DNA from: a virus
Lineage: Duplodnaviria > Heunggongvirae > Uroviricota > Caudoviricetes
Reading direction: 5' to 3' (one strand)
DNA: 64,000 bases
IMG/VR virus record: IMGVR_UViG_3300043464_001836
Location: 32,002 to 96,001 of that record
Under the pieces are notes generated by a model. It saw only the letters and a list, made by a program, of their open reading frames with translations. It was not told the origin of the DNA and did not search any database. The stretch's first letter is position 1; each line of letters begins with the position of its first letter. The position numbers and the translations under genes are program-made. Shown in pieces: positions 1 to 64,000 of this stretch.

Positions 1-2803
1 CCTGCCTCTTATCCTTGAAGTACTTCTTTACGTCATCAACTGCACATGGAAGGCTGAACACTTCCTTAGCAATACTGCTGTGAAAATCCTTTTTATCAAT
101 AAAAATCTGCTGAAGTTTCTTATCTCCGGACAGAACCGCTGCGATATATACCTCACCAGTTTGGAGGTCTTGGCTTACTATCTTCCAGCCTTCGTAGGCT
201 CCAGTACCCTTAATTGCACCCTTTACGCGCTTCTCATCTCTAGGAAGCTGCTGTGCATTAAACTTCCCTGAGCTAGATAAGCGCCCAGATGTAGTACTAG
301 TAAGGTTGAATCCTGTTCGTACTCTAAGGTCTCTATTAAGGTTTGCTAGAAGATTATCAACGTAGGTGTTTTTAATCTTTCCTAGCTTTCTGATGGAGAT
401 AATACTATTTACTACTTCGTGCTGGCCGTCTAGACTTTCTAGTACCTCAGCATCTGTACTTTGTAAACCAGTTCCAGTCTTCTTAGCTAGAGGAATTAAT
501 CCTAGTTTATCGAAAAGTAGCTTACGTAGCTGAAGAACACTATTAGGATTGAATTCCTTGCCTTGCTCTTTCTCAAACTCTATTACCTCTGGTAGGGAGT
601 ATAGGTGCTTCGTAGCGTCTGCAATAGCTTTATCAATAGTAGCCTGAGCAAACTGTAGTCTACGCTTATCGAAAGGCACTCCAGCTAGCTCAATATCTAC
701 TAGTGCTCGTAGAGAGGGCATTAGTAGACGATTATACACATGGTCTAGCTTGCTATTAGCAGTTACTAGTGGTTTGAACTTGTTATATAGTTCTAGGGTT
801 ACTCCGGTGTCTTTGCAGTTATGTACCAAGCCAGACTTAGTAAAAAAGTTAGCATTATCTTGCACATCTATGCACCACTTAGTTGCGTACCCTCTCCTAC
901 TTAGAGGAGGCTCCCACTTTGGTATCTCATAAATAGTTGCATAATAGTAGTTACTAGACTCACTGCTCCACTTATAAGGGGAATAGGTACCGTGGTATTT
1001 AGCAGGAATTTTATAATAGCAGTCTGGATGAAGGTACGTACTAATGGCAGTAAAGAAGTGCTCTGCATGTTCACTATCACACACTAAAAACTGATTATTT
1101 ACACCATCATTATGGTAACGAAACCCTTTTAGGCCTAATTCCTCCATCCTACGCAGGATTACAGGTACCTCTTCCTCTGTAAGGGTTCTACTCCATATAC
1201 GTGGTTGACTGCCTGCTAAGTTTCCATCATCCATGTACCATATAGCAATAGCCCTTAAGTCTATTTTTTTAGCTAAATCTTCAGTTATTTTTAGTTTATA
1301 CTTGTAGCTACCACTTCGTGTTTCTAATCCGTTATACAGGTCGGTATATAATAATGAGTACCCACTTGAGTAGGTATACATATCGTTCCTGTTGTCTAGG
1401 CCTTTAGTAGAGGAAACTTGTAGCGTATGGGCTCCTAGCATACTAGCCTTGAACGCGACATACTCTTTTCTTGGCTCTGCTTGGCTAACTGTTACACCAG
1501 CTCCGGAATTATTCCTAGCGTGTAAATACCCATCTCCTAGTAGGGAACCATACAGTACTTGGTAGCTATCCTCACTAAGATCTTTCTCTTGTGATAGTAT
1601 TCTATCACCTACGTGAATATCTTTTACTTCTGTCCACCCCCTATCTAGTAGATATACTCTGTGGTCACCAGTGTACTTAGGTCCTTGCAGAGAACCTTTA
1701 GTACCTGTTTCTTGTGAACCCATACCAATTCGTAGCTGAAACCACTCTTTTGACGTGTGAGGCTGCTTCACCCACCCGTAAATAGGTTTAGCCTCAATAG
1801 ACCCGGTTTTGAAGTTGTAAGATAGTACCTTCTCGGTACTCTTACTTCTTACTAAATCACCTATTGTCTTTAAAGAGCCATCTTCCATATACACATGAGA
1901 ATCATGGGTTAAACAAGCATAAGGATACATAGTACTAAAAGGAATCCGCTCGTAAGAGAACTCAGACTCTAGAAGGCCGTGCTCTCTGCAATAAGCCTTT
2001 TTGAAGTCATCTAGCTCGCTATCGTAAGCACCAAATTCTGTATACTTTAGCGCTAGACTCTTTAGGCCGTGTGAACCCTGAGTCTCGTCTAGTACATAGT
2101 GCAGAACTAGAGTATCCTCTAAGTCAGGGAACTTAAAGTTAAAGTGATACTGTAGCATTTTAACGTCAAACTTAGCGTTATGAAATACTACTTTGTATTT
2201 ATTGAAAAGATACTGAAATTTAGCTGCAACTTCGTCGTCAACACAGTCAGTATCAATATATGCAGCATTTTGCTCTCTAGCACAAATGCTGATACCTAGT
2301 ACATATCCATCGTGTGGATACAGTGCCGTAGTTTCCGTATCTAGGGCTAGCACTCCAGTTTCACTAGCAAACGCATCAACTAGGTCTAGGTAGCGTAGCG
2401 CTTCTTCCTTATCTTGAATTCCTAGCCAGGTTCCAGAAGTATTTACTAGGCTTTTTCCTTCTAGGACTTTATGTAGTCTTTCTACACTAGCGAGGAACTG
2501 AGGTTTATTCTCAGGCTTGAATACAATCATTGCAGGGTTTACTAGTGGAATGAACTTATCATTTACTAAGTGGCCTGCGAAGTCAGTTACTGAGGTAATT
2601 TTAGCGTAGTACTTTGCAGCTTCACTACCTACTAGAATTACATAGTCATAGTCATCTGGGTTGAACTCAATGTCCACGTCTTTCTTTAGAACTTTTGCTA
2701 GTTTAACGGAGCTAAGTCTAAATAGTTCAAAGTCAAATTCAAAGTAGTCCTTATACCGATTGCTCGACGGGCACTTTTCGATTACGGCGATACGTCTATT
2801 CAT
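1..2803 (-). CDS. DNA polymerase, family A (T5-like), N-terminal ~934 codons in window; the ORF continues past the window start. The host protein is interrupted by an in-frame intein.
   Basis: Hand translation of the minus strand from ATG at 2803 gives an uninterrupted frame. Exo I LALDTETT, Exo II VVFHNAKFD and Exo III YPYA/CKD are present, with the polymerase motif TSGRLSSSGKFNAQQLP downstream. It is absent from the ORF track only because the ORF is truncated by the window edge. Confidence 0.85.
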   Translation of the reverse strand, partial: MNRRIAVIEKCPSSNRYKDYFEFDFELFRLSSVKLAKVLKKDVDIEFNPDDYDYVILVGSEAAKYYAKITSVTDFAGHLVNDKFIPLVNPAMIVFKPENKPQFLASVERLHKVLEGKSLVNTSGTWLGIQDKEEALRYLDLVDAFASETGVLALDTETTALYPHDGYVLGISICAREQNAAYIDTDCVDDEVAAKFQYLFNKYKVVFHNAKFDVKMLQYHFNFKFPDLEDTLVLHYVLDETQGSHGLKSLALKYTEFGAYDSELDDFKKAYCREHGLLESEFSYERIPFSTMYPYACLTHDSHVYMEDGSLKTIGDLVRSKSTEKVLSYNFKTGSIEAKPIYGWVKQPHTSKEWFQLRIGMGSQETGTKGSLQGPKYTGDHRVYLLDRGWTEVKDIHVGDRILSQEKDLSEDSYQVLYGSLLGDGYLHARNNSGAGVTVSQAEPRKEYVAFKASMLGAHTLQVSSTKGLDNRNDMYTYSSGYSLLYTDLYNGLETRSGSYKYKLKITEDLAKKIDLRAIAIWYMDDGNLAGSQPRIWSRTLTEEEVPVILRRMEELGLKGFRYHNDGVNNQFLVCDSEHAEHFFTAISTYLHPDCYYKIPAKYHGTYSPYKWSSESSNYYYATIYEIPKWEPPLSRRGYATKWCIDVQDNANFFTKSGLVHNCKDTGVTLELYNKFKPLVTANSKLDHVYNRLLMPSLRALVDIELAGVPFDKRRLQFAQATIDKAIADATKHLYSLPEVIEFEKEQGKEFNPNSVLQLRKLLFDKLGLIPLAKKTGTGLQSTDAEVLESLDGQHEVVNSIISIRKLGKIKNTYVDNLLANLNRDLRVRTGFNLTSTTSGRLSSSGKFNAQQLPRDEKRVKGAIKGTGAYEGWKIVSQDLQTGEVYIAAVLSGDKKLQQIFIDKKDFHSSIAKEVFSLPCAVDDVKKYFKDKRQ
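818..1915 (-). mobile_element. Intein (366 aa) with a LAGLIDADG homing-endonuclease domain, inserted in the Exo III motif of the DNA polymerase
   Basis: Starts with Cys (CLTHDSHV, block A). Block B is TGDHRVYLL...VGD. The two LAGLIDADG motifs are LYGSLLGDGYL and AIWYMDDGNL. It ends in VHN followed by the C-extein Cys (CKDTGV). Removing it joins YPYA to CKD, restoring the exonuclease Y-x3-D motif. Confidence 0.8.
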
Positions 2804-3668
2804 TATCTTTCCTTTTTATTAGGCTAGAGGAAGCCATGTTAGCTAGATATGCACTTACTTGTTCTTTAGTTAGGTCGCATGGGTCTTCGCCATCTGCCAG
2901 TCCTGCATCCATAACAAAGAAGTTTTCAGCTTCTAGTAACGGTTTAATATCTTCAGTTGCTTGTCTACCAGCGTCATCACCATCTAGCATCAGGTATATT
3001 CTAGATACGCCTGAAAGCTTGAAGATTGACACTACTTCCTTATTTAAGCCCTTCTTTCCGTGTAGTCTATTAACTCCACTAAGAGCTATAACATTCTTGA
3101 AACCATAGTCCCATAGTCGTAACGCATCAAAGATGCCTTCTACTATAATGATAGTGCTATGCTCTGGCTGTGGTTTTGCAGGAAATAAAGGTACTTTAGC
3201 TCCTGGAGGTGTAATAAGGTACCTTAGCTCAACATTTGGGTCAATAGCCCTAGCGTTGAAAGCTCTAATTTTACCATTTGTATCTCGCATAGGAAAACAG
3301 ATTCTACCATTTTCTTCATATGCTTCAAAGTGCCTATATGTATTGACACTAATATCCCTGAAAGGTTCACTAATAGGAGCTACTTTAGCAGGAAGCTCCA
3401 AGCCTCTAGATTCTTCTATAACTTCTTTAATCTTTGCCTTTAGCAAGTCTATTCTAGCTAGTCTTCCATCTACTTGAACTCCATAAAAGTCAAATACATT
3501 AACTGAGAAGCCGCAGGAGAAGCACCTTCCAATGCCTAGATTCTTATCTATTCGCATGGAAGGATTACGGTCTTCATGCTCCGGGCTTAGGCAGTTTACT
3601 AGGAGGTCTTTACCCTTAGGTGTATACCTTACGTTGTTCTCTTGCAGTATGTTTTCTACTTCTGTCAT
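2796..3668 (-). CDS. DNA primase (DnaG-like: CHC2 zinc finger plus TOPRIM)
   Basis: Zinc-finger residues CLSPEHEDRNPS...CFSCG. TOPRIM motifs EGIFDALRL and LMLDGDDAG. The stop overlaps the polymerase start by 8 nt. Confidence 0.8.
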   Translation of the reverse strand: MTEVENILQENNVRYTPKGKDLLVNCLSPEHEDRNPSMRIDKNLGIGRCFSCGFSVNVFDFYGVQVDGRLARIDLLKAKIKEVIEESRGLELPAKVAPISEPFRDISVNTYRHFEAYEENGRICFPMRDTNGKIRAFNARAIDPNVELRYLITPPGAKVPLFPAKPQPEHSTIIIVEGIFDALRLWDYGFKNVIALSGVNRLHGKKGLNKEVVSIFKLSGVSRIYLMLDGDDAGRQATEDIKPLLEAENFFVMDAGLADGEDPCDLTKEQVSAYLANMASSSLIKRKDNE

Positions 3669-3669
3669 T

Positions 3670-5091
3670 TCAGTCCCAAGGTTGGTTACCTTTTGGTTTA
3701 GGTTTAGGTATATCTAAATCGTTAGCATCTTCAACTACTGTAGGTGCTTCGGTTTTTTCTTTCTTAGATTTCTTAGTAGGTTTCTCACACTCTGCTGGGT
3801 TAATCTTCAACGTCTCCCAATTAATACCGTTACTAAAGTCAAGAGGTGGACCACCACGAATCTTAGTAGTCTCGAAAGAGATAGTACCGTCATCCTTATC
3901 GTGTGCATCTAGTAGGAAAGCTACGTCACAGCTATCTAGAATACCCTTAGCGAACCTAGTACCTCCATTATCATCAATCTGATATGGTGACACAATACAA
4001 ATGTCGTACTTTCTAGCAAGTTCCTTCAGCTTTTTACTTACAGTGATTTGAGCAGTCCAATCGTACATGCCTCCTTGATTTCCAGGTATTACAATCTGGT
4101 TTAGGTAGTCGATTACTGCTAGCTTGAAGTTATCACCGAACTTAGCTTTCAGCTTTTGCAGGTGTAAGTCGATAGAAGTAATGCTAAGCTCTCTATCGTC
4201 AATAATTACAATCTGATTGTCTGGCTTAAGATGCTTAGTCTTAATTAGAGCAGCCTCAAACTTAAGTACATCACCATGCTCTATATACTCAGCTACTAGG
4301 TCATCTGACTCCGTAAACATTTCAGCTCTAGCTTTAACTAGCTTTAGCTTATCTGAGTCTGATAAAGTATCTTGTTTAAGCTGTATATGTGATACTCCAG
4401 CTCTAATTGACATTAGTCGTTGGAATGTTTCACGACCAGACATTTCAATAGTAAAGTACACACTAGTATGTCCTAGTGCATATTGAGCCTCTACGAAGTT
4501 AGCACAAACGATAGACTTACCAGCACCGCGCTTTCCACCTAGTAAGATAATTTCCTGTCGGTACAAACCGCCTAGAACAGAGTCTAGCGTATTAGAGATA
4601 CCACTAGGAAATCTGATGTACTCTCTATCTACTACTGTATTAAATAGTAGGATGTTATCCATACTAATAATATCTTCAGAAGTATGAGTCTTCTCGTCTA
4701 GCTTCATTACTACTGCACTAAGCTGGTCTTTGATTTCCTGAGTATCCATCATACTCACGTTTTCAACAAACTTAGTAAGCAGCTTTAGTGTTTCGTCTTG
4801 AGTATAGCTATTAATTAGCGCATCAACCGCTACATCTATATCTATTTCGTCTGCGTCTATGTCTAGACTATTTAAGGATGCTACAGAGCTAAGTACTCCT
4901 CCACTTCTCTCATAGGCTGTACCTAATTCCTCGAATGTAGGTATATGCCCATAAGCATCATAGAAAGAAGCAATAGTGGCGAAGATAGTAGTATAGGCTT
5001 GATTGAAGAACGCAAGTTTTAGTTTGGCCCAAGTTGCTAGGTCTTTATCTTTGATAACTTTGTATAAAACAATCGCACCAATATCTGCCAT
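3670..5091 (-). CDS. Replicative DNA helicase, DnaB-like
   Basis: Walker A GGKRGAGKS, a RecA-like core and an acidic C-terminal tail. Confidence 0.75.
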   Translation of the reverse strand: MADIGAIVLYKVIKDKDLATWAKLKLAFFNQAYTTIFATIASFYDAYGHIPTFEELGTAYERSGGVLSSVASLNSLDIDADEIDIDVAVDALINSYTQDETLKLLTKFVENVSMMDTQEIKDQLSAVVMKLDEKTHTSEDIISMDNILLFNTVVDREYIRFPSGISNTLDSVLGGLYRQEIILLGGKRGAGKSIVCANFVEAQYALGHTSVYFTIEMSGRETFQRLMSIRAGVSHIQLKQDTLSDSDKLKLVKARAEMFTESDDLVAEYIEHGDVLKFEAALIKTKHLKPDNQIVIIDDRELSITSIDLHLQKLKAKFGDNFKLAVIDYLNQIVIPGNQGGMYDWTAQITVSKKLKELARKYDICIVSPYQIDDNGGTRFAKGILDSCDVAFLLDAHDKDDGTISFETTKIRGGPPLDFSNGINWETLKINPAECEKPTKKSKKEKTEAPTVVEDANDLDIPKPKPKGNQPWD

Positions 5092-5093
5092 AA

Positions 5094-5393
5094 CTACGTA
5101 CTCTTTATTTCGTTATCTCTTAGTACCGAGGACAACTCCTTCTTTACTGTGCTCATAGTATCCGCCGTTAGTAAAGATAGCCTTTGAGGATAAAGGTTTT
5201 TATCATCAAATAGTAATGACAGTTGTTCATGAACAACCATCTGCTGTAGTGCAAAGTAAAGAATATCTCTAGGCTTATTGCTGTTAGGAGCTACCTCTAC
5301 TGTTGTAAATTCGCCGTAGTTGTGTTTAGCACGAGATACAACTTCTTCAATACTTAAGGCGTCTTCGTCAAAGTATGTAATAGTTACTTTCAT
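5094..5393 (-). CDS. hypothetical protein
   Basis: ORF in operon context. Confidence 0.4.
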   Translation of the reverse strand: MKVTITYFDEDALSIEEVVSRAKHNYGEFTTVEVAPNSNKPRDILYFALQQMVVHEQLSLLFDDKNLYPQRLSLLTADTMSTVKKELSSVLRDNEIKST

Positions 5394-5743
5394 ATATCTC
5401 CATATGAAAATGCCTGTATCTGCACCTTGGTACTAGTAGTAATCCAGTCTAGTGCTTCTTGCCTAAATGCACTACCTGCGTAGACTATAATAGCTTTAGT
5501 AATGTTGTCTGTGTTTAATGCTGATTGCATTGAAAGAGCTAAGTAAGGAAGTTTTTCATCCGTAGTGCCTTGGACGTTCTGCTCTCTACATTCAACAAGA
5601 GTCTTAGAACCATCTGAGTTAAGCACTACTAGACTAGCCTTTTTCTTAGTATTAAAAATAGTTTTGTAGAAGTAACCTTGTAAAACCATAGCACCTTCAG
5701 CTAGGTACTTTTCTATTACTGCTTTAGTTAGTGTATTACTCAT
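5390..5743 (-). CDS. hypothetical protein
   Basis: ORF with start/stop overlaps to both neighbours. Confidence 0.4.
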   Translation of the reverse strand: MSNTLTKAVIEKYLAEGAMVLQGYFYKTIFNTKKKASLVVLNSDGSKTLVECREQNVQGTTDEKLPYLALSMQSALNTDNITKAIIVYAGSAFRQEALDWITTSTKVQIQAFSYGDI

Positions 5744-6219
5744 AGTATGTGGTGAACTCCTGGTTGAATATTCTTACTTTCTCTCTCCCATACGTACCAA
5801 GCATACTCAGTACTATCTGTACCTCCACCAGTAAAACTAGGACGTTTACTAAGCACAAATAGCGAAGTAGGCTCATTCCCCTTCCAGAAAGCGTGTCTCT
5901 TCTGAGCTCCTAGGAAGTTAAGTCTTAGCAGCATTATTACTGTAGGTGCTAGAGATAGGGAATGCACTACAAACTCTTGAGCTAGAGAGTATGGAGGGTT
6001 AGTAAGGATAAGGTCTACAGTATTACTGTATTCGAAAAAGTCCTTACCTTCCTGAATTTCACAGTAGTCAGTCTCCAGACCTTTAGAAGTTAGAAACTGT
6101 AGTATCCTACCATCACCAGCACAAGGCTCTAGAGCGGTAGAGTACTTAGAGTAATCTATAGGTAGCTTTTCATAGCACCAAGAAGGTGTGGGGTAGAAAT
6201 CATATGCGTTTCTTGCCAT
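5740..6219 (-). CDS. Small DNA methyltransferase (N6-adenine/N4-cytosine type)
   Basis: SAM motif EPCAGDG. Catalytic motif NPPY. N-terminal DFYPTP. Confidence 0.65.
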   Translation of the reverse strand: MARNAYDFYPTPSWCYEKLPIDYSKYSTALEPCAGDGRILQFLTSKGLETDYCEIQEGKDFFEYSNTVDLILTNPPYSLAQEFVVHSLSLAPTVIMLLRLNFLGAQKRHAFWKGNEPTSLFVLSKRPSFTGGGTDSTEYAWYVWERESKNIQPGVHHIL

Positions 6220-6272
6220 TATATCTCCATGAAAAAAGGGATGGCCCGTAGAACCATCCCTTTGTTTAGCTA

Positions 6273-7013
6273 TTACTCAGCTAGTTTCTTGGCTTCGTTC
6301 TTAGCTTTCTTTTCGCTGCCCTTATAGTCAGTACAGTCGATACCACGACGGGTTAGAGTAACTTTGATACCGCGTTCGGTTTTACCCGTAGCAGCAACAA
6401 TATCTGCTAGAGACATAGTGCCAATGTTGCTTAGGTTAGCCAGAATGTCGGCTTCGGCCTTAGCGTGTGATTCCTTCTGAGCAGGGATACCAGCAATTTC
6501 ACCAGTACGAAGGAAGGAAAGAGCCTTACCCCGAACTGAATTGACTGTCTTACCTAGAGCAGCTGCAATTTCTTCAACAAAAGCACCGGCAGTACACATT
6601 TCTAGGAAAGTGGCTTCCTCAGCAGGAGTATAGGTACGAGCAGCTTCTACGCGCTCAGCAGGCTTAACATGAGCAGTAAGTTCTAGGCTAAGTAGCTTAC
6701 CCTGAACTTGCTTACTAGTGAAAGCGCCACCAAGTACTTGCTCAGCGATTTGAGCGTAGGTGAACTGACCAGAGTTAGCTTCAACAAACTCGGCTAGAAC
6801 AGCGGCTTCGTCGGCGGTGAATACGGGGCCTTTAACTTGGGCCATGGACGCAACTTCAATACCTAGTTTACGTAGTTTACTAGCAATACTGCGCTCAGAG
6901 ACTTCAAGAGCTTCGGAAGCAGCCTTTACTAGTTCTAGGTTAACAGGTGCTTGACCCTCAACCATAGAGGTTAGTAGGTTGGTACGGTCTTCGGTCCATT
7001 TTTGGGTAGTCAT
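6273..7013 (-). CDS. hypothetical protein with three internal HTH-like repeats
   Basis: Repeated units SERSIASKLRKLGIEV, VNSVRGKALSFLRTGEIAGIP and TGKTERGIKVTLTRRGID. Confidence 0.4.
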   Translation of the reverse strand: MTTQKWTEDRTNLLTSMVEGQAPVNLELVKAASEALEVSERSIASKLRKLGIEVASMAQVKGPVFTADEAAVLAEFVEANSGQFTYAQIAEQVLGGAFTSKQVQGKLLSLELTAHVKPAERVEAARTYTPAEEATFLEMCTAGAFVEEIAAALGKTVNSVRGKALSFLRTGEIAGIPAQKESHAKAEADILANLSNIGTMSLADIVAATGKTERGIKVTLTRRGIDCTDYKGSEKKAKNEAKKLAE

Positions 7014-7017
7014 ATTT

Positions 7018-7782
7018 TTATAAATCCTTTTCTAAGTCTTTGATAGTTGAAATCATTATACCTAATGATTGAGCTTTAGTTAATTTAGAGCTTTGTCTAT
7101 CTTCTTCGTTAATTAAAATGTCCGTAGCTTTAGTTACACTATCGACTACGGTGTACCCAAGACTCTCTAGGTGTCTAGCAGCGTCTGAGCGGTTTTTGAA
7201 ATCTAGCAGCTTGCCGGTAATACATACTTTCAAGCTATTAGATTGTACTGCTGGCTTAGCTTGTTGTGTAAACTTACTAAGCAGTTTCTTCAAATTAAAG
7301 TATTCTTCACTTTCTAGGAAAGAAAGTAGGTTATACGTAACCTTTTCTCCCAGCCCTGCTTTACTACAGGTTTCTCTGCTAATTTCTGAGAAAGAAGTAA
7401 TGTGCTCACAAAGTTTATTTGCTGCTGTTTCCCCCACTAGAGGGATACTAAGTCCAGCAATTACACGGTTTAGGGTCGTGTACTTTTCAGCATTACGAAT
7501 TTCAGCAAATAGTTTAGTACCAATAGTGTCTCCAAGGGTATCCTTATAGTAGGATTCGCTGAAGGTAAACAGGTCTAGGATGGATTCAAAGTCTAGCTTT
7601 GTTAGAGCAGCTGGACCGAAACCTTTTACTTTTATTGACTTACAGAAGTGCTCTAGCTTCTTTAGAGACTGAGCAGGACAAAGTTTATTCTTGCAGAATA
7701 ACTGGTCATTTTGTAGTACAAGCGTAGAGGAACAGGAGGGGCACTGAGTGGGGGGGATTATTTTATACATTGGTTCTCTCAA
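7018..7782 (-). CDS. NAD-dependent DNA ligase, C-terminal part (Zn finger, HhH, BRCT): ligase subunit B of a split gene
   Basis: CPSCSSTLV...CKNKLCPAQ tetracysteine finger, HhH-like segment and BRCT-like C-terminus. Confidence 0.7.
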   Translation of the reverse strand: MREPMYKIIPPTQCPSCSSTLVLQNDQLFCKNKLCPAQSLKKLEHFCKSIKVKGFGPAALTKLDFESILDLFTFSESYYKDTLGDTIGTKLFAEIRNAEKYTTLNRVIAGLSIPLVGETAANKLCEHITSFSEISRETCSKAGLGEKVTYNLLSFLESEEYFNLKKLLSKFTQQAKPAVQSNSLKVCITGKLLDFKNRSDAARHLESLGYTVVDSVTKATDILINEEDRQSSKLTKAQSLGIMISTIKDLEKDL

Positions 7783-7834
7783 CGTGAAGAAGATATTATA
7801 CGGTACTTAGAATATAAAATCAAGAGTATTTTTC

Positions 7835-8812
7835 TTAATCGAGGACTCGTCGCACAATAGTAGGGATAATATCTCCAGCCTTGATTAGCTCCACAGTACA
7901 CTCAAGTTCTAGCCCAAGAGCTTCGATGAAGGCCTGGTTGTTAAGAGTAGCTCTAGTAATAGTAGCGTCTCCAATTTTACAAGGTTCTAGGATAGCTACC
8001 GGGGTAACTTTTCCAGATTTACCAACCTGCCACTCAACTGATAGGAGTTTGGTAGTTACCCCTAGTTTACGCTGCTTTAGCGCGTAAGCACCTTTGGGAT
8101 GCTTAGAAGTGTACCCTAGTGATTCAAACAACCGATTATCATTGATACGGATTACTAGGCCATCTGAATCAAACTTAGCACACCAATCCTCGTCAGCTAC
8201 AGTCTTAAACCCTTCTAGTCGTAGCGTCTCTAGGTCTAGCTCATACGTAGGAGTCATAGGAAACAGCCCGTAGGCGGTAAAGAACAACTCTCTAGTATTA
8301 AACTCATTTAAGTCTAGTAGAGCTAGAGCACCTGACGCGTAGTTACGAGGATTATCAACTTCTGATAGAGCAGTAACCTCCCCAGTTACTTGGATTAGTC
8401 CTAGAGCCTTGATTTGCTTAGGTAAAATCGCTTGTGTACTGAAAAGGAACTTTTCAGTAATATCCCGACCCTCAATGCCGTCTCCGCGCGTTAAAACCTG
8501 AGTTAGCTTACCGTCAACATATAAGGCACTAATAGCAGCACCATCTAGCTTGGTTGACTCATACTTGAATCCATTATACTCTGCTAGAGGTACTTTACCT
8601 TCACCTCGATAGTACTTCTGTAGAGAGTACATACGAGTCCAGTGCTTCTTAGTGTCTGAAGAAGGCTTGCTACCTACCTCCTTAAAATCAATCAAGTCTG
8701 CTAGGTAGTCGAACTGCTCGTCCGTGATAATAGGATTACCTTCATAGTAAGCAGCAGAGGCTTGCTTTAGATAGGAATAAAGATAGTCGTCTTTAGCAGC
8801 TTCAAAATTCAT
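7835..8812 (-). CDS. NAD-dependent DNA ligase, N-terminal part (Ia domain, adenylation domain, OB fold): ligase subunit A
   Basis: Ia domain YYEGNPIITDEQFD. Adenylation motif I KLDG (STKLDGAAISALYVDG). Confidence 0.8.
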   Translation of the reverse strand: MNFEAAKDDYLYSYLKQASAAYYEGNPIITDEQFDYLADLIDFKEVGSKPSSDTKKHWTRMYSLQKYYRGEGKVPLAEYNGFKYESTKLDGAAISALYVDGKLTQVLTRGDGIEGRDITEKFLFSTQAILPKQIKALGLIQVTGEVTALSEVDNPRNYASGALALLDLNEFNTRELFFTAYGLFPMTPTYELDLETLRLEGFKTVADEDWCAKFDSDGLVIRINDNRLFESLGYTSKHPKGAYALKQRKLGVTTKLLSVEWQVGKSGKVTPVAILEPCKIGDATITRATLNNQAFIEALGLELECTVELIKAGDIIPTIVRRVLD

Positions 8813-8904
8813 TTAAGTCCTTAATTTGGTTCGGTTTTTAATTTGGTTCGGTTTTTAATTACCTACTACAATTTTCACTTTGGTTCGGTTTTTAACTAGT
8901 AATT

Positions 8905-9156
8905 TTAACTAGTTTCCTGCTGCTCGCCCTCAGAAACTAGCTCCTTCAAGCCTTCTAGTAACTCTCTAGTGAAAGTAAGTTCTAGAGGTATGCTGATGCC
9001 TTTACGAGTAGGCTGCCATTCACTATCAAAGTCTAGGAAGTACTCACGTATATTTAGATAGTGCTCGCCTCTAAATTCTGTTACCGTGAGTCTCCACTGA
9101 GAGAAGTCGTCTACTCGTTCTTTTAGAACTTTGGAGTAGACTACTTCATCCGGCAT
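8905..9156 (-). CDS. hypothetical protein
   Basis: ORF in the minus-strand operon. Confidence 0.4.
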   Translation of the reverse strand: MPDEVVYSKVLKERVDDFSQWRLTVTEFRGEHYLNIREYFLDFDSEWQPTRKGISIPLELTFTRELLEGLKELVSEGEQQETS

Positions 9157-9439
9157 AAGGTTGCCGTACTACCTGATTTAGAGCTACTACGCTGATAACA
9201 TCAGTAGTATTGATAGGTTTGAAGTCATCCAGGTCATAACAAAATACTAGTACCTGGTTCTCCTCTAGTTTGATATTACGAGTTCGCATAGCTAATTTGC
9301 GAGCAATATACGGAGAAGTCTCTACTCGAAAGTCCATAGTAGCTACGTGATACTTAAACTTCCGACTCACACTGGAGATATAGTTGATATATACATCACC
9401 GTGTTCACGTAGGCTATTGACAAAGGCAGTACGATTCAT
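9146..9439 (-). CDS. hypothetical protein
   Basis: ORF in the minus-strand operon. Confidence 0.4.
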   Translation of the reverse strand: MNRTAFVNSLREHGDVYINYISSVSRKFKYHVATMDFRVETSPYIARKLAMRTRNIKLEENQVLVFCYDLDDFKPINTTDVISVVALNQVVRQPYAG

Positions 9440-10056
9440 TGTATTTTAATTCCATATTTGGTTAGGTGTTCCAAGGAAGCTAGTTCCTCAGCAGGTTGGT
9501 AGGCATTCTGCTGCCACTTCTCGTCTTCTAGGTAGATAGCATATACCTTAGAAGGATAGTTCTTATTAGCTACTTCGTACTTAATACGAGCCATGGACTC
9601 ATATCTAGCAGACCATACTTTCTGACCCTCAGCGAACTCGTCACGTCGTGCAGCCTCTGGGATTAGCTCTGGAGTAGTGTAGCTCCAGCCCATACTACGC
9701 CGAGGGGTCTGCGTCTTCTTAAGAATGTTATCTACAAAAGACGGAGAGCGGTACAAATCTTCAGCAATACTAGAGACAGTAGAGCCTGCTAGGTACGCAG
9801 TTATACTATACTCGATTTCAGATGCTGTGGCTGGAGTATACGCCTTCTGCGCTTTTAACTCTGCAATACGTAGCTTCTTAGCTTTGTAGTTCTCAATAAT
9901 AGTATTGAGACGTGTAGTATTGTAGGTTATGCGAAGAATAGCGCACGCTTCTTTCTTAGTACAAGGCTTCTCGGCTTCTAGAAGACCGATAACCTTTTCC
10001 AGGTTAGATTCAGATAAATCCTCACTGTCCTTAGTTACAGTCTTCTTAGCAGCCAT
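9436..10056 (-). CDS. hypothetical protein
   Basis: ORF in the minus-strand operon. Confidence 0.45.
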   Translation of the reverse strand: MAAKKTVTKDSEDLSESNLEKVIGLLEAEKPCTKKEACAILRITYNTTRLNTIIENYKAKKLRIAELKAQKAYTPATASEIEYSITAYLAGSTVSSIAEDLYRSPSFVDNILKKTQTPRRSMGWSYTTPELIPEAARRDEFAEGQKVWSARYESMARIKYEVANKNYPSKVYAIYLEDEKWQQNAYQPAEELASLEHLTKYGIKIQ

Positions 10057-10062
10057 TTTGTA

Positions 10063-10482
10063 TTAGTCCTCTTCGTTAAATTCGGGTTCTACTTCTTCAA
10101 CCTCTGTAACCACAGAGGCTGCCTTGATTACTGCGGTAAAGTAGATAGCTTGCTTGCCCGTTAGCTTATCCACAATCTCTCGATCTAGAATGTAGCCAGT
10201 AGACTCAATAGCAGCTACTAGCGCGTTGATAGAGTCAGCCTTGGTTACTTTAGCCGTACCATCCGCTTTAGTAGCCGTCTTAGTGACCGCAGGCTTCGGC
10301 TTTGCAGTATCACCCTGCTTTACGTATACGCCAGCTTTCGACAGAATTAGTCGAACACCGTTAACAGACTCACCCAAGTCTTCTGCAATAGAAGCAATAA
10401 TTTCTTGAGTGTTAGTAGGGGTAGGATTGCTACCAGTGTAGTCAGCGATTGCCTTAGCGCGTTTTGCGTCGTCCCATGCCAT
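10063..10482 (-). CDS. hypothetical protein
   Basis: ORF in the minus-strand operon. Confidence 0.45.
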   Translation of the reverse strand: MAWDDAKRAKAIADYTGSNPTPTNTQEIIASIAEDLGESVNGVRLILSKAGVYVKQGDTAKPKPAVTKTATKADGTAKVTKADSINALVAAIESTGYILDREIVDKLTGKQAIYFTAVIKAASVVTEVEEVEPEFNEED

Positions 10483-10500
10483 GTGTGTATTCCTTTAATT

Positions 10501-10731
10501 TCAATGTAAGTTAAAAATGTTGTGTTTAGCTGATTTGGTATTAGGCATCAACCCCGCCTGTAAAACTGCTTCGTATAAGAATAAGTATCCAGAAGCTAGA
10601 GAACCTAGTACGTTACTGTCTACTGTAACTTTTTCTTCATTGTGACTGCCTAAGTCTTCGATAACTTGTAGGGACATGTCAGCTACTTCATTAACAGCAC
10701 CTAGATTTTGCTTACCTACAATTAGATACAT
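10501..10731 (-). CDS. hypothetical protein
   Basis: ORF in the minus-strand operon. Confidence 0.35.
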   Translation of the reverse strand: MYLIVGKQNLGAVNEVADMSLQVIEDLGSHNEEKVTVDSNVLGSLASGYLFLYEAVLQAGLMPNTKSAKHNIFNLH

Positions 10732-10976
10732 TTTGTATGCGCCTTTACTATTCCATCAATAAACTCTTGCTCTTTATCCTTCATACATAAAACTAGAATA
10801 ATAAGAGGAAAAGTACCAATACTTTGTAGTAGCCAAGCAAACCACCCTAATATTGGATTATCTGTATAAGTACAAGAGGCTTTAGCAGCTCTTAACGCAC
10901 TCAGCGCTTTAGGGTAGATTACTAGTACAGATGTTAAACCTGTTGCTAGTGCGATTACTATTAATGCTTCAAGCAA
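10722..10976 (-). CDS. small membrane protein
   Basis: Two hydrophobic helices. Confidence 0.4.
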   Translation of the reverse strand: MLEALIVIALATGLTSVLVIYPKALSALRAAKASCTYTDNPILGWFAWLLQSIGTFPLIILVLCMKDKEQEFIDGIVKAHTKCI

Positions 10977-11160
10977 TTGACTCCTCTGGTAGTTTGAGTA
11001 CTTCTACAAGAATAACGGAAACCTTTTTTCCTTCTTCTTTAGAAATATAACTAGCGTATTCACTCACATAGTCTTCGATAGACATATCACCCAAAGGAGC
11101 ATCGGTAAACATTTTCTTGCTACCATCCTCAAAGCGTACAGCTACTTTCATGACTTCCAT
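10969..11160 (-). CDS. hypothetical protein
   Basis: Preceded by the TATAATATTATTTCTGAG promoter-leader cassette. Confidence 0.4.
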   Translation of the reverse strand: MEVMKVAVRFEDGSKKMFTDAPLGDMSIEDYVSEYASYISKEEGKKVSVILVEVLKLPEESIA

Positions 11161-11180
11161 GGTTCCTTTCCTTTCTCAAT

Positions 11181-11199
11181 CTCAGAAATAATATTATAG
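11181..11199 (-). promoter_or_regulatory. Class-A promoter-leader cassette (minus-strand TATAATATTATTTCTGAG)
   Basis: Perfect -10 hexamer followed by a conserved leader. Further copies at 19023..19041, 19433..19451, 21392..21410 and 28793..28811 (minus) and 40190..40207 (plus). Confidence 0.45.
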
Positions 11200-11232
11200 T
11201 TCATCTAACATTCTAGAACAACTGCAAAATTT

Positions 11233-11613
11233 TCAAAGTGGTTTTTCTAGTGTAAAATAGAACTTGTGTTTGCCTATAGTTTTTCTATAGATGAACTTCC
11301 TAGACCAGTCTGGCTTAACATGCTTAGCATGATAGAAGGTGGAACCTGCTGTAATATCAGAGACTTTACCCAATAGCACGTCTAGTGCAACTGATTCTGC
11401 CAGTTTGTACGCTTTGGGGTCACTAGCTTTAGGCTTATAAATAGTCCAAGAGAACTGGTTTGGTGAGTGTACAACCTGGCAGATGTTTTTGTTTAGCCGC
11501 AGTGCTCTATTTCTAGTGACTAGAGCTACTGCGTACATGCCTTCTAGTGGCTCGCCTCTAGCCTCATGGTAGACGTTTAATGCTAAACAAGCTACTAGTG
11601 CAGTAGTTATCAT
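11233..11613 (-). CDS. Cell-wall hydrolase, SleB/CwlJ (Hydrolase_2)-like
   Basis: N-terminal hydrophobic segment. Conserved NVYHEARGEP...AVALVTRNR block typical of the SleB family. Confidence 0.6.
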   Translation of the reverse strand: MITTALVACLALNVYHEARGEPLEGMYAVALVTRNRALRLNKNICQVVHSPNQFSWTIYKPKASDPKAYKLAESVALDVLLGKVSDITAGSTFYHAKHVKPDWSRKFIYRKTIGKHKFYFTLEKPL

Positions 11614-12393
11614 CTAAATTATAAACCTATTACCTTTACTTAAGTTCTCACTAGCGTGGAGATGCTGAAGATTGAACTCACAGTGTAGTCCACATACTAA
11701 AGGATTTTGTAACGGAACTATATGGTCTACATGATATCCCTCTGGGCATGTTCGGTAAATTTCTTCTATAGCTACCAAGTTTGCCCACTTTGGGGTTGCT
11801 TGTAGCTTAGTAGCTTTGCGCTTAGCCACCTGAGCATTACGCTTATGCCTATTACTTAGTCTATACTGCTTATCATACTCTGCTCTTTTAAGTTTATTTA
11901 AGACCCTATACTTCATACCTCTTTCCGAGATACGAGCTTTATTATCTTCGTAGTACTGACGATAGTGGTCTTTATTACTGTCCAAGTACTTAGCATCACA
12001 CTCTTTACACGAGCACCTTAACCCATCTATGCGTCCTTTCTTTCTTGAAAAGGACTCTGAGCTTTTAATAGTGTTACAACTACTACAGTACTTTTTACTA
12101 ACTAAAAGTAAAAAATAGTACCTCCAAGGTTGGTTACCTTTTAAAGTAACTATATCAAAGTGCTTTCTTTTGATACCCTCAGCATAGTTACCAGAGCTAC
12201 TATACCCACAGTATTTATATACTGCTTTTATATCGTTTTCTAGCACAGTGAAAGCTATAAAGTCTGCCCAGGAAATATCCTTTATGCGATTTGGTAAATA
12301 CCTAGGTAAAAATACCTCCTGTGCTTTTTTGCCAATAGCTTCTAATACTTTAGCAACTATTTCATCTATATTACTACATGCGGCTTGAGTCAT
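11614..12393 (-). CDS. HNH homing endonuclease (family 1 paralog)
   Basis: C-terminal KLQATPKWANL...YHVDHIVPLQ...CGLHCEFNLQHL...ENLSKGN module shared by nine ORFs in the window. Confidence 0.8.
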   Translation of the reverse strand: MTQAACSNIDEIVAKVLEAIGKKAQEVFLPRYLPNRIKDISWADFIAFTVLENDIKAVYKYCGYSSSGNYAEGIKRKHFDIVTLKGNQPWRYYFLLLVSKKYCSSCNTIKSSESFSRKKGRIDGLRCSCKECDAKYLDSNKDHYRQYYEDNKARISERGMKYRVLNKLKRAEYDKQYRLSNRHKRNAQVAKRKATKLQATPKWANLVAIEEIYRTCPEGYHVDHIVPLQNPLVCGLHCEFNLQHLHASENLSKGNRFII

Positions 12394-12946
12394 GGTGGTC
12401 TAGCTTTACTATACTGCGGGTAGCCATGTACTCCTTTACCTCTTTGTAAGAGATAGGGCGACCCCAAACATCCCAACCTACATCTAGGATTTTGCCAGCC
12501 TCTACATGATACGAATTATGGCTATGGCCATGTAAGTGCCACGCACCAAAATGGGCAGATGGCCATACTGCTAGAGGATAGTGACACAGAGTAGCCATCT
12601 GGTCTACAGTATCCTCCTTTACATGCAACTCAACCAAATCTAGTACGTCAGAGAATAGTTGCACGATTTTAGAGCTATCGTGATTCCCTCGAACTAGAAT
12701 AATATTGCCATTAAGCTGTTCTAGAATTTCTTTAGTAAGAGACTGGTTTAGGAAACTAAAGTCACCCAAGTGGAATACAGTATCCAAGTCTGAAACGGTA
12801 GCATTCCAAGTCTCAATAATCTTGGTAGTCATCTCCTTCGCGGAAGCGTAGGGACGGTCACAGTACTTGATTACGTTAGCGTGACCTAGATGTGTGTCAG
12901 CAGTAAAGAATAGGTTTTCACCTGATGCAAAGTTCAATCGTGCCAT
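12374..12946 (-). CDS. Metallophosphoesterase (Ser/Thr phosphatase-like)
   Basis: Motifs DTHLG, GDF and GNHD. Confidence 0.7.
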   Translation of the reverse strand: MARLNFASGENLFFTADTHLGHANVIKYCDRPYASAKEMTTKIIETWNATVSDLDTVFHLGDFSFLNQSLTKEILEQLNGNIILVRGNHDSSKIVQLFSDVLDLVELHVKEDTVDQMATLCHYPLAVWPSAHFGAWHLHGHSHNSYHVEAGKILDVGWDVWGRPISYKEVKEYMATRSIVKLDHHDSSRM

Positions 12947-13403
12947 CTAAGGCTCCTGGTAAGTTCAATCAATATAAAGATTATACGTTCTTCTGACCGT
13001 TTGATCAACTACAAAAATACGCACTAGTGTACGTGTAACTTGATGGATGCAGCTGTTTTAGGTGGGGTCGGCGCGGAAGCTAAGAAAGTATAGACAATAA
13101 AAAGGACCCAGCCAAGGGCTAGGTCCAGGTTAGTATTAGTGCACACAGCAGGGATCCTGTTATTACACCTAGTATGAATAGTATTATTAAAGGTTTGGTA
13201 TCAACAAATGGGTACATACTAATTTAGTGGGTGTTTAATTAAATGTGATACTACTCGAAAAAGTAGATACACAAGAGCAAAGCCTACTGAAAACTCAAGC
13301 AAGTGTTTTAGTATCTCTAGTAGCATAGTATTATTTCTTCGGTGGTTTTACAGGTTTCTTACCAGGTTTTGGTTTGCAAGCCATATTGTTTAATCTCCTT
13401 TAA

Positions 13404-13535
13404 TTACGCTGTAATTGTATGTAGGAATAGCTTAGCAAAAGGCCACACCCAGACTAGGATATTCCAAACTACTACGCCTATAACCATTCCTACTACGATG
13501 AGCACTGGAATAATAGCGTCTAAATTAATTCCCAT
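13404..13535 (-). CDS. small hydrophobic peptide (43 aa)
   Basis: MGINLDAIIPVLIVVGMVIGVVVW... Short ORF, not in the track. Confidence 0.25.
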   Translation of the reverse strand: MGINLDAIIPVLIVVGMVIGVVVWNILVWVWPFAKLFLHTITA

Positions 13536-13567
13536 AAGTTTCTCCTATTTCTACAGTTTCTGCGGTT

Positions 13568-13643
13568 TGGGGTGACCGACGAGGTTTGAACTCGTATCTC
13601 TCTGATTCACAGTCAAAGCCTTTTCCAGTTAAGTTACAGCCAC
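13568..13643 (-). tRNA. tRNA-His (GUG)
   Basis: Hand fold: acceptor GTGGCTG/CGGTCAC, discriminator C, encoded CCA, anticodon loop CTGTGAA, T-arm ACGAG-TTCAAAC-CTCGT. Confidence 0.65.
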
Positions 13644-13742
13644 AAGTAGACTCCCTTACACCTTTAGTCACGCCCGTATTTCCAGGTACGGGCTATCAGC
13701 TGGAAACTGACATAGGAAAGTGAAGTCTACTTGTGGTGACTT

Positions 13743-13819
13743 TGGTAGTAAGAAGTGGATTCGAACCACTTTACATCTGGTTATGAACCAGACCGCGCAG
13801 CCACATTGCGTTCCTTACT
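13743..13819 (-). tRNA. tRNA-Met (CAU)
   Basis: Acceptor AGTAAGG/TCTTACT, anticodon loop TTCATAA, T-arm AGTGG-TTCGAAT-CCACT, encoded CCA. Confidence 0.65.
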
Positions 13820-13946
13820 ATAAAGATAGTAGCTTAAGTTAGGAGATTTACACTCCCCTCTGTCTTCGAGACCGTGGTTTCTATCCACTAAACTTATTAT
13901 GCTGAGTTCCTTCCAACCACTGACTCAGACCCCTTGGGTAGGGCTA

Positions 13947-14019
13947 CTATTTAACTTGGCGATTCCACGCAGGATCGAACTGCGTTCTCTGACTAGACAG
14001 GCATGGTAATACCAATATA
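13947..14019 (-). tRNA. tRNA, anticodon not resolved
   Basis: Acceptor GGTTCCA/TGGAATC, T-arm CGCAG-TTCGATC-CTGCG, encoded CCA. Confidence 0.5.
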
Positions 14020-14744
14020 CGATGGAACCTTTTGATTTTTGCTACCCCAAGTCCAAACAGGTAGCGGCTACTATAACTCCCGAAGGAAGTAGGTTTAATA
14101 AGGAGTTTCAACCTTACTCAGCTATTTTAATTGATAAATGTTCCGGAATGTATAAAATTAGTACACATTCCGCAACACTCATGAATGTTGGGCATAGGTT
14201 TAAAAGACACTATGAGGTCTAGCAAAGTTAATGTGTAGCCTTCACTTAATGTACTAGTTTGTCTGTAGCTATACTAGCAAACCCTGGAGTTCACGAAAGT
14301 TAAAGTGCTTGGTACTCCTAACTATCATTACGCACTATTCTCTGTTCTAGTATGCACAAACTTGTCAGGGTTTGTGTGCTATTTTGCACCTTGCGAGTGC
14401 CCGGTAGGCTATCCAGAATTTGACAACATACTAGGTAGAGAACTTCTAGTTTGAACTAACTAGCAAAAGTCATAGCGTATCTTAAGTTCGGCTACAATTT
14501 ACTAAGGTTGGCGAGGTTTCCGTAAGGCTTAGGACTATTCCACTCTTATGCCAGTTATTTCCACACCTTAGATTTCGTTTAGAGTGCAGAGCACTAAGCT
14601 AGTATCATAATAATACTAGCAGCATCCCGGTTTTACATCGTGATTAAAGATGGCAGTAGTTTAGAGACAACCTCTGCAACAGTCTTGCCAGTTTTAAGTC
14701 TTGAACTAGACTTCTGACTCTTCCACATAATCTGGTAGACCTAT

Positions 14745-14870
14745 TCGATCTAGGGACGATGAATCCCAAGTATCATATGAGCTTTTCGGGTACCTAGGAT
14801 TCGAACCTAGAATTGCGACGGTTTCTAAGAGTGGCTTAGGCGTCCACTGCCGTTTGCGTCTACCAACTTG
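14745..14870 (-). tRNA. tRNA-like region; one or two genes, boundaries unresolved
   Basis: Two T-arm-like signatures (GGGA-TTCATCG-TCCC and CTAGG-TTCGAAT-CCTAG) and a canonical D-loop AGTTGGTAGA. The acceptor pairing could not be closed by hand. Confidence 0.3.
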
Positions 14871-14894
14871 CGCGAGTACGCTAAAGTCTCATAA

Positions 14895-14970
14895 AGCAGC
14901 CTCTAGGAATCGAACCTAGTTAATCATCTACTCACCTTACCGGCCGGAGTTGGTGTTATTAATAGACTGC
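14895..14970 (-). tRNA. tRNA, anticodon not resolved
   Basis: Acceptor GCAGTCT/AGGCTGC, T-arm CTAGG-TTCGATT-CCTAG. Confidence 0.4.
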
Positions 14971-15043
14971 TAACCCGTCGATTAGCTGATTAAGTCCCAG
15001 TTGCTAGACTGCTTTATGAAACCTATTGGTTCCATAAAAATCT

Positions 15044-15292
15044 TTAGTACAACTTCAACTGATTAACCCGGGCAAACTTCTCCCAACGAGTGGGAAAACC
15101 TTGCCAATCGAATGTCATGTGAGTAATTGGCTTACCAAATATCTTATATGGCTTTTGTAAGCGCACAATGATAGGGTAGTCTTCTGGATGTTTACGCCAA
15201 GCATTGTGCTCTGAGGCAGTATCAATAGCCTCTACAGTTCCAATTGCTCGACCATAAGGAGTTACTACCGTTACCCAATCGCCTTTTTTCAT
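15044..15292 (-). CDS. hypothetical protein
   Basis: ORF. Confidence 0.4.
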   Translation of the reverse strand: MKKGDWVTVVTPYGRAIGTVEAIDTASEHNAWRKHPEDYPIIVRLQKPYKIFGKPITHMTFDWQGFPTRWEKFARVNQLKLY

Positions 15293-15498
15293 ACAAAGTC
15301 CACAACAGTGTAGAACTTGCCATCACGCTTGTAAGTAGTGCACTTATACCCAAGCTCTTGAACGATAAGTTTCTCAAGTTCGGGGTCGAAGCGCATGAAA
15401 GCGAACATCCGACCAGATCGCTTATACATCTCGATACTAGCAGCAATACACTTGATACGGTTACCAGGTACTTTCCAGAAGTTCATCGCTTTCTCCAT
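15289..15498 (-). CDS. hypothetical protein
   Basis: Preceded by the TGTAAAATATCTTTTCTGAA cassette. Confidence 0.4.
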   Translation of the reverse strand: MEKAMNFWKVPGNRIKCIAASIEMYKRSGRMFAFMRFDPELEKLIVQELGYKCTTYKRDGKFYTVVDFV

Positions 15499-15519
15499 TT
15501 CAGAAAAGATATTTTACAG
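15495..15519 (-). promoter_or_regulatory. Class-B promoter-leader cassette (minus-strand CTGTAAAATATCTTTTCTGAAATG)
   Basis: Further copies at 23122..23144, 24197..24222, 24411..24434, 28966..28986, 29243..29266, 29570..29593, 31420..31440 and 32921..32944 (minus) and 42234..42255 (plus, upstream of the Nampt-family gene). Confidence 0.45.
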
Positions 15520-15705
15520 TTATTGAAGCGTCAGAACAACGTTAAATTTTCCAAGGTCCGCGGTCTGAGTTGCCTTGAATGCGAAGGCTTAGACGCATGA
15601 GCCAATCGTATAGGTCTAGCATAGTAGCTTGAAAGATGTTTTCTAGTACTAAGTGAGATACTAGGTCGCCTACCTTGTATACTAGATTTGATACATATCC
15701 GCGAA

Positions 15706-15927
15706 TCATAATCTCTCCAATTTAAGTTTCAAATACTCGATTACTTCACGCTTCTTTGCTAGAGATGGGTGCATAAGCAGCTTTGCTACTTCCTCCCATA
15801 TCTGGTACTTAGTTAGGTACACAGCAGAGTCTACTAGATTATGTACTACTTCGTAGTCAGTAAACTCTTCCAGAATCTCGGGAGGAGCACTCTCTAGTTG
15901 CTCAGCGTCCCATACTAATAAAAGCAT
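15706..15927 (-). CDS. hypothetical protein
   Basis: ORF. Confidence 0.4.
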   Translation of the reverse strand: MLLLVWDAEQLESAPPEILEEFTDYEVVHNLVDSAVYLTKYQIWEEVAKLLMHPSLAKKREVIEYLKLKLERL

Positions 15928-16156
15928 CTGGGAACCGGGGAACTAGAAGTAAATCGCGTGCCTTTAGTAGGCCGTCAATTAGCTGGTCAATCTGCGTAAT
16001 ATCGAAAGGAACAGAACGACCAATACAGTCTGATAGGACTAGAGTTTCTTCATCTACTTCTAGAACGAACTCGTAGGTCTTTTCATTGGGAGCTACGAAT
16101 CCGAAGCCATCGTTTAGTTCATCAGGTACTTCAGAGAAAAATACAAGGTTAGTCAT
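15902..16156 (-). CDS. hypothetical acidic protein
   Basis: ORF. Confidence 0.4.
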   Translation of the reverse strand: MTNLVFFSEVPDELNDGFGFVAPNEKTYEFVLEVDEETLVLSDCIGRSVPFDITQIDQLIDGLLKARDLLLVPRFPDAFISMGR

Positions 16157-16555
16157 TTATGTCCAGTACTCAAGTTTGCCCTTACTATCGAGAATAACCT
16201 CGAATTCAGGAGTTAGTAGGAACTTCTTTAATTGCCTTTTTGATTCTCTACGCAGAGGTCTTTCTGTGTAGAGATTACGAAAAAATGCGGGGCCTGGCTC
16301 TTTGAAATAGCTACTACGGTCTCTATGTTCTAGAGCGTCTATGCGCCTCTGCTCTTTCTGCGGTTTGGGGACTTCCCACATAAATAGAAAATCTCTACCT
16401 ACGTATTTAGCTATTCTAGCAGACGGCTCCCATTCCTTGGACATACTATATCGCTTATGGTCCAAGTTAGCAAACCAAGGAAGGTACCCACATTCCTTTC
16501 TAAACCTATACGTTCTTGCCATAAAAAGGATTCCCGTAGGAGATATACATAGCAA
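16157..16555 (-). CDS. hypothetical protein
   Basis: ORF. Confidence 0.4.
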   Translation of the reverse strand: MLCISPTGILFMARTYRFRKECGYLPWFANLDHKRYSMSKEWEPSARIAKYVGRDFLFMWEVPKPQKEQRRIDALEHRDRSSYFKEPGPAFFRNLYTERPLRRESKRQLKKFLLTPEFEVILDSKGKLEYWT

Positions 16556-16746
16556 TAAAATCTTTGTACTCTTGCTGGTGTTCTTGCAAGTACCAAAACT
16601 TGCTAGGAGGATTAACTTTCATCGTGTAGCAATATTCTTTCCACATGGCCGAATGAAATTCTTTGTTCAGAATCATATAATTTCTCCTAATCAAAGAAGA
16701 AATTATACGCTATAGAGCTATGTGAAGCAACACCGAACTTTAGATG

Positions 16747-17055
16747 TTAGGAACCGTAAGCCTTCCAAAACGCCACTTGTTCCTCACTATTAAGTGGCTC
16801 TAGTGCTATAGTACCTAAGTGTGTAGGGTCATACTTGTCGTCCCATAACCGTTTGGTTGTTTTTAGCCGACTTTTGAGAAAAGGTAGTAAGGCTGTATGC
16901 GCTGCTGGAATTTGGTGTGTATAAATTCCTTTTTCACCGATCAAGTACTCAAGGTCTTCATAAATATCAGACATTTTAGTATGTAGCCTGCCGGTAGTAA
17001 GGTTACGAATTCGTTGAATATCCATTTGTACAGCTCCATTGTTAAAATTTGGCAT
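16747..17055 (-). CDS. hypothetical protein
   Basis: ORF. Confidence 0.4.
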   Translation of the reverse strand: MPNFNNGAVQMDIQRIRNLTTGRLHTKMSDIYEDLEYLIGEKGIYTHQIPAAHTALLPFLKSRLKTTKRLWDDKYDPTHLGTIALEPLNSEEQVAFWKAYGS

Positions 17056-17133
17056 CCCACCAAGGTACCGGCCCTCGTCTTGCGATTTTGGAGATCGCCG
17101 TGCTACTTTTACACTAGTGAGACATTGTCTGGC

Positions 17134-17204
17134 AGGCCTATCTAGACTCGAACTAGAAACTCAGCAGTCAAAGTGCTGGGTGATAACCAATTTCACCATA
17201 AGCC
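17134..17204 (-). tRNA. tRNA-Gln (UUG)
   Basis: Acceptor GGCTTAT/ATAGGCC, D-stem GTGA/TCAC, anticodon stem CAGCA/TGCTG, loop CTTTGAC, T-loop TTCGAGT. Confidence 0.6.
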
Positions 17205-17779
17205 AATTATTTACTCTTTTGTAGACAGTAGTTAGGGCACGCCTCACAAGGCTGGTGTAGCTGTGTAAGGGAACACTCAGTGCAACTTAGTTGAAATATT
17301 AATATCATTTTATCTCCATCAATTATTAGGTAATATACTTTCGTGGGTGGCCCCAACACTGGGCTAGCAGTGCATCTTCTGCTATTTATTTTCGATCCTT
17401 AAACCGCATCCTAGGTCTTGCCTATAGTGATGCCACACCGCAGTCTAAGTCACTTTCCTTCACCACCCCGAAAGTATACTAGGAAGCATACTAGCTTAGG
17501 GACTCACACCCTTTTGGTTAAATAACTTGTCTTAACTAGCATACTTTCTAATAGAGACTGTATTGGGTAATAAGGAACAGTCTCAAAACCTCAGCTATTA
17601 CTTAGGCAGCAATAGCAAACACTTCGTCGTTAGCATTTAATACTTTTGTGTCTTCGACCGGGAGAACCCAATCCTAACGGCTTTCACTTTGCCGATTCTA
17701 GCTTATCTATCCAACGCCTGTCGAATCCAATTCAGGCACATTATTAAGTACACTTCGCATTGCCATATTATGCTACTCT

Positions 17780-17870
17780 TATCCAGGGTTGGAATCGAAC
17801 CAACATCTAAGTGTACTTAATGGTGTACCTGGCGAACCTCGAAGTTCGCGTCCAAGCCTCTTCAATTTAA
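17780..17870 (-). tRNA. tRNA-like region; one or two genes, unresolved
   Basis: T-arms GTTGG-TTCGATT-CCAAC and CGAAC-TTCGAGG-GTTCG with CCA-type 3-prime ends. The 5-prime acceptor strands were not found. Confidence 0.3.
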
Positions 17871-18072
17871 GCTTACAACTTAAGCACTAAGGCTTAAGTA
17901 ACGAATTTCTTAATTACTATGCCAATTACCTACTTGATATAAAGCTATTAGCTTAGACTCTCTATGCATATCGTTTCTATGCACTCTAAAGTATGGCTTA
18001 TTCTTTCCTATTTGGAAATGATATAACCAAATACGCAAGTTAAATACAAGGTCTGACATAAATTTCCTTGTT

Positions 18073-18148
18073 TGGAGTCACTAGAGGGACTTGAACCCTG
18101 CATTATCGGAATGAAAACCCGAGGTCCTGACCTTTAGACGGTAGTGAC
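18073..18148 (-). tRNA. tRNA-Glu (UUC)
   Basis: Acceptor GTCACTA/TAGTGAC, anticodon stem TCGGG/TCCGA, loop TTTTCAT, encoded CCA. Confidence 0.65.
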
Positions 18149-18297
18149 AGTTTTAATCTAAAATAGTAGCATGAATTACAGCATCACCAGAAGAACGAAT
18201 AAACTCATACAGTTCTTGTTCACTAGCAAACTCATAGTCCTTGCTAGTTTCGTCCCAGTAGAAGAGGCGTACTTTAATCATTAGCTATCCTTTAATT

Positions 18298-18381
18298 TGG
18301 TGGGCGAGGAGAGATTCGAACTCTCAATCCTTTCGGCATTAGTTCCTAAGACTAACGTGTATACCATTCCACCACTCGCCC
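18298..18381 (-). tRNA. tRNA-Leu (UAG), class II
   Basis: Acceptor GGGCGAG/CTCGCCC, anticodon stem TTAGT/ACTAA, loop CTTAGGA, long variable arm, T-arm GAGAG-TTCGAAT-CTCTC, encoded CCA. Confidence 0.7.
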
Positions 18382-18387
18382 TATATT

Positions 18388-18510
18388 ATTTGTAATAACC
18401 TCTAGTGAGAGAAGTTAGCTGGGTTCTGCGATTAGCAGTCCATCTGAAAGCTCTCACACTTTCACCGGAGAACTTAGTCTCCGACTAACCTAGAGGTTAT
18501 TACAAATAAT
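18388..18510. repeat. Perfect 21-bp inverted repeat (ATTATTTGTAATAACCTCTAG) flanking an ~80-bp spacer
   Basis: Arms at 18388..18408 and 18490..18510 are exact reverse complements. The element lies between tRNA-Leu and tRNA-Tyr. Confidence 0.7.
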
Positions 18511-18518
18511 ACTCTGTG

Positions 18519-18608
18519 TGGAGTGTCTTGGATTCGAACCAAGAATGTTTACCCAGAGGGGATGGATTTACAGTCCACCGATGCACACGCCGTAGCATCA
18601 AACACTCC
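18519..18608 (-). tRNA. tRNA-Tyr (GUA), class II
   Basis: Acceptor GGAGTGT/ACACTCC, anticodon stem GTGGA/TCCAT, loop CTGTAAA, variable-arm hairpin CCC-TCT-GGG, T-arm CTTGG-TTCGAAT-CCAAG. Confidence 0.65.
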
Positions 18609-19065
18609 ACACAGAATACTATACGGTACTATTGAGGTCTTGACCGTACGAGCCCTTAACCTCTTCCCAGTATTCGTGTCATCAATTCTAGTGTTAGATG
18701 AGCACCATCAGAATATAAAGCTCTCCATGAGAAGCTGGGTAAATAGATAGATACCCACTATTGTAGTTTTGCTTGGACTACGAACCACCAGTTTCTCGTC
18801 AGCATCTTGGAATCTGACCGCAGGCTTAGTACTACTCAAAAGTGTAGCAACTCAAAGAGTTATACTGGAGGATACTTTAGGCACTCTTAACAACCTAAGT
18901 ACTTTTTCGCTAGTTTCACTTCCTAGAGACTTTCCAAGTTCTCTAGAATCGTGTAGCACTCACTGTTATTCTAAATTTTCAACTAAGGCTGTCATTCCTA
19001 TCAGTCCGCTGTCGTTTACTAATTCAGAAATAATATTATAAAGCGTTTAACTTATTCAAACAACT

Positions 19066-19278
19066 TCAAATTTCTAGTGCTGAAATCATACCATCGTTGT
19101 CAAAAGCAGCTTGTTTAATACTAGCAGAGTCATAGTCTGCTGCATCATATTCTGTATCAGTTAATCGCTCAAAAGCAATACGTAGTGCCTGACCCTCAGT
19201 GTAAACTTCAACTACTTCTTGCTGAAGCCTATAGTCTATGAAGTTAACCCAAGCAATACAAAATTTCATAAGTACCAT
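19066..19278 (-). CDS. hypothetical protein
   Basis: ORF. Confidence 0.4.
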   Translation of the reverse strand: MVLMKFCIAWVNFIDYRLQQEVVEVYTEGQALRIAFERLTDTEYDAADYDSASIKQAAFDNDGMISALEI

Positions 19279-19591
19279 AAGTATCCTTACATGAAGTAAA
19301 GGTGGGTCATTAGTGCATCAGAGTTAAAGGTACCTTTGAACAAGTTGTAATATACGTCTTCCATATCAGCAATAAACTGTGTAGAAAACTCTCGTGCGTG
19401 GATTTGGTCTAAAATAAACATTGCGTTCCTCACTCAGAAATAATATTATAAAGCGTTTGGCTTGTTGAAACAACTTCAAAATTTTGGCAGAGAGCTGGTA
19501 GCACGATTACCATACCATTTCTGGTACGAGCTGCTTAGCAGGCAGTCCTAGACCCTGTCTAGTTAACTCTCTATTGTTTGGCGGAAGGTAG

Positions 19592-20275
19592 TTATACGTT
19601 GTATGTATTACCCTTACTTAAGTTCTCTTTTGCTGGTAGATGTTGAAGATTAAATTCACAATGAAGTCCGCATACTAAGGCACCTTGTAGAGGGACTATA
19701 TGATCTACGTGGTATCCCTCTGGGCAAGTTGTGTATATATCTTGTATAGCGAGTAAACTTGCCCAAATTGGGGTCGCTCGTAGCTTAGTAGCTCTATACT
19801 TTGCAGCCTTGAACTTATAGTAGGAAGAATTCTTATTGTAAGATATTAGTCTATATTCTATAATTTTTTCTGGGCGTAGAAGTGCATACTTCTTCTTGTA
19901 TACACTACAGCAGTGTTTACAGTAACAACTTAAACCATCAAATTTATTACTATCCCTATTAAAGTAGGTTGGTTCTTTTATTTCCGTGCACCCTACACAC
20001 CTTTTTAAGTTAATATACATCAGTAGTGTATTAACCCACTTACCTCTATAAAGATTATCTTTGAATATAGGTGCTATGTGTCTAGACATATGATGTTCCA
20101 AGCTACTATCCGTCATACCAAGTATGACAGCGGCTTCCTTTATACTTCCACCCCTTAATAAAGCATGTAATAACTCTCCCCATGAGCGGGAGACCCTGCT
20201 ACCGTGCTTTTTAATTGCTATATCACTATACTCTTTATTTAGTTTAGCAAGAATTTTTTCTACAATATTTTCCAT
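19592..20275 (-). CDS. HNH homing endonuclease (family 1 paralog, HTH N-terminus)
   Basis: Shared C-terminal HNH module YHVDHIVPLQGALVCGLHCEFNLQHLPAKENLSKGN. Confidence 0.8.
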   Translation of the reverse strand: MENIVEKILAKLNKEYSDIAIKKHGSRVSRSWGELLHALLRGGSIKEAAVILGMTDSSLEHHMSRHIAPIFKDNLYRGKWVNTLLMYINLKRCVGCTEIKEPTYFNRDSNKFDGLSCYCKHCCSVYKKKYALLRPEKIIEYRLISYNKNSSYYKFKAAKYRATKLRATPIWASLLAIQDIYTTCPEGYHVDHIVPLQGALVCGLHCEFNLQHLPAKENLSKGNTYNV

Positions 20276-20332
20276 TTACTCCTCCAATTTTTATATTATA
20301 CTATTGGAGGAATAAAATTTCAAGCACTTTTT

Positions 20333-20422
20333 AGGAAAAGGTGAGACTCGAACTCACACACCTCTTGCGAGGCCTTCAGTTTTCAAGACTGCTGCCGCTA
20401 GGCCAACTCGGCTAACTTTTCC
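20333..20422 (-). tRNA. tRNA-Ser (UGA), class II
   Basis: Acceptor GGAAAAG/CTTTTCC, D-stem GCCG/CGGC, anticodon loop CTTGAAA, variable arm CCTC-GCAA-GAGG, T-arm GTGAG-TTCGAGT-CTCAC. Confidence 0.65.
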
Positions 20423-20426
20423 ATTG

Positions 20427-20735
20427 TTACTTAGCCCAATCTACGGCAAGCTCGTAAGCTCCATATTCGTAGTCGGACTCATGAAAGTCATCACCTTCAC
20501 TATAAGAATACTTACCAGAATACGCAGAAGCCTTCCTACACCTAGCGTCAATCATATTGTTTCTAGCGTAAAACAGTACACTTAACTGCCTTTCAGTTAG
20601 AAGCTCTCCAGCTAGAATACGCCAAGCAATTACTCCTGGTAATCCAGAGCTACCTTTCCATCCTAGAGCTAGTTTATATTCTGCTTCTGTTGCTTTACGT
20701 CTGGTTGGTGGGTTTAACTTATTAAATGCTACCAT
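20427..20735 (-). CDS. hypothetical protein
   Basis: ORF. Confidence 0.4.
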   Translation of the reverse strand: MVAFNKLNPPTRRKATEAEYKLALGWKGSSGLPGVIAWRILAGELLTERQLSVLFYARNNMIDARCRKASAYSGKYSYSEGDDFHESDYEYGAYELAVDWAK

Positions 20736-20925
20736 TAGCTTTTCTATTCAAAGTGCGCTGCCAATAGTTAAAGTGGTCTAATGCGCGTTGATACTGTTCA
20801 TACTCCCAATCCAGTAAACTTACTTCCACACTAGAATCCATTTTATCAGTTCCTAGTGCTTCGTGGATAGGTTTAACATCAAATAAGATAGTGCACGGTT
20901 CACGAACTAGCCAAAGTGTTTTCAT
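20722..20925 (-). CDS. hypothetical protein
   Basis: ORF. Confidence 0.35.
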   Translation of the reverse strand: MKTLWLVREPCTILFDVKPIHEALGTDKMDSSVEVSLLDWEYEQYQRALDHFNYWQRTLNRKANGSI

Positions 20926-21066
20926 AATGAGGATATTTAGAGTAAAGACAAGAGTTTAGTTTGAAAAGAATTTCTCGTGCAACAGTTGAATGCTTTTGTT
21001 GTGATTCTAGCTCGCTTTTTAGTGCTAGAAGGGACTTTAGCATTGTTTGTTCATCTACTAGTGTTT

Positions 21067-21375
21067 TCATATTGAGTATTCTACCAGTTTAATTCCAGCC
21101 TCTTTAATAGCCAACTTACAAATCGCGCAGGGTTCGGCATTACCAGTCGTGCCATCTTTCAAATAGCGAACTACGCTAATACGGTGAGGTTTCTCACGAC
21201 ATTTTACTAAAGCTGCAATCTCACTGTGTAGATAGATGGCTTTAGGGTTGCCGGCCAAAGCTGCGAACTTGGCTTGCTTGGGATGCGTCTTAGTGTAGCT
21301 ATTTCTAGCTTGGGCAATGATATGACCCTTCTTGTTATACACAGTAGCCACTATATGCATTCGTTGATTACACAT
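21067..21375 (-). CDS. Cytidine/deoxycytidylate deaminase-like zinc-binding protein (102 aa)
   Basis: HSEIAAL (HxE) and PCAICKLAI (PCxxC) zinc ligand motifs. Confidence 0.55.
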   Translation of the reverse strand: MCNQRMHIVATVYNKKGHIIAQARNSYTKTHPKQAKFAALAGNPKAIYLHSEIAALVKCREKPHRISVVRYLKDGTTGNAEPCAICKLAIKEAGIKLVEYSI

Positions 21376-21475
21376 TTGGTAAGTTCCCTAACTCAGAAAT
21401 AATATTATAGCGAAACTTAACAAATGGAACAACTGTGAAATTTCTGAGGTGCCTTAACACCTCAGAAATCATAGG

Positions 21476-21748
21476 TTACTTATATAGTAACTCTCTTAGG
21501 GCATTAGCCTCTAAGTCGTATTCTTTTGCCCATCTTGTGCTTTGCACCGATGTGGCCGCTTTTTCGTACAGTTGATGTGCGAATAAGGACATTTCTAGGA
21601 ATTCTTTGTGCGCGCGAAGTGCGCCGGCTGCTTCTTCTAGCAAATCTGCAATGCGATCTGGAGCGCCCTCCTGAACTGACTTTCTAGTAGGAATCTGTCT
21701 TCGGATTTCCGCGCGCTTTTCTAGACGCTCAATTAAGTCTTTTTTCAT
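21476..21748 (-). CDS. hypothetical protein
   Basis: Start moved to the internal Met (MKKDLIERLEK) so that it no longer overlaps tRNA-Cys. Confidence 0.4.
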   Translation of the reverse strand: MKKDLIERLEKRAEIRRQIPTRKSVQEGAPDRIADLLEEAAGALRAHKEFLEMSLFAHQLYEKAATSVQSTRWAKEYDLEANALRELLYK

Positions 21749-21756
21749 AAGTTTCC

Positions 21757-21830
21757 TGGAAAGAGTAGAGGGAATCGAACCCACCTGAAAGGTTTTGCAG
21801 ACCGTTACCTAGCCAATCGGACATACTCTT
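21757..21830 (-). tRNA. tRNA-Cys (GCA)
   Basis: Acceptor AAGAGTA/TACTCTT, anticodon loop CTGCAAA, T-loop TTCGATT, encoded CCA. Confidence 0.6.
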
Positions 21831-21836
21831 AGTATC

Positions 21837-21920
21837 TGGTACCCGAGGCGAGATTCGAACTCGCATGACCGAAGTCGTGAGTGCTTAAAACTCATGTGGC
21901 TGCCGTTTCACCACTCGGGC
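21837..21920 (-). tRNA. tRNA-Leu (UAA), class II
   Basis: Acceptor GCCCGAG/CTCGGGT, anticodon stem TGAGT/ACTCA, loop TTTAAGC, variable arm GAC-TTCG-GTC, T-arm GCGAG-TTCGAAT-CTCGC, encoded CCA. Confidence 0.7.
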
Positions 21921-22184
21921 AATTTCAAGTTTCAAAAGCTATTATAGCAATAGTATATACAAAAATCAACGCTATTTTTGCATACTAAAGCAATCTTTAG
22001 ATTGGTGGGACTGCTAGGTAACGATCCTAGTTCTATTGGTTAAAAGCCAATTGCTTCACCTTAAAGCTTCAATCCCTTTAATTACAGCTCCTTCAACATA
22101 CGAATCTTATCCGCACGTCGAATAGCCTTAGTTGATTTAACATGAGCACCTTGTTTACGTGAGAACATAGGTACTAGGTCTTTG

Positions 22185-22397
22185 TTACGTGGCTTCATCT
22201 ACTCTTCCTTTCAAAAATGTGAATCCTAGTTTATTAGCTTCCCACTCCATAATAAGTGAGCGTGCTGTAGCATCCCTAAATAACGTGCACTTTCTTAGCC
22301 AAATATTAACGTCATGTAGTAATTCTTCACACACGTCATCAGGTACTAGTTTCATTAGTGATCTCCAAATTGTGTAGATCCAGTATCCTTGAACCAC
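22185..22397 (-). CDS. hypothetical protein
   Basis: ORF. Confidence 0.35.
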   Translation of the reverse strand: MVQGYWIYTIWRSLMKLVPDDVCEELLHDVNIWLRKCTLFRDATARSLIMEWEANKLGFTFLKGRVDEAT

Positions 22398-22537
22398 TGT
22401 CCACGCATATTAAGCGGGGGCTTGGAAGTACTAAAACTCTGTCGAGGCTCACAGAATAAAGTCTTGAGCACTTCTTTTAGGTCTTCATCACTAAGATTGC
22501 TAGTTAGAAGTTTTGCTACAGTTTCACGGAATGTCAT
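22355..22537 (-). CDS. hypothetical protein
   Basis: Start trimmed to the internal Met MTFRETVAKLL so that it does not overlap the upstream gene. Confidence 0.35.
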   Translation of the reverse strand: MTFRETVAKLLTSNLSDEDLKEVLKTLFCEPRQSFSTSKPPLNMRGQWFKDTGSTQFGDH

Positions 22538-22547
22538 TTTGTTTTCC

Positions 22548-22772
22548 TTAAATAAATTTCCAAGAGCCTTCAATGCCTTGCGAGATACTTTCGTCTTCGT
22601 CGTCTGAGTCTTCGTAGTATGGGTATATACCGTAGGACTCTGCATTCTGCTGAGCCAAATCCCAAGCATAATCATCTAAATGCTGAGTTGTTACATCATC
22701 CTCAAACTCTACAATCTCTTTGTTGTCCATACCACAGAAGCCTGTACGACTAGTAAATTCTACTGTTTTCAT
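22548..22772 (-). CDS. hypothetical acidic protein
   Basis: ORF. Confidence 0.4.
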   Translation of the reverse strand: MKTVEFTSRTGFCGMDNKEIVEFEDDVTTQHLDDYAWDLAQQNAESYGIYPYYEDSDDEDESISQGIEGSWKFI

Positions 22773-22799
22773 TATAGTTCCTTAAATTAAAATACTAAG

Positions 22800-22873
22800 T
22801 CTAGACGGTAGGATTCGGACCTACGACAACCGCGTTCCAAACACGGGACTCTACCAGACTGAGCTACGCCTAG
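22800..22873 (-). tRNA. tRNA-Pro (UGG)
   Basis: Acceptor CTAGGCG/CGTCTAG, D-arm GCTC-AGTCTGGTAG-GAGT, anticodon stem CCGTG/CGCGG, loop TTTGGAA, T-arm GTAGG-TCCGAAT-CCTAC. Confidence 0.7.
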
Positions 22874-22892
22874 ACTTAGTACTCTATATTAT

Positions 22893-22967
22893 TGGTCCTA
22901 CGGACTAGGATCGAACTAGTGACCAACGCGTTATCAACACGCTGCTCTACCTCTGAGCTACCGTAGG
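22893..22967 (-). tRNA. tRNA-Ile (GAU)
   Basis: Acceptor CCTACGG/CCGTAGG, D-arm GCTC...GAGC, anticodon loop TTGATAA, T-arm ACTAG-TTCGATC-CTAGT, encoded CCA. Confidence 0.7.
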
Positions 22968-22974
22968 GTTTTAA

Positions 22975-23112
22975 TTACATCAAATCGTGTTCTTCAGCAA
23001 ACAAGTGATAAATGTCGTACCAAGTGTTTGCAGTATCTGACATAGGAACAGCCTTAAGATATTTGTACCAAGCATAAATCTTCATACGATGCAGATTAGC
23101 TTTTACGCTCAT
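22975..23112 (-). CDS. 45-aa hypothetical protein, paralog A (MSVKANLHRMKIYAWYKYLKAV...)
   Basis: About 85 percent identical to the ORF at 24051..24188. Class-B promoter cassette upstream. Confidence 0.4.
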   Translation of the reverse strand: MSVKANLHRMKIYAWYKYLKAVPMSDTANTWYDIYHLFAEEHDLM

Positions 23113-23173
23113 GTCACTCTCCAGTTCAGAAAAGATATTTTACAAGGTTTGTACTATTTGTTCAACTGCAAAT

Positions 23174-23244
23174 TGGTGGAGCTAAGGGGTAACTAGCCCC
23201 TGCTGAGGTTATGAAACCTAACGCTAAGTTTAACCGCTAGCCCC
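23174..23244 (-). tRNA. tRNA with CAU in an apparently 8-nt anticodon loop (Met/Ile2-like) and an atypical T-loop CTAGTTA
   Basis: Seven-bp acceptor GGGGCTA/TAGCTCC, discriminator A, encoded CCA, T-stem AGGGG/CCCCT, anticodon region TTAGG-TTTCATAA-CCTCA. Confidence 0.4.
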
Positions 23245-23253
23245 GATGATTAA

Positions 23254-23351
23254 AATGGTTGACAGGTTTCGAACCTGCGTTTCACTGGTGATTCCCACCA
23301 TACTATTTCTAGTGTGGGCCCTTGCGTACTAAACCACTATACTACAACCAT
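23254..23351 (-). tRNA. tRNA-like, 98 nt, unresolved (possible insertion)
   Basis: Acceptor ATGGTTG/CAACCAT, D-arm GTAT...GTAC and T-arm GCAGG-TTCGAAA-CCTGT, but about 20 extra nt in the anticodon region. Confidence 0.3.
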
Positions 23352-23382
23352 ATCTAAGAGGTCTGAGGAAACTGCTTAGATA

Positions 23383-23459
23383 TGGCCCGCCGGGAGGAAG
23401 TCGAATCCCCATCTAAAGAGGTAGAAGCTCTTTGCTCTAGTCCGTTAAGCTACCGGCGG
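23383..23459 (-). tRNA. tRNA-Arg (UCU)
   Basis: Acceptor CCGCCGG/CCGGCGG, anticodon stem AAGAG/CTCTT, loop CTTCTAC, encoded CCA. Confidence 0.65.
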
Positions 23460-23464
23460 AATGT

Positions 23465-23540
23465 TGGTGGGCCCGGGAGGAATCAAACCTCACGTTCTTC
23501 GTCTTATGAGGACGCCGCTTCGTCATTAAGCTACAGGCCC
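23465..23540 (-). tRNA. tRNA-Met/Ile2-type (CAU)
   Basis: Acceptor GGGCCTG/CGGGCCC, D-stem GCTT/AAGC, anticodon loop CTCATAA, atypical T-loop TTTGATT, encoded CCA. Confidence 0.55.
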
Positions 23541-23551
23541 GATAGTACTTC

Positions 23552-24019
23552 TTAATAATGATCTACTGAGTAGTAATCCCTTACTATGATTTTTCTATCA
23601 ATAATGTCTTTTCTATGACCAATCTTGCTCCCGCAAGTTCTAGAGCAAGTTACAGTTTCTTTATGACTTACTTGGTTATACGCCCGTATAAATTCATTTG
23701 AGCATATAGGACACCGTAGTAAAACTAGTCTCTTACCTTTAGAGGATTCTTTGAGATACTTCAAATTGTTTTCTTTTTTAGAAAGAATTTGTAAATTCTC
23801 TATTCTATCATCTATTTTGATATTATTAATGTGGTCTACATGCTCATCAGGATGTAATTTTCTACCTAGATGAGTAGACATTAGATACCTGGCGTATGAA
23901 GTACTAGAGCGAGCACCAGTACTAGTGTTATAAAGTACTACGGTATTCCTACCTTGCGAAGAGACTAAGTATGCATTAGTGTACTCTTCGGTATAAGGGT
24001 GTTTTATTTCTATTTTCAT
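23552..24019 (-). CDS. HNH endonuclease (second family, HNH_3/AP2-like)
   Basis: HVDHINNIKIDDRIENLQIL HNH motif plus a C-terminal CPIC...C zinc cluster. Confidence 0.65.
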   Translation of the reverse strand: MKIEIKHPYTEEYTNAYLVSSQGRNTVVLYNTSTGARSSTSYARYLMSTHLGRKLHPDEHVDHINNIKIDDRIENLQILSKKENNLKYLKESSKGKRLVLLRCPICSNEFIRAYNQVSHKETVTCSRTCGSKIGHRKDIIDRKIIVRDYYSVDHY

Positions 24020-24050
24020 TTTATTCTATTCTATTCTATTGTTAATATGT

Positions 24051-24188
24051 TTACATCAAATCGTATTCTTCAGCAAACAAGTGGTAAATATCGTACCAAG
24101 TGTTTGCAGTCTCTGACATGGGAGCGGCAGCCAAGTATTTATACCAAGCATAAATCTTCATACTACGTAGGTTAGCTTTTACGTTCAT
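24051..24188 (-). CDS. 45-aa hypothetical protein, paralog B
   Basis: MNVKANLRSMKIYAWYKYLAAA... Paralog of 22975..23112. Confidence 0.4.
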   Translation of the reverse strand: MNVKANLRSMKIYAWYKYLAAAPMSETANTWYDIYHLFAEEYDLM

Positions 24189-24456
24189 GTCATTCTCCAG
24201 TTCAGAAAAGATATTTTACAGTGAATTGAGTTTTCAAACAACGTCAGATTCTTGTATGTGCTATATCAAGTCTTTGCACATCATAGCTATCCTAGTGAAG
24301 TTTTGTACTCCTTGTGCACTAAGGGTTTCATCTTTAAGACTAAATTCTGCCAGAGCGAGTGTATCTTGTAACGTTTTCAGGCTTTCTTGTAGATCACTCA
24401 TGTCTTTCTCCATTTCAGAAAAGATATTTTACAGTGAATTACGCGTTCAAACAACG

Positions 24457-24915
24457 TCAAATAAACCAGCTAGGAACCTCGGTCTTCCAAGTGCAGAAGT
24501 ATGCTTTGTCTTTCTTATAGTATTCCCTATAAGCAGTAACTACGTCTAGATGCTTATACTCATCTGGTACACATTTAGGTGGCTCGGTAAACTCTGTACT
24601 AGTAAACGTAGGCAGCTCTAGTTCGTTGCGTACTACTAGGTAGGACTTATGATCTCTACCAGAGTAACGTTTCTTATATTCTAGATTTAGCTGCTCTTGT
24701 AAGTCGACTAGATAGAAGAAGTTAGCTTCAGACTTTCTAGTCCATATAGCACACGGATGGTTAGCATGAGTAGGCTTATAAGGGCCAACTCCTAGTAGTT
24801 GATGGGTAGTGGTTGAAAGAAGCTGCGCGTACTCTAGAATCATCTTAACTACGTGCTTATCACAATGATAAGCAGCACAGCGCTTAATGTCTGTATCTAG
24901 GTAAAAGATATTCAC
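24457..24915 (-). CDS. hypothetical protein
   Basis: ORF. Confidence 0.45.
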   Translation of the reverse strand: MNIFYLDTDIKRCAAYHCDKHVVKMILEYAQLLSTTTHQLLGVGPYKPTHANHPCAIWTRKSEANFFYLVDLQEQLNLEYKKRYSGRDHKSYLVVRNELELPTFTSTEFTEPPKCVPDEYKHLDVVTAYREYYKKDKAYFCTWKTEVPSWFI

Positions 24916-25160
24916 TTTTTTCCAATCTTAGAGGATAACTCAGCCTTACTAGCACGCAGCTTATCTAGGAAGCCATAGTAACTACGAAGGTATAACTCTC
25001 TGACGTCAGCACTTTCTTCCTGCTTAAGTAACTCAATAGCGGCAAGTATCCTTTTCTCTTCTTCGCTATGTCTAGTAAGGTTGGCTTTCAGTCCTATTGG
25101 TTTTAGGTCACAGAAGTAGCTAGCCATTTTATTCACTCCACAAAAGTTCAAGCATGTCAT
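24912..25160 (-). CDS. hypothetical protein
   Basis: ORF. Confidence 0.4.
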   Translation of the reverse strand: MTCLNFCGVNKMASYFCDLKPIGLKANLTRHSEEEKRILAAIELLKQEESADVRELYLRSYYGFLDKLRASKAELSSKIGKK

Positions 25161-25335
25161 CAGCTATTTTATACATCTCAGGGTCCATACGTTCCATACC
25201 GGCTTCCAAAGAATCACTACAAAGGTAGTGGTCGGTATGACGATCCCAAGCACGCTCTAGCGTATTTCTAATAAACTCACGGAGGTTTGAAAATTCCCCT
25301 TCGGTCAAAATAAAGTCTTCACCTTGTTTACGCAT
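25129..25335 (-). CDS. hypothetical protein
   Basis: ORF. Confidence 0.4.
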   Translation of the reverse strand: MRKQGEDFILTEGEFSNLREFIRNTLERAWDRHTDHYLCSDSLEAGMERMDPEMYKIADDMLELLWSE

Positions 25336-25460
25336 TTCAGTCTTCCTTAATCAGTTAATAAAGATATTATACGCACTTGTATAAAACTAAACAACCTTAT
25401 AAATTTGGGGTCGAGGCGCAGAAAAAGGCTCCGAAGAGCCTTTACTGTTAAATCACTTTG

Positions 25461-26279
25461 CTACATAATTTCAAATTTATTACTCTTACTTAAGTTCTCC
25501 CTAGCTGGGAGATGTTGTAGATTAAATTCACAATGAAGTCCGCATACTAAGCTACTTTGTAGTGGAACTATATGGTCTACATGATACCCCTCTGGGCAGG
25601 TTTGATAAATTTCTTTTATAGCTATCAAATTTGCCCACTTTGGAGTCGCCTGTAACTTAGCAGCTCTACGTTTAGCGCTTTTTGCTGCAAATAAGTACTT
25701 ATTATTTTGGTAGTATAGCTTAATACTCTCTTTATTATGTAGTCTGTAGATGCGTTGTTTTTCTAATATGTCTTCTTTATTATTCTGATAGTGTACTTGC
25801 TTTTTCTTATGTAAAGAAGAAGCATTAAGTACATTATACTCTTTGAGGTACCTAGATATCTCATCCCTATTAGTTACTCTGTACTCTCTATCGCAGCTTT
25901 TACACTTACTTTGTCTGGAGCTTCTAGCATAATAGTTACTAAAGCGATCCAGGTCTAAAATAGAGTTACAGCAGGGGCACCTCTTTTTACCTACTAGGGA
26001 TAAAAAGTAGATGAACCACATTCTACCTTCCTTATCAGCAACAATATCAGGATACTTAGACCTTATAGACCTATTAAGATTAACTCCACAGGTGTACCCA
26101 CAGTACGTTGCTAATTGCTCCATACTACCTACTTTTATATCTAAAGCTTTTTCAATGAAGTGCACCCATAATATGTGTTTAGGTCTTTGTTTACTATATT
26201 TTGGGAGAAATACTTCACCAATATTAAACCTACTTACTAAGTAAGAATAAATTTTACTAACTAGAGTGTTATCTATCAT
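25461..26279 (-). CDS. HNH homing endonuclease (family 1 paralog)
   Basis: Shared C-terminal HNH module. Confidence 0.8.
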   Translation of the reverse strand: MIDNTLVSKIYSYLVSRFNIGEVFLPKYSKQRPKHILWVHFIEKALDIKVGSMEQLATYCGYTCGVNLNRSIRSKYPDIVADKEGRMWFIYFLSLVGKKRCPCCNSILDLDRFSNYYARSSRQSKCKSCDREYRVTNRDEISRYLKEYNVLNASSLHKKKQVHYQNNKEDILEKQRIYRLHNKESIKLYYQNNKYLFAAKSAKRRAAKLQATPKWANLIAIKEIYQTCPEGYHVDHIVPLQSSLVCGLHCEFNLQHLPARENLSKSNKFEIM

Positions 26280-26386
26280 ATTATGCCTCCTTCGGCATTC
26301 ACAAGAGGGTAACCTCTTGCTTATCTTTTAAGAAATATGAGAAAAGTTTCTAGTTAGAACTTTACTAGAAGTGCAACATATTTTAT

Positions 26387-26466
26387 TGGTGGAGCATATC
26401 AGGATCGAACTGATCTGTTCTTCCTCGGTGCAAGCGAGGTAGCCACGCCAAGCAGCCCCATGCCCC
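26387..26466 (-). tRNA. tRNA-Ala (UGC)
   Basis: Acceptor GGGGCAT/ATGCTCC with a G3:U70 pair, anticodon stem CCTCG/CGAGG, loop CTTGCAC, T-arm ATCAG-TTCGATC-CTGAT, encoded CCA. Confidence 0.55.
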
Positions 26467-26472
26467 AAATGT

Positions 26473-26682
26473 TTATTTATTCATAACTACAGCAGTACAC
26501 ATAGCAGCCGATTCGGTATACGCATAAGCACACTTAGCTTCGATAGCTGGTATACCTTGCACTACCATTTCCTTAATGGCTTCCGTTTCTGTAACGGAGT
26601 CGTAAGTGATAGCTAGAATTAAAGTAGCTAGTACCGCTGCTACTAGCGACCAGGTTACGACGTATAGCTTATTGTCGCTCAT
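26473..26682 (-). CDS. small membrane protein
   Basis: Hydrophobic N-terminus. Confidence 0.4.
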   Translation of the reverse strand: MSDNKLYVVTWSLVAAVLATLILAITYDSVTETEAIKEMVVQGIPAIEAKCAYAYTESAAMCTAVVMNK

Positions 26683-26918
26683 AATCCAGCAGCACCAAGA
26701 GCTAGAGCCATAGCACCGGCTGAGTTATTACGCCGACCGTTGTGCTTCATAACGACCTTGGTATTACCTTCCATCCGGTACAGGTCCGTAGCAGTACGGC
26801 TCTTGTAGAAGCAATCTTCTGCTTCTTTATAGTCGGAGCCAAAATACTGAGTAACTAGGCCACCAAAAGCAACAACGCCGAACAAACCTTTAGGTTGAAT
26901 CTTATTACGAAATTTCAT
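26679..26918 (-). CDS. hypothetical protein
   Basis: ORF. Confidence 0.4.
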   Translation of the reverse strand: MKFRNKIQPKGLFGVVAFGGLVTQYFGSDYKEAEDCFYKSRTATDLYRMEGNTKVVMKHNGRRNNSAGAMALALGAAGL

Positions 26919-26930
26919 TTTAATGCTCCA

Positions 26931-27524
26931 TTAAGTTGAGGGTACTACGATAAATCTGTTGTTCTTCTGTATATTATCAAACGGTGTTAAGTATTGCAAA
27001 TTAGCAAGAGTGTGTAACCCACAAACTAAATCATCTTGAAGGGGTACTATATGGTCTACGTGATACCCTTCAGGGCATGCGCTATAGAAGTCACTTATTG
27101 CGGGGAGGTCTGCCCAAGATGGACAACTATTTAACCTCTTAGCTTTATATTTAGCAGTTCTGGCTACTTGTTTATCTTTGTTCCTAGAATACTGGCACAT
27201 CCTACAGGAAATATTCAACCCGTCTGACTTCGATGCATTTTTTGAGAAGTTACTTAAACTATACACGGTATTACAATACCTACAGTATTTAAGCCCTTCT
27301 AATTTTAGAATATGGGTTAACCATCTTGTATTATTGATTTTACCTGGAAATATAGTATTAAGTAATTTAACTAGTACATTATATGTACTATTACTAAGGA
27401 ATGTTCGCAAGTTATAAGTATCGGAACTTAATAACTCTATAATAGTATCCGTAGGAACTACTTGGTCTAGTAGTATACGATGCCTATTTAAAATAAAGGT
27501 TAGTATTTCTTCTTTTGAGTACAT
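26931..27524 (-). CDS. HNH homing endonuclease (family 1, divergent paralog)
   Basis: YHVDHIVPLQDDLVCGLHTLANLQYL module. The conserved structured leader lies upstream. Confidence 0.7.
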   Translation of the reverse strand: MYSKEEILTFILNRHRILLDQVVPTDTIIELLSSDTYNLRTFLSNSTYNVLVKLLNTIFPGKINNTRWLTHILKLEGLKYCRYCNTVYSLSNFSKNASKSDGLNISCRMCQYSRNKDKQVARTAKYKAKRLNSCPSWADLPAISDFYSACPEGYHVDHIVPLQDDLVCGLHTLANLQYLTPFDNIQKNNRFIVVPST

Positions 27525-29420
27525 TTTTATTCCTTAACTGAATACTTAGGCTAGATAGTGAGTTAAGCACTATCAGGGGAGCTACCCTTTTCGCCTTAAT
27601 TGGATGCGGCCGAGCGTACCGCCCGCTCTCCCTTTTGGGATATGAGCCCAAAGTCTGACTATCAGAAGCCGCAATTAATTCTACTAAGTAAAGCCCCTTA
27701 TACTTACTAGCTACGGGATAGTGACCGTACTATTACGTTATAAGTGTTGCCGGTACGCCTATCAACCGGCAGTTGCGCAGATATTCCTAATGTGGTTAAT
27801 TACGCCTATAGGATTATCATAAGCTTTGCTTTACTTAGTAAAACTGGGTAATGAGATGAAGTTTGTAACAGACTCAGTATAAACCTAGGATAAGTTTAGG
27901 GTCCTAGAACTGACATTTATACTGTACTAGTACTTGGTCTACTAGCTGACTACAACATTGGATAACCGTTGAGGTTATCCATCTCTTTATCATATAGAAG
28001 TAGCTGTTACACACGCAGCACTACCCATACGGTCGTTACGGCTAGAATCTTGGGATATTTAGAATTATCAAGATTAGCCTAGAGTCGACCGTTTCATGGC
28101 ATTTCAGCCAATCGTCAGTAGGTTTGTTTGTCCGATTAATACTGGTTTCATATCGGGAGGTTGCTAGTACACCAGTCCTATACCTAGTCATTATAAGGGT
28201 GTGCGTCAGACTAGGAGTTGAGCACAACAATCTCTAAATTTCAGTCTAGCTTTGAGGTACTAGAACAGACGCGCGGTATTAATTCGCCTAGAGTACTCAC
28301 GCGTTACCTCTAGGTAGAGGATAGGTGCTAAGGATACCAACCCTTAGTCTTTCATAATGTTATTGCACAAAGTGGGTTTACACCTATTTAGAAGTACCTG
28401 CTATTAAGACTTCCTAGCTTCCTCTGCCTGCAAAGCATTTCCACTAGTAGTTTCTTAAAATACGCCATACATTCAGTGATCCCGTACCCTCACGCTTGCA
28501 GACATAAGGTGTCCCGTACCAGTATATAGTCTTTGGTCGTACTGCAAATACTTCTAAATAATACTCTTTTCGTGAGTAACTCGCACTTCGTAACCGAGAA
28601 GTGTAGCAGCCTAGGTATATGGATTCTTTCCCTAGAGTCACTAGATTAACATTTCTGCTAATTGCCACACAGCGGAGCCTACTAATAATTTCGGACGCTC
28701 TGTACTAGTGTCTTAAAAGCTAGGGTGGCTGCGCTTGGCATAAACCCAGAAGGGTTTGTTCCTTTTAACACTAACCAGGGTTAGTGCCCTAACTCAGAAA
28801 TAATATTATACGACCTTAATCAAAGAATTTCAAGTTCAAAATCAGGAAAGTCTGCTTCAGTTTCTTGAGGAATAAAGCCTCGTTCAATCATGTCAAAGTA
28901 AACTACATCGTGCATATCAGCCGGAACAGAGAATTCGCCGAAAGACATTTTGTTATTCCTTCATCAAGTTAGAAAAGATATTTTACAGCACTTAAGACTT
29001 TGAAGCAACATCAAATTTCTGAACCGTAACAACCAGGAAGTTGCATCCCTTCGTTTCAGTAGCCGTTTACTCCGTCTTGCTTAGGACAGTGATTACAATT
29101 CAGAATTGATATTTTACAGTGTTTAACTTACTAGAACAACATCAGAATTTAGCGGTTGGCCCAGAGTTCCGCTTCACGCAAAAGACCTGCATCAACCAGC
29201 TCCCAATATCGACGATCAAACATGTTGAACTCCTTAATTCATTTCAGAAAAGATATTTTACAGCGTTTGACTTATTAGAACAACGTCAAAATTCTCAAGT
29301 TAGATGCCTAGCATGAAAGAGTAATACCACGGGACCTTTGACAATGGCACAGGATATTAGAGCTTACTAGTGTCGCCTTTGTATGTCAACTCAGGCTTTG
29401 ACGGTCTCTAGGAGATTTGT

Positions 29421-29568
29421 CATCTAACTTTAGAATCCCAGTTATTCGATCTGGGAACGCTTACTCGCTCAGGCTTTCGCGTGGAGCAGTAATTCATCTA
29501 ACTTTAGAATCCCAGTTATTCGATCTGGGAACGCTTACTCGCTCAGGCTTTCGCGTGGAGCAGTAATT
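29421..29568. repeat. Perfect tandem duplication, 2 x 74 bp
   Basis: Unit CATCTAACTTTAGAATCCCAGTTATTCGATCTGGGAACGC... occurs twice head to tail. It is followed by the class-B promoter cassette. Confidence 0.8.
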
Positions 29569-29634
29569 CATTTCAGAAAAGATATTTTACAGCGTTTGAC
29601 TTGTTACAACAACGTCAAAATTCTAAACTAGGGA

Positions 29635-29707
29635 TGGAGCGGGTATGGGAGATCGAATCCCATCTACACGGCGTGGAAGGCCGGCGACTCTCCATGAGCT
29701 TACCCGC
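29635..29707 (-). tRNA. tRNA-Gly (UCC)
   Basis: Acceptor GCGGGTA/TACCCGC, anticodon loop CTTCCAC, T-arm TGGGA-TTCGATC-TCCCA, encoded CCA. Confidence 0.6.
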
Positions 29708-29748
29708 TTTGTTACTTTTGTAAAGGTAGTTTACAGCGTTTGATATGC

Positions 29749-30429
29749 TTAATCGACTTCAAATTTGTTACCCTTACTTAAGTTCTCACTAGCAGGTAAA
29801 TGTTGTAGGTTGAATTCGCAGTGTAAACCACATACTAGCTTACCTTGTAGGGGTACTATGTGATCTACATGGTACCCCGGAGGGCATGTTTGGTAAATTT
29901 CTTTTATAGTTACCAAGTTTGCCCACTTTGGGGTGGCTTTCAGTTTGGTAGCTCTGTATTTTGCTTTCTTTGCAAAATACATATATTTATGTATATAATA
30001 GTGATTTCTACTAGAAATATTTAGTATGGTTTTGTTTATTTTGTAATAAATCTTATGTCTACTAGAGTCGCACTCTTTACATATAGTATGCACTTTATAG
30101 TTTACATCTCGTATATTACGAGAGTAATAGCTCAAAGGCTTAACTTCTACGCATTTTGTGCAGACTCTATAACCAACAGTGTATAATAACCAAGCTCTAT
30201 AACTTTTTATAATTTTTGGCTTACTAAGGAAGATTTTATCCCTGAAACCTTTGAATCCACCATCACCTAACCTAGAGTACCCTAATTCTTTTGCTAAGTT
30301 GGAGTTGTCTTCATTTATAAGAGCTTCTATTAGACGTGCTTTATCTATGTTCTTTGTATTTCTAGGTATCGGTACACCTAATTTATCTATAGCTACGCTT
30401 AGTAGCTCTCTTACTGTATCTTCATTCAT
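29749..30429 (-). CDS. HNH homing endonuclease (family 1 paralog)
   Basis: Shared HNH module. The conserved leader lies upstream. Confidence 0.8.
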   Translation of the reverse strand: MNEDTVRELLSVAIDKLGVPIPRNTKNIDKARLIEALINEDNSNLAKELGYSRLGDGGFKGFRDKIFLSKPKIIKSYRAWLLYTVGYRVCTKCVEVKPLSYYSRNIRDVNYKVHTICKECDSSRHKIYYKINKTILNISSRNHYYIHKYMYFAKKAKYRATKLKATPKWANLVTIKEIYQTCPPGYHVDHIVPLQGKLVCGLHCEFNLQHLPASENLSKGNKFEVD

Positions 30430-30541
30430 ATTACACCCCCTCCAGGGCTAAAGCATAGGCTAGATTATGGAGGTAATCAGAGGAGCAACCCTTTTTCGCC
30501 TATAATTGTAGAAAGCTGCTATACCAGCAACTTTCTGAATG

Positions 30542-30617
30542 CTCCGTATTAGAGAATCGAACTCTACTATCCAGTGGTTAACAGCCACGCCCATGCGCCT
30601 TGCTCGGGTTCTACGGA
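30542..30617 (-). tRNA. tRNA-Asn (GUU)
   Basis: Acceptor TCCGTAG/ATACGGA (6/7 pairs), anticodon stem GTGG/CCAC, loop CTGTTAA, T-arm TAGAG-TTCGATT-CTCTA. Confidence 0.55.
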
Positions 30618-30626
30618 ATTGATCTT

Positions 30627-31052
30627 TTAATCTACCTTAGGTTCAACAAACTGAAACTCACGTCCAGGCTTCGTAATTAGGGCTAGCTTATTACGAATCT
30701 TATCTTCTAGAATAGGGTCAGCGAAACCAAAGTCATCTTGAATGCTCATATCAACGATGGGCTTATCCAAGTCAAAGTCTGCTAGCAAACCTTCAACTAC
30801 GTCGGCTACTAACACGTCAGCACAGAGAATTAAGTCTGCCCACTCTAGATGCACTTGGTCGATAGGGATTAGTGCAAAGTCAGCAGTAGAGCCAACTGCA
30901 CGAGGATTTACATTATCAAAGTCACGGGTGAGCACTCGTGCCATCGTAGGGCTGCGAAGCAAGCCCGCAGAACAGACGCAAAGAACTCGTACAGAGTCAC
31001 CTTGAAACCGATTGTGACAATTTCCTAGACGATTACGGGTTACGTTAGACAT
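30627..31052 (-). CDS. Low-molecular-weight protein-tyrosine-phosphatase/ArsC-like protein
   Basis: N-terminal P-loop VLCVCSAGLLRS (C-x5-R-S), with conserved Asp residues downstream. Confidence 0.45.
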   Translation of the reverse strand: MSNVTRNRLGNCHNRFQGDSVRVLCVCSAGLLRSPTMARVLTRDFDNVNPRAVGSTADFALIPIDQVHLEWADLILCADVLVADVVEGLLADFDLDKPIVDMSIQDDFGFADPILEDKIRNKLALITKPGREFQFVEPKVD

Positions 31053-31071
31053 TTTGTTTCCTTAAAGTATT

Positions 31072-31146
31072 TGGAGCCGTATGAGAATTCTGAGATCTCG
31101 ACCTGCTGCTTACAAGGCAGCTGCTCTGCCACTGAGCTAATACGGC
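31072..31146 (-). tRNA. tRNA-Thr (UGU)
   Basis: Acceptor GCCGTAT/ATACGGC, canonical D-arm GCTC-AGTGGCA-GAGC, anticodon stem GCTGC/GCAGC, loop CTTGTAA, atypical T-loop CTCAGAA, encoded CCA. Confidence 0.6.
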
Positions 31147-31206
31147 GGTATATTTTGGCTGAATTCTCAACCGAAAGAAGAATTATACGCTACAACTAAA
31201 TGAAAA

Positions 31207-31407
31207 TCAAGCCTGATTTTTCTTTACCCAAGCCTTATAAACGCGCAGAGCCTCAGCATCCAAACTGGCCGCAACGCGGAACTGGTCTTTGCCTACCTTG
31301 TCGTAATGGTCACAAGCAAGGCAGTACAAGTCAGCATAGGTTTCCTCACCAAGAGGAAGGAAGCGATAAGCGTACGCATCAATCAGAAACTCTCTAGTGT
31401 ATGCCAT
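31207..31407 (-). CDS. hypothetical protein
   Basis: ORF. Confidence 0.35.
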   Translation of the reverse strand: MAYTREFLIDAYAYRFLPLGEETYADLYCLACDHYDKVGKDQFRVAASLDAEALRVYKAWVKKNQA

Positions 31408-31467
31408 AGTGTTCTCCAGTTCAGAAAAGATATTTTACGTCAATTGGAGCACTATGGCAACACTAAA

Positions 31468-31608
31468 TTATTGGGATTTAATCACTTGCGTAGTTTGTTG
31501 AGCTGACTCTAACTTGTTAAACGCAGGTGCTACAATAGCTACTAGAATACCTAGAATAGCTATTACGATAATAAGTTCAATTAGTGTGAAACCATTAGCG
31601 ACCGACAT
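31468..31608 (-). CDS. Type IV prepilin-like peptide (46 aa)
   Basis: MSVANGFTLIELIIVIAILGILVAIVAPAF: class III signal (G|FTLIEL with Glu at +5) followed by a hydrophobic helix. Not in the ORF track. Confidence 0.45.
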   Translation of the reverse strand: MSVANGFTLIELIIVIAILGILVAIVAPAFNKLESAQQTTQVIKSQ

Positions 31609-32404
31609 TTACTAGTGCTCCAGTGTTAGAAGGCATAACTACGGTATGAGTACCTTGACCAGCGAACTTAGCTTGCGCTTCAATCGCTTTAATCTGTACC
31701 AGATTGCCAGTAAGAGACTCAGCAATTAGACGGTTAGAGGTTGCTTCACCTTGAGCTTCTACAATCTTTCGAGCAGCCTCAGCCTCTGCTAGTTTTAGTT
31801 CTAGCTGTTTGGCCTCAATCTGCTTCTGCATTTGCACAGAGGCCTGAATGCTCTTTTCTAGTGCAGGGTCGGTTAGTAGCTGACGTACTACTGCACGAGT
31901 AACCGTATAGACACCCGGGTCACTCTTGTTCAGGTCATCTTGAATTTTCTTGGTAATTGCAGACTCTAGTTCATCACGCTTAGAGTGAATAGTTAGAGAG
32001 TCGAAGTCAGCAGCAGTACTATAAATAGCACCACGGGTGATACGCTCTACTAGAAAATAGCCAGACGCCCAGACGCCGGAATCTAGCTGACCGGCCATGC
32101 CTTGGTATTTAATACGCTGTTCAGCAATTTGACCAGGAGCAACCTTATAAAAGACACTAACGTCTAGGTCTTGTAAGGAAAGGTTATCCTTAGCTTTAGG
32201 ACGCATGTCGTTCATCTGAAGTTCTACTTCCTTGGTAGTGAATTCATCTACGCTAGTAAGGAAGGCACCATACCAGCCAGGGTTGACTTCAGTACTTTCA
32301 ATGGCTTTGTTAAAGTCGGTACGTACACCTACGTTACCAGTTTCAATACGACCACAGCCGATTAGGGTGGATGCTACTGCGATTGCTAGAATTAGTTTTT
32401 TCAT
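31595..32404 (-). CDS. SPFH/band-7 (stomatin/prohibitin-like) lipoprotein
   Basis: Signal peptide with lipobox LIGC, SPFH core and a coiled-coil C-terminus (AEAEAARKIVEAQGEA). Confidence 0.65.
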   Translation of the reverse strand: MKKLILAIAVASTLIGCGRIETGNVGVRTDFNKAIESTEVNPGWYGAFLTSVDEFTTKEVELQMNDMRPKAKDNLSLQDLDVSVFYKVAPGQIAEQRIKYQGMAGQLDSGVWASGYFLVERITRGAIYSTAADFDSLTIHSKRDELESAITKKIQDDLNKSDPGVYTVTRAVVRQLLTDPALEKSIQASVQMQKQIEAKQLELKLAEAEAARKIVEAQGEATSNRLIAESLTGNLVQIKAIEAQAKFAGQGTHTVVMPSNTGALVNVGR

Positions 32405-32587
32405 TTAGATTCCTGAGATATTGTTAATGAGCATTACGATGGAAATAAGTACACCAGCAATAACTGCTGAGTACGCTACGGATTTTAATAGGCGAGTTGA
32501 CCATTTACGGTCGGCTTTTTCTGCTGTACGCCACATATGTACAGCTGCTCCTGAAAGGAGCCATACTAGGATGAATTTTGCAATCAT
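32405..32587 (-). CDS. small two-helix membrane protein (possible NfeD-like partner of the SPFH protein)
   Basis: Sixty aa with two hydrophobic segments, immediately upstream of the SPFH gene. Confidence 0.4.
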   Translation of the reverse strand: MIAKFILVWLLSGAAVHMWRTAEKADRKWSTRLLKSVAYSAVIAGVLISIVMLINNISGI

Positions 32588-32590
32588 AAA

Positions 32591-32920
32591 TTAACCAAAA
32601 GAAGTATAACCAAAAGAAAGAATTTCGCGCTTTAGTGCTAGAATATTGGAAGCTGACTCTTCGTCTGCATAATTGGACACTAGACCAATAAGGTCTACCC
32701 TGTCATCTATCCATAGATCATCAGCTACTTGGAAAAGATTACGGCTAGGAGCCATAAGAGTATGGTTGATATAAACTCCACTATTAACCGCGAGCTCAAA
32801 GTCGGCCCAGCGTACGTCTACATTAATAAGAGCATCCGCAAAGTATCTTTTCAACTCTTTTTGAGTATTCTCTCGCTCGACTGCTAATGCTTGAATATAA
32901 GATTTCATGGCTTTCTCCAT
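32591..32920 (-). CDS. hypothetical protein
   Basis: ORF. Confidence 0.4.
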   Translation of the reverse strand: MEKAMKSYIQALAVERENTQKELKRYFADALINVDVRWADFELAVNSGVYINHTLMAPSRNLFQVADDLWIDDRVDLIGLVSNYADEESASNILALKREILSFGYTSFG

Positions 32921-33104
32921 TTCAGAAAAGATATTTTACAGTTTCTTAGGTTCTCTATCAACCACAAAATTCCGGTATTGAATGTCTTCAATTACCCACC
33001 ACTTTTCATCATCAGAGAAGTTAAGCCAAGCAGCAATTTCACCAGTTGTACGAAGACAGCTAATGCAGTAGCCTTCCACTAACGTACATTTATTAATACA
33101 AGGG

Positions 33105-33740
33105 CTATTTATCATCGTTCCACATTAAGAATAGAGCGTTACAAATTACGTGCGCTAGGTGCGATTTCTGCGATTCGGGGTCTTCTTTCTCCCCAGACAC
33201 ATATGATACAATGTGTCTAAGAATAGCCTTCTCATAGCGGTCACGTTCTACTTTCTGCCAATTATCTCTAGAGTACTTAGTAGCTCCGAACTCTAGTACT
33301 TCTACTACTGGTTCTAGCTGCTTCCAAGGAATTAAAGTCCAATCTAGCTTACCGGAGTCGTGCTTTACTCCTTTTTTCACACTAGCCAACTTAGTTAAAA
33401 CCGTATCATCTAGCACAGGTAACGTATTGTCTATAGTAGGTAAGCTACTAATATCGTCTGGCAATTCATAATTTGCTTTTGGAGTATTAGTGACTGCTTG
33501 TACACTAGATGGAATCCTGCCTGTAATAATTCCTGGGTAGGGGTTTGTAATAGTTAAAGGTGAAATTTTAGTAGTAAACGAAGATTTTGCTACTGTTGAC
33601 TCTACTAATTCCTTAAAGTTACTGCCATTAGTACAGGTAGAACATACTGTACTAGCACTAGTAAACAAGTAACAATACTCGCAACCACGATTTTTAGGCT
33701 GCTGCATACAAGCTCCTTTCATCAAAATGAATATTCTCAA
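33105..33740 (-). CDS. hypothetical protein with an N-terminal Cys cluster and a C-terminal nucleotide-pyrophosphohydrolase-like (MazG/DUF550-like) segment
   Basis: CEYCY...CSTC zinc-ribbon-like N-terminus. C-terminal LEFGATKYSRDNWQK...SHLAHVICNALFLMW resembles phage NTP-PPase domains (weak). Confidence 0.35.
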   Translation of the reverse strand: MRIFILMKGACMQQPKNRGCEYCYLFTSASTVCSTCTNGSNFKELVESTVAKSSFTTKISPLTITNPYPGIITGRIPSSVQAVTNTPKANYELPDDISSLPTIDNTLPVLDDTVLTKLASVKKGVKHDSGKLDWTLIPWKQLEPVVEVLEFGATKYSRDNWQKVERDRYEKAILRHIVSYVSGEKEDPESQKSHLAHVICNALFLMWNDDK

Positions 33741-34443
33741 AACCGTAACCCCTAGGATTACAAATAAACTTAGTTCCTAGGTACTCTTCACAGTAGCTAT
33801 CATGAGTATGACCAAATAGCCAAATTTTAGGTACCCTGTAGATTACATCTAGTAGCTCTGCTGCATTAGAACTAAACATGCAGTTCTCCACTATATGCTT
33901 ATACTTAGGGTGGGTAAACTTACGACTAGGAACAAAGTGAGTTACTAGGATATCAAAGTCATTACTAGAAATCCAATCCATTGTATCTCTATATTCTTGC
34001 ATCCAGGAGTCAGTAGTCATACATTTAATATAACGTATGTCGTTTGTATAATCCTTTCCTAGAATAACTGAAACAGGGTTACCTTCATCCATGCTAGACC
34101 ATAGAGTAGCTCCCCCAATTCTTACACCTTCAATGTCTACCCACTCTTTCTCAAGAATATATACATTCTCGTTTACTAGCATGTCTAGACTTTCAGACGC
34201 TACACGCCAATCATGGAAACCCCAATAGTCATGGTTTCCTAGAACAGCTACTACATGCTTGAATCGCTTGGACATTTCATTTAGCCAGTCGGCAGTATTA
34301 ATAATACTACGGCCTGTCCAAATATCCCCAGCAACGATTAGAGTAGTTTCGGAGTCTTCATCTAGACGCTTTGGGGTCCATAATGGTTTTCGATTAGCAT
34401 AGTCAAAGTCTAGATGTAAATCACTAAATATACGATATTTCAT
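33694..34443 (-). CDS. Metallophosphoesterase (calcineurin-like)
   Basis: Motifs DLHLD, GDIW and GNHD. Confidence 0.7.
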   Translation of the reverse strand: MKYRIFSDLHLDFDYANRKPLWTPKRLDEDSETTLIVAGDIWTGRSIINTADWLNEMSKRFKHVVAVLGNHDYWGFHDWRVASESLDMLVNENVYILEKEWVDIEGVRIGGATLWSSMDEGNPVSVILGKDYTNDIRYIKCMTTDSWMQEYRDTMDWISSNDFDILVTHFVPSRKFTHPKYKHIVENCMFSSNAAELLDVIYRVPKIWLFGHTHDSYCEEYLGTKFICNPRGYGFENIHFDERSLYAAA

Positions 34444-34873
34444 ATTTTTCCTTAACAGGGTGAAAGGTATCTACAAGCAGCTTGCCAGCCACTCACAAAT
34501 ACTTTATATTGTAAGTCCCAAAACTCTTGATATTTCATAAATTTGGGGTCTACAGGTCTGGGCCCATATATCTTCTCAAAAGCTGAAAGAGCAGGGCTTA
34601 CCAAATTTGATTCGTTCATATAACCTCACTAGAATAATTTGTGGGTACAACAGGGTTAGCACTACATAAGCAAATACCTTATATAGCGTAGGATTGTATA
34701 GATAATTCATAGGTTTTCTCCATATTGAAATGATATTATACGCGTGCGTACCGTGTACTTCAAGCCTGAATTTATGTGGTTAGGCGCAGGGAGTAGCGAG
34801 AAGAGACATAAAATTTTACACTTACTTTTACACTAAAAACGCACTATAATATCCTTTCTGAAATTACTTAAAG

Positions 34874-35020
34874 GCCAAACAAATGAAAAACTGGCAGCTT
34901 TTCGCTATTATTACTACTATCTATAACGCGGCTTTTCAGGTAGCTGCAGAAATAAACCCTCTTGTTATCTTTAGCCTTGCTACAGTATTCGCTATTTTTA
35001 CTTTCTATACTGCACATAAA
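34874..35020 (+). CDS. small membrane peptide (48 aa)
   Basis: MKNWQLFAIITTIYNAAFQVAAEINPLVIFSLATVFAIF... between two copies of a TATAAT-containing promoter repeat. Confidence 0.3.
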
Positions 35021-35099
35021 GACGTGTAAAATTTTACACTTGTTTTTACACTAAAAACGCACTATAATATCTTTCTTAACTCAATAAAGGACTAAACGA

Positions 35100-36068
35100 A
35101 TGGCATTTATCAAATTCCCCAAAATCGGGCAGTTCCGCGATGTTATTACCCACGTGCGCAAGCAGGCCCAGTTCGTTGGCATTGACGCCGAAGGTAATGT
35201 TATCGTAGACCGTACTCGCAAGGCTCCCACTCTCAAATTCAAAGGTACTGTGAAATTGCATGGTACCAACGCTGCTGTTGTGCGTAATGCTGATGGCACT
35301 ATCCACTTCCAATCTCGTGAACGTATTATCACTCCTACTAGTGATAACGCCGGTTTTGCTATTTGGGCTTCTACTGTTGACTGGAACTTCTTCTTCTTCT
35401 CACTATTCAATCCTGATAGCGAGGTAGCTATCTTCGGTGAATGGTGTGGTGGCAATATCCAGCAAGGTATTGCTCTTAACCAGCTAACCAAGCGCTTTGT
35501 TATCTTCAAAGTTATGGTTGATGGTGTTTGGCAGAAGTTCACCCTAGATGTTGCTCAAGACTTTGGCATCTACAACATCAACAGCTTCCCTAGCTTTGAA
35601 GCTGAGATCGACTTCGAAAATCCGGGTGTTGTTCAAAATATCCTTATTGCTATTACTGAGCAGGTTGAGGCTGAATGTCCTGTAGGTAAAGCTTTCGGTG
35701 TTACTGGTATTGGTGAAGGTGTTGTATGGACTTGCGAGAGTGATCCTACTCTAGTCTTTAAGGTTAAGGGTGAAAAGCACTCTGCATCCAAGGTTAAGGT
35801 CTTGGCTAGTGTAGACACCGAGAAGGCTGCTTCTTTGCAGGAATTCGTTGAAAACTCTGTAACTGAAAACCGCCTCAACCAGGGCCTAGAAAATATTGAT
35901 GAACTAGACGTTAAGTGCACTGGTCAGTTCTTGAAGTGGGTAGTTAATGACGTTCTAGTTGAGGAAGCAGATGTTATCGTTGCTTCTCTGCTAGAAACCA
36001 AAGAAGTTAATCGTGAAGTATCTAAAGCTGCTAAAGTCTGGTTCATGGAGAAACTGAAAAATGCATGA
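35100..36068 (+). CDS. RNA ligase, Rnl2-like nucleotidyltransferase
   Basis: Motif I KLHGTNA (compare T4 Rnl2 KIHGTN), motif III IFGEWCGG, motif IV GEGVVW, motif V LVFKVKGEKH. Confidence 0.6.
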   Translation: MAFIKFPKIGQFRDVITHVRKQAQFVGIDAEGNVIVDRTRKAPTLKFKGTVKLHGTNAAVVRNADGTIHFQSRERIITPTSDNAGFAIWASTVDWNFFFFSLFNPDSEVAIFGEWCGGNIQQGIALNQLTKRFVIFKVMVDGVWQKFTLDVAQDFGIYNINSFPSFEAEIDFENPGVVQNILIAITEQVEAECPVGKAFGVTGIGEGVVWTCESDPTLVFKVKGEKHSASKVKVLASVDTEKAASLQEFVENSVTENRLNQGLENIDELDVKCTGQFLKWVVNDVLVEEADVIVASLLETKEVNREVSKAAKVWFMEKLKNA

Positions 36069-36384
36069 TTTAGAGATTCTAGGGAAGACCTTATCTAACC
36101 GCTTTAGGGTTAACCTAGAGTTTTCTAAACATGCTGTAGAGCGCTACCGAGAACGAAAATTATCTACGGATACTAGTGCTAAACTTCTAAGTATGGCACT
36201 AGGTTCTAGGCTGTGTGAGATTCTCTACCTATTAAACATCGATAAATCAGTATGTGTATCCAATCCCAGTATAAGTATTGTACTGCGCGGTACTGGCCGA
36301 CTTATTAAGGTTACTACAGTTACTAAGTCACACCACTTAAAGTGTGACGAGTTTCTACACTATATGGAGTTGAAAAATGCATGA
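36061..36384 (+). CDS. hypothetical protein
   Basis: ATGA overlap with the upstream gene. Confidence 0.4.
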   Translation: MHDLEILGKTLSNRFRVNLEFSKHAVERYRERKLSTDTSAKLLSMALGSRLCEILYLLNIDKSVCVSNPSISIVLRGTGRLIKVTTVTKSHHLKCDEFLHYMELKNA

Positions 36385-36574
36385 CTTAGAAGTAGCAAAT
36401 CTTCAAGATGAAGTTGAGCGCCTTACTATGGAGAATATATTACTAAACCGCAGGATTAGTGAGCTAACTGAAAAGAATACTCAAGTAAGTCTAGAGCTAC
36501 AGTCACTAGTATCTTTCATAGATGGTTATGTGCTAGCTAGTAGGGCTATCATCCCAAGTAAGATTTTTAATTAA
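36377..36574 (+). CDS. hypothetical coiled-coil protein
   Basis: ORF. Confidence 0.35.
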   Translation: MHDLEVANLQDEVERLTMENILLNRRISELTEKNTQVSLELQSLVSFIDGYVLASRAIIPSKIFN

Positions 36575-36716
36575 CTGTAACTCATAGGAGAATATAATGT
36601 ATAACCCAGACGATACGCCGCTAGCTGGTGGACTATTAGACTTGCAACATGAGTTGGAAAAGCTACGAGAGTTTGTAACTATTCTAAAAACATAAAATAG
36701 AATTCTTAGGGACGCT

Positions 36717-36929
36717 ATGAAAGAGACTAGAAAGTTCAAGCTAGGTGAACCCGTAGCAGACGAAGACGGGGATATCTTCTTCGTTTGTCATACTAACTAT
36801 CAAGGAGACCCAGATACCTACCTAGTAGGTAATTTAGTTAACGGTTCTCTGCAGCATAAAGCATACGCACACGTGTCAGAGCTTCATCGGCCAAAGCCCA
36901 AGGAATGGCGGAAGTACCTATATCTTTGA
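36717..36929 (+). CDS. hypothetical protein
   Basis: ORF. Confidence 0.35.
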   Translation: MKETRKFKLGEPVADEDGDIFFVCHTNYQGDPDTYLVGNLVNGSLQHKAYAHVSELHRPKPKEWRKYLYL

Positions 36930-36985
36930 TGTTGCTTGTCGTCGCTAAGTTCTGTATAATTCTTTTATTGATTAGGAGAACTTAG

Positions 36986-37492
36986 ATGAACAAAGAAGCC
37001 GTAATTGCTAAGGTTTATGAAGTTTGGGCCGCTGCTTGCAAGACCTTTAAGCTGAAAAATACTAGCGTTCCTGCGATCTCCTTCTTTAGCAAATCTTCTA
37101 TTGCTGGCAAAGCCTGGTACTCCGAGCACCGTGTTGAGTTCAACGAGATTCTTGCACTGGAGAATTCCGATAGCTTTGAGACTACTATTGCTCATGAGCT
37201 GGCTCACCTTATCACCGATCAGCTGTACCCTCAGGCTAAACAGCACCACGGGCCTGAGTTTAAGCACGTTATGGAAATTATGGGATACGACCCACGTACT
37301 TATCATAGCTATGATGTTTCTAGCGTAGCTACTCGTCGCGTTAAGACTCGCTTTATCTACTTCTGCAACTCTTGCCACAAAACGCTAGAAATTGCTGGCC
37401 CTACTCACAAGAAAATCTCCGCTGGCAGCACCTATACGTGCAAGTGTGGTGGACGTATTACCTTTACTAACGAAGAAAGGAAGTTTGTATAA
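36986..37492 (+). CDS. SprT-like zinc metalloprotease
   Basis: HELAH zinc motif plus a C-terminal CNSC...CKCGG zinc ribbon. Confidence 0.6.
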   Translation: MNKEAVIAKVYEVWAAACKTFKLKNTSVPAISFFSKSSIAGKAWYSEHRVEFNEILALENSDSFETTIAHELAHLITDQLYPQAKQHHGPEFKHVMEIMGYDPRTYHSYDVSSVATRRVKTRFIYFCNSCHKTLEIAGPTHKKISAGSTYTCKCGGRITFTNEERKFV

Positions 37493-37652
37493 AATGCTTA
37501 AATACTTGAAAGAAGCTATCGCTAATCTGTTGGACGCTATCTGCTCTGAAACTTATGAGCCTTACGAATACTTACTCATTGATCGAGGTGGCATTAAGTA
37601 TGTTATGCCTATTCCCAAGCAATGAATTATTTTCTAATTAAACTTAACTACC

Positions 37653-37868
37653 GTGGAGAAGCAGCAAATGACGCAGACCAAGGAAGCAAATACTACATCG
37701 TGCAGTTCCCCGGGTGGAAGCGGGATACCTCCTTCTGTCCATATTACTCTAGACGTACCTGATTGCTCTCACCTATTACCTAATCATAAGTGTGGGCTTA
37801 TTATGCACATAGGCACACCTTGTGTGCTATACGACATTCGTGTGATGGATTGTTACTTTGCTAACTAA
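37653..37868 (+). CDS. hypothetical protein
   Basis: ORF. Confidence 0.3.
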   Translation: MEKQQMTQTKEANTTSCSSPGGSGIPPSVHITLDVPDCSHLLPNHKCGLIMHIGTPCVLYDIRVMDCYFAN

Positions 37869-38202
37869 TATGCCACTATCACCCGAAGATAAACAGTTCA
37901 TTAAACAAGAGTACGCTGACGACCCTACTACGGAAAACATTGACTTCCTAAGAAAGAAGTTCTCTGTTTCTACTAGGACGATTAAAGCTGTGCTCACAGC
38001 AGCAGGGTTATACACTAGGGCACCTTATCTAACTAAGACTGGTGAGCTTCCTGTATCTAAGGAGCATATCATTAACTACATTGCTAGTAGCTTGAGGTGT
38101 CCTCCTGAAGAAGTTGAGAGCTTATCTAAAGTAACTAAGCCTGTGCTTAGAATGATTCTTAGAGCCTTAGACCCAGGTAGTGATGACTATTTTAAGCACT
38201 GA
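37858..38202 (+). CDS. hypothetical protein
   Basis: ORF. Confidence 0.4.
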   Translation: MLTNMPLSPEDKQFIKQEYADDPTTENIDFLRKKFSVSTRTIKAVLTAAGLYTRAPYLTKTGELPVSKEHIINYIASSLRCPPEEVESLSKVTKPVLRMILRALDPGSDDYFKH

Positions 38203-38571
38203 AAAATATACTTGATTTTGTCTAGTAGGTATGGCATAATAGGTAGGTAGAATAGAAGTAACGGGGTTAATACTATAAGGAAGGTAGGTATGTATCCTAA
38301 GAGCTTCCGCCTTTTGCCCAACCTCTTCAGTTTCTACAATTTAGGGTTGCCTGCTTCCCCAAAACTGAAAACGCAGAGGCACTAGACCTACCCTTGCTAC
38401 AACTTTTAGTAGGCATACTGAATTTTGTATAAGGTAGTTCTTTCTAGTGCTCCAGGGACCAATAGGCGGTAGTGCCTTCTTTGGATAAGCACCCAAGCTC
38501 CGCAAGAGCAGGCCGAAAACTGCGGTGTTGTTACTGAGTTTCTCGCCTAATCAAAGAAACTCAAAAGAATT

Positions 38572-38600
38572 AAAAAAGCCAGCTAGTCTGGCTTTTTTCA
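38572..38600. terminator. Rho-independent terminator (bidirectional)
   Basis: AAAAAAGCCAGCTAGTCTGGCTTTTTTCA: GC hairpin flanked by an A-run and a T-run. Confidence 0.6.
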
Positions 38601-38681
38601 CAATTAAGGCGAAAAGGATTGATCCCCCTGTCCCCCTCATGGGACTAGCCTAAGTTAACTAGCCAGTGAGGTGGCTGTAGT

Positions 38682-39422
38682 ATGGTTGAAGATAATGTAG
38701 TTGAAGAGATTTATGCCGTGTTGGTTGAGCAGTTTGGGGTCGACAACCTATTTTTACCTAAGAGGGGTAAAAAGAGACCTAGAACCATTACTTGGAAAGA
38801 CTTTATCAAAGCTACACTAGAAGAAGAGGAATTATATAAGTATTGTGGATACGCTAATACTGGCTCCTTCAGCTCTGGTATAAAGAGAGCACACCCTAGT
38901 ATAGTAAAGGAAAAAGGTAGTAGGCCTTGGTTTCACTTCCTTCTATATTTGGCTGGATATAAGCGCTGTCCAGAGTGTAACAACGTACTAATGGTTACTA
39001 ATTTTAGTTATACTAGTACGCATAAGGATGGCTTGCATACAGAGTGCAAAGAATGCGCAAGAGAATGTGCAAGAGAGTACTATAAGAAAAATAAAGGGTC
39101 TATCTTAGAGAAAGCAAGGGAGTACCAACAAGCTAATAAAGAGCAGTATATGGAGCAGCATAAAAAATACTACCTAAACAATAAGCATATATTTGCAGCA
39201 TATAATGCTAAACGCCGAGCTACTAAGCTACAGGCTTCCCCACTATGGGCAGACCAGGAAAAGATAAAACAGATATACGCAACACGACCAGAAGGTTATC
39301 ACGTAGACCATATAATTCCATTACAACATCCACTAGTATGTGGCCTTCATTGTGAATTTAACTTACAGCACCTACCGGCAGCTGAAAACCTTACTAAGCA
39401 CAATAGGTTTGATTTAGATTAA
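38682..39422 (+). CDS. HNH homing endonuclease (family 1 paralog)
   Basis: Shared N-terminal EEIYAxLVEQFGV...LPKRGKKRPRTITW module and C-terminal HNH module. Confidence 0.8.
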   Translation: MVEDNVVEEIYAVLVEQFGVDNLFLPKRGKKRPRTITWKDFIKATLEEEELYKYCGYANTGSFSSGIKRAHPSIVKEKGSRPWFHFLLYLAGYKRCPECNNVLMVTNFSYTSTHKDGLHTECKECARECAREYYKKNKGSILEKAREYQQANKEQYMEQHKKYYLNNKHIFAAYNAKRRATKLQASPLWADQEKIKQIYATRPEGYHVDHIIPLQHPLVCGLHCEFNLQHLPAAENLTKHNRFDLD

Positions 39423-39451
39423 CAAGCGTAGCATAAAGGAGCCAAAAGTAT

Positions 39452-40141
39452 ATGGCCAAGCCCCAGAAGCAAAAAGTTAGTCCGTATAAACAAAAAGATA
39501 ACCTAGGACTAAGGTCAATAAAGCCTTTGACCTATGCACAGCAGCAGATGTTCACTTCATACCTAGAGTATGATATGAACCTAATTTGCTCTGGAAGTGC
39601 TGGTACAGGCAAGTCGTTCCTCGGTACGTATCTTGGTCTGCGGTCTCTATTCTCAAACGAAGTAGATAAGATTATCTTTGTTAGGTCTACTGTTAGTGTG
39701 CGCGATATTGGCTTCCTCCCTGGTACACCTGAGGATAAGGCTAAGCCTTATTTTGCAATCTATGCTGACGCTGTTAATTTCCTATGTGACTCTGGAACTG
39801 CATGGGAGAGCTTACTGCACAGAGGGTCTATTCTACTAGAGCCTACATCTTTTGTGCGCGGAGCAACTTGGCGTAATGCTGTAGTTATTTTGGACGAGTA
39901 TCAGAATATGAGTAGGCAAGAGTTATACTCGGTTATGACTAGACTAGGAGATAATTCTAGGCTAATTATTCTAGGAGATCATAAACAAACTGACCTAGTT
40001 AAGGGTTCTAGTCACGAGTACCTTATGCACCTGGCCGATAAGCTATCTGAAGATTTTGATACTATTAAGTTCACACATCAGGATATTGTCAGGTCACCAC
40101 TAGTTAAGTCCATTATCATCGCAGATTCAGAGATACTCTGA
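39452..40141 (+). CDS. phoH: PhoH-like ATPase
   Basis: Walker A GSAGTGKSF, followed by FLPGTPEDKAKPY and ILDEYQNMSRQELYSVMTRLGDNSRLIILGDHKQTDL. Confidence 0.7.
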   Translation: MAKPQKQKVSPYKQKDNLGLRSIKPLTYAQQQMFTSYLEYDMNLICSGSAGTGKSFLGTYLGLRSLFSNEVDKIIFVRSTVSVRDIGFLPGTPEDKAKPYFAIYADAVNFLCDSGTAWESLLHRGSILLEPTSFVRGATWRNAVVILDEYQNMSRQELYSVMTRLGDNSRLIILGDHKQTDLVKGSSHEYLMHLADKLSEDFDTIKFTHQDIVRSPLVKSIIIADSEIL

Positions 40142-40147
40142 CAAAAA

Positions 40148-40180
40148 CGCCCACAAGATTTCGCGCTTGTGGGTTTTTGC
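40148..40180 (+). terminator. Rho-independent terminator
   Basis: CGCCCACAAG-ATTTCGCG-CTTGTGGGTTTTTGC. Confidence 0.6.
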
Positions 40181-40226
40181 TTTTAGAGGTACAATATTAT
40201 TTCTGAGATTGGGAAAGGAAAGAAAG

Positions 40227-40427
40227 ATGAATGATATCATGATTAAGCTGATGCGTCAAGCTGATGCTGTACTTGCAGAGCACCTAGGGAATGAAGAAAT
40301 CTCCCTAGAAGAATTTGAGGCACTCAATAACGCACTGTGGTCTGGTGTGTACACTGAGGACGAACTTCGCAGCTTCCTCATCCCTAACGACAACAACTCT
40401 TGTTTCTGGAAGTGGGCCGATGATTGA
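40227..40427 (+). CDS. hypothetical protein
   Basis: Preceded by a plus-strand copy of the class-A cassette TACAATATTATTTCTGAG plus an AGGAAAGG ribosome-binding leader. Confidence 0.35.
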   Translation: MNDIMIKLMRQADAVLAEHLGNEEISLEEFEALNNALWSGVYTEDELRSFLIPNDNNSCFWKWADD

Positions 40428-40568
40428 AGTATCTAGTAAGTTTATTGAACGTACACAATATTTTCTTGGCAAGAATCGCCTTCATGTTTATTATTCTATG
40501 AGCCAAGGTAAGTATATCCTTAGTGACGCACATACTTACTATTTTTGGCGTAAAATTGGAGCAATGTA

Positions 40569-40883
40569 ATGACGTACAAATTGTTTATTGATGATGAGCG
40601 GTACCCACCTAATGATGGGGGTACTTGGGTTATCAGTCGTACCTCTCAAGAGGCTATTGCTGCTGTACTTTCTCTAGGTATGCCAGCCTTTATCTCCTTT
40701 GACCATGACTTGGGTGGTGAGGATACGTCTATGGTTTTCGTTAATTGGCTTATTGACTATATGCTTGATAATCACAAAGACCAGTTTGACTTCTACGTCC
40801 ACTCTCAAAATCCTGTTGGAAAGGTTAATATTGAGAAGAGACTGCTAGGTCTCTTTACTTACTTGGAGCAATGTAATGATTAA
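40569..40883 (+). CDS. hypothetical small protein with a receiver(REC)-like signature (FIDDER...DHDLGG)
   Basis: KLFIDDERYP ... ISFDHDLGG pattern reminiscent of CheY-like/phage REC-like domains. ATGA overlaps on both sides. Confidence 0.35.
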   Translation: MTYKLFIDDERYPPNDGGTWVISRTSQEAIAAVLSLGMPAFISFDHDLGGEDTSMVFVNWLIDYMLDNHKDQFDFYVHSQNPVGKVNIEKRLLGLFTYLEQCND

Positions 40884-41676
40884 AATTTATGCAGTACAAG
40901 GTGGTGAAATTCCTTACGAACAGTTTATCTTCCCTGGTGGTGAGGTGTCTATTCGACTAGATATTTCTGCTATGCAGTACGTTAAGCAGTTCACTATTAG
41001 TGCTAATCTTCAGTCACCGACTGAAATAGTTAATCTAGTAATGATTAAAGATGCGATTCAGCGACAAGTACCAGAAGCCCTAATCGAGCTTTACATGCCT
41101 TACGTTCCTTATGCTCGCCAAGACCGAGTATCCGTTCCTGGTGAAGCACTCTCTATTAGGGCTTTCGCTGCTATTATCAACTCGATGCACTTCTTCAAAG
41201 TAACTGCTATGGATGTACACAGCCAGGTTACTGAAGATTCTATCGACCGTCTAGAAGTAATCCCTCAGTGGCATCTAGTAGGCCAATTCATTGACGGGCG
41301 TTCTGACTACGTACTAGTAGCGCCAGATAAAGGTGCTGTAGAAAAGACAGCTGCATGTGCTAGAGCACTAGACCTAGAGTATATTACTGCTAGTAAAGTG
41401 CGCGACCCAGTAACTGGTAAAATTACAGGTACTGAGGTTAACTTCGGTAATGTTAACCTAAAAGGTAAGCGCCTACTAATTGTGGATGATATCTGTGACG
41501 GGGGGGGTACCTTTACTGAGCTAGCTAAGGCCATTAGAGCTAAGGTTGATAATCCTATTGACCTGTATGTGACTCACGGAATTTTCTCTAAGGGCCTCAA
41601 TGAGCTTTATAGCCTGTTCGAGACGATTTACTGTGCTAACCCTTGGTTTGAGGATGAAAGGATTACTACTCTATGA
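40876..41676 (+). CDS. Ribose-phosphate pyrophosphokinase (Prs)-like enzyme; could instead be an ADPR-pyrophosphate synthetase (Adps)
   Basis: PRPP/PRTase-type motif LLIVDDICDGGGTF and the Prs-like fold order. Confidence 0.65.
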   Translation: MIKIYAVQGGEIPYEQFIFPGGEVSIRLDISAMQYVKQFTISANLQSPTEIVNLVMIKDAIQRQVPEALIELYMPYVPYARQDRVSVPGEALSIRAFAAIINSMHFFKVTAMDVHSQVTEDSIDRLEVIPQWHLVGQFIDGRSDYVLVAPDKGAVEKTAACARALDLEYITASKVRDPVTGKITGTEVNFGNVNLKGKRLLIVDDICDGGGTFTELAKAIRAKVDNPIDLYVTHGIFSKGLNELYSLFETIYCANPWFEDERITTL

Positions 41677-42236
41677 GCCACTATAAAGGGAGGGATCCAT
41701 TTGATCCTAAATGTGCTTGTGGTAGCAATAAGTTCTCTGATGAGTGTACTTGCAACATCTCCACAACTCAAGGTAGAAGTATGATTCACTACGAACAAGG
41801 CGATGTATTCGCCAGCCTGCCAAAGGCCTGTATCTTTGTACACGGCTGTAATGCACAACGTACTATGGGTTCTGGAGTAGCTAAGGTTATTAAAGACCGC
41901 TATCCAGAAGTTTACTATGGCTACCTAACTATGGTAATGAACCTAGGTATGGTCTCTATAGTCAAGTTAGAAGAGCAGGTATTTTGTAACGCTATCACAC
42001 AGCAGTACTATGGTAGAGATCCTAATCGCTGCTACGTTGACTATAGAGCAGTAGAGGATGCACTAGCAAAGGTAGCTACTATTGCTAGAACTCTAGAACT
42101 TCCGGTTTACATGCCCTTCATTGGTGGTGGTCTAGGTGGTGGAGATAGGCTAGTATTAAGCCAAATCTTCGAGAGCGTCTTCTGGGAAGTTGAGGTGCAT
42201 ATTTTTTCACTTGAATCTGCACCAATTTCCGCGTAA
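41673..42236 (+). CDS. Macro-domain (ADP-ribose-binding/processing) protein with an N-terminal Cys-rich zinc ribbon
   Basis: VHGCNAQRTMGSGVAKVI (macro NAAN-GGGV-like block) and PFIGGGLGGG (macro Gly-rich loop). N-terminal CACGSNKFSDECTC. Confidence 0.5.
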   Translation: MSHYKGRDPFDPKCACGSNKFSDECTCNISTTQGRSMIHYEQGDVFASLPKACIFVHGCNAQRTMGSGVAKVIKDRYPEVYYGYLTMVMNLGMVSIVKLEEQVFCNAITQQYYGRDPNRCYVDYRAVEDALAKVATIARTLELPVYMPFIGGGLGGGDRLVLSQIFESVFWEVEVHIFSLESAPISA

Positions 42237-42271
42237 AATATCTTTTCTGAAATGAATTAAGGACTAAAACT

Positions 42272-43753
42272 ATGAATCCCGCAACTAACACTGACTTCTA
42301 CAAAACTGGTCACATCTTTCAGTACCCCGAAGGCACTGAAAAGGTCTACTCTAACTGGACTGCTCGTTCGGCCAAGAACTTCAAGGACTTCCAAGGTCAA
42401 TTCGACGACAAGGTAGTCTTCTTCGGCCTTCAAGCGGCTTTGATTAAACTACAGAAAGAATGGGAAGAAAAGTTCTTCTCTCTGCCTGTAGACGTAGCTG
42501 TAGCTAAGTACAATCGCCGTATGCGTACTAGCATTGGCCCTATTGATACTAAGCACATTGAAGCGCTTTGGAACCTTGGCTTTCTACCTATCAAGGTTAA
42601 GGCCCTTCCCGAAGGTTCTCGTGTTAACCTACGTGTACCTATGTTTACTGTAGTTAACACCCACTCTGAATTCGGTTGGCTCACTAACTACCTAGAGACC
42701 TACCTCTCTTCTGAAGTTTGGAAGACCTGTACCAACGCAACTATCGCCTTTGAGTATCGTAAGCTGTTTGACAAGTATGCGCAGATTACTGGTACGCCTC
42801 GCGAGTTTGTCCAGTTTCAGGGTCACGACTTCTCAATGCGTGGTATGGATGGAACTGAGTCAGCAGGACGTTCTGGAGCTGCTCACCTTCTTTCCTTCGT
42901 AGGAACGGATACTATTCCTGCAATTGACTTCCTTGAGGATTTCTACTTCGCTAATGCTGAGCAGGAACTTATTGGAACCTCTGTTCCAGCTACAGAGCAC
43001 TCAACTATGTCAGCGGGTGGAGAAGTTGATGAGGCTGCTACCTTCAAGCGTCTTATTACTGAAGTGTACCCTTCTGGTATTATTAGTATCGTATCCGATA
43101 CTTGGGACCTGTGGGGAGTGCTAACTGTTATTGCACCTTCTCTAAAGGAAGAAATCCTTAACCGCGGCCGTGATGCCTTCGGCATGTCCAAGGTAGTGTT
43201 TCGCCCTGACTCCGGGGATCCTGTTAAAATCATTGTAGGTGACTGTAGTGCTGAACCTGGTACTCCTGAGTTCAAAGGTGCTGTTCAACTACTGTGGGAA
43301 AACTTTGGTGGAACCTTTACTGATAATGGCTTCAAGCAAGTAAATGAGCACGTTGGTCTTATCTATGGTGACTCTATTACTCCTGCTCGTGCTAGGGCAA
43401 TCCTAGAAGGTCTAGCTAACAAGGGCTTTGCTAGTGGTAACATTGTGTTTGGTATTGGTTCTTACACGTACCAAATGAACACTCGTGATACCTTTGGCTT
43501 TGCTATGAAGGCTACCTACGCTGTAGTTAATGGTGTTGGCCGAGAACTCTTCAAGAACCCTAAAACTGACTCTGGTATGAAGAAGTCTGCTAAGGGTCTG
43601 CTTCGTGTTGAACTAGAAGATGGTGAGTTTGTTCTATACGATCAGCAAACTGAACTAGAAGAGACATTAGGAGTACTTGAAACTGTATTCCTTAACGGTA
43701 AGCTAGTTAAGCAAACCAGCCTTGCAGAAGTTCGTAAGAATCTGCTAGGCTAA
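42272..43753 (+). CDS. nadV: Nicotinamide phosphoribosyltransferase (Nampt/NadV)-family enzyme; could be the Namat variant
   Basis: 493 aa, Nampt-family length and conserved blocks (FQGHDFSMRGMDG, GIISIVSDTWD, GLIYGDSIT). Confidence 0.75.
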   Translation: MNPATNTDFYKTGHIFQYPEGTEKVYSNWTARSAKNFKDFQGQFDDKVVFFGLQAALIKLQKEWEEKFFSLPVDVAVAKYNRRMRTSIGPIDTKHIEALWNLGFLPIKVKALPEGSRVNLRVPMFTVVNTHSEFGWLTNYLETYLSSEVWKTCTNATIAFEYRKLFDKYAQITGTPREFVQFQGHDFSMRGMDGTESAGRSGAAHLLSFVGTDTIPAIDFLEDFYFANAEQELIGTSVPATEHSTMSAGGEVDEAATFKRLITEVYPSGIISIVSDTWDLWGVLTVIAPSLKEEILNRGRDAFGMSKVVFRPDSGDPVKIIVGDCSAEPGTPEFKGAVQLLWENFGGTFTDNGFKQVNEHVGLIYGDSITPARARAILEGLANKGFASGNIVFGIGSYTYQMNTRDTFGFAMKATYAVVNGVGRELFKNPKTDSGMKKSAKGLLRVELEDGEFVLYDQQTELEETLGVLETVFLNGKLVKQTSLAEVRKNLLG

Positions 43754-43826
43754 GAACTGAACAGTTCGGCCCCACTAAGAGCTTAAGCTTTGAAGCTCTT
43801 AAGCTCTTAAGCTCTTAAGCTTTGAA

Positions 43827-43940
43827 GTTTGAAGTTTTGAAGTTTGAAGTTTGAAGTTTGAAGTTTGAAGTTTGAAGTTTGAAGTTTGAAGTTTGAAGTT
43901 TGAAGTTTGAAGTTTGAAGTTTGAAGTTTGAAGTTTGAAG
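43827..43940. repeat. Tandem 7-bp repeat (GTTTGAA)n, about 16 copies
   Basis: Uninterrupted GAAGTTT phase. Preceded by (GCTCTTAA)3 and followed by TTTGGGGTC. Confidence 0.8.
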
Positions 43941-43987
43941 TTTGGGGTCGAACAGTTCCTCAAATTCTTTTATAATTATTTCTTTAA

Positions 43988-44284
43988 ATGGAGAACGAAG
44001 TGCAAAAACATAAAGACCTAATCATTGCCTGGGCTAATGGTGCTACTATTCAGTATAGAACCGATAATATTTGGTACGATGTTCAAGATAATCATCCATC
44101 CTGGAGTAACCATACTGAATACCGTATTAAGCCTCAATTTGCTAATATTAAAGCAGTACCGGAAACTTATGGTTGTGATGGCTGCGTATTTAGCAATCAG
44201 ACGCGCTGTCACGATTTAATTAAAGGTTTGGTTACACTAGGCCTACCTAAATGTGCAGAAGGTTATATCTATGTCAAAGTGTGA
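43988..44284 (+). CDS. small Cys-motif protein, family member 1 (C-x2-C...LGLP-x-C...GYIY)
   Basis: Paralog of 49377..49547, 49540..49737 and 50975..51277. Conserved upstream TATAAT...ATGGAGAACG cassette. Confidence 0.45.
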   Translation: MENEVQKHKDLIIAWANGATIQYRTDNIWYDVQDNHPSWSNHTEYRIKPQFANIKAVPETYGCDGCVFSNQTRCHDLIKGLVTLGLPKCAEGYIYVKV

Positions 44285-44459
44285 GCAAGTATTCGTTAAA
44301 CGGTATGACGATACTATCGAGAAGGTAACGCTTACTGGACGTTGGTACGCGAATTCCAGTGGTAACTTGGGGTTTGAAGTTAAAACTTACTTCTGGCAAA
44401 AGCCTAAGTTTGTTTGGGAGAAAGATATTCGAGAGTTATATGGAGAACTATGTGAATAA
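44253..44459 (+). CDS. hypothetical protein
   Basis: ORF. Confidence 0.35.
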   Translation: MQKVISMSKCEQVFVKRYDDTIEKVTLTGRWYANSSGNLGFEVKTYFWQKPKFVWEKDIRELYGELCE

Positions 44460-44537
44460 GGATTACTTACCTCTAGTAATTATGCTAGTTATTGCCTCAC
44501 TAGTAGTTTTTGGTCCTTTCATTGTTGGAGCACTTTC

Positions 44538-44741
44538 GTGATTGTATCGTATAAAATTTCTGATAATGGCAGCATCCTAGCAGTAACGTACTCTCAGGGT
44601 TTTGTTGGCAAGTTACTTGGCTTTACTCCTGATATTGAGATTTATATCCTTATAGACGATGAGTGGATTAATGCTGATTCTCCTGGTGAAGAACTTCCTA
44701 AACCAATTAAAAACATTCTGAAGCGAGAAAACCTACTATGA
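44538..44741 (+). CDS. hypothetical protein
   Basis: ORF. Confidence 0.35.
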   Translation: MIVSYKISDNGSILAVTYSQGFVGKLLGFTPDIEIYILIDDEWINADSPGEELPKPIKNILKRENLL

Positions 44742-44959
44742 AAACTTTTCCTACTTTCGGCAAACTAGAAACTGCTAAGCCTTGCATGAAACGCCCTATC
44801 GTAGTTCATGCAGCTCAAATTAACGAGGAGTTCCGCGTTGAGTCTCTAGAAGGTAACTATGCTATTGGTAAGCCTGGTGATTATCTAATGACAGGCACCG
44901 CAGGTGAGCAATATATCTGCGATAAAGCTATCTTTAAAGCAACCTATGACTTCATCTAA
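44738..44959 (+). CDS. hypothetical protein
   Basis: ORF. Confidence 0.35.
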   Translation: MKTFPTFGKLETAKPCMKRPIVVHAAQINEEFRVESLEGNYAIGKPGDYLMTGTAGEQYICDKAIFKATYDFI

Positions 44960-45254
44960 TAAAGAACTAATCCTAGAATTCCTAGCTGTTAATAACTCTT
45001 GCTCTTCTAAACAGAATGCTGTTAACTCAGCCTTAAGGCTACTTAATGGAGATAATTGGATTATCTCCACGGTACCTACTGAAGTAGAGGAATTACTGTG
45101 GAAGCTACTAACCCAAATTATCGGAGCTGAAAAAGCTGACTGGCTACAGTGGTGGTTATATGAAGCAGAACAAAAGCCTTCTGTGACTTGGAAAGGCGTT
45201 AACACTATTCCTATTAACAACTTTGAAGACCTATGGGAGAACTGGCTAAAATGA
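44946..45254 (+). CDS. hypothetical protein
   Basis: Start set at the internal Met overlapping the upstream stop. Confidence 0.35.
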   Translation: MTSSNKELILEFLAVNNSCSSKQNAVNSALRLLNGDNWIISTVPTEVEELLWKLLTQIIGAEKADWLQWWLYEAEQKPSVTWKGVNTIPINNFEDLWENWLK

Positions 45255-45403
45255 CAAACAAAGAATTTATTGAAGCACTAGAAGAAATTATTAATGATGC
45301 GTATCTAGTACCTGAGATTAAGTACCAGTTACTAGTAGAAGCTATCGAAGAAATGAAGATGTATTTACTAGACTAAAGAGTAGGAAGTAAAAGGTAGAAA
45401 ATA

Positions 45404-46186
45404 ATGCAAATTAACACATTAGACCATGGGTTTGTCCGGCTAGTTGATTCTATGGGTAGTGATAGTGCAATAGTACAGGCTGCTAGAGTGTCTTATGGTG
45501 GAGGTACTAAAACTATGCTAGAGGATAGATCCTTGATTAGGTATTTAGTTAGAAACAAACATACTTCTCCATTAGAAATGGTTGAGTTCAAGTTTCACCT
45601 AAAAATGCCTATATTCATTGCTAGACAGCATATTAGACACAGGACTGCCAGCATTAATGAAGTATCCGCTAGGTACTCAGTAATGGGTGAAGAGTTTTAT
45701 ATCCCAGATGAAATTAGGGGCCAATCCGTAACTAACAAGCAATGTTCTGCAGGTGTAGTTGATGGCTCATTTATTACTGATCTAAAGGATACCTGTAACA
45801 ATGCTTATGAAGTATATCAAACTAGCATCAGTAATGGAGTGTCTAGGGAGTTAGCTCGCTGTCTTTTGCCAGTTAATCTGTACACTGAAATGTACTGGAA
45901 AATTGACGCACATAACTTACTACACTATATTAAGCTAAGACTCCATTCTCACGCCCAGAAAGAAATTCAAGTTTATGCTAAAGCAATGCTAGATCTTATT
46001 AAGCCCACAGTGCCTATGCTAGTTGAAGCTTTTGAGGATTATATTCTAAATGCTAGCACATTTTCGGCTAGAGAGCTAGAATTTATTAGGAGTGTTCCTC
46101 AATCTAATTGGGGGAGACAAGTAGCAAGTGAATGGTTCCAAGGAAGTGAGCTTAAGGAATTCCTTGAAAAACTAAAGGTAGAGTAA
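45404..46186 (+). CDS. thyX: Flavin-dependent thymidylate synthase ThyX
   Basis: ThyX signature RHRTASINEVSARY (RHRxxS), 260 aa. Confidence 0.85.
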   Translation: MQINTLDHGFVRLVDSMGSDSAIVQAARVSYGGGTKTMLEDRSLIRYLVRNKHTSPLEMVEFKFHLKMPIFIARQHIRHRTASINEVSARYSVMGEEFYIPDEIRGQSVTNKQCSAGVVDGSFITDLKDTCNNAYEVYQTSISNGVSRELARCLLPVNLYTEMYWKIDAHNLLHYIKLRLHSHAQKEIQVYAKAMLDLIKPTVPMLVEAFEDYILNASTFSARELEFIRSVPQSNWGRQVASEWFQGSELKEFLEKLKVE

Positions 46187-46352
46187 AAATTACATTTGAT
46201 TTTACTGTATGATTATTATATAATAGTCTGTAGCCTATAATAAGGCTAATAAGATATTACGTATAATTACAGGTTATGGGTGAAAAGGGTCGCTCCTCTG
46301 TCCTCTCCTCCAAGGACTAGCCCAGTTATTTGGCCACGGAGGTGGCTACACT

Positions 46353-47102
46353 ATGATTGAAGAAGAAATTTATAACCTTTTAGTCGAGCGGTTTGGGGTT
46401 AGCGAAGTCTTTTTACCAAAGAGAGGTAAAAAGAGACCTAGAACCATTACTTGGCTAGAATTTATTAAAGTAGTTCTACAGGTAGAACCAATGGCCCTAC
46501 CAAAGTTTTGTGGGTATTCTAATAGCAACTTTGGTACTGGTGTAAAAACATTGCATAGTGCTATAGTAAAGGAAAAAGGTAAAAGACAGTGGGCTCACTA
46601 CTTTCTAGCTTTGGTTGGCTATAAGAGATGTAGTGAATGTAAGATAATATTACCTGTAAAAACCTTTAACCGGAATACCCATAATACAGATGGCTTGCGA
46701 CCTAGCTGTAAAAATTGTGACGCCACTTATCGTAAGTCTAATAGGGCTAGTAAAAATGCGCTACAGGTTGTCTATTATAAGGCAAATAAAGAGCGTTATA
46801 GAGTTCTTAACAAAAAGTGGCGAGAATCTAATAAAGACCGTATTAAAGAGTACTGTGAAAAGAATAGACATATATTTGCAGCATATGCTGCAAAACGCAG
46901 AGCAATTAAGCTACAAGCAACCCCCAATTGGGCAAACCTCATAACTATAAAACAAATTTATGAAACGTGCCCTGATGGCTATCACGTAGACCATATAGTT
47001 CCTTTACAGAATCCTTTAGTATGTGGCCTTCATTGTGAGTTCAACCTTCAACATCTACCTGCCCTAGAAAACCTAACTAAGAGTAATAAATTTGAAATAT
47101 AG
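46353..47102 (+). CDS. HNH homing endonuclease (family 1 paralog)
   Basis: Shared N- and C-terminal modules. Conserved structured leader 46278..46352. Confidence 0.8.
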   Translation: MIEEEIYNLLVERFGVSEVFLPKRGKKRPRTITWLEFIKVVLQVEPMALPKFCGYSNSNFGTGVKTLHSAIVKEKGKRQWAHYFLALVGYKRCSECKIILPVKTFNRNTHNTDGLRPSCKNCDATYRKSNRASKNALQVVYYKANKERYRVLNKKWRESNKDRIKEYCEKNRHIFAAYAAKRRAIKLQATPNWANLITIKQIYETCPDGYHVDHIVPLQNPLVCGLHCEFNLQHLPALENLTKSNKFEI

Positions 47103-47204
47103 TAATAATATTCCCAATAGTCTATGGGATGACGAAACACTACAGATTTGGGGCTTTACCGGCTCTGAACTTAAAGAGCTTAAAGAAAAACTGGAGATTG
47201 AATA

Positions 47205-47564
47205 ATGCAAATTACTGGTCTAAAGCAAGAGTATAATGTGTGTACCTATGGTTTTTACGCAACCATAGAACTGCGCGTATCTGAGGAAGAGTTACTAGCA
47301 GTAGCTGAGCTAGCAGAAGTGGGTAAAGAAGTCTCTCTAGTAGAGAAGCAGCCTGTAGAGAACCTAGCACAAAAGCTGCGTAAGTCTCAGTATGAGAAGT
47401 TCTGTACGAAGGCACTAAAACTTATAGAAGCTCAGGTAGAGTCTTTCTCTTCTACCTTCGCAGTCTACGATAAACTCCTTCAACAGTATGTTGACGTCTT
47501 CTTTACTAGTAGGGGTTTCAGAGTTTCTCAGGTTAGAGACCATGAAGCAAAGGTGAGCTGGTAA
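47205..47564 (+). CDS. hypothetical protein
   Basis: ORF. Confidence 0.4.
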   Translation: MQITGLKQEYNVCTYGFYATIELRVSEEELLAVAELAEVGKEVSLVEKQPVENLAQKLRKSQYEKFCTKALKLIEAQVESFSSTFAVYDKLLQQYVDVFFTSRGFRVSQVRDHEAKVSW

Positions 47565-47764
47565 TGCTAGGAAGCGTAGTATTTATCGTAGCACTAACAC
47601 TATCTAGTGGTGAACACTATCAAGTGCCTACTCAATTCTTTGACAACCAAGTTCAGTGTATGGATGCAGCTATGACCCTAAGCTACACATACCGTAGAGC
47701 TGACCTAAAGAGCTATAGTTTGAAGTGTCTAAAGACTGTACCTGAAGTCGAAGAGAAAGAGTAA
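47564..47764 (+). CDS. hypothetical secreted/membrane protein
   Basis: N-terminal hydrophobic segment. Confidence 0.35.
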   Translation: MLGSVVFIVALTLSSGEHYQVPTQFFDNQVQCMDAAMTLSYTYRRADLKSYSLKCLKTVPEVEEKE

Positions 47765-47811
47765 AGTAACCTCTACAACCCCAAACTGCAATAACCTCTA
47801 AAGGATATGAT

Positions 47812-48108
47812 ATGGGAATGCGACCTGAACTACTTCTAGTACTAGAGTTTGATGACTCTATGGAAAGTATAGTTGACTTGTTTAAGATGGAAGATGAGGA
47901 AGATATTTATCTAGACCTTCCTAATAGTAATTGGTACACTAATAGTAGTAACCTAGAAATTTCTAGGAATTACTTAGCATTCGGTGTATTCTACGGTTGG
48001 GGTGAGGAACACGACCCCAAACAGTTAACCATAGCACTTAAAGATGCTAACTTCCTAGCAGAGTTCCTAACTAATCCTAGAGTCTACTGTACAATGAACT
48101 TCTGTTAA
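47812..48108 (+). CDS. hypothetical protein
   Basis: ORF. Confidence 0.35.
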   Translation: MGMRPELLLVLEFDDSMESIVDLFKMEDEEDIYLDLPNSNWYTNSSNLEISRNYLAFGVFYGWGEEHDPKQLTIALKDANFLAEFLTNPRVYCTMNFC

Positions 48109-48303
48109 CCCAAAGCCTCAAGCCTACGAAATAATGGGCTTGAGGCTTTACTTATTAAAAAGTACACTTGATTTTTATACCTAGCGTGTCGTATAATAAG
48201 TTTGTGAGCTAAAAGAATTTATATAGTTAAGGGCGAAAAGGGTAGCTCCCCTGGTCAACTCACAGACCTAGCCCAGGTATTACGACACAGTGAGGTGTCT
48301 TAA

Positions 48304-49023
48304 ATGATAGAAGAAATTTATACTGCTCTAGTTGAGCAGTTTGGGGTTGGAGTAGTATTCTTACCTAAGTATAGAAAGAATAGAGTTAAGGACATAACTT
48401 GGCTAGAGTTTATCGAAGCTGCTTTAGAAATAAGTACAGAAGAGCTATATAAGTATTGTGGTTACTCTGAGGCTACTAATTTTAGTAGAGGTTTAAGGCA
48501 AGCATACCCACATATAATAAAAGAAAAAGGTGGTAGACCTTGGAGATTATATCTCCCTACACTAGTACATAAGAGGCACTGCTGTTCCTGTGGTAGGTTG
48601 CTAGAGTATATTAATTTTAGTCCAGATAGTACAAAGAAAGATGGTTTACACTCTGAATGTAAATCCTGTAAGTTAGAGTATTACAAAGGTAACAAAAACC
48701 ATATTTTAGATAGACAGAGATACTACCGGCAAGCTAATACTGAACTTATTAAAGAGAGGCATAAAGAGTACTATAGTAATAACAAGTACCTATTTAATGC
48801 AAGAAATGCTAAGCGTAGAGCAACTAAACTACAGGCGACCCCAAATTGGGCAAACCTCATAACTATAAAACAAATTTATGAAACGTGCCCTTCTGGGTAC
48901 CATGTAGACCATATAGTTCCGTTACAGCATGACTTAGTGTGTGGCCTTCATTGTGAATTTAATCTTCAACATTTAACAGCTAAAGAAAACTTAAGTAAAG
49001 GTAATAAATTTGAGGTAGATTGA
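48304..49023 (+). CDS. HNH homing endonuclease (family 1 paralog)
   Basis: Shared modules. Conserved leader 48230..48303. Confidence 0.8.
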   Translation: MIEEIYTALVEQFGVGVVFLPKYRKNRVKDITWLEFIEAALEISTEELYKYCGYSEATNFSRGLRQAYPHIIKEKGGRPWRLYLPTLVHKRHCCSCGRLLEYINFSPDSTKKDGLHSECKSCKLEYYKGNKNHILDRQRYYRQANTELIKERHKEYYSNNKYLFNARNAKRRATKLQATPNWANLITIKQIYETCPSGYHVDHIVPLQHDLVCGLHCEFNLQHLTAKENLSKGNKFEVD

Positions 49024-49155
49024 GGTAGACTTAGATAAGCCCTGGGATTCTTTAGGATTCTAGGGCTTTTGCATTACTACGCTATAATTTTAAGCTTACT
49101 TTACCTACTTAATTACTTTATAATTACTTTATTGGTATAGCTTATAGGAACAAAA

Positions 49156-49380
49156 GTGGAAAGCATTCTGGTTGATGGTAGGAAGTATAAGTACCGTATA
49201 GTTAAAGAAGGCGGTATGTTCAAGTGGTTTATTATAGTGTATGAAGGTGGTTTTAATTACTACATTCCTATCACTCTCGATAATGATTATTTATATAATA
49301 AATATGGGGATAGTCCTGGTGGCCAAGCAGAGGTTGCTGAAAAGATTAAAGACTATTTCGCTGAGGAGCATTACATATGA
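49156..49380 (+). CDS. hypothetical protein
   Basis: ORF. Confidence 0.35.
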   Translation: MESILVDGRKYKYRIVKEGGMFKWFIIVYEGGFNYYIPITLDNDYLYNKYGDSPGGQAEVAEKIKDYFAEEHYI

Positions 49381-49547
49381 TTAAGATTACTGTTGTTGCT
49401 AAACCTGTCGAAACTATCACTTGTACTGGGTGTCTTAGAGAGCTCTATCCTGGTTGTTCAAATGAGGATGTTGATTTCCTAGTAAATCTAGGACTACCTA
49501 GCTGTCATGACGGTTATATTTACATCCTGGAGAAGAAAGATGATTAA
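49377..49547 (+). CDS. small Cys-motif protein, family member 2
   Basis: CTGC...C...LGLPSC..GYIYILEKKDD. Not in the track (56 aa). Confidence 0.4.
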   Translation: MIKITVVAKPVETITCTGCLRELYPGCSNEDVDFLVNLGLPSCHDGYIYILEKKDD

Positions 49548-49737
49548 AACTGTAAATATTGTAGCAAAGCCTTCTGGTAGGAATAGCTGTGGAGGCTGCC
49601 TCCTGATGGGTATTGGCTGCTCATCTATGGTTGGTGACCACTTTGAAGACCCTAGGGTTGATTTCGTTTTCAGTCTAGGACTTCCTGATTGTGTTCTAGG
49701 GTACATTTACGTTTTGGAGAAGAAAGATGAAGTTTAA
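49540..49737 (+). CDS. small Cys-motif protein, family member 3
   Basis: CGGC...C...LGLPDC..GYIYVLEKKDE. Tandem with member 2. Confidence 0.4.
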   Translation: MIKTVNIVAKPSGRNSCGGCLLMGIGCSSMVGDHFEDPRVDFVFSLGLPDCVLGYIYVLEKKDEV

Positions 49738-49936
49738 GATTTACATTATCAATGAGGCTGGAGAGCAGGTTAGGTATAAACCTAATAAAGGAGAAATGCT
49801 AGTAATGAACTCTCAAGGGGTTTACTTTGTTTATAACAACGAACCATTCTACCCCTCTATTACTAGACTATACGATAAGATTGGGAACTATATAGTAGTT
49901 TGGGAGAAAGAAAAGCTACTTGAGGTTCTTAAATAG
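49727..49936 (+). CDS. hypothetical protein
   Basis: ORF. Confidence 0.35.
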   Translation: MKFKIYIINEAGEQVRYKPNKGEMLVMNSQGVYFVYNNEPFYPSITRLYDKIGNYIVVWEKEKLLEVLK

Positions 49937-49998
49937 TTTCAACCTCTAAAGTTTGGGGTCGAATGCTTTAACGAAATACTCTATAATTACTTTATTGA

Positions 49999-50295
49999 AT
50001 GGAGAACGAAATGGAATTCCTTAAACTACTTATTAAAGACTTGAAAGATACTTTCACTGGTAACTCTCCCAAAGTACCTGAAAAAACTTATGCTGAAATG
50101 GTTAGGGAGATTCATGTTCAACGGTTCTGTGAAGGTTTGCTACTCAGCATTGAATACGATAAGTCTGGTGATATGCAGCGTGATGTTCGTATTGAGGATG
50201 CATCTTTACGAGAGCGGACAATTAATTTTCTAAATGAAAAGGGTTTTATTGTCAAAGTATTTCATGCTTCTAAAACTATTCAAGTTAAATGGTGA
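49999..50295 (+). CDS. hypothetical protein
   Basis: Same promoter/ATGGAGAACG leader as the Cys-motif family. Confidence 0.35.
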   Translation: MENEMEFLKLLIKDLKDTFTGNSPKVPEKTYAEMVREIHVQRFCEGLLLSIEYDKSGDMQRDVRIEDASLRERTINFLNEKGFIVKVFHASKTIQVKW

Positions 50296-50675
50296 AACCA
50301 ATGCTATATTTAATTCGCGGTGTGCCCGGTTCTGGTAAGTCTACAAAGGCTAGAGAACTACTAGAACAAGGGCTAGCTACTGTTCATCTAGAAGCTGATA
50401 TGTATTTTGAAGATGAAGAAGGTAACTATAAGTTTGAGCCTACTAAGATTGGTAGAGCACATAGCTGGTGTTTGTACCTTACTAGAAAGCACTTAGAAGA
50501 AGGGCACAACGTAGTTGTCTCTAATACCTTTATTAAGCGTTGGGAACTAGCTAAGTATGTTGCACTAGGATTTCCTTATGAGATCATTGAGTGTAAAGGT
50601 AGCTACGAGAGTGTACACGGTGTTCCGGCTGAAGTTGTTGCTAGAATGAAAGCTAACTATCAAGAGCTTGAGTAA
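50289..50675 (+). CDS. Polynucleotide 5-prime-kinase, kinase domain only (T4 Pnk N-domain-like)
   Basis: P-loop GVPGSGKSTKARE aligns with the T4 Pnk GCPGSGKSTWARE block. Pnk-like residues follow downstream. 128 aa, no phosphatase domain. Confidence 0.55.
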   Translation: MVKPMLYLIRGVPGSGKSTKARELLEQGLATVHLEADMYFEDEEGNYKFEPTKIGRAHSWCLYLTRKHLEEGHNVVVSNTFIKRWELAKYVALGFPYEIIECKGSYESVHGVPAEVVARMKANYQELE

Positions 50676-50716
50676 CACTTTCTACAATTAACACTTTCTA
50701 CAATTTGGGGTAAGAG

Positions 50717-50911
50717 ATGATTAAGATTTATTACTGGTGTGATGGTTGCTGGTGTTACTACAATGAGATTGGTCAGATGAGCCATAAGTCTGATGACTAC
50801 GCTACCCTAGAAGTACCTGATGAGTTTTGTGATCTAGAAATTGATGCGCTAGTTCATGATTTAGTAGCTAAAGAAGTGCTATCATTTGCAGAACTGTTTC
50901 ATAACCTCTAA
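50717..50911 (+). CDS. hypothetical protein
   Basis: ORF. Confidence 0.3.
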   Translation: MIKIYYWCDGCWCYYNEIGQMSHKSDDYATLEVPDEFCDLEIDALVHDLVAKEVLSFAELFHNL

Positions 50912-50974
50912 AACTTAAGAGCTTAAGTTTGGGGTTAACTTTTCTAGTAAAACCTTCTATAATTATTTCTTTGA

Positions 50975-51277
50975 ATGGAGAACGCAATGAAGAAGCATAA
51001 AGAACTAGTAATTGCTTGGCTTAACGGGGCTAAGATTCAGTATAGGCATAATGGCTGTGGTTGGACTGATATTGATGAGCCTAACTGGATAGAAAATATG
51101 GAGTATCAAGTTAAGCCATCCTACACTGAGGAAGTTAAGATTAAAGCAGTAGAAGGTGCTTACTGTGGTGGATGCATCTTTGAAGATCAGATGGTTTGTG
51201 GTTCCCTCATTACCACTATGGAGCTACTAGGACTTCCTAGCTGTCGTGAAGAGGCTATTCACTATGAAACTAATTAA
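50975..51277 (+). CDS. small Cys-motif protein, family member 4
   Basis: CGGC...C...LGLPSC motif. About 40 percent identical to member 1. Confidence 0.45.
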   Translation: MENAMKKHKELVIAWLNGAKIQYRHNGCGWTDIDEPNWIENMEYQVKPSYTEEVKIKAVEGAYCGGCIFEDQMVCGSLITTMELLGLPSCREEAIHYETN

Positions 51278-51536
51278 AGATTTTTTGCAGCGTAGACGTA
51301 ATGCACTTAAAGTAATAAAAGAGGTTGAAGCTGGTTTGTGGGAGCGCTATAGCACTATAGGTAGTAATGCAATGCAACTACATAAAGAAGACTGGCGGCT
51401 ACATATCGCTAATAAAACTGCTTTTCTATATAATTCTAAATACAACACAGAATCAATGCTAGGTGATTTTTGGGGTAGGTTTGTTTATGCCGTCTTGTGC
51501 AAAAAGCCTGTTAAGCCTAGCGCACCTGTTTACTAG
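51246..51536 (+). CDS. hypothetical protein
   Basis: ORF. Confidence 0.35.
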   Translation: MKRLFTMKLIKDFLQRRRNALKVIKEVEAGLWERYSTIGSNAMQLHKEDWRLHIANKTAFLYNSKYNTESMLGDFWGRFVYAVLCKKPVKPSAPVY

Positions 51537-51636
51537 AACATAAGTTTAACAATACGCAAGTTTAACCAATTTCACAACTAGAAGTTTACGGTTTACCAAT
51601 TCAACAGTTAGAAGTTTACGGTTTGGGGTCAAGAGA

Positions 51637-52416
51637 ATGAAGCCACTAGTAATGAAGAAAGAACATAACGGATTGACCATGCTTAAGTACTCTAAGCGAG
51701 TGTTCTGGGACAATCTATGGAACGATGAATTAATTGAGTGTCGTGGGCGGGTTGTTGACTCTGAAGGTAACGTAGTAGTAAACCCGTTCACCAAGGTTTT
51801 CAACTATCTAGAAAATGATACCAAAGTTCCACTAGACGAAGTTGTACTAGCAGTTGAAAAGATTAACGGTTTTATGGCAGCTCTTACGTGGCATGACGAA
51901 GCGTGGCTAGTAACGACTACTGGTTCTTTCGACTCTAAGTACGTTGAAATTGCTAAGCGTTACATTGGAGATTCTGGGCTACCTGAGCTAAATGGTGTTA
52001 CTTATTTGTTTGAGATTGTAGCGCCGGAAGATCCTCATATTATTCCTGAGCTAGAAGGAGCTTATCTACTAGGATACCGTACCGCTGGTTCACTAGTATA
52101 CACCTCTTATCTAGAAAAGGAAAAGAAGCTAGACTCACTAGCACGACAGTTTGGATATAAGCGTCCTAAGTACTTTCAGGCTACGTTTGGTGAGGTACTA
52201 GAGTTATCTAAGAAAGTTAGGCATGAGGGTTTTTGCATCTATGGTTCTGTTAACTTCAAGCTAAAGTCACCTTGGTATCTACAGTCTAAAGCTATTGCAC
52301 GCTCTAACCGTCGTCTAGCTCTTGACGAAGAGTTCTCTCAAATGCTCCTAGAAATGCCTAAGGTCTTGGGTGAGCAAGAGCGACTAGAGTTCATTCGTAA
52401 CTACTTTAAGGTCTAG
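51637..52416 (+). CDS. RNA ligase, Rnl1 family (T4 RnlA-like), short form
   Basis: LIECRGRVVDSEGNVV...NPFTKVFNYLEN aligns with T4 Rnl1 ALECRGIMFEMDGEKPV...NPFT. Motif I region AVEKINGFMAAL aligns with T4 LTKEDGSLVS. Confidence 0.55.
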   Translation: MKPLVMKKEHNGLTMLKYSKRVFWDNLWNDELIECRGRVVDSEGNVVVNPFTKVFNYLENDTKVPLDEVVLAVEKINGFMAALTWHDEAWLVTTTGSFDSKYVEIAKRYIGDSGLPELNGVTYLFEIVAPEDPHIIPELEGAYLLGYRTAGSLVYTSYLEKEKKLDSLARQFGYKRPKYFQATFGEVLELSKKVRHEGFCIYGSVNFKLKSPWYLQSKAIARSNRRLALDEEFSQMLLEMPKVLGEQERLEFIRNYFKV

Positions 52417-53532
52417 AAATGGAAATAGAAATGGAATTAGAAAGTGTTACTGACCCCAAACTGCAAATCTTTAACTTGGAACCGTTAAGAGTGCTTTCCC
52501 CAAACCGTAAAAGGTGATTAAACTGTAAAATCTAGTTCACTAGAAAACCTAAATGAACTAGAAAGATTGGCCCTGGCTGTTGTAGCTAGGGCTTTTTCTT
52601 TGGTTCTAGGTGGTTTCGACTGTTAAAGCAGTTTGATAAGTTTGGGGTGGGATACAACTAGTCGAACTCTCGATTTTTCCAGTTTGGGGTGACTTTTAAT
52701 GAAGCGAAAAAATACACTTGAACATCGAGCGAATTTTCCGATAAAAATATAGGTGAGATTTTCTGATTTAGATGTGGTAGGAAAATGCGAAAACAGCGAA
52801 AAATAAATTTTGATAATGTCCCTCGCTACGGTTTTCCCAGTTTGGGGTCCACGTTTGCTATCGTTTCTACACTGAAAAATTGCTTGAGAAAAAAAAATAT
52901 TGTTTTTGTAGTGACAGGAGTGTATAATGTTAGGAACAGAACGACAGATGCGCTGCTTTAGAGAAACAGCAGATAGGTTTTTTCACCATGGATAAAAGGC
53001 CTATCTGCTCTATAAAGTCTAAAGCAAGCGCATCTGTACACGAGGGCGAAGCTGTAATTATTAAAATCAAAGAAAAAAAGACGTAAAATAAGAATGTTTC
53101 GGGTTTTTACCGTTTTCCGTTGATTTTAAGCGAACTGAGCCACCCCTTCTCAAGCGGTTTCTAGAGAAAAGAATTTCTAGAAATGTTAAATTAATATTCT
53201 CCAGCCCTTTCTAATTCCTAGAAAGGTAATTTCTTGATATATTTAGGTTTTTTCGACTTTTTGGAATTTTGATTTCTACAATTTGGGGTCAGAAAAGCGC
53301 AGAACCAGTTTGACCCCAAACCGCAAGGGTTTCTAATCCGCTTTTGACCCCAAACTGGAAAAATCGGTCAAACCTATAAAGTTTGTGCTATCTAGTGTGT
53401 AATTTTGAGGTTGAAAGTCTCTACAGTTTGGGGTAAAATATTATTTAAGATGTAAGTGGGTGAGGACTGTGGTTTGTAAGTTCTTATTACCACTTAAAAT
53501 AATACCAAACCAAGTCAGTAAAGGAAACAAAA

Positions 53533-54422
53533 TGAAGCAGAGTAATTCAAAACAGCAAAGTAACCTAGCCTCACTAGAAGTAGACTTCTTACGTGCGGCT
53601 TTAGAAAATCCAAGTCTAATTAAGACTAACGATAAAGACTGGTTAACACACATTAAGCCAGTAGTAACGGCAGCACGCCCTACTATAGAAATTAATAAAA
53701 ATACTAGACTTTCTATGGAGCAACTTTTTAGCTTCTTAGGTACATCTAAAGTCCTAGAAGGAGGTTATACTACAGAGCAAGTACGCCTAGTTTACAGGAT
53801 TCTAGCTACGCACAACCGCTCAGATTACGTAGTGTCACAAAGTAAAAATACACAACACTCTTCTGCGGTACCTATTATCATGGCTGCTTACAGAGATAAG
53901 TACCAGATTAAGTACTCTAGTTGGATTCACGACCATATTGGAATGTCTAACGCTATTTTAGGTAAAACCCTATCCGAGGTTCTAGAGGTTAAAGAATACC
54001 TAGATTCACTAGGTAAGCAAGCAAAGCGTGCTCAAAAAACCTACGACACGGAGATGGGAGATAGTGAGTATGAAGACATGCTAGGCATTGAATCTCCTAG
54101 CCATGAGCCTATTGATGTATTTGACTTTGACTTTAGAGTGGACCTAAAGAATAGAGCCACCAAAAACGGTTCTATTCTAGATACTGGATATGCAACAATT
54201 AAGCGAGTATTCAAACCTGACCACCCACTAGGGTCGGAGTTTTTATCCAAGTTCTACTGGCACATGCTAACGCAGACATGGATTTTCTCACCAAGTATTC
54301 GCCACCGTGACATGATTACTAATTTGCAGGATTTTGATGTACTAGATCCTTCATTGACACCTCTAACAAACTTAGAGGATAAGTCCAACCCTAGCAAGAA
54401 AAGCTCTTTACTAGATTGGTAA
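53533..54422 (+). CDS. hypothetical protein (about 296 aa) embedded in the repeat-rich zone
   Basis: ORF with ribosome-binding site AAGGAAACAAAATG. A rho-independent terminator follows. Confidence 0.45.
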
Positions 54423-54424
54423 CA

Positions 54425-54452
54425 AAAAAGCCGCTAAATAGCGGCTTTTTGC
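54425..54452 (+). terminator. Rho-independent terminator
   Basis: AAAAAAGCCGCTAAATAGCGGCTTTTTGC. Confidence 0.65.
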
Positions 54453-54628
54453 ATTTCTTGACCCCAAACCGTAGAAATCTGACAAATTGACCACAAACCA
54501 AGACATTTTAGAGGTTTTTGTGACTTTTTGTGGGTATTTGAAACTTGTGAGATTTTAGTAACTTTTGAGGTTTGGGGTAAACGGTTCAGCAGTTTTTCCA
54601 GTTTGGGGTAAGGCTTATAAATACACGG

Positions 54629-54658
54629 TTGACAATTATTGCTGTGGAGATGTATAAT
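54629..54658 (+). promoter_or_regulatory. Consensus sigma70 promoter (TTGACA, 18-nt spacer, TATAAT)
   Basis: TTGACAattattgctgtggagatgTATAAT. Confidence 0.6.
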
Positions 54659-54664
54659 AGGCGC

Positions 54665-54750
54665 CGTGTTGAATTTAGCGCAAAACTTACGACTTATAAC
54701 TTATAACTTATAACTTACAAGTCGTAAGCTGCTGGGTTTTTCCCCCAAAC
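54665..54750 (+). ncRNA. candidate small RNA: long hairpin (CTTACGACTT...AAGTCGTAAG) followed by a T-run
   Basis: Transcript predicted from the promoter at 54629. Ten-bp stem with a 23-nt (TAACTTA)n loop, then GGTTTTTCCCCC. Confidence 0.35.
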
Positions 54751-54858
54751 CGCAGAAACTGCTCAACCCCAGAATCTTGACCCTAAACTGGAGAACTTGC
54801 TGAGGTGTGGGTGTTGCATAGGTCACTACAGTTTGGGGTCAGGCACAGTAATTTGCGG

Positions 54859-54888
54859 TTGATTTTATACTATACGGAGATGTATAAT
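54859..54888 (+). promoter_or_regulatory. Near-consensus sigma70 promoter (TTGATT, 18-nt spacer, TATAAT)
   Basis: TTGATTttatactatacggagatgTATAAT. Confidence 0.55.
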
Positions 54889-54894
54889 GGGCGC

Positions 54895-54978
54895 CGAGTG
54901 GAATTTAACGCAAAACTTACGACTTATAAGTTATGAGTTACAACTTATAAGTCGTAAGTTTTGCGTTTTTACCCCAAA
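54895..54978 (+). ncRNA. candidate small RNA, paralog of 54665..54750
   Basis: Same hairpin (CTTACGACTTATAAG...CTTATAAGTCGTAAG) and T-run. Confidence 0.35.
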
Positions 54979-54999
54979 CCGCAGAAACTGCAGAAACTT

Positions 55000-55428
55000 C
55001 TAGGATTTAGTAAGGTCCTTTAATTCCAGTAGTAGATAGTTAATATTACCTACCGCTTTAGCATGATCCTTTTCAATAATAACTGGATCTTGAAGTATTT
55101 TAACAAAGAACTTTATTAGTGCTATTACTTCCTCCATAGTACTTCTAGGGAATAAAAAGTTCCACATATCCTGTTCTTCCGGAGTTGTTAAAGTACTTAA
55201 AACATCTACTTGCAGTATCTTAGGCCCCTCTTCTGAGTCTTCCATAGTAAGAGGTTCGCCACTTAGATACTTCTTATATAAATCACTATCTTTAAAGAAG
55301 GGCTTAGTTTTAGCTTTAACGTAGTACTTTAGTGTACTCTCCGGGATACCTATAGTTTGCGCAATATCTCCCCAAGTGTACCCTTGTTCCCTAGCTAGAG
55401 ATACAAGCTGCTTAATTTTATCATCCAT
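55000..55428 (-). CDS. HTH DNA-binding protein
   Basis: N-terminal HTH YTWGDIAQTIGIPESTLKYYVK. Confidence 0.45.
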   Translation of the reverse strand: MDDKIKQLVSLAREQGYTWGDIAQTIGIPESTLKYYVKAKTKPFFKDSDLYKKYLSGEPLTMEDSEEGPKILQVDVLSTLTTPEEQDMWNFLFPRSTMEEVIALIKFFVKILQDPVIIEKDHAKAVGNINYLLLELKDLTKS

Positions 55429-55657
55429 TTCTTAATTCTCCTATTACTACACTTTTCTATAAACTTACAACTTATGACTCATAACTTACAACTTATAACT
55501 TATAACTTACAAGTCGTAAGTTAATATTTTACCCCAAACCGCTAACCTGTTCAACCTCAGATTTTTACCCTAAACCGCGGAAATTAGGTTAGTCGCTACA
55601 GTTTGGGGTTGCGGGGGACTGCTACAGTTAGTTCAGTTTGGGGTCAGGAATCTGGCC

Positions 55658-55687
55658 TTGATTTTACATGATGTGGAGAAGTATAAT
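55658..55687 (+). promoter_or_regulatory. Near-consensus sigma70 promoter (TTGATT, 18-nt spacer, TATAAT) reading into the GGCGC-repeat and 9-mer array region
   Basis: TTGATTttacatgatgtggagaagTATAAT. Confidence 0.55.
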
Positions 55688-55900
55688 TGGCGCAGACTAG
55701 TACTAGAAACGAATTTTGAGGTTGACTCGGTTTCGTACTGGCGGGCGCAGAGATAATACTGATGTTGTTTCGATTTTGCACTAGGGCGCGTAGATAATTT
55801 TGCGCTTGTTTCACTTTTTCACTGGGGCGCGTGGCAAGCTTAAAATTGTTTCGTCGATTTACTACTCAGGCGCGGCGAAGCCGCGCTGGCCCGGAGGGCC

Positions 55901-56086
55901 AAACGTCAAAAACGTCAAAAACGTCAAAAACGTCAAAAACGTCAAAAACGTCAAAAACGTCAAAAACGTCAAAAACGTCAAAAACGTCAAAAACGTCAAA
56001 AACGTCAAAAACGTCAAAAACGCCAAAAACGTCAAAAACGCCAAAAACGTCAAAAACATCAAAAACATCAAAAACATCAAAAACAT
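55901..56086. repeat. Tandem 9-bp repeat (CAAAAACGT)n, about 20 copies, degenerating into CAAAAACAT x4
   Basis: Read directly from the sequence. The ORFs overlapping this stretch are repeat-translation artefacts. Confidence 0.85.
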
Positions 56087-56877
56087 GGATGCGAATGATT
56101 CTCACTAACTTCCTGGAAAACAACAAATCCACATTGTCTCACGCCGGCGGTAGGCTTGTCAATAACTCTAGAGGGTTATTTACAAAAAACTTTTTTCGTG
56201 GTAGCCATAAGAAAAACTTATAGCCATATAAAAAAATTTCATAGGCCGGCCTGGTGGATAGTATTTTTCTAGTGCTGTCAAATAAAATTTTTCTATAGCA
56301 AAAAACGCTTGTAAGTCTTTGATTCTAAAGAGAAATCCTAGAATCGACGTTCTCCTGCTGGCCTACACCCTGCTATCAATAAAGGGGAAAACGCCTCAAA
56401 ACGCCTCAAAACGCCTATAAACGGCAGTTGCGAAAAAACCACACTTTTTTGCAGGAAATTTGACCGTTAGCGTTTTTCGTGCTAGTGAAAAACCGCGCTT
56501 GACTACCTGCCAAATATCGTGCTATTCGTGCATGAAAAAATAATTGTTGCGCTTGGCTGATTATTGTGTTATCGCGTACACGTCTAAAGACTAAAAAGAG
56601 GCCGGAAAGAAAAAAGCCTTTAAAATCAAAGACTTAAAATTATTTTGAAATATCTTCAAAATTTTTTGAAAAACGCTTTACAGGGTCAGTCATAGTCTGG
56701 ATAATTCATCACATCGAAACAGCAACAGCAGCAAGGCAAGGCAAGGCAAGGCCTCCGGGCCATGCTGGCCAGGCCCTCGCTCTTTAAAAATTTGGAAAAA
56801 TCGGCTTTCTCCGGCGAGAGTATCAAATAGATGCCGCTTTAATAGGCGGCATTATTGGATAATTTTGTCCGAATTAA

Positions 56878-57087
56878 TTGGAGTTTATCATGATTGAAGT
56901 AATGGTTAATGGTAAATGGTTTGCAGTTCGTCAATCTTGCGGGATTTACCAGAAAATGATCTACGTAGAGTCTGGACACGGCATTTATTCCGGTTTTGAT
57001 GAACTGTCCAATATTCAAGGTTGGAAATTGGATGGGGAAATATCCAATTATGCTACCTGTAAGCAATTGCTCAAATTTACACGGTAA
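56878..57087 (+). CDS. hypothetical protein (GC-richer island)
   Basis: ORF whose codon usage differs from the rest of the window. Confidence 0.35.
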   Translation: MEFIMIEVMVNGKWFAVRQSCGIYQKMIYVESGHGIYSGFDELSNIQGWKLDGEISNYATCKQLLKFTR

Positions 57088-57186
57088 GAACTAATCAGGC
57101 ATTAACGCTTAATAATTAGGCGTTAATACCGGGCTATTTCAAAAAACCCGATTTCCCGTTTTTCAATTTTTTTTGGAGTAAATAGC

Positions 57187-57606
57187 ATGGCCGAAAGCAA
57201 AAAAACCCCGACGTGGACGCCGGAACAGACTGTTTCTCTTGTGGCCGCATGGGATGCGGTTAACCGGGACAATAAGCGTATCGACGAAGTAGCGGCAAAG
57301 ATGGGCCGTAGTGCCGCGTCCTGCCGCATGAAGCTTGTTCGGGAAGGCTTGTATCAAAAAGCGGAAAATCTGACAAAAACGGGGGAAAGCGTAATTTCCC
57401 GCGAGGAATTGGCTGATTCTATCGCCGCCTATCTGCCCGCCACCGTTTCTGATGACGTTAGCAGCCTCGCCAAGACGAATAAGCGAATTCTCAAAGCAAT
57501 CAAAAAATTGCTGGATGAAAACGCTCAATTCCGGAAAGCGGCAATGGAATCTTTCGAGACTGACGCGGAAACCGTGGAAACGGAAAACCCGGAATTGGCT
57601 GATTAA
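57187..57606 (+). CDS. hypothetical protein (island)
   Basis: ORF followed by a terminator. Confidence 0.4.
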   Translation: MAESKKTPTWTPEQTVSLVAAWDAVNRDNKRIDEVAAKMGRSAASCRMKLVREGLYQKAENLTKTGESVISREELADSIAAYLPATVSDDVSSLAKTNKRILKAIKKLLDENAQFRKAAMESFETDAETVETENPELAD

Positions 57607-57613
57607 TTAATCC

Positions 57614-57640
57614 ACGCCGGGGCAATTCCCGGCGTTTTAG
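57614..57640 (+). terminator. Rho-independent terminator
   Basis: CGCCGGGGCAATTCCCGGCGTTTT. Confidence 0.6.
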
Positions 57641-57733
57641 GAAATCAAAATGCGCTTATCAATATTTGTGGCGATTGTTTCGTGTCTTAGTTTTATCACG
57701 GCATTAATCAATTTTTTCTGTAAAGGTTAACCA

Positions 57734-57997
57734 ATGGAAATCTTGCCATACTTAGGAATTATGCTATTGACTGCCGGAAGTGTAGGCATTCGAGTTGCGC
57801 AGCAATTAAACGTAACCCGTGGATACTTTATTAGGGCATTCTTTACAAGTTACGTGTTCACGGCATTTGATGCCTTAGTCGTTGGAGTGTATGCAAAGTT
57901 AATGCTAGACGGCGACTATATCAAATTGATATTCGCCGGTACTGGTTCCGCATTAGGTGGACTAATTGTAATGTTTTTTTATAGGAAATCGAAATAA
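57734..57997 (+). CDS. small membrane protein (island)
   Basis: Two to three hydrophobic helices. Confidence 0.4.
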   Translation: MEILPYLGIMLLTAGSVGIRVAQQLNVTRGYFIRAFFTSYVFTAFDALVVGVYAKLMLDGDYIKLIFAGTGSALGGLIVMFFYRKSK

Positions 57998-58701
57998 TGG
58001 CAAAGAAGGCATGGTATTTGCTGGTTGATACCGAGACTACCCTATCGGGGCGCGTGGTTGATTTTGGCGCCATTATCGTTGATAGAAATGGGGAAATTCA
58101 TAAAAGAATCGCCGTATTAATCAAGGGCATTTTCGGCGTGGAAGAATTGTTTTTTGATGTTAATTCCAAAGACGAAATTTGGACAAAACGCGGATTGGAG
58201 AAACGGAATCAGAATTACGTGGAACATTTGAATAATGGAACACGAATGCTTGCGAGTGTATCGGCCATTAATAAATGGCTTATGCAAGCAATGATAACTT
58301 ATTCTCCAAGTGTAACCGCTTTCAATCTTGCTTTTGACAAAGACAAATGCCAAAAAACCGGAATTGACTTATCCATCTTTACCGATCAATTCTGTTTATG
58401 GCATCTTGCTTGCGGCCATTATGCGAACACGAAAGCTTACCGCGCGTTTATTCTGGATAACCATTGTATTAATCCGCCCACGGAATTGCGCAATTGCACG
58501 TATCAGACTAATGCCGAAGTAATGGCGTCTTATCTTTCCGGTGGCATGTTGCCACCGGAGCCGCATACAAGTTTGGAAGACTGTATCGACTACGAGTTGC
58601 CGATATTGAGAGCCATTCTCAAACGTAAAAAATGGCGTGAGAGGATAAAGCCGTATAACTGGCGGGATTATCAAATTCGGGATGCCTTCGTTGCAAAGTA
58701 G
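57997..58701 (+). CDS. DEDDh 3-prime-5-prime exonuclease (DnaQ/oligoribonuclease-like)
   Basis: Exo I LLVDTETT, Exo II FNLAFD, Exo III HTSLEDC (H-x4-D). Confidence 0.6.
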   Translation: MAKKAWYLLVDTETTLSGRVVDFGAIIVDRNGEIHKRIAVLIKGIFGVEELFFDVNSKDEIWTKRGLEKRNQNYVEHLNNGTRMLASVSAINKWLMQAMITYSPSVTAFNLAFDKDKCQKTGIDLSIFTDQFCLWHLACGHYANTKAYRAFILDNHCINPPTELRNCTYQTNAEVMASYLSGGMLPPEPHTSLEDCIDYELPILRAILKRKKWRERIKPYNWRDYQIRDAFVAK

Positions 58702-58714
58702 GACAGGAACCACC

Positions 58715-58828
58715 GGCCTGTGGTGGCCTGTGGTGGCCTGTGGTGGCCTGTGGTGGCCTGTGGTGGCCTGGGGTGGCCTGGGGTGGCCTGGGGTGGCCTG
58801 GGGTGGCCTGGGGTGGCCTGGGGTGGCC
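58715..58828. repeat. Tandem 8-bp repeat (GGCCTGTG x5, then GGCCTGGG x7)
   Basis: Read directly from the sequence. Intergenic. Confidence 0.85.
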
Positions 58829-58875
58829 TGGGGTGGCAGTAAAAACTTTTCTTTTATCTTTTTGGGGTAATTAGC

Positions 58876-59157
58876 ATGAACAAAAAACAGTTCGCAGAAA
58901 TTGGTGGTAAAGTTTTTCATTTTCCGGCCTATGGCATTACCATTGCAATTCGAGAGGCATGTAAAAACGGCGATTTTCTGCACTTTGCCATCGCACAATG
59001 CAGCAATGCGGACACCTACAGCAAGAAACGCGGAAAACGCATTGCACTAGGTTATATGTCTGTAGGTGGTTATATGGCAATTAGGAAGGGGAAACTGCAA
59101 AGCATGCGAAAGCATGCCGAATACATCGCGGCATTTTTTGGCAATGGGACGAATTGA
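58876..59157 (+). CDS. hypothetical protein (island)
   Basis: ORF followed by a hairpin. Confidence 0.4.
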   Translation: MNKKQFAEIGGKVFHFPAYGITIAIREACKNGDFLHFAIAQCSNADTYSKKRGKRIALGYMSVGGYMAIRKGKLQSMRKHAEYIAAFFGNGTN

Positions 59158-59379
59158 TTAATTAACCGGAATTCGCCAGCCTAATAAGCTGGCGAATTAA
59201 TAGAATGAAAAATTCAATAATACAGCCAATCTTCTATCCTATCTTATGGAAAGAATATTGTAGAGTTATGCGAATTCACCCATATAGTCAATGGGAGTAT
59301 TTAAAGAAGCATAAACAGGATTATATGGATTTCATAGCCTTATATTTGAATTACGATCAAGTAACCGGGGTGAAATAAA

Positions 59380-59571
59380 ATGCCAGCCTATACATTCTTA
59401 ATTCGTCGTAATGGAATGAATTATTTTGTTTTAGTGCGGGGATTAAAATTCGATTACATCAGACAGGAAACCTATTACGCCACAATCAAAAAACTTTGTA
59501 AGCAATTAAAAACTGAAAAAGCGGCAATTGCTTATATTGATAAAATGAAAAAATTATTGGGCGACGAATAA
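59380..59571 (+). CDS. hypothetical protein (island)
   Basis: ORF followed by a hairpin. Confidence 0.35.
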   Translation: MPAYTFLIRRNGMNYFVLVRGLKFDYIRQETYYATIKKLCKQLKTEKAAIAYIDKMKKLLGDE

Positions 59572-60030
59572 AAACCGCTTGCAAAGTGTACGGAAAGCCG
59601 GATAGAATATCGGCTTTCCAATACAGGATGAATGAGATGAAAAAAATCCTTGCATTTTCTGAGTATCAGCGGGTTAACTTCTATAAGACTCGCCGTGTTT
59701 CGTTTTTTCAAATTTTGGTCGATATATTATTCCGGTAAAAAACGCTTGACAAAATCGCGGACACCTGCTACACCGCGATTTTGTCAGTTGTTTCACTTTT
59801 ATCACTTCCAGGGGGGCGGTTATCAGACTTTTCATTTTCCGTAACCCTATCGCACCCCCGCGCGCGGTAAATTAAAAAATTTATCAAAACTAGAATATAT
59901 TGTACTGTACTGTACTGACCCCAAACTGTAAATCTTGTCAGTTTGTTCTAGTTAAAAATAGGCTTGATTTTATATTCGTATTATTGTAGAATGCACTAAC
60001 AGTTAAAAATTCTACTACCAAAAGAAGGCC

Positions 60031-60477
60031 ATGTCAACCAACGAAATAGTTCCCATCTCCCCTGAGTCTCTAGAAATAATGCAAGTGTACCTTAGCACTC
60101 AGTCAATCGCTGAAACTGCTAGGCGTTTAGGTATACATGATACTCTAGTGTCCCAATATTTAAATAAGCCCGAAGTTAAAAGATACCTAGACCACGTATA
60201 CCTAAGTAGCGGGTACCGAAATAGGGATAAGATAGCAGAAGTTATGGACTCGGTTATCGAGACTAAACTCTCTGAGATGGTAGAAACTGGTCTAGGTAGT
60301 ACTAAAGATATTGCAGACTTGCTGACGCTAGCTCATAAGATGCGTATGGACGAATTAAAGGCTATTACGGAATACGAAAAAGCTAAAGAAGGTTCTAGTA
60401 TCAAAAAGCAAACCAATATTCAAATCAACAATAACCAGCCTAATTACTCAGACTTACTTGGAAAACTGTTAGGCTAA
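60031..60477 (+). CDS. Terminase small subunit-like HTH protein
   Basis: N-terminal HTH SIAETARRLGIHDTLVSQYLNKPEV. Located upstream of the terminase large subunit. Confidence 0.45.
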   Translation: MSTNEIVPISPESLEIMQVYLSTQSIAETARRLGIHDTLVSQYLNKPEVKRYLDHVYLSSGYRNRDKIAEVMDSVIETKLSEMVETGLGSTKDIADLLTLAHKMRMDELKAITEYEKAKEGSSIKKQTNIQINNNQPNYSDLLGKLLG

Positions 60478-60520
60478 TTAAAAACTACTAGCCTACTAAG
60501 GCTAATTTAAGGAGAAATAA

Positions 60521-61354
60521 ATGAGCTTCCCAATTTTTAGAAATTCATACGAGTGGACTACTGTAACTACTAGTGGTGAAAACATTCGTGCCACTAACCG
60601 CAAAACCGGCGAAACCTTCACAGGTACTCTAGCCGCTTTCGATGAACTAATGAACGATAGACTAGAAGGTATCGGTCTAGTTGCCCAGTCTACTATTCCC
60701 GTCGGCATCGCCCCAAGTGGTTCAGTTGCCCCTAATGGAGCTATTACTCTAGGTACAGCTCTACCAGTTATCTACTCTAGTGGTATCTGGCTAGCTCTAC
60801 CTGCTGATGCTGCTTATACTGATGCACCCGCCGGAACCTATTGGTGTGTAATGTCTAGCACTACTGTTGGTACTGTATACGACGAAGTGCTAGTTGGCGT
60901 TCCTACTATTCCTAGCGCCCCTACAGCAATCGTAGATGCTCGCGAAGCAACTAACTACACTGGCGTTACTACTGAAGTTGCCCTAGTTACTGCTACTGTA
61001 GCTGGCGGACTAGTTGGTGCTAACGGTTCCATCAAGATTAACTTCGCTGGATCGCAGAACTCTTCTGCTGGTGCTAAGACCTATGTAGTTAAGGGTGGAG
61101 CAGGAACCTGGCTATCTAGCGCTGCTACTACAACCGCTTCAGCTCTATACGACTTTACTGTTGGTAACCGCGGTAGTGCTGCTGTTAACTTTAGTACTGG
61201 CGTAAACGCTAATGGCCTAGGTGCTCGTGGTTTCCTAGCAACTACTGTAGATACTGCTAGCAACTTCAACGTTACTTTCAACGCTACTCTAGCCGTTGCT
61301 ACTGACTACGTTCTTTATGAGCACGTAGAAGTCCTAGTAGCCCCCAAACTGTAA
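60521..61354 (+). CDS. Gly/Ala/Thr-rich putative virion structural protein
   Basis: Low-complexity beta-rich composition. A strong hairpin terminator follows. Confidence 0.4.
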   Translation: MSFPIFRNSYEWTTVTTSGENIRATNRKTGETFTGTLAAFDELMNDRLEGIGLVAQSTIPVGIAPSGSVAPNGAITLGTALPVIYSSGIWLALPADAAYTDAPAGTYWCVMSSTTVGTVYDEVLVGVPTIPSAPTAIVDAREATNYTGVTTEVALVTATVAGGLVGANGSIKINFAGSQNSSAGAKTYVVKGGAGTWLSSAATTTASALYDFTVGNRGSAAVNFSTGVNANGLGARGFLATTVDTASNFNVTFNATLAVATDYVLYEHVEVLVAPKL

Positions 61355-61524
61355 AAACTTAGTAGGCCGGTGATTTATATGCACCAGCCTACTAACCTTT
61401 AATTATTCTTAAGTGTTCCTACGAATGCTTAAGAATAATTAACGGAGGTGACACGGAGTTGCAACTCCTTCTAGGTTCCTAACTAGATAGCCTCCACCTA
61501 CATAGTCCTATAGGAGGGACAAAA

Positions 61525-62244
61525 ATGATTGATGATAAATTAGTAGAAGAGATTTACGCTGCGTTAGTTGAACGGTTTGGTATTAGTGAAATATTCTTGC
61601 CTAAGAGGGGTAAGAATAGACCATTAGATATAACTTGGAAGGACTTTATTAAAGCTGCTTTAGAGCTAGAGCCAACAGAGTTATATAGCTTCTGTGGTTA
61701 TGCTAATAAAGTTAATTTTAGCAAGGGGCTAAAGAATACACATCCTAATATAATGCTAGATAAAGATGGAAGACATTGGGCAGGGTACTTACTATGTCTA
61801 GTTGGCTATAAACTATGCCCAGAATGTGGTGAAGTGCTACCTACATCAGTATTTAGTCACAGTAATAGTACAAAAGATGGATTACAGTCTACCTGTAAAG
61901 GCTGCGACGCTACCTCTAGGGAAGCAAATAAAGAATACTTTAAAGAGTACTCTAAAAAATATTACGCAGCAAATAAAGAATACTTTAAAGAGTACTATGA
62001 AAGTAACAAGCACCTGTATATAGCTTATAGTGCGAAACGCAGAGCTTCAAAGCTTAAAGCGACCCCAAAATGGGCAAACCTGGTAGCCATAAAAGAAATT
62101 TACCAAACATGCCCAGAGGGGTATCATGTAGACCATATAATTCCACTTCAAGGTAAATTAGTGTGTGGTCTTCATTGTGAGTTCAATCTACAGCATCTTC
62201 TAGCTAGTGAGAATTTAATTAAAGGTAATAGGTTCGAAGTATGA
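61525..62244 (+). CDS. HNH homing endonuclease (family 1 paralog) between the terminase genes
   Basis: Shared N- and C-terminal modules. Confidence 0.8.
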   Translation: MIDDKLVEEIYAALVERFGISEIFLPKRGKNRPLDITWKDFIKAALELEPTELYSFCGYANKVNFSKGLKNTHPNIMLDKDGRHWAGYLLCLVGYKLCPECGEVLPTSVFSHSNSTKDGLQSTCKGCDATSREANKEYFKEYSKKYYAANKEYFKEYYESNKHLYIAYSAKRRASKLKATPKWANLVAIKEIYQTCPEGYHVDHIIPLQGKLVCGLHCEFNLQHLLASENLIKGNRFEV

Positions 62245-63536
62245 TAAAAGTATCCAGACCCGATATCAGCAGTACAGAAATTCAACAGTTCTCAGCACAT
62301 GAACGTTTTATTAAGCTTCCTATTGATAAGTACTTAGAATTACTAGGCATGACTCTTAATGCACCTCAAATTGCAATAGTTAATGCGCTTAATAACCCTA
62401 AGTATAGATTCGTTACTGCTGCAGTATCTCGTCGCGTTGGTAAGACTACAATTTCTAACATCATAGCACAAGTAATTACTCTAGTACCTGGAAGTGCGGT
62501 ACTGATCATGTCTCCTAACTACTCCCTTTCTAGTATTTCATTTGAAGAGCAGCGTAAGCTGATCAAGAAATTTGACCTAGAAGTGAGTCGTGATAATATG
62601 AAGGACCGAATGATAGAACTATCTAATGGTTCTAGCATCCGTATGGGTTCCGTATCACAAGTTGACTCAGTTGTTGGCCGTTCATATGACCTCATTCTCT
62701 TTGACGAGGCGGCCTTAACGACTGAGGGTAAAGAGGCGTTCGAAGTTGCTTTAAGGCCTACCCTAGATAAACCTAATTCTAAAGCTATTTTTGTCTCCAC
62801 ACCACGTGGACGCTTAAATTGGTTTTCTCAGTATTGGGAAAACGGGTTCTCCGACCTACCGGCCTATTCTAAGTGGGCTTCAGTTCATGCAGACTATAGA
62901 GCGAATCCTCGCGCAAACGAAGAAGATATTGAAGAAGCTCGCGCTACTATGTCTAAAGCCAAGTTCGAGCAGGAATACATGGCTAGCTTTAGCGTATTCG
63001 AGAATCAGGTATACAAGTTCGATGCCGATGCTAGCGTAGTTGAAGTTGATACTAGCGGAATGGAACATATCATGGGTATCGACGTTGGTTTCCGGGACCC
63101 TACCGCTATGCTAGTTCTAGCGTTTGATGGTGAGAAGTTCTATGCTGTAGACGAGTATCTAGAAGCAAACAGAACAACTGACGAACATGCAGCTGTATGT
63201 AAAGAGCTAGAAAGTAAGTACGACGTACAGGTAATCTTTATTGATTCCGCAGCACAGCAGACTCGCTTCGACTGGGCACAGAATCACGATATCTCTACTA
63301 CTAACGCTACTAAGTCAGTTCTAGATGGTATCGCCTATGTTCAAGCAATTGTGGAGCAAGGTAAGCTAGTTGTTAGTCCTAAGTGTAAACATACGCTAGC
63401 AGCACTAGACCAGTACCGCTGGGATCCTTCACCAAGTCTATTGCGTGAGAAACCACTTCATGACCAGTTTTCCCACGTTGCGGATGCGCTTCGCTATGCG
63501 TTATACAGCTATCGTAGTAACGTTGGCATATATTAA
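62241..63536 (+). CDS. Terminase large subunit
   Basis: Walker A VSRRVGKTT, Walker B LILFDEAA and a C-terminal nuclease-like domain (MGIDVGFRDPTA). ATGA overlap with the HNH gene. Confidence 0.8.
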   Translation: MIKVSRPDISSTEIQQFSAHERFIKLPIDKYLELLGMTLNAPQIAIVNALNNPKYRFVTAAVSRRVGKTTISNIIAQVITLVPGSAVLIMSPNYSLSSISFEEQRKLIKKFDLEVSRDNMKDRMIELSNGSSIRMGSVSQVDSVVGRSYDLILFDEAALTTEGKEAFEVALRPTLDKPNSKAIFVSTPRGRLNWFSQYWENGFSDLPAYSKWASVHADYRANPRANEEDIEEARATMSKAKFEQEYMASFSVFENQVYKFDADASVVEVDTSGMEHIMGIDVGFRDPTAMLVLAFDGEKFYAVDEYLEANRTTDEHAAVCKELESKYDVQVIFIDSAAQQTRFDWAQNHDISTTNATKSVLDGIAYVQAIVEQGKLVVSPKCKHTLAALDQYRWDPSPSLLREKPLHDQFSHVADALRYALYSYRSNVGIY

Positions 63537-63612
63537 AAATGAGCTTGATTTTATTTTTCTATAAGACTATAATGGCACTTATGATAAAAATTTACGAGCA
63601 AGAAAATTACAA

Positions 63613-64000
63613 GTAGAAGAGCATGGCAGCCAACACTGGATTGAAACGTTTAGAAGTAAAGTACGTTCGGGATAAAGCCAAAGCAAGATACCCGCATGGT
63701 GAGGTTTGCGCGATTTGTGGGGCTACAGAGCCATTAGAATTACATCACTACAAATCAGTAACACTACTTTGGGAAGCCTGGAAGAAGGCAACGGGTACTG
63801 AGATTAAAGATGTAGATGATGTGCTATTTCACAGAGACGCCTTTATAGCCGAACATCAGCAAGAATTGTATGTGGACTGCGTAACATTATGTGCTGCACA
63901 CCACGCTAAGCTCCATAGCATTTACGGCCCCAAGCCTATGCTGCACACCGCAGCGAAGCAGGCGAATTGGGTAAAGATTCAAAAGGATAAGAATGCTGGA
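63613..64000 (+). CDS. HNH endonuclease (third family), 3-prime end lies outside the window
   Basis: CAICG...LELHHYKS...LCAAHHAKLH zinc/HNH motif. The ORF runs off the window end. Confidence 0.5.

What the first reader, a model, noticed from the sequence alone, without database searches (positions are those of the whole stretch)
56800..59600. Compositionally foreign island encoding a DEDDh exonuclease and five small proteins, bounded by tandem repeats
From about 56.8 to 59.6 kb the GC content and codon choice shift sharply (GCC, CGG, CCG-rich, against the AT-rich, CTA/TAG-rich bulk). The island is entered through (GCAAG)n and ends at CTGTACTGTACTG next to an ACCCCAAACT site. It carries its own terminators and an internal (GGCCTGTG)5(GGCCTGGG)7 repeat. 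Its largest gene is a complete DEDDh 3-prime-5-prime exonuclease (VDTETT, FNLAFD, H-x4-D). Recently acquired phage exonucleases of this class are candidates for degrading nucleotide second messengers from CBASS, Pycsar or type III CRISPR. Other candidate roles are degrading nanoRNA or modifying host nucleic acids.
Basis: partly seen in the sequence, partly recalled or inferred. Interest (0 to 1): 0.65.

Follow-up and report, generated by a model that had tools for sequence, protein, structure and literature searches.

The report
T5-like early module with orphan exonuclease
The flagged stretch is not a recently imported foreign island but the inherited early host-takeover gene block that sits beside the DNA-packaging genes of an uncultivated T5-like phage, and its largest gene is a real but uncharacterised DNA/RNA-trimming exonuclease placed where phage T5 keeps its host-DNA-destroying gene A1.

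Summary
Observation partly confirmed. All three repeats exist, with corrections: the internal unit is 10 bp, not 8, and the right-hand repeat lies at 59.9 kb, not 59.6 kb. The GC shift is modest and patchy (0.428 against 0.403). It comes from one gene and one repeat array, and the exonuclease gene has ordinary composition.

The "foreign island" reading fails. The window is a T5-like phage. The block is collinear with T5's pre-early region next to terminase: an A2 homologue, a small membrane protein, then a nuclease, then TerS and TerL. The exonuclease sits in the A1 slot.

In 77 of 80 related viral contigs the T5-type dNMP phosphatase gene (dmp) lies just upstream on the same strand. A1 and this exonuclease never co-occur: 0 of 80 loci one way, 0 of 43 the other.

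Most likely role, inferred only: an early DNA exonuclease that makes 5'-dNMPs for Dmp, analogous to T4 DexA. Breaking cyclic-nucleotide signals is unlikely.

Verdict: a new variant of a known kind, of moderate interest.

The parts
54423..54999 (+). Untranslated region with two promoter-plus-palindrome cassettes. The sigma70-like promoters lie at 54629-54658 (12/12 match) and 54859-54888 (10/12). Each is preceded by AGTTTGGGGT and followed by a long hairpin, at 54679-54728 and 54907-54967.
   Evidence: 26-bp perfect stem, dG -37.8 kcal/mol, z -11.5
55000..55428 (-). 142-aa ORF with weak helix-turn-helix-like hits, flanked by 67-nt inverted palindromic elements (54905-54971 and 55458-55524). This segment is replaced by other genes in the nearest relative L004.
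55429..56877 (.). About 1.45 kb untranslated repeat region. Contents: third palindromic element 55458-55524; promoter-like site 55658-55687; 41-bp x2.1 at 55743-55830; (AAACGTCAA)x20.4 at 55901-56084; (AAAACGCCTC)x2.9 at 56388-56416; promoter-like site 56677-56705; (GCAAG)x4.4 at 56731-56752; hairpin 56830-56853. The arrays are conserved in relatives with copy-number variation. No DnaA boxes.
56890..57087 (+). 65-aa ORF of unknown function, present in nearest relatives only. A GGAG ribosome-binding site precedes the ATG at 56890.
57187..57606 (+). 139-aa distant homologue of T5 pre-early DNA-binding protein A2. It is the only truly GC-rich gene of the block (GC 0.512, GC3 0.55).
   Evidence: phrog_1725 E 1e-5. 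T5 A2 itself matches phrog_1725 at 4e-52. hhalign of a 27-sequence family alignment against T5 A2: probability 75%, E 2.5e-5, end to end. GC figures.
57611..57638 (+). Terminator-like hairpin after the A2-like gene (7-bp GC stem followed by UUUU).
   Evidence: dG -17.8, z -3.6
57650..57730 (+). 26-aa hydrophobic peptide ORF (MRLSIFVAIVSCLSFITALINFFCKG).
   Evidence: read directly from the sequence
57734..57997 (+). 87-aa small membrane protein. Its stop codon overlaps the start of the next gene (TAATG). It occupies the position of T5.005, the two-transmembrane protein between A2 and A1 in T5.
   Evidence: (weak holin-family hit, 1e-4)
57997..58701 (+). 234-aa DEDDh (DnaQ-like) 3'-5' exonuclease of an uncharacterised, mostly phage-borne subfamily (phrog_20187).
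   Evidence: No Pfam, NCBIfam or PADLOC match.
58715..58837 (.). Intergenic 10-bp tandem array, (GGCCTGTGGT)x5 then (GGCCTGGGGT)x7. Relatives 94% identical in the exonuclease carry a different unit, GTAGCACCCC x10 or x15, at the same site. The array is homogenised within each phage and differs between phages. Function unknown.
58876..59157 (+). 93-aa ORF of unknown function. Found in 10 of 80 related loci and only 75% DNA identity to L004. A hairpin follows at 59170-59198.
59205..59571 (+). Two AT-rich ORFans (57 and 63 aa) found in none of the 80 exonuclease-anchored loci and falling in a segment (59209-59569) that does not align with L004. This is the only segment that looks like a local replacement. 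A hairpin follows at 59592-59619.
59572..60030 (.). Untranslated spacer before TerS. Contents: hairpin 59740-59792; (TGTAC)x3.4 at 59901-59917; ACCCCAAACT at 59918-59927; promoter-like site 59964-59992. It is 95.7% identical to L004.
60031..60477 (+). T5-type small terminase subunit. It anchors the block at the position of the T5 terminal-repeat/terminase junction.
   Evidence: phrog_3802 E 1e-40
62241..63536 (+). T5-type large terminase subunit, about 50% identical to those of Vibrio, Yersinia and Salmonella T5-like phages.

Best explanation
It is the counterpart of T5's pre-early (first-step-transfer) region.

It is inherited with the phage backbone and was not recently imported. It consists of untranslated repeat regions plus one rightward operon: a small ORF, an A2-like DNA-binding protein, two small membrane peptides, a DEDDh 3'-5' exonuclease, and small ORFans. 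TerS and TerL follow.

The exonuclease belongs to an orphan subfamily of the DnaQ-like superfamily and sits where T5 has A1.

Most likely mechanism (inferred, not shown): it is made early from host-type promoters. Using two metal ions held by D11, E13, D114 and D195, with H190 as general base, it digests DNA ends or oligonucleotides from the 3' end into 5'-dNMPs. This would contribute to host-chromosome destruction and nucleotide catabolism.

In most relatives those dNMPs would be the substrate of the T5-type dNMP phosphatase Dmp, encoded immediately upstream. The window's own subclade has lost or lacks dmp.

SHOWN: fold, catalytic residues, synteny, collinearity with T5, and mutual exclusivity with A1 within 10 kb.

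INFERRED: timing of expression, DNA as substrate, and coupling to Dmp.
For: T5-LIKE BACKBONE.
- TerL about 50% identical to T5-like phages; TerS in phrog_3802.
- Primase, DnaB, split NAD-dependent ligase, D5-like regulator, tRNA block.
- Relatives carry the T5 nicking endonuclease, portal and TerS Pfam families.

A2 HOMOLOGY..

COLLINEARITY WITH T5'S RIGHT TERMINAL REPEAT.
- T5: A2, then (005), then A1, then dmp, then TerS, then TerL, all on one strand.
- Window: A2-like, then membrane protein, then DEDDh, then small ORFs, then TerS, then TerL.

EXONUCLEASE IDENTITY.
- Conserved D-E-D-D-h residues.
- Profile hits to DnaQ, Orn and PolC with motifs in register.
- pLDDT 97.4.

SYNTENY IN 80 IMG/VR LOCI.
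- TerS and TerL lie within 10 kb in 75 of 80.
- dmp lies upstream on the same strand in 77 of 77 loci that have it; median gap 326 bp, minimum 5 bp.

A1 AND THE EXONUCLEASE DO NOT CO-OCCUR.
- No A1 in the 80 loci or the window: phmmer gives 0 hits in 3283 ORFs, while T5 dmp gives 85.
- No DEDDh in 43 A1-bearing loci, using 87 queries.

CO-DIVERGENCE WITH TerL..

ANALOGY TO T5. T5's terminal repeat likewise carries three untranslated repeat regions (bioRxiv 10.1101/866236).

BIOLOGICAL PRECEDENT.
- In T5, A1-dependent host-DNA breakdown yields nucleotides that Dmp converts to nucleosides (bioRxiv 10.64898/2026.04.02.716235).
- T4 DexA, a DEDDh enzyme, scavenges host DNA (PMC12153337).
Against: - No activity, substrate or expression timing was measured.
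- Terminal redundancy and two-step injection cannot be tested from sequence alone.
- The window has no dmp anywhere in its 64 kb, so the proposed Dmp coupling cannot operate in this particular phage.
- The structural neighbours include RNases (RNase T, ERI1, REXO2/Orn) as close as DNases.
- A2 homology is weak: E about 1e-5, hhalign probability 75%.
- T5's DnaA-box signature is absent from 54.4-60 kb.
- The 80 syntenic loci were retrieved through the exonuclease itself, so conservation among them is partly circular.
- In a TerL-anchored sample, only 1 of 4 loci with at least 4 kb upstream of TerS carries the gene.
- Absence of A1 is shown only within 10 kb of the exonuclease and within this window, not for whole genomes.
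- 37 of the 43 A1 loci are close T5 relatives, so they are not independent observations.
Confidence: 0.55

Rival explanations
1. One reading: a recently acquired foreign island whose DEDDh enzyme protects the phage by degrading nucleotide second messengers of CBASS, Pycsar or type III CRISPR.
For: - The block is variable between close relatives: 75-92% identity against 96-98% in the flanks, and two ORFans differ.
- The family is not universal among T5-like phages.
- Early-region genes of phages are often anti-defence genes (general knowledge).
Against: - The composition is not foreign.
- Synteny and co-divergence with TerL argue for inheritance.
- 3'-5' exonucleases of this fold need a free 3'-OH, which cyclic oligonucleotides lack (general knowledge).
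- The known anti-signal nucleases use other folds: Acb1 is a 2H phosphoesterase and Apyc1 a metallo-beta-lactamase (recalled; the paper is listed but was not read).
- No PADLOC hit.
- The listed papers for that search contain no occurrence of DEDDh.
- The conserved partner gene is a dNMP phosphatase.
Confidence: 0.05
2. It is an early RNA exonuclease. It would be either Orn/REXO2-like, clearing nanoRNAs or pGpG, or RNase T/ERI1-like, trimming host RNAs, as part of shutting off host gene expression.
For: - Foldseek's best solved-structure hits are QIP, REXO2 and oligoribonucleases.
- The profile matches Orn through motifs I and III.
- The window encodes two RNA ligases and 14 tRNAs, so RNA transactions matter to this phage.
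Against: - The conserved upstream neighbour is a deoxynucleotide phosphatase homologous to T5 Dmp.
- The gene occupies the slot of a DNA-degradation gene.
Confidence: 0.17
3. It processes the phage's own DNA rather than the host's. Working with the A2-like DNA-binding protein, it would trim the entering or nicked T5-type genome for DNA-transfer completion, end protection, recombination or repair.
For: - It is in an operon with A2, directly downstream of a membrane protein.
- In T5, A1 and A2 act together in second-step transfer and A1 associates with the membrane.
- T5-type nicking endonuclease genes lie next to TerL in relatives.
- T4 DexA also acts on phage DNA during intron homing.
Against: - There is no evidence for two-step transfer in this lineage.
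- In most relatives the exonuclease is adjacent to dmp rather than A2, and the A2-like genes lie at variable positions and on either strand.
Confidence: 0.15
4. It is a stand-alone proofreading (epsilon-like) subunit for the phage replicase.
Against: - It lies about 50 kb from the replication genes found at the window's left end (primase, DnaB helicase, ligase), in the block of small early genes.
- It is linked to dmp and TerS, not to a polymerase, in 75-77 of 80 loci.
- T5-type family A polymerases carry their own 3'-5' exonuclease domain (general knowledge).
- Distant family members sit in early-gene blocks of Enterococcus phages.
Confidence: 0.03

Closest known systems
Phage T5 pre-early (first-step-transfer) region in the long terminal repeat: dmp, A1, A2 and the untranslated repeat regions
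   Same: - Same genomic position next to TerS and TerL, and the same gene order and strand: A2, small membrane protein, nuclease, then terminase.
- An A2 homologue is present.
- A dmp homologue is present in 77 of 80 relatives.
- Many small ORFs are interspersed with untranslated direct and inverted repeat regions.
   Different: - No A1, which was reported in all 227 Demerecviridae genomes analysed. A DEDDh exonuclease of unrelated fold takes its place.
- No dmp in this window.
- No DnaA boxes.
- The block spans about 5.6 kb against 10.2 kb in T5.
- Terminal redundancy and two-step injection are unverified.
- In most relatives the module is inverted relative to TerS.
Phage T4 DexA (exonuclease A; PDB 8KEL/8KEN)
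   Same: - A phage-encoded, stand-alone DEDDh 3'-5' exonuclease of similar size (227 against 234 aa).
- It has a documented role in scavenging host DNA.
   Different: - Sequence similarity is insignificant: profile E 1.2-1.9.
- It is a more distant structural neighbour than epsilon, TREX1 or ExoX.
- The genomic context and phage family differ.
- There is no evidence here for discrimination of 5hmC-modified DNA.
Cellular DnaQ-like DEDDh exonucleases: Pol III epsilon, ExoX, ExoI, TREX1, RNase T, Orn/REXO2
   Same: - The three Exo motifs are present, including the H-x4-D variant.
   Different: - Only 11-17% identity.
- Not recognised by Pfam RNase_T or by NCBIfam.
- About 70 extra residues beyond the minimal core.
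- Distribution so far is in phage contigs only.
phrog_20187, including homologues in Enterococcus phages VRE9 and EF1/EF5
   Same: Same protein family (E 6e-9; tblastn 27-28% identity). These homologues also sit in blocks of small same-strand hypothetical genes.
   Different: They are carried by unrelated 134-142 kb Enterococcus phages. There is no dmp, A2 or terminase linkage in the 8.7-kb stretch examined (all features annotated as hypothetical proteins). All are annotated as hypothetical proteins.

Membership tests
DEDDh (DnaQ-like) 3'-5' exonuclease superfamily | Exo I motif D-x-E | tested here: met
   D11 and E13 (LLVDTETT) are at least 90% conserved in 87 homologues. They align with the DnaQ and PolC motif.
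DEDDh (DnaQ-like) 3'-5' exonuclease superfamily | Exo II motif N-x2-3-(F/Y)-D | tested here: met
   N110 and D114 (AFNLAFD) are at least 90% conserved. They align with YNIHFD of DnaQ 8h18.
DEDDh (DnaQ-like) 3'-5' exonuclease superfamily | Exo III motif H-x4-D (the 'h' subclass) | tested here: met
   H190 and D195 (EPHTSLED) are at least 90% conserved. They align with H-x-A-L-D-D of Orn 1j9a.
DEDDh (DnaQ-like) 3'-5' exonuclease superfamily | RNase H-like alpha/beta fold | tested here: met
   [not shown]
DEDDh (DnaQ-like) 3'-5' exonuclease superfamily | Match to the curated sequence model (Pfam PF00929 RNase_T or an NCBIfam equivalent) | tested here: not met
   No Pfam hit at E up to 0.1 and no NCBIfam hit at E up to 1. 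One distant family member reaches PF00929 below threshold, E 0.0095. Membership therefore rests on fold and motifs.
DEDDh (DnaQ-like) 3'-5' exonuclease superfamily | Metal-dependent 3'-5' exonuclease activity | not testable with these tools
   Needs biochemistry.
T5-type pre-early (first-step-transfer) module | Lies next to TerS and TerL at the terminal-repeat junction, in T5 gene order | tested here: met
   T5: A2 6086, A1 6844, dmp 9362, TerS 13335, TerL 13814, all on the + strand in L093. Window: 57187, 57997, 60031 and 62241, all on the + strand.
T5-type pre-early (first-step-transfer) module | A2 DNA-binding protein | tested here: met
   Weak but consistent: phrog_1725 E 1e-5, which is T5 A2's own family at 4e-52; hhalign probability 75%, E 2.5e-5 over the full length.
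T5-type pre-early (first-step-transfer) module | A1, reported as the hallmark of Demerecviridae | tested here: not met
   No tblastn or phmmer hit in the window or in the 80 exonuclease-anchored loci plus 10 context loci. No window ORF scanned against PHROGs matched phrog_1745. Hallmark status.
T5-type pre-early (first-step-transfer) module | dmp (5'-dNMP phosphatase) | tested here: not met
   Absent from the 64-kb window. Present next to the exonuclease in 77 of 80 relatives.
T5-type pre-early (first-step-transfer) module | Untranslated repeat regions, including paired DnaA boxes (the injection stop signal) | tested here: inconclusive
   Repeat-rich untranslated regions are present. There are no TTWTNCACA boxes in 54.4-60 kb. 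One relative, L047, has an array containing TGTGGATAA.
T5-type pre-early (first-step-transfer) module | Located within a long direct terminal repeat, injected first and transcribed first | not testable with these tools
   Needs reads or virion DNA ends and time-resolved transcription data.
Horizontally acquired genomic island | Composition distinct from the host genome | tested here: not met
   26 of 612 equal-sized windows are at least as GC-rich. Only one gene and a repeat array deviate. The deviation of that gene is clade-wide.
Horizontally acquired genomic island | Absent from close relatives; bounded by insertion scars, att sites, a tRNA or an integrase | tested here: not met
   Present and syntenic in all close relatives with enough sequence: L004, L005, L012 and L014. 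The named repeats lie inside aligned blocks. There is no integrase, and the nearest tRNA is 30 kb away.
Phage anti-signalling nucleases (Acb1, Apyc1, AcrIII-1) | 2H-phosphoesterase, metallo-beta-lactamase or DUF1874 fold | tested here: not met
   The fold is DnaQ-like. The folds of the named families are recalled from the literature, not tested here.
T4 DexA family | Detectable sequence homology to DexA | tested here: not met
   [not shown]

The most novel reading that the evidence does not exclude
A large branch of uncultivated T5-like phages has replaced A1 with an unrelated DEDDh exonuclease. A1 is the metallophosphatase-type nuclease reported as the universal hallmark of Demerecviridae, essential for host-DNA destruction and second-step DNA transfer. 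The replacement sits in the same operon slot, downstream of A2 and a small membrane protein and next to dmp. On this reading the DEDDh enzyme is the clade's primary host-chromosome destroyer and possibly A2's partner for completing DNA entry. That would be a non-orthologous displacement at the heart of the T5 infection strategy.
Probability: 0.25. Interest if true: 0.6.

Novelty: new variant of a known kind. Interest (0 to 1): 0.4.

Why it matters
T5's two-step infection and its unusually fast destruction of host DNA depend on A1 and A2, and how A1 works is still under study. This clade keeps the T5 backbone, A2 and Dmp but carries a different, structurally simple nuclease in A1's place. That offers a natural experiment on which part of the pre-early programme needs a nuclease, and which kind.

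It also gives a first functional handle on a protein family with more than 1,100 clusters at 90% identity, and 263 at 50%, that no curated database currently recognises.

For the scan itself, the case shows that a GC blip plus repeats in a phage can mark an inherited early-gene block rather than a foreign island.

Tried and rejected
- Stop-codon recoding as the cause of the TAG/CTA richness. The standard code already gives about 75% coding in ORFs of at least 100 aa.
- DNA similarity to known phages. No blastn match for 56.6-60.0 kb.
- Direct sequence search of the Protein Data Bank with the single protein. Nothing meaningful.
- T5 pre-early proteins against the window by tblastn. No hits.
- Rfam on 54-60.2 kb. 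Only sub-threshold hairpin look-alikes.
- DnaA boxes. None in the block.
- The 320-aa ORF at 53460-54422 and the related '277-aa' family, which lies next to an A2-like paralogue in relatives, as a hidden A1. hhalign probability 0.05%, and no Protein Data Bank hit.
- Domain fusions in distant family members as functional hints. Only LRV/HEAT repeats, which are uninformative.
- Names from source databases. All are 'hypothetical protein'.
- RNA G-quadruplex function for the G-rich array. The equivalent array in relatives is C-rich on the same strand, so a strand-specific RNA G-quadruplex role is not conserved.
- A first locus search with the 87-sequence alignment failed because no stretch was conserved enough. 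It was repeated with 14 closer sequences.
- A TerL-anchored, unbiased prevalence test gave too few loci with enough upstream sequence to be decisive: 1 of 4.

Full report
**1. What the window is**

The window is a piece of a T5-like siphophage genome.
- The large terminase (62241-63536) is about 50% identical to those of Vibrio, Yersinia and Salmonella T5-like phages.
- The small terminase (60031-60477) belongs to the T5-type family phrog_3802.
- Positions 1-35 kb, on the minus strand, carry primase, a DnaB-type helicase, a split NAD-dependent ligase, a D5-like regulator, phosphoesterases and 14 tRNA genes.
- Positions 35-55 kb, on the plus strand, carry RNA ligases, PhoH, PRPP synthetase, NAMPT and thymidylate synthase.
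- The window holds nine paralogous EndoVII/HNH-type endonuclease genes, on both strands.
- The standard genetic code is in use.
- Nothing in the phage GenBank collection matches the flagged DNA.

**2. Checking the observation**

The repeats are real, but two details are off.
- (GCAAG)x4.4 lies at 56731-56752.
- The internal array at 58715-58837 has a 10-bp unit, (GGCCTGTGGT)x5 then (GGCCTGGGGT)x7, not an 8-bp unit.
- (TGTAC)x3.4 lies at 59901-59917, directly followed by ACCCCAAACT at 59918-59927. That is 300 bp beyond the stated end.

The composition shift is weak and patchy.
- The island has GC 0.428 against 0.403 for the window.
- 26 of 612 equal-sized windows are at least as GC-rich, and the maximum lies elsewhere, at 41-43.8 kb.
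- Only two short stretches are raised: the ORF at 57187-57606 (GC 0.512, GC3 0.55) and the tandem array.
- The exonuclease gene is ordinary (GC 0.428, z=0.6).
- The last two ORFs are AT-rich.

Stable hairpins follow three genes, one of them with a U-tract.

**3. The exonuclease**

The 234-aa protein matches nothing in Pfam, NCBIfam, PADLOC, or the Protein Data Bank by single-sequence search. Its only family match is the function-unknown phrog_20187.

It nevertheless has many relatives.
- More than 1,100 clusters at 90% identity, all about 232 aa and all unannotated.
- 263 representatives at 50% identity.

Several lines identify it as a DEDDh enzyme.
- In an 87-sequence alignment, D11, E13, N110, D114, H190 and D195 are at least 90% conserved.
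- A profile of that alignment weakly hits DnaQ, Orn, a PolC exonuclease domain and T4 DexA, with the three Exo motifs in register.
- The AlphaFold2 model is very confident: pLDDT 97.4, pTM 0.92.
- Foldseek on the Protein Data Bank and on viral models agrees.

The protein belongs to an orphan subfamily.

**4. What the block is**

The GC-rich ORF is a distant homologue of T5 A2, the pre-early DNA-binding protein.
- It hits phrog_1725 at E 1e-5.
- T5 A2 itself hits phrog_1725 at 4e-52.
- A 27-sequence family alignment matches T5 A2 end to end: hhalign probability 75%, E 2.5e-5.

Contigs carrying the closest exonuclease homologues have the same gene order as the window. More distant contigs place the gene directly after a T5-type dNMP phosphatase (Pfam PF26880, T5 Dmp), between TerS and early genes.

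I scanned IMG/VR with the family alignment. It returned 308 loci, of which the best 80 were analysed.
- 75 of 80 have T5-type TerS and TerL within 10 kb.
- 77 of 80 have dmp. It is always upstream and on the same strand, with a median gap of 326 bp and a minimum of 5 bp.
- A2-like genes are present in most of these loci (71 and 73 of 80 with the two A2-like queries).

In T5 itself, read from the right terminal repeat into the unique region, the order on one strand is A2, 005 (a two-transmembrane membrane protein), A1, dmp, TerS, TerL. The window reads A2-like, 26-aa and 87-aa membrane peptides, DEDDh, small ORFs, TerS, TerL. The two are collinear, with the exonuclease in the A1 slot.

Upstream of the operon, 54.4-56.9 kb is largely untranslated and dense in direct repeats, palindromes and sigma70-like promoters. 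T5's terminal repeat likewise holds three untranslated repeat regions. T5's paired DnaA boxes, however, are absent here.

**5. Foreign island or inheritance?**

Several results argue for inheritance.
- A2-like genes are GC-richer than their loci across the clade, by 5.7% on average. Exonuclease genes are slightly GC-poorer.
- Exonuclease and TerL identities to the window fall together: 94/95, 71/70, 62/72 and about 53/58%.

Against the nearest relative L004, the block is a mosaic.

| Window segment | Identity to L004 |
|---|---|
| 48249-54680 (left flank) | 98.4% |
| 54680-55262 | no alignment (segment replaced) |
| 55262-56759 | 89.7% |
| 56857-58704 | 92.4% |
| 58859-59208 | 75% |
| 59209-59569 (two AT-rich ORFans) | no alignment (segment replaced) |
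| 59570-61403 | 95.7% |
| 61404-62240 | HNH gene, inserted in the window |

The block is therefore a fast-evolving accessory region of the phage, not a fresh import.

Two caveats apply.
- The 80 loci were found through the exonuclease itself.
- In a TerL-anchored sample of 80 loci, few had enough upstream sequence. Only 1 of 4 with at least 4 kb beyond TerS carried the exonuclease and dmp. The family is widespread but not universal.

**6. A1 and the exonuclease**

A1 is reported in all 227 Demerecviridae genomes analysed, and as necessary and sufficient for host-DNA digestion.
- T5 A1 finds nothing in the window or in the exonuclease-anchored and context loci: tblastn, plus phmmer against 3283 ORF fragments. 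T5 dmp finds 85.
- Conversely, none of 43 A1-bearing IMG/VR loci has a family member within 10 kb, using 87 queries at E up to 0.01. 37 of those 43 have dmp.
- An unknown 260-340-aa family lies next to a second A2-like paralogue in relatives and is weakly related to the window ORF at 53460-54422. It is not A1-like.

**7. Mechanism**

Shown: fold, catalytic residues, operon structure, neighbours, and the relationship to T5.

Inferred: the enzyme is an early 3'-5' exonuclease acting on DNA and releasing 5'-dNMPs. It would take part in host-DNA breakdown and feed Dmp where Dmp is present. It would be functionally analogous to T4 DexA and to the A1-dependent pathway in T5.

The window's own subclade lacks dmp, so that coupling cannot be general.

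RNA substrates are not excluded, since RNase T, ERI1 and REXO2 are equally close structural neighbours. Acting on the phage's own DNA together with A2 is also not excluded.

Opening cyclic second messengers is unlikely for an enzyme that needs a free 3' end. Nothing found here supports it.

**8. Unexplained**

The 10-bp array starts 14 bp after the exonuclease stop codon. It is homogeneous within each phage but differs between near-identical phages in unit sequence and copy number: GGCCTG[T/G]GGT x12.3 here, GTAGCACCCC x10 or x15 in relatives. The 9-bp array (AAACGTCAA) x20 is conserved, with copy-number changes. Their roles are unknown.

**9. Verdict**

The feature is a new variant of a known kind. 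It is a T5-type pre-early module in which an orphan DEDDh exonuclease stands where A1 stands in T5. Interest is moderate, at 0.4.

Noticed in passing
window 38731-59927 (17 sites, e.g. 54600, 54830, 55635, 59918): The 10-mer ACCCCAAACT (reverse complement AGTTTGGGGT) occurs 17 times against 0.09 expected. The sites are mostly intergenic. Several lie 20-35 nt upstream of sigma70-like -35 boxes of plus-strand promoters. Variants reading ACCCCAAACCGCAGAAAC cluster at 54.4-55.6 kb. This may be a regulator-binding or UP-like element of the early promoters.
   Followed up: partly
window 54560-54730, 54810-54975, 55458-55690: Three copies of a cassette made of AGTTTGGGGT, a near-consensus promoter (TTGACA-18-TATAAT at 54629-54658) and a long palindrome (26-bp perfect stem at 54907-54967, dG -37.8 kcal/mol). 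These could be small-RNA genes or bidirectional terminators. Two of them flank the ORF at 55000-55428 as 67-nt inverted repeats, and that segment is swapped for other genes in relative L004.
   Followed up: partly
window 55901-56084, 55743-55830, 43821-43944, 29420-29571: Other tandem arrays: (AAACGTCAA)x20.4, conserved at x18.4 in L004 and L012; a 41-bp unit x2.1; (TTTGAAG)x17.6, which ends in an AGTTTGGGGT site; and a 74-bp unit x2.1.
   Followed up: partly
window 11614-12393, 19592-20275, 25461-26279, 26931-27524, 29749-30429, 38682-39422, 46353-47102, 48304-49023, 61525-62244 (plus 23552-24019): Nine paralogous EndoVII/HNH-type endonuclease genes (phrog_1035/26577), plus one further HNH gene, in 64 kb. 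The copy at 61525-62244 is an insertion between TerS and TerL relative to L004, which suggests active homing.
   Followed up: partly
window 40876-43753: An NAD-salvage gene set: PRPP synthetase-like (40876-41676), a phosphatase (41673-42236) and nicotinamide phosphoribosyltransferase (42272-43753). It could counter NAD-depleting defence systems.
   Followed up: no
window 60521-61354: A 277-aa protein rich in Ala, Gly, Thr and Val (GC 0.475) with no family match, lying between TerS and TerL. In relative L014 its homologue lies elsewhere (8568-9398), so the gene moves around.
   Followed up: partly
L001/L002 (ENA scaffold_53, 114162 bp), L001:6563-20699: In one T5-like contig the whole 5.1-kb unit, from A2-like through dmp to DEDDh, is present in at least four tandem copies that are 99.0-99.4% identical. 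This could be real amplification or an assembly artefact of a terminal repeat or strain mixture.
   Followed up: partly
window 37933-38169 and 53460-54422: A second A2-like paralogue (E 4e-13 to the A2-like protein of L008). Also a 320-aa ORF weakly related to an unknown 260-340-aa family that sits beside an A2-like gene in 24 of 80 relatives. That family has no detectable similarity to A1 or to any solved structure.
   Followed up: partly
whole window: TAG (1724) and CTA (1785) trinucleotides are far commoner than TGA (971) or TCA (974). This is not explained by stop-codon reassignment.
   Followed up: partly
L047:7445-7603: A relative carries a 39-bp x4.1 array made of TGTGGATAA (DnaA-box) repeats between TerS and dmp. 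This echoes the DnaA boxes of T5's injection-stop region, which are absent from this window.
   Followed up: no
window 57170-57189 and 58859-58878: Near-identical translation-initiation regions, TTTTGG(A/G)GTAA(A/T)TAGCATG, precede the A2-like gene and the 93-aa ORF. L004 has a similar sequence, TTTTTTGGAGCAAATAGCATG, before its 93-aa ORF homologue.
   Followed up: no
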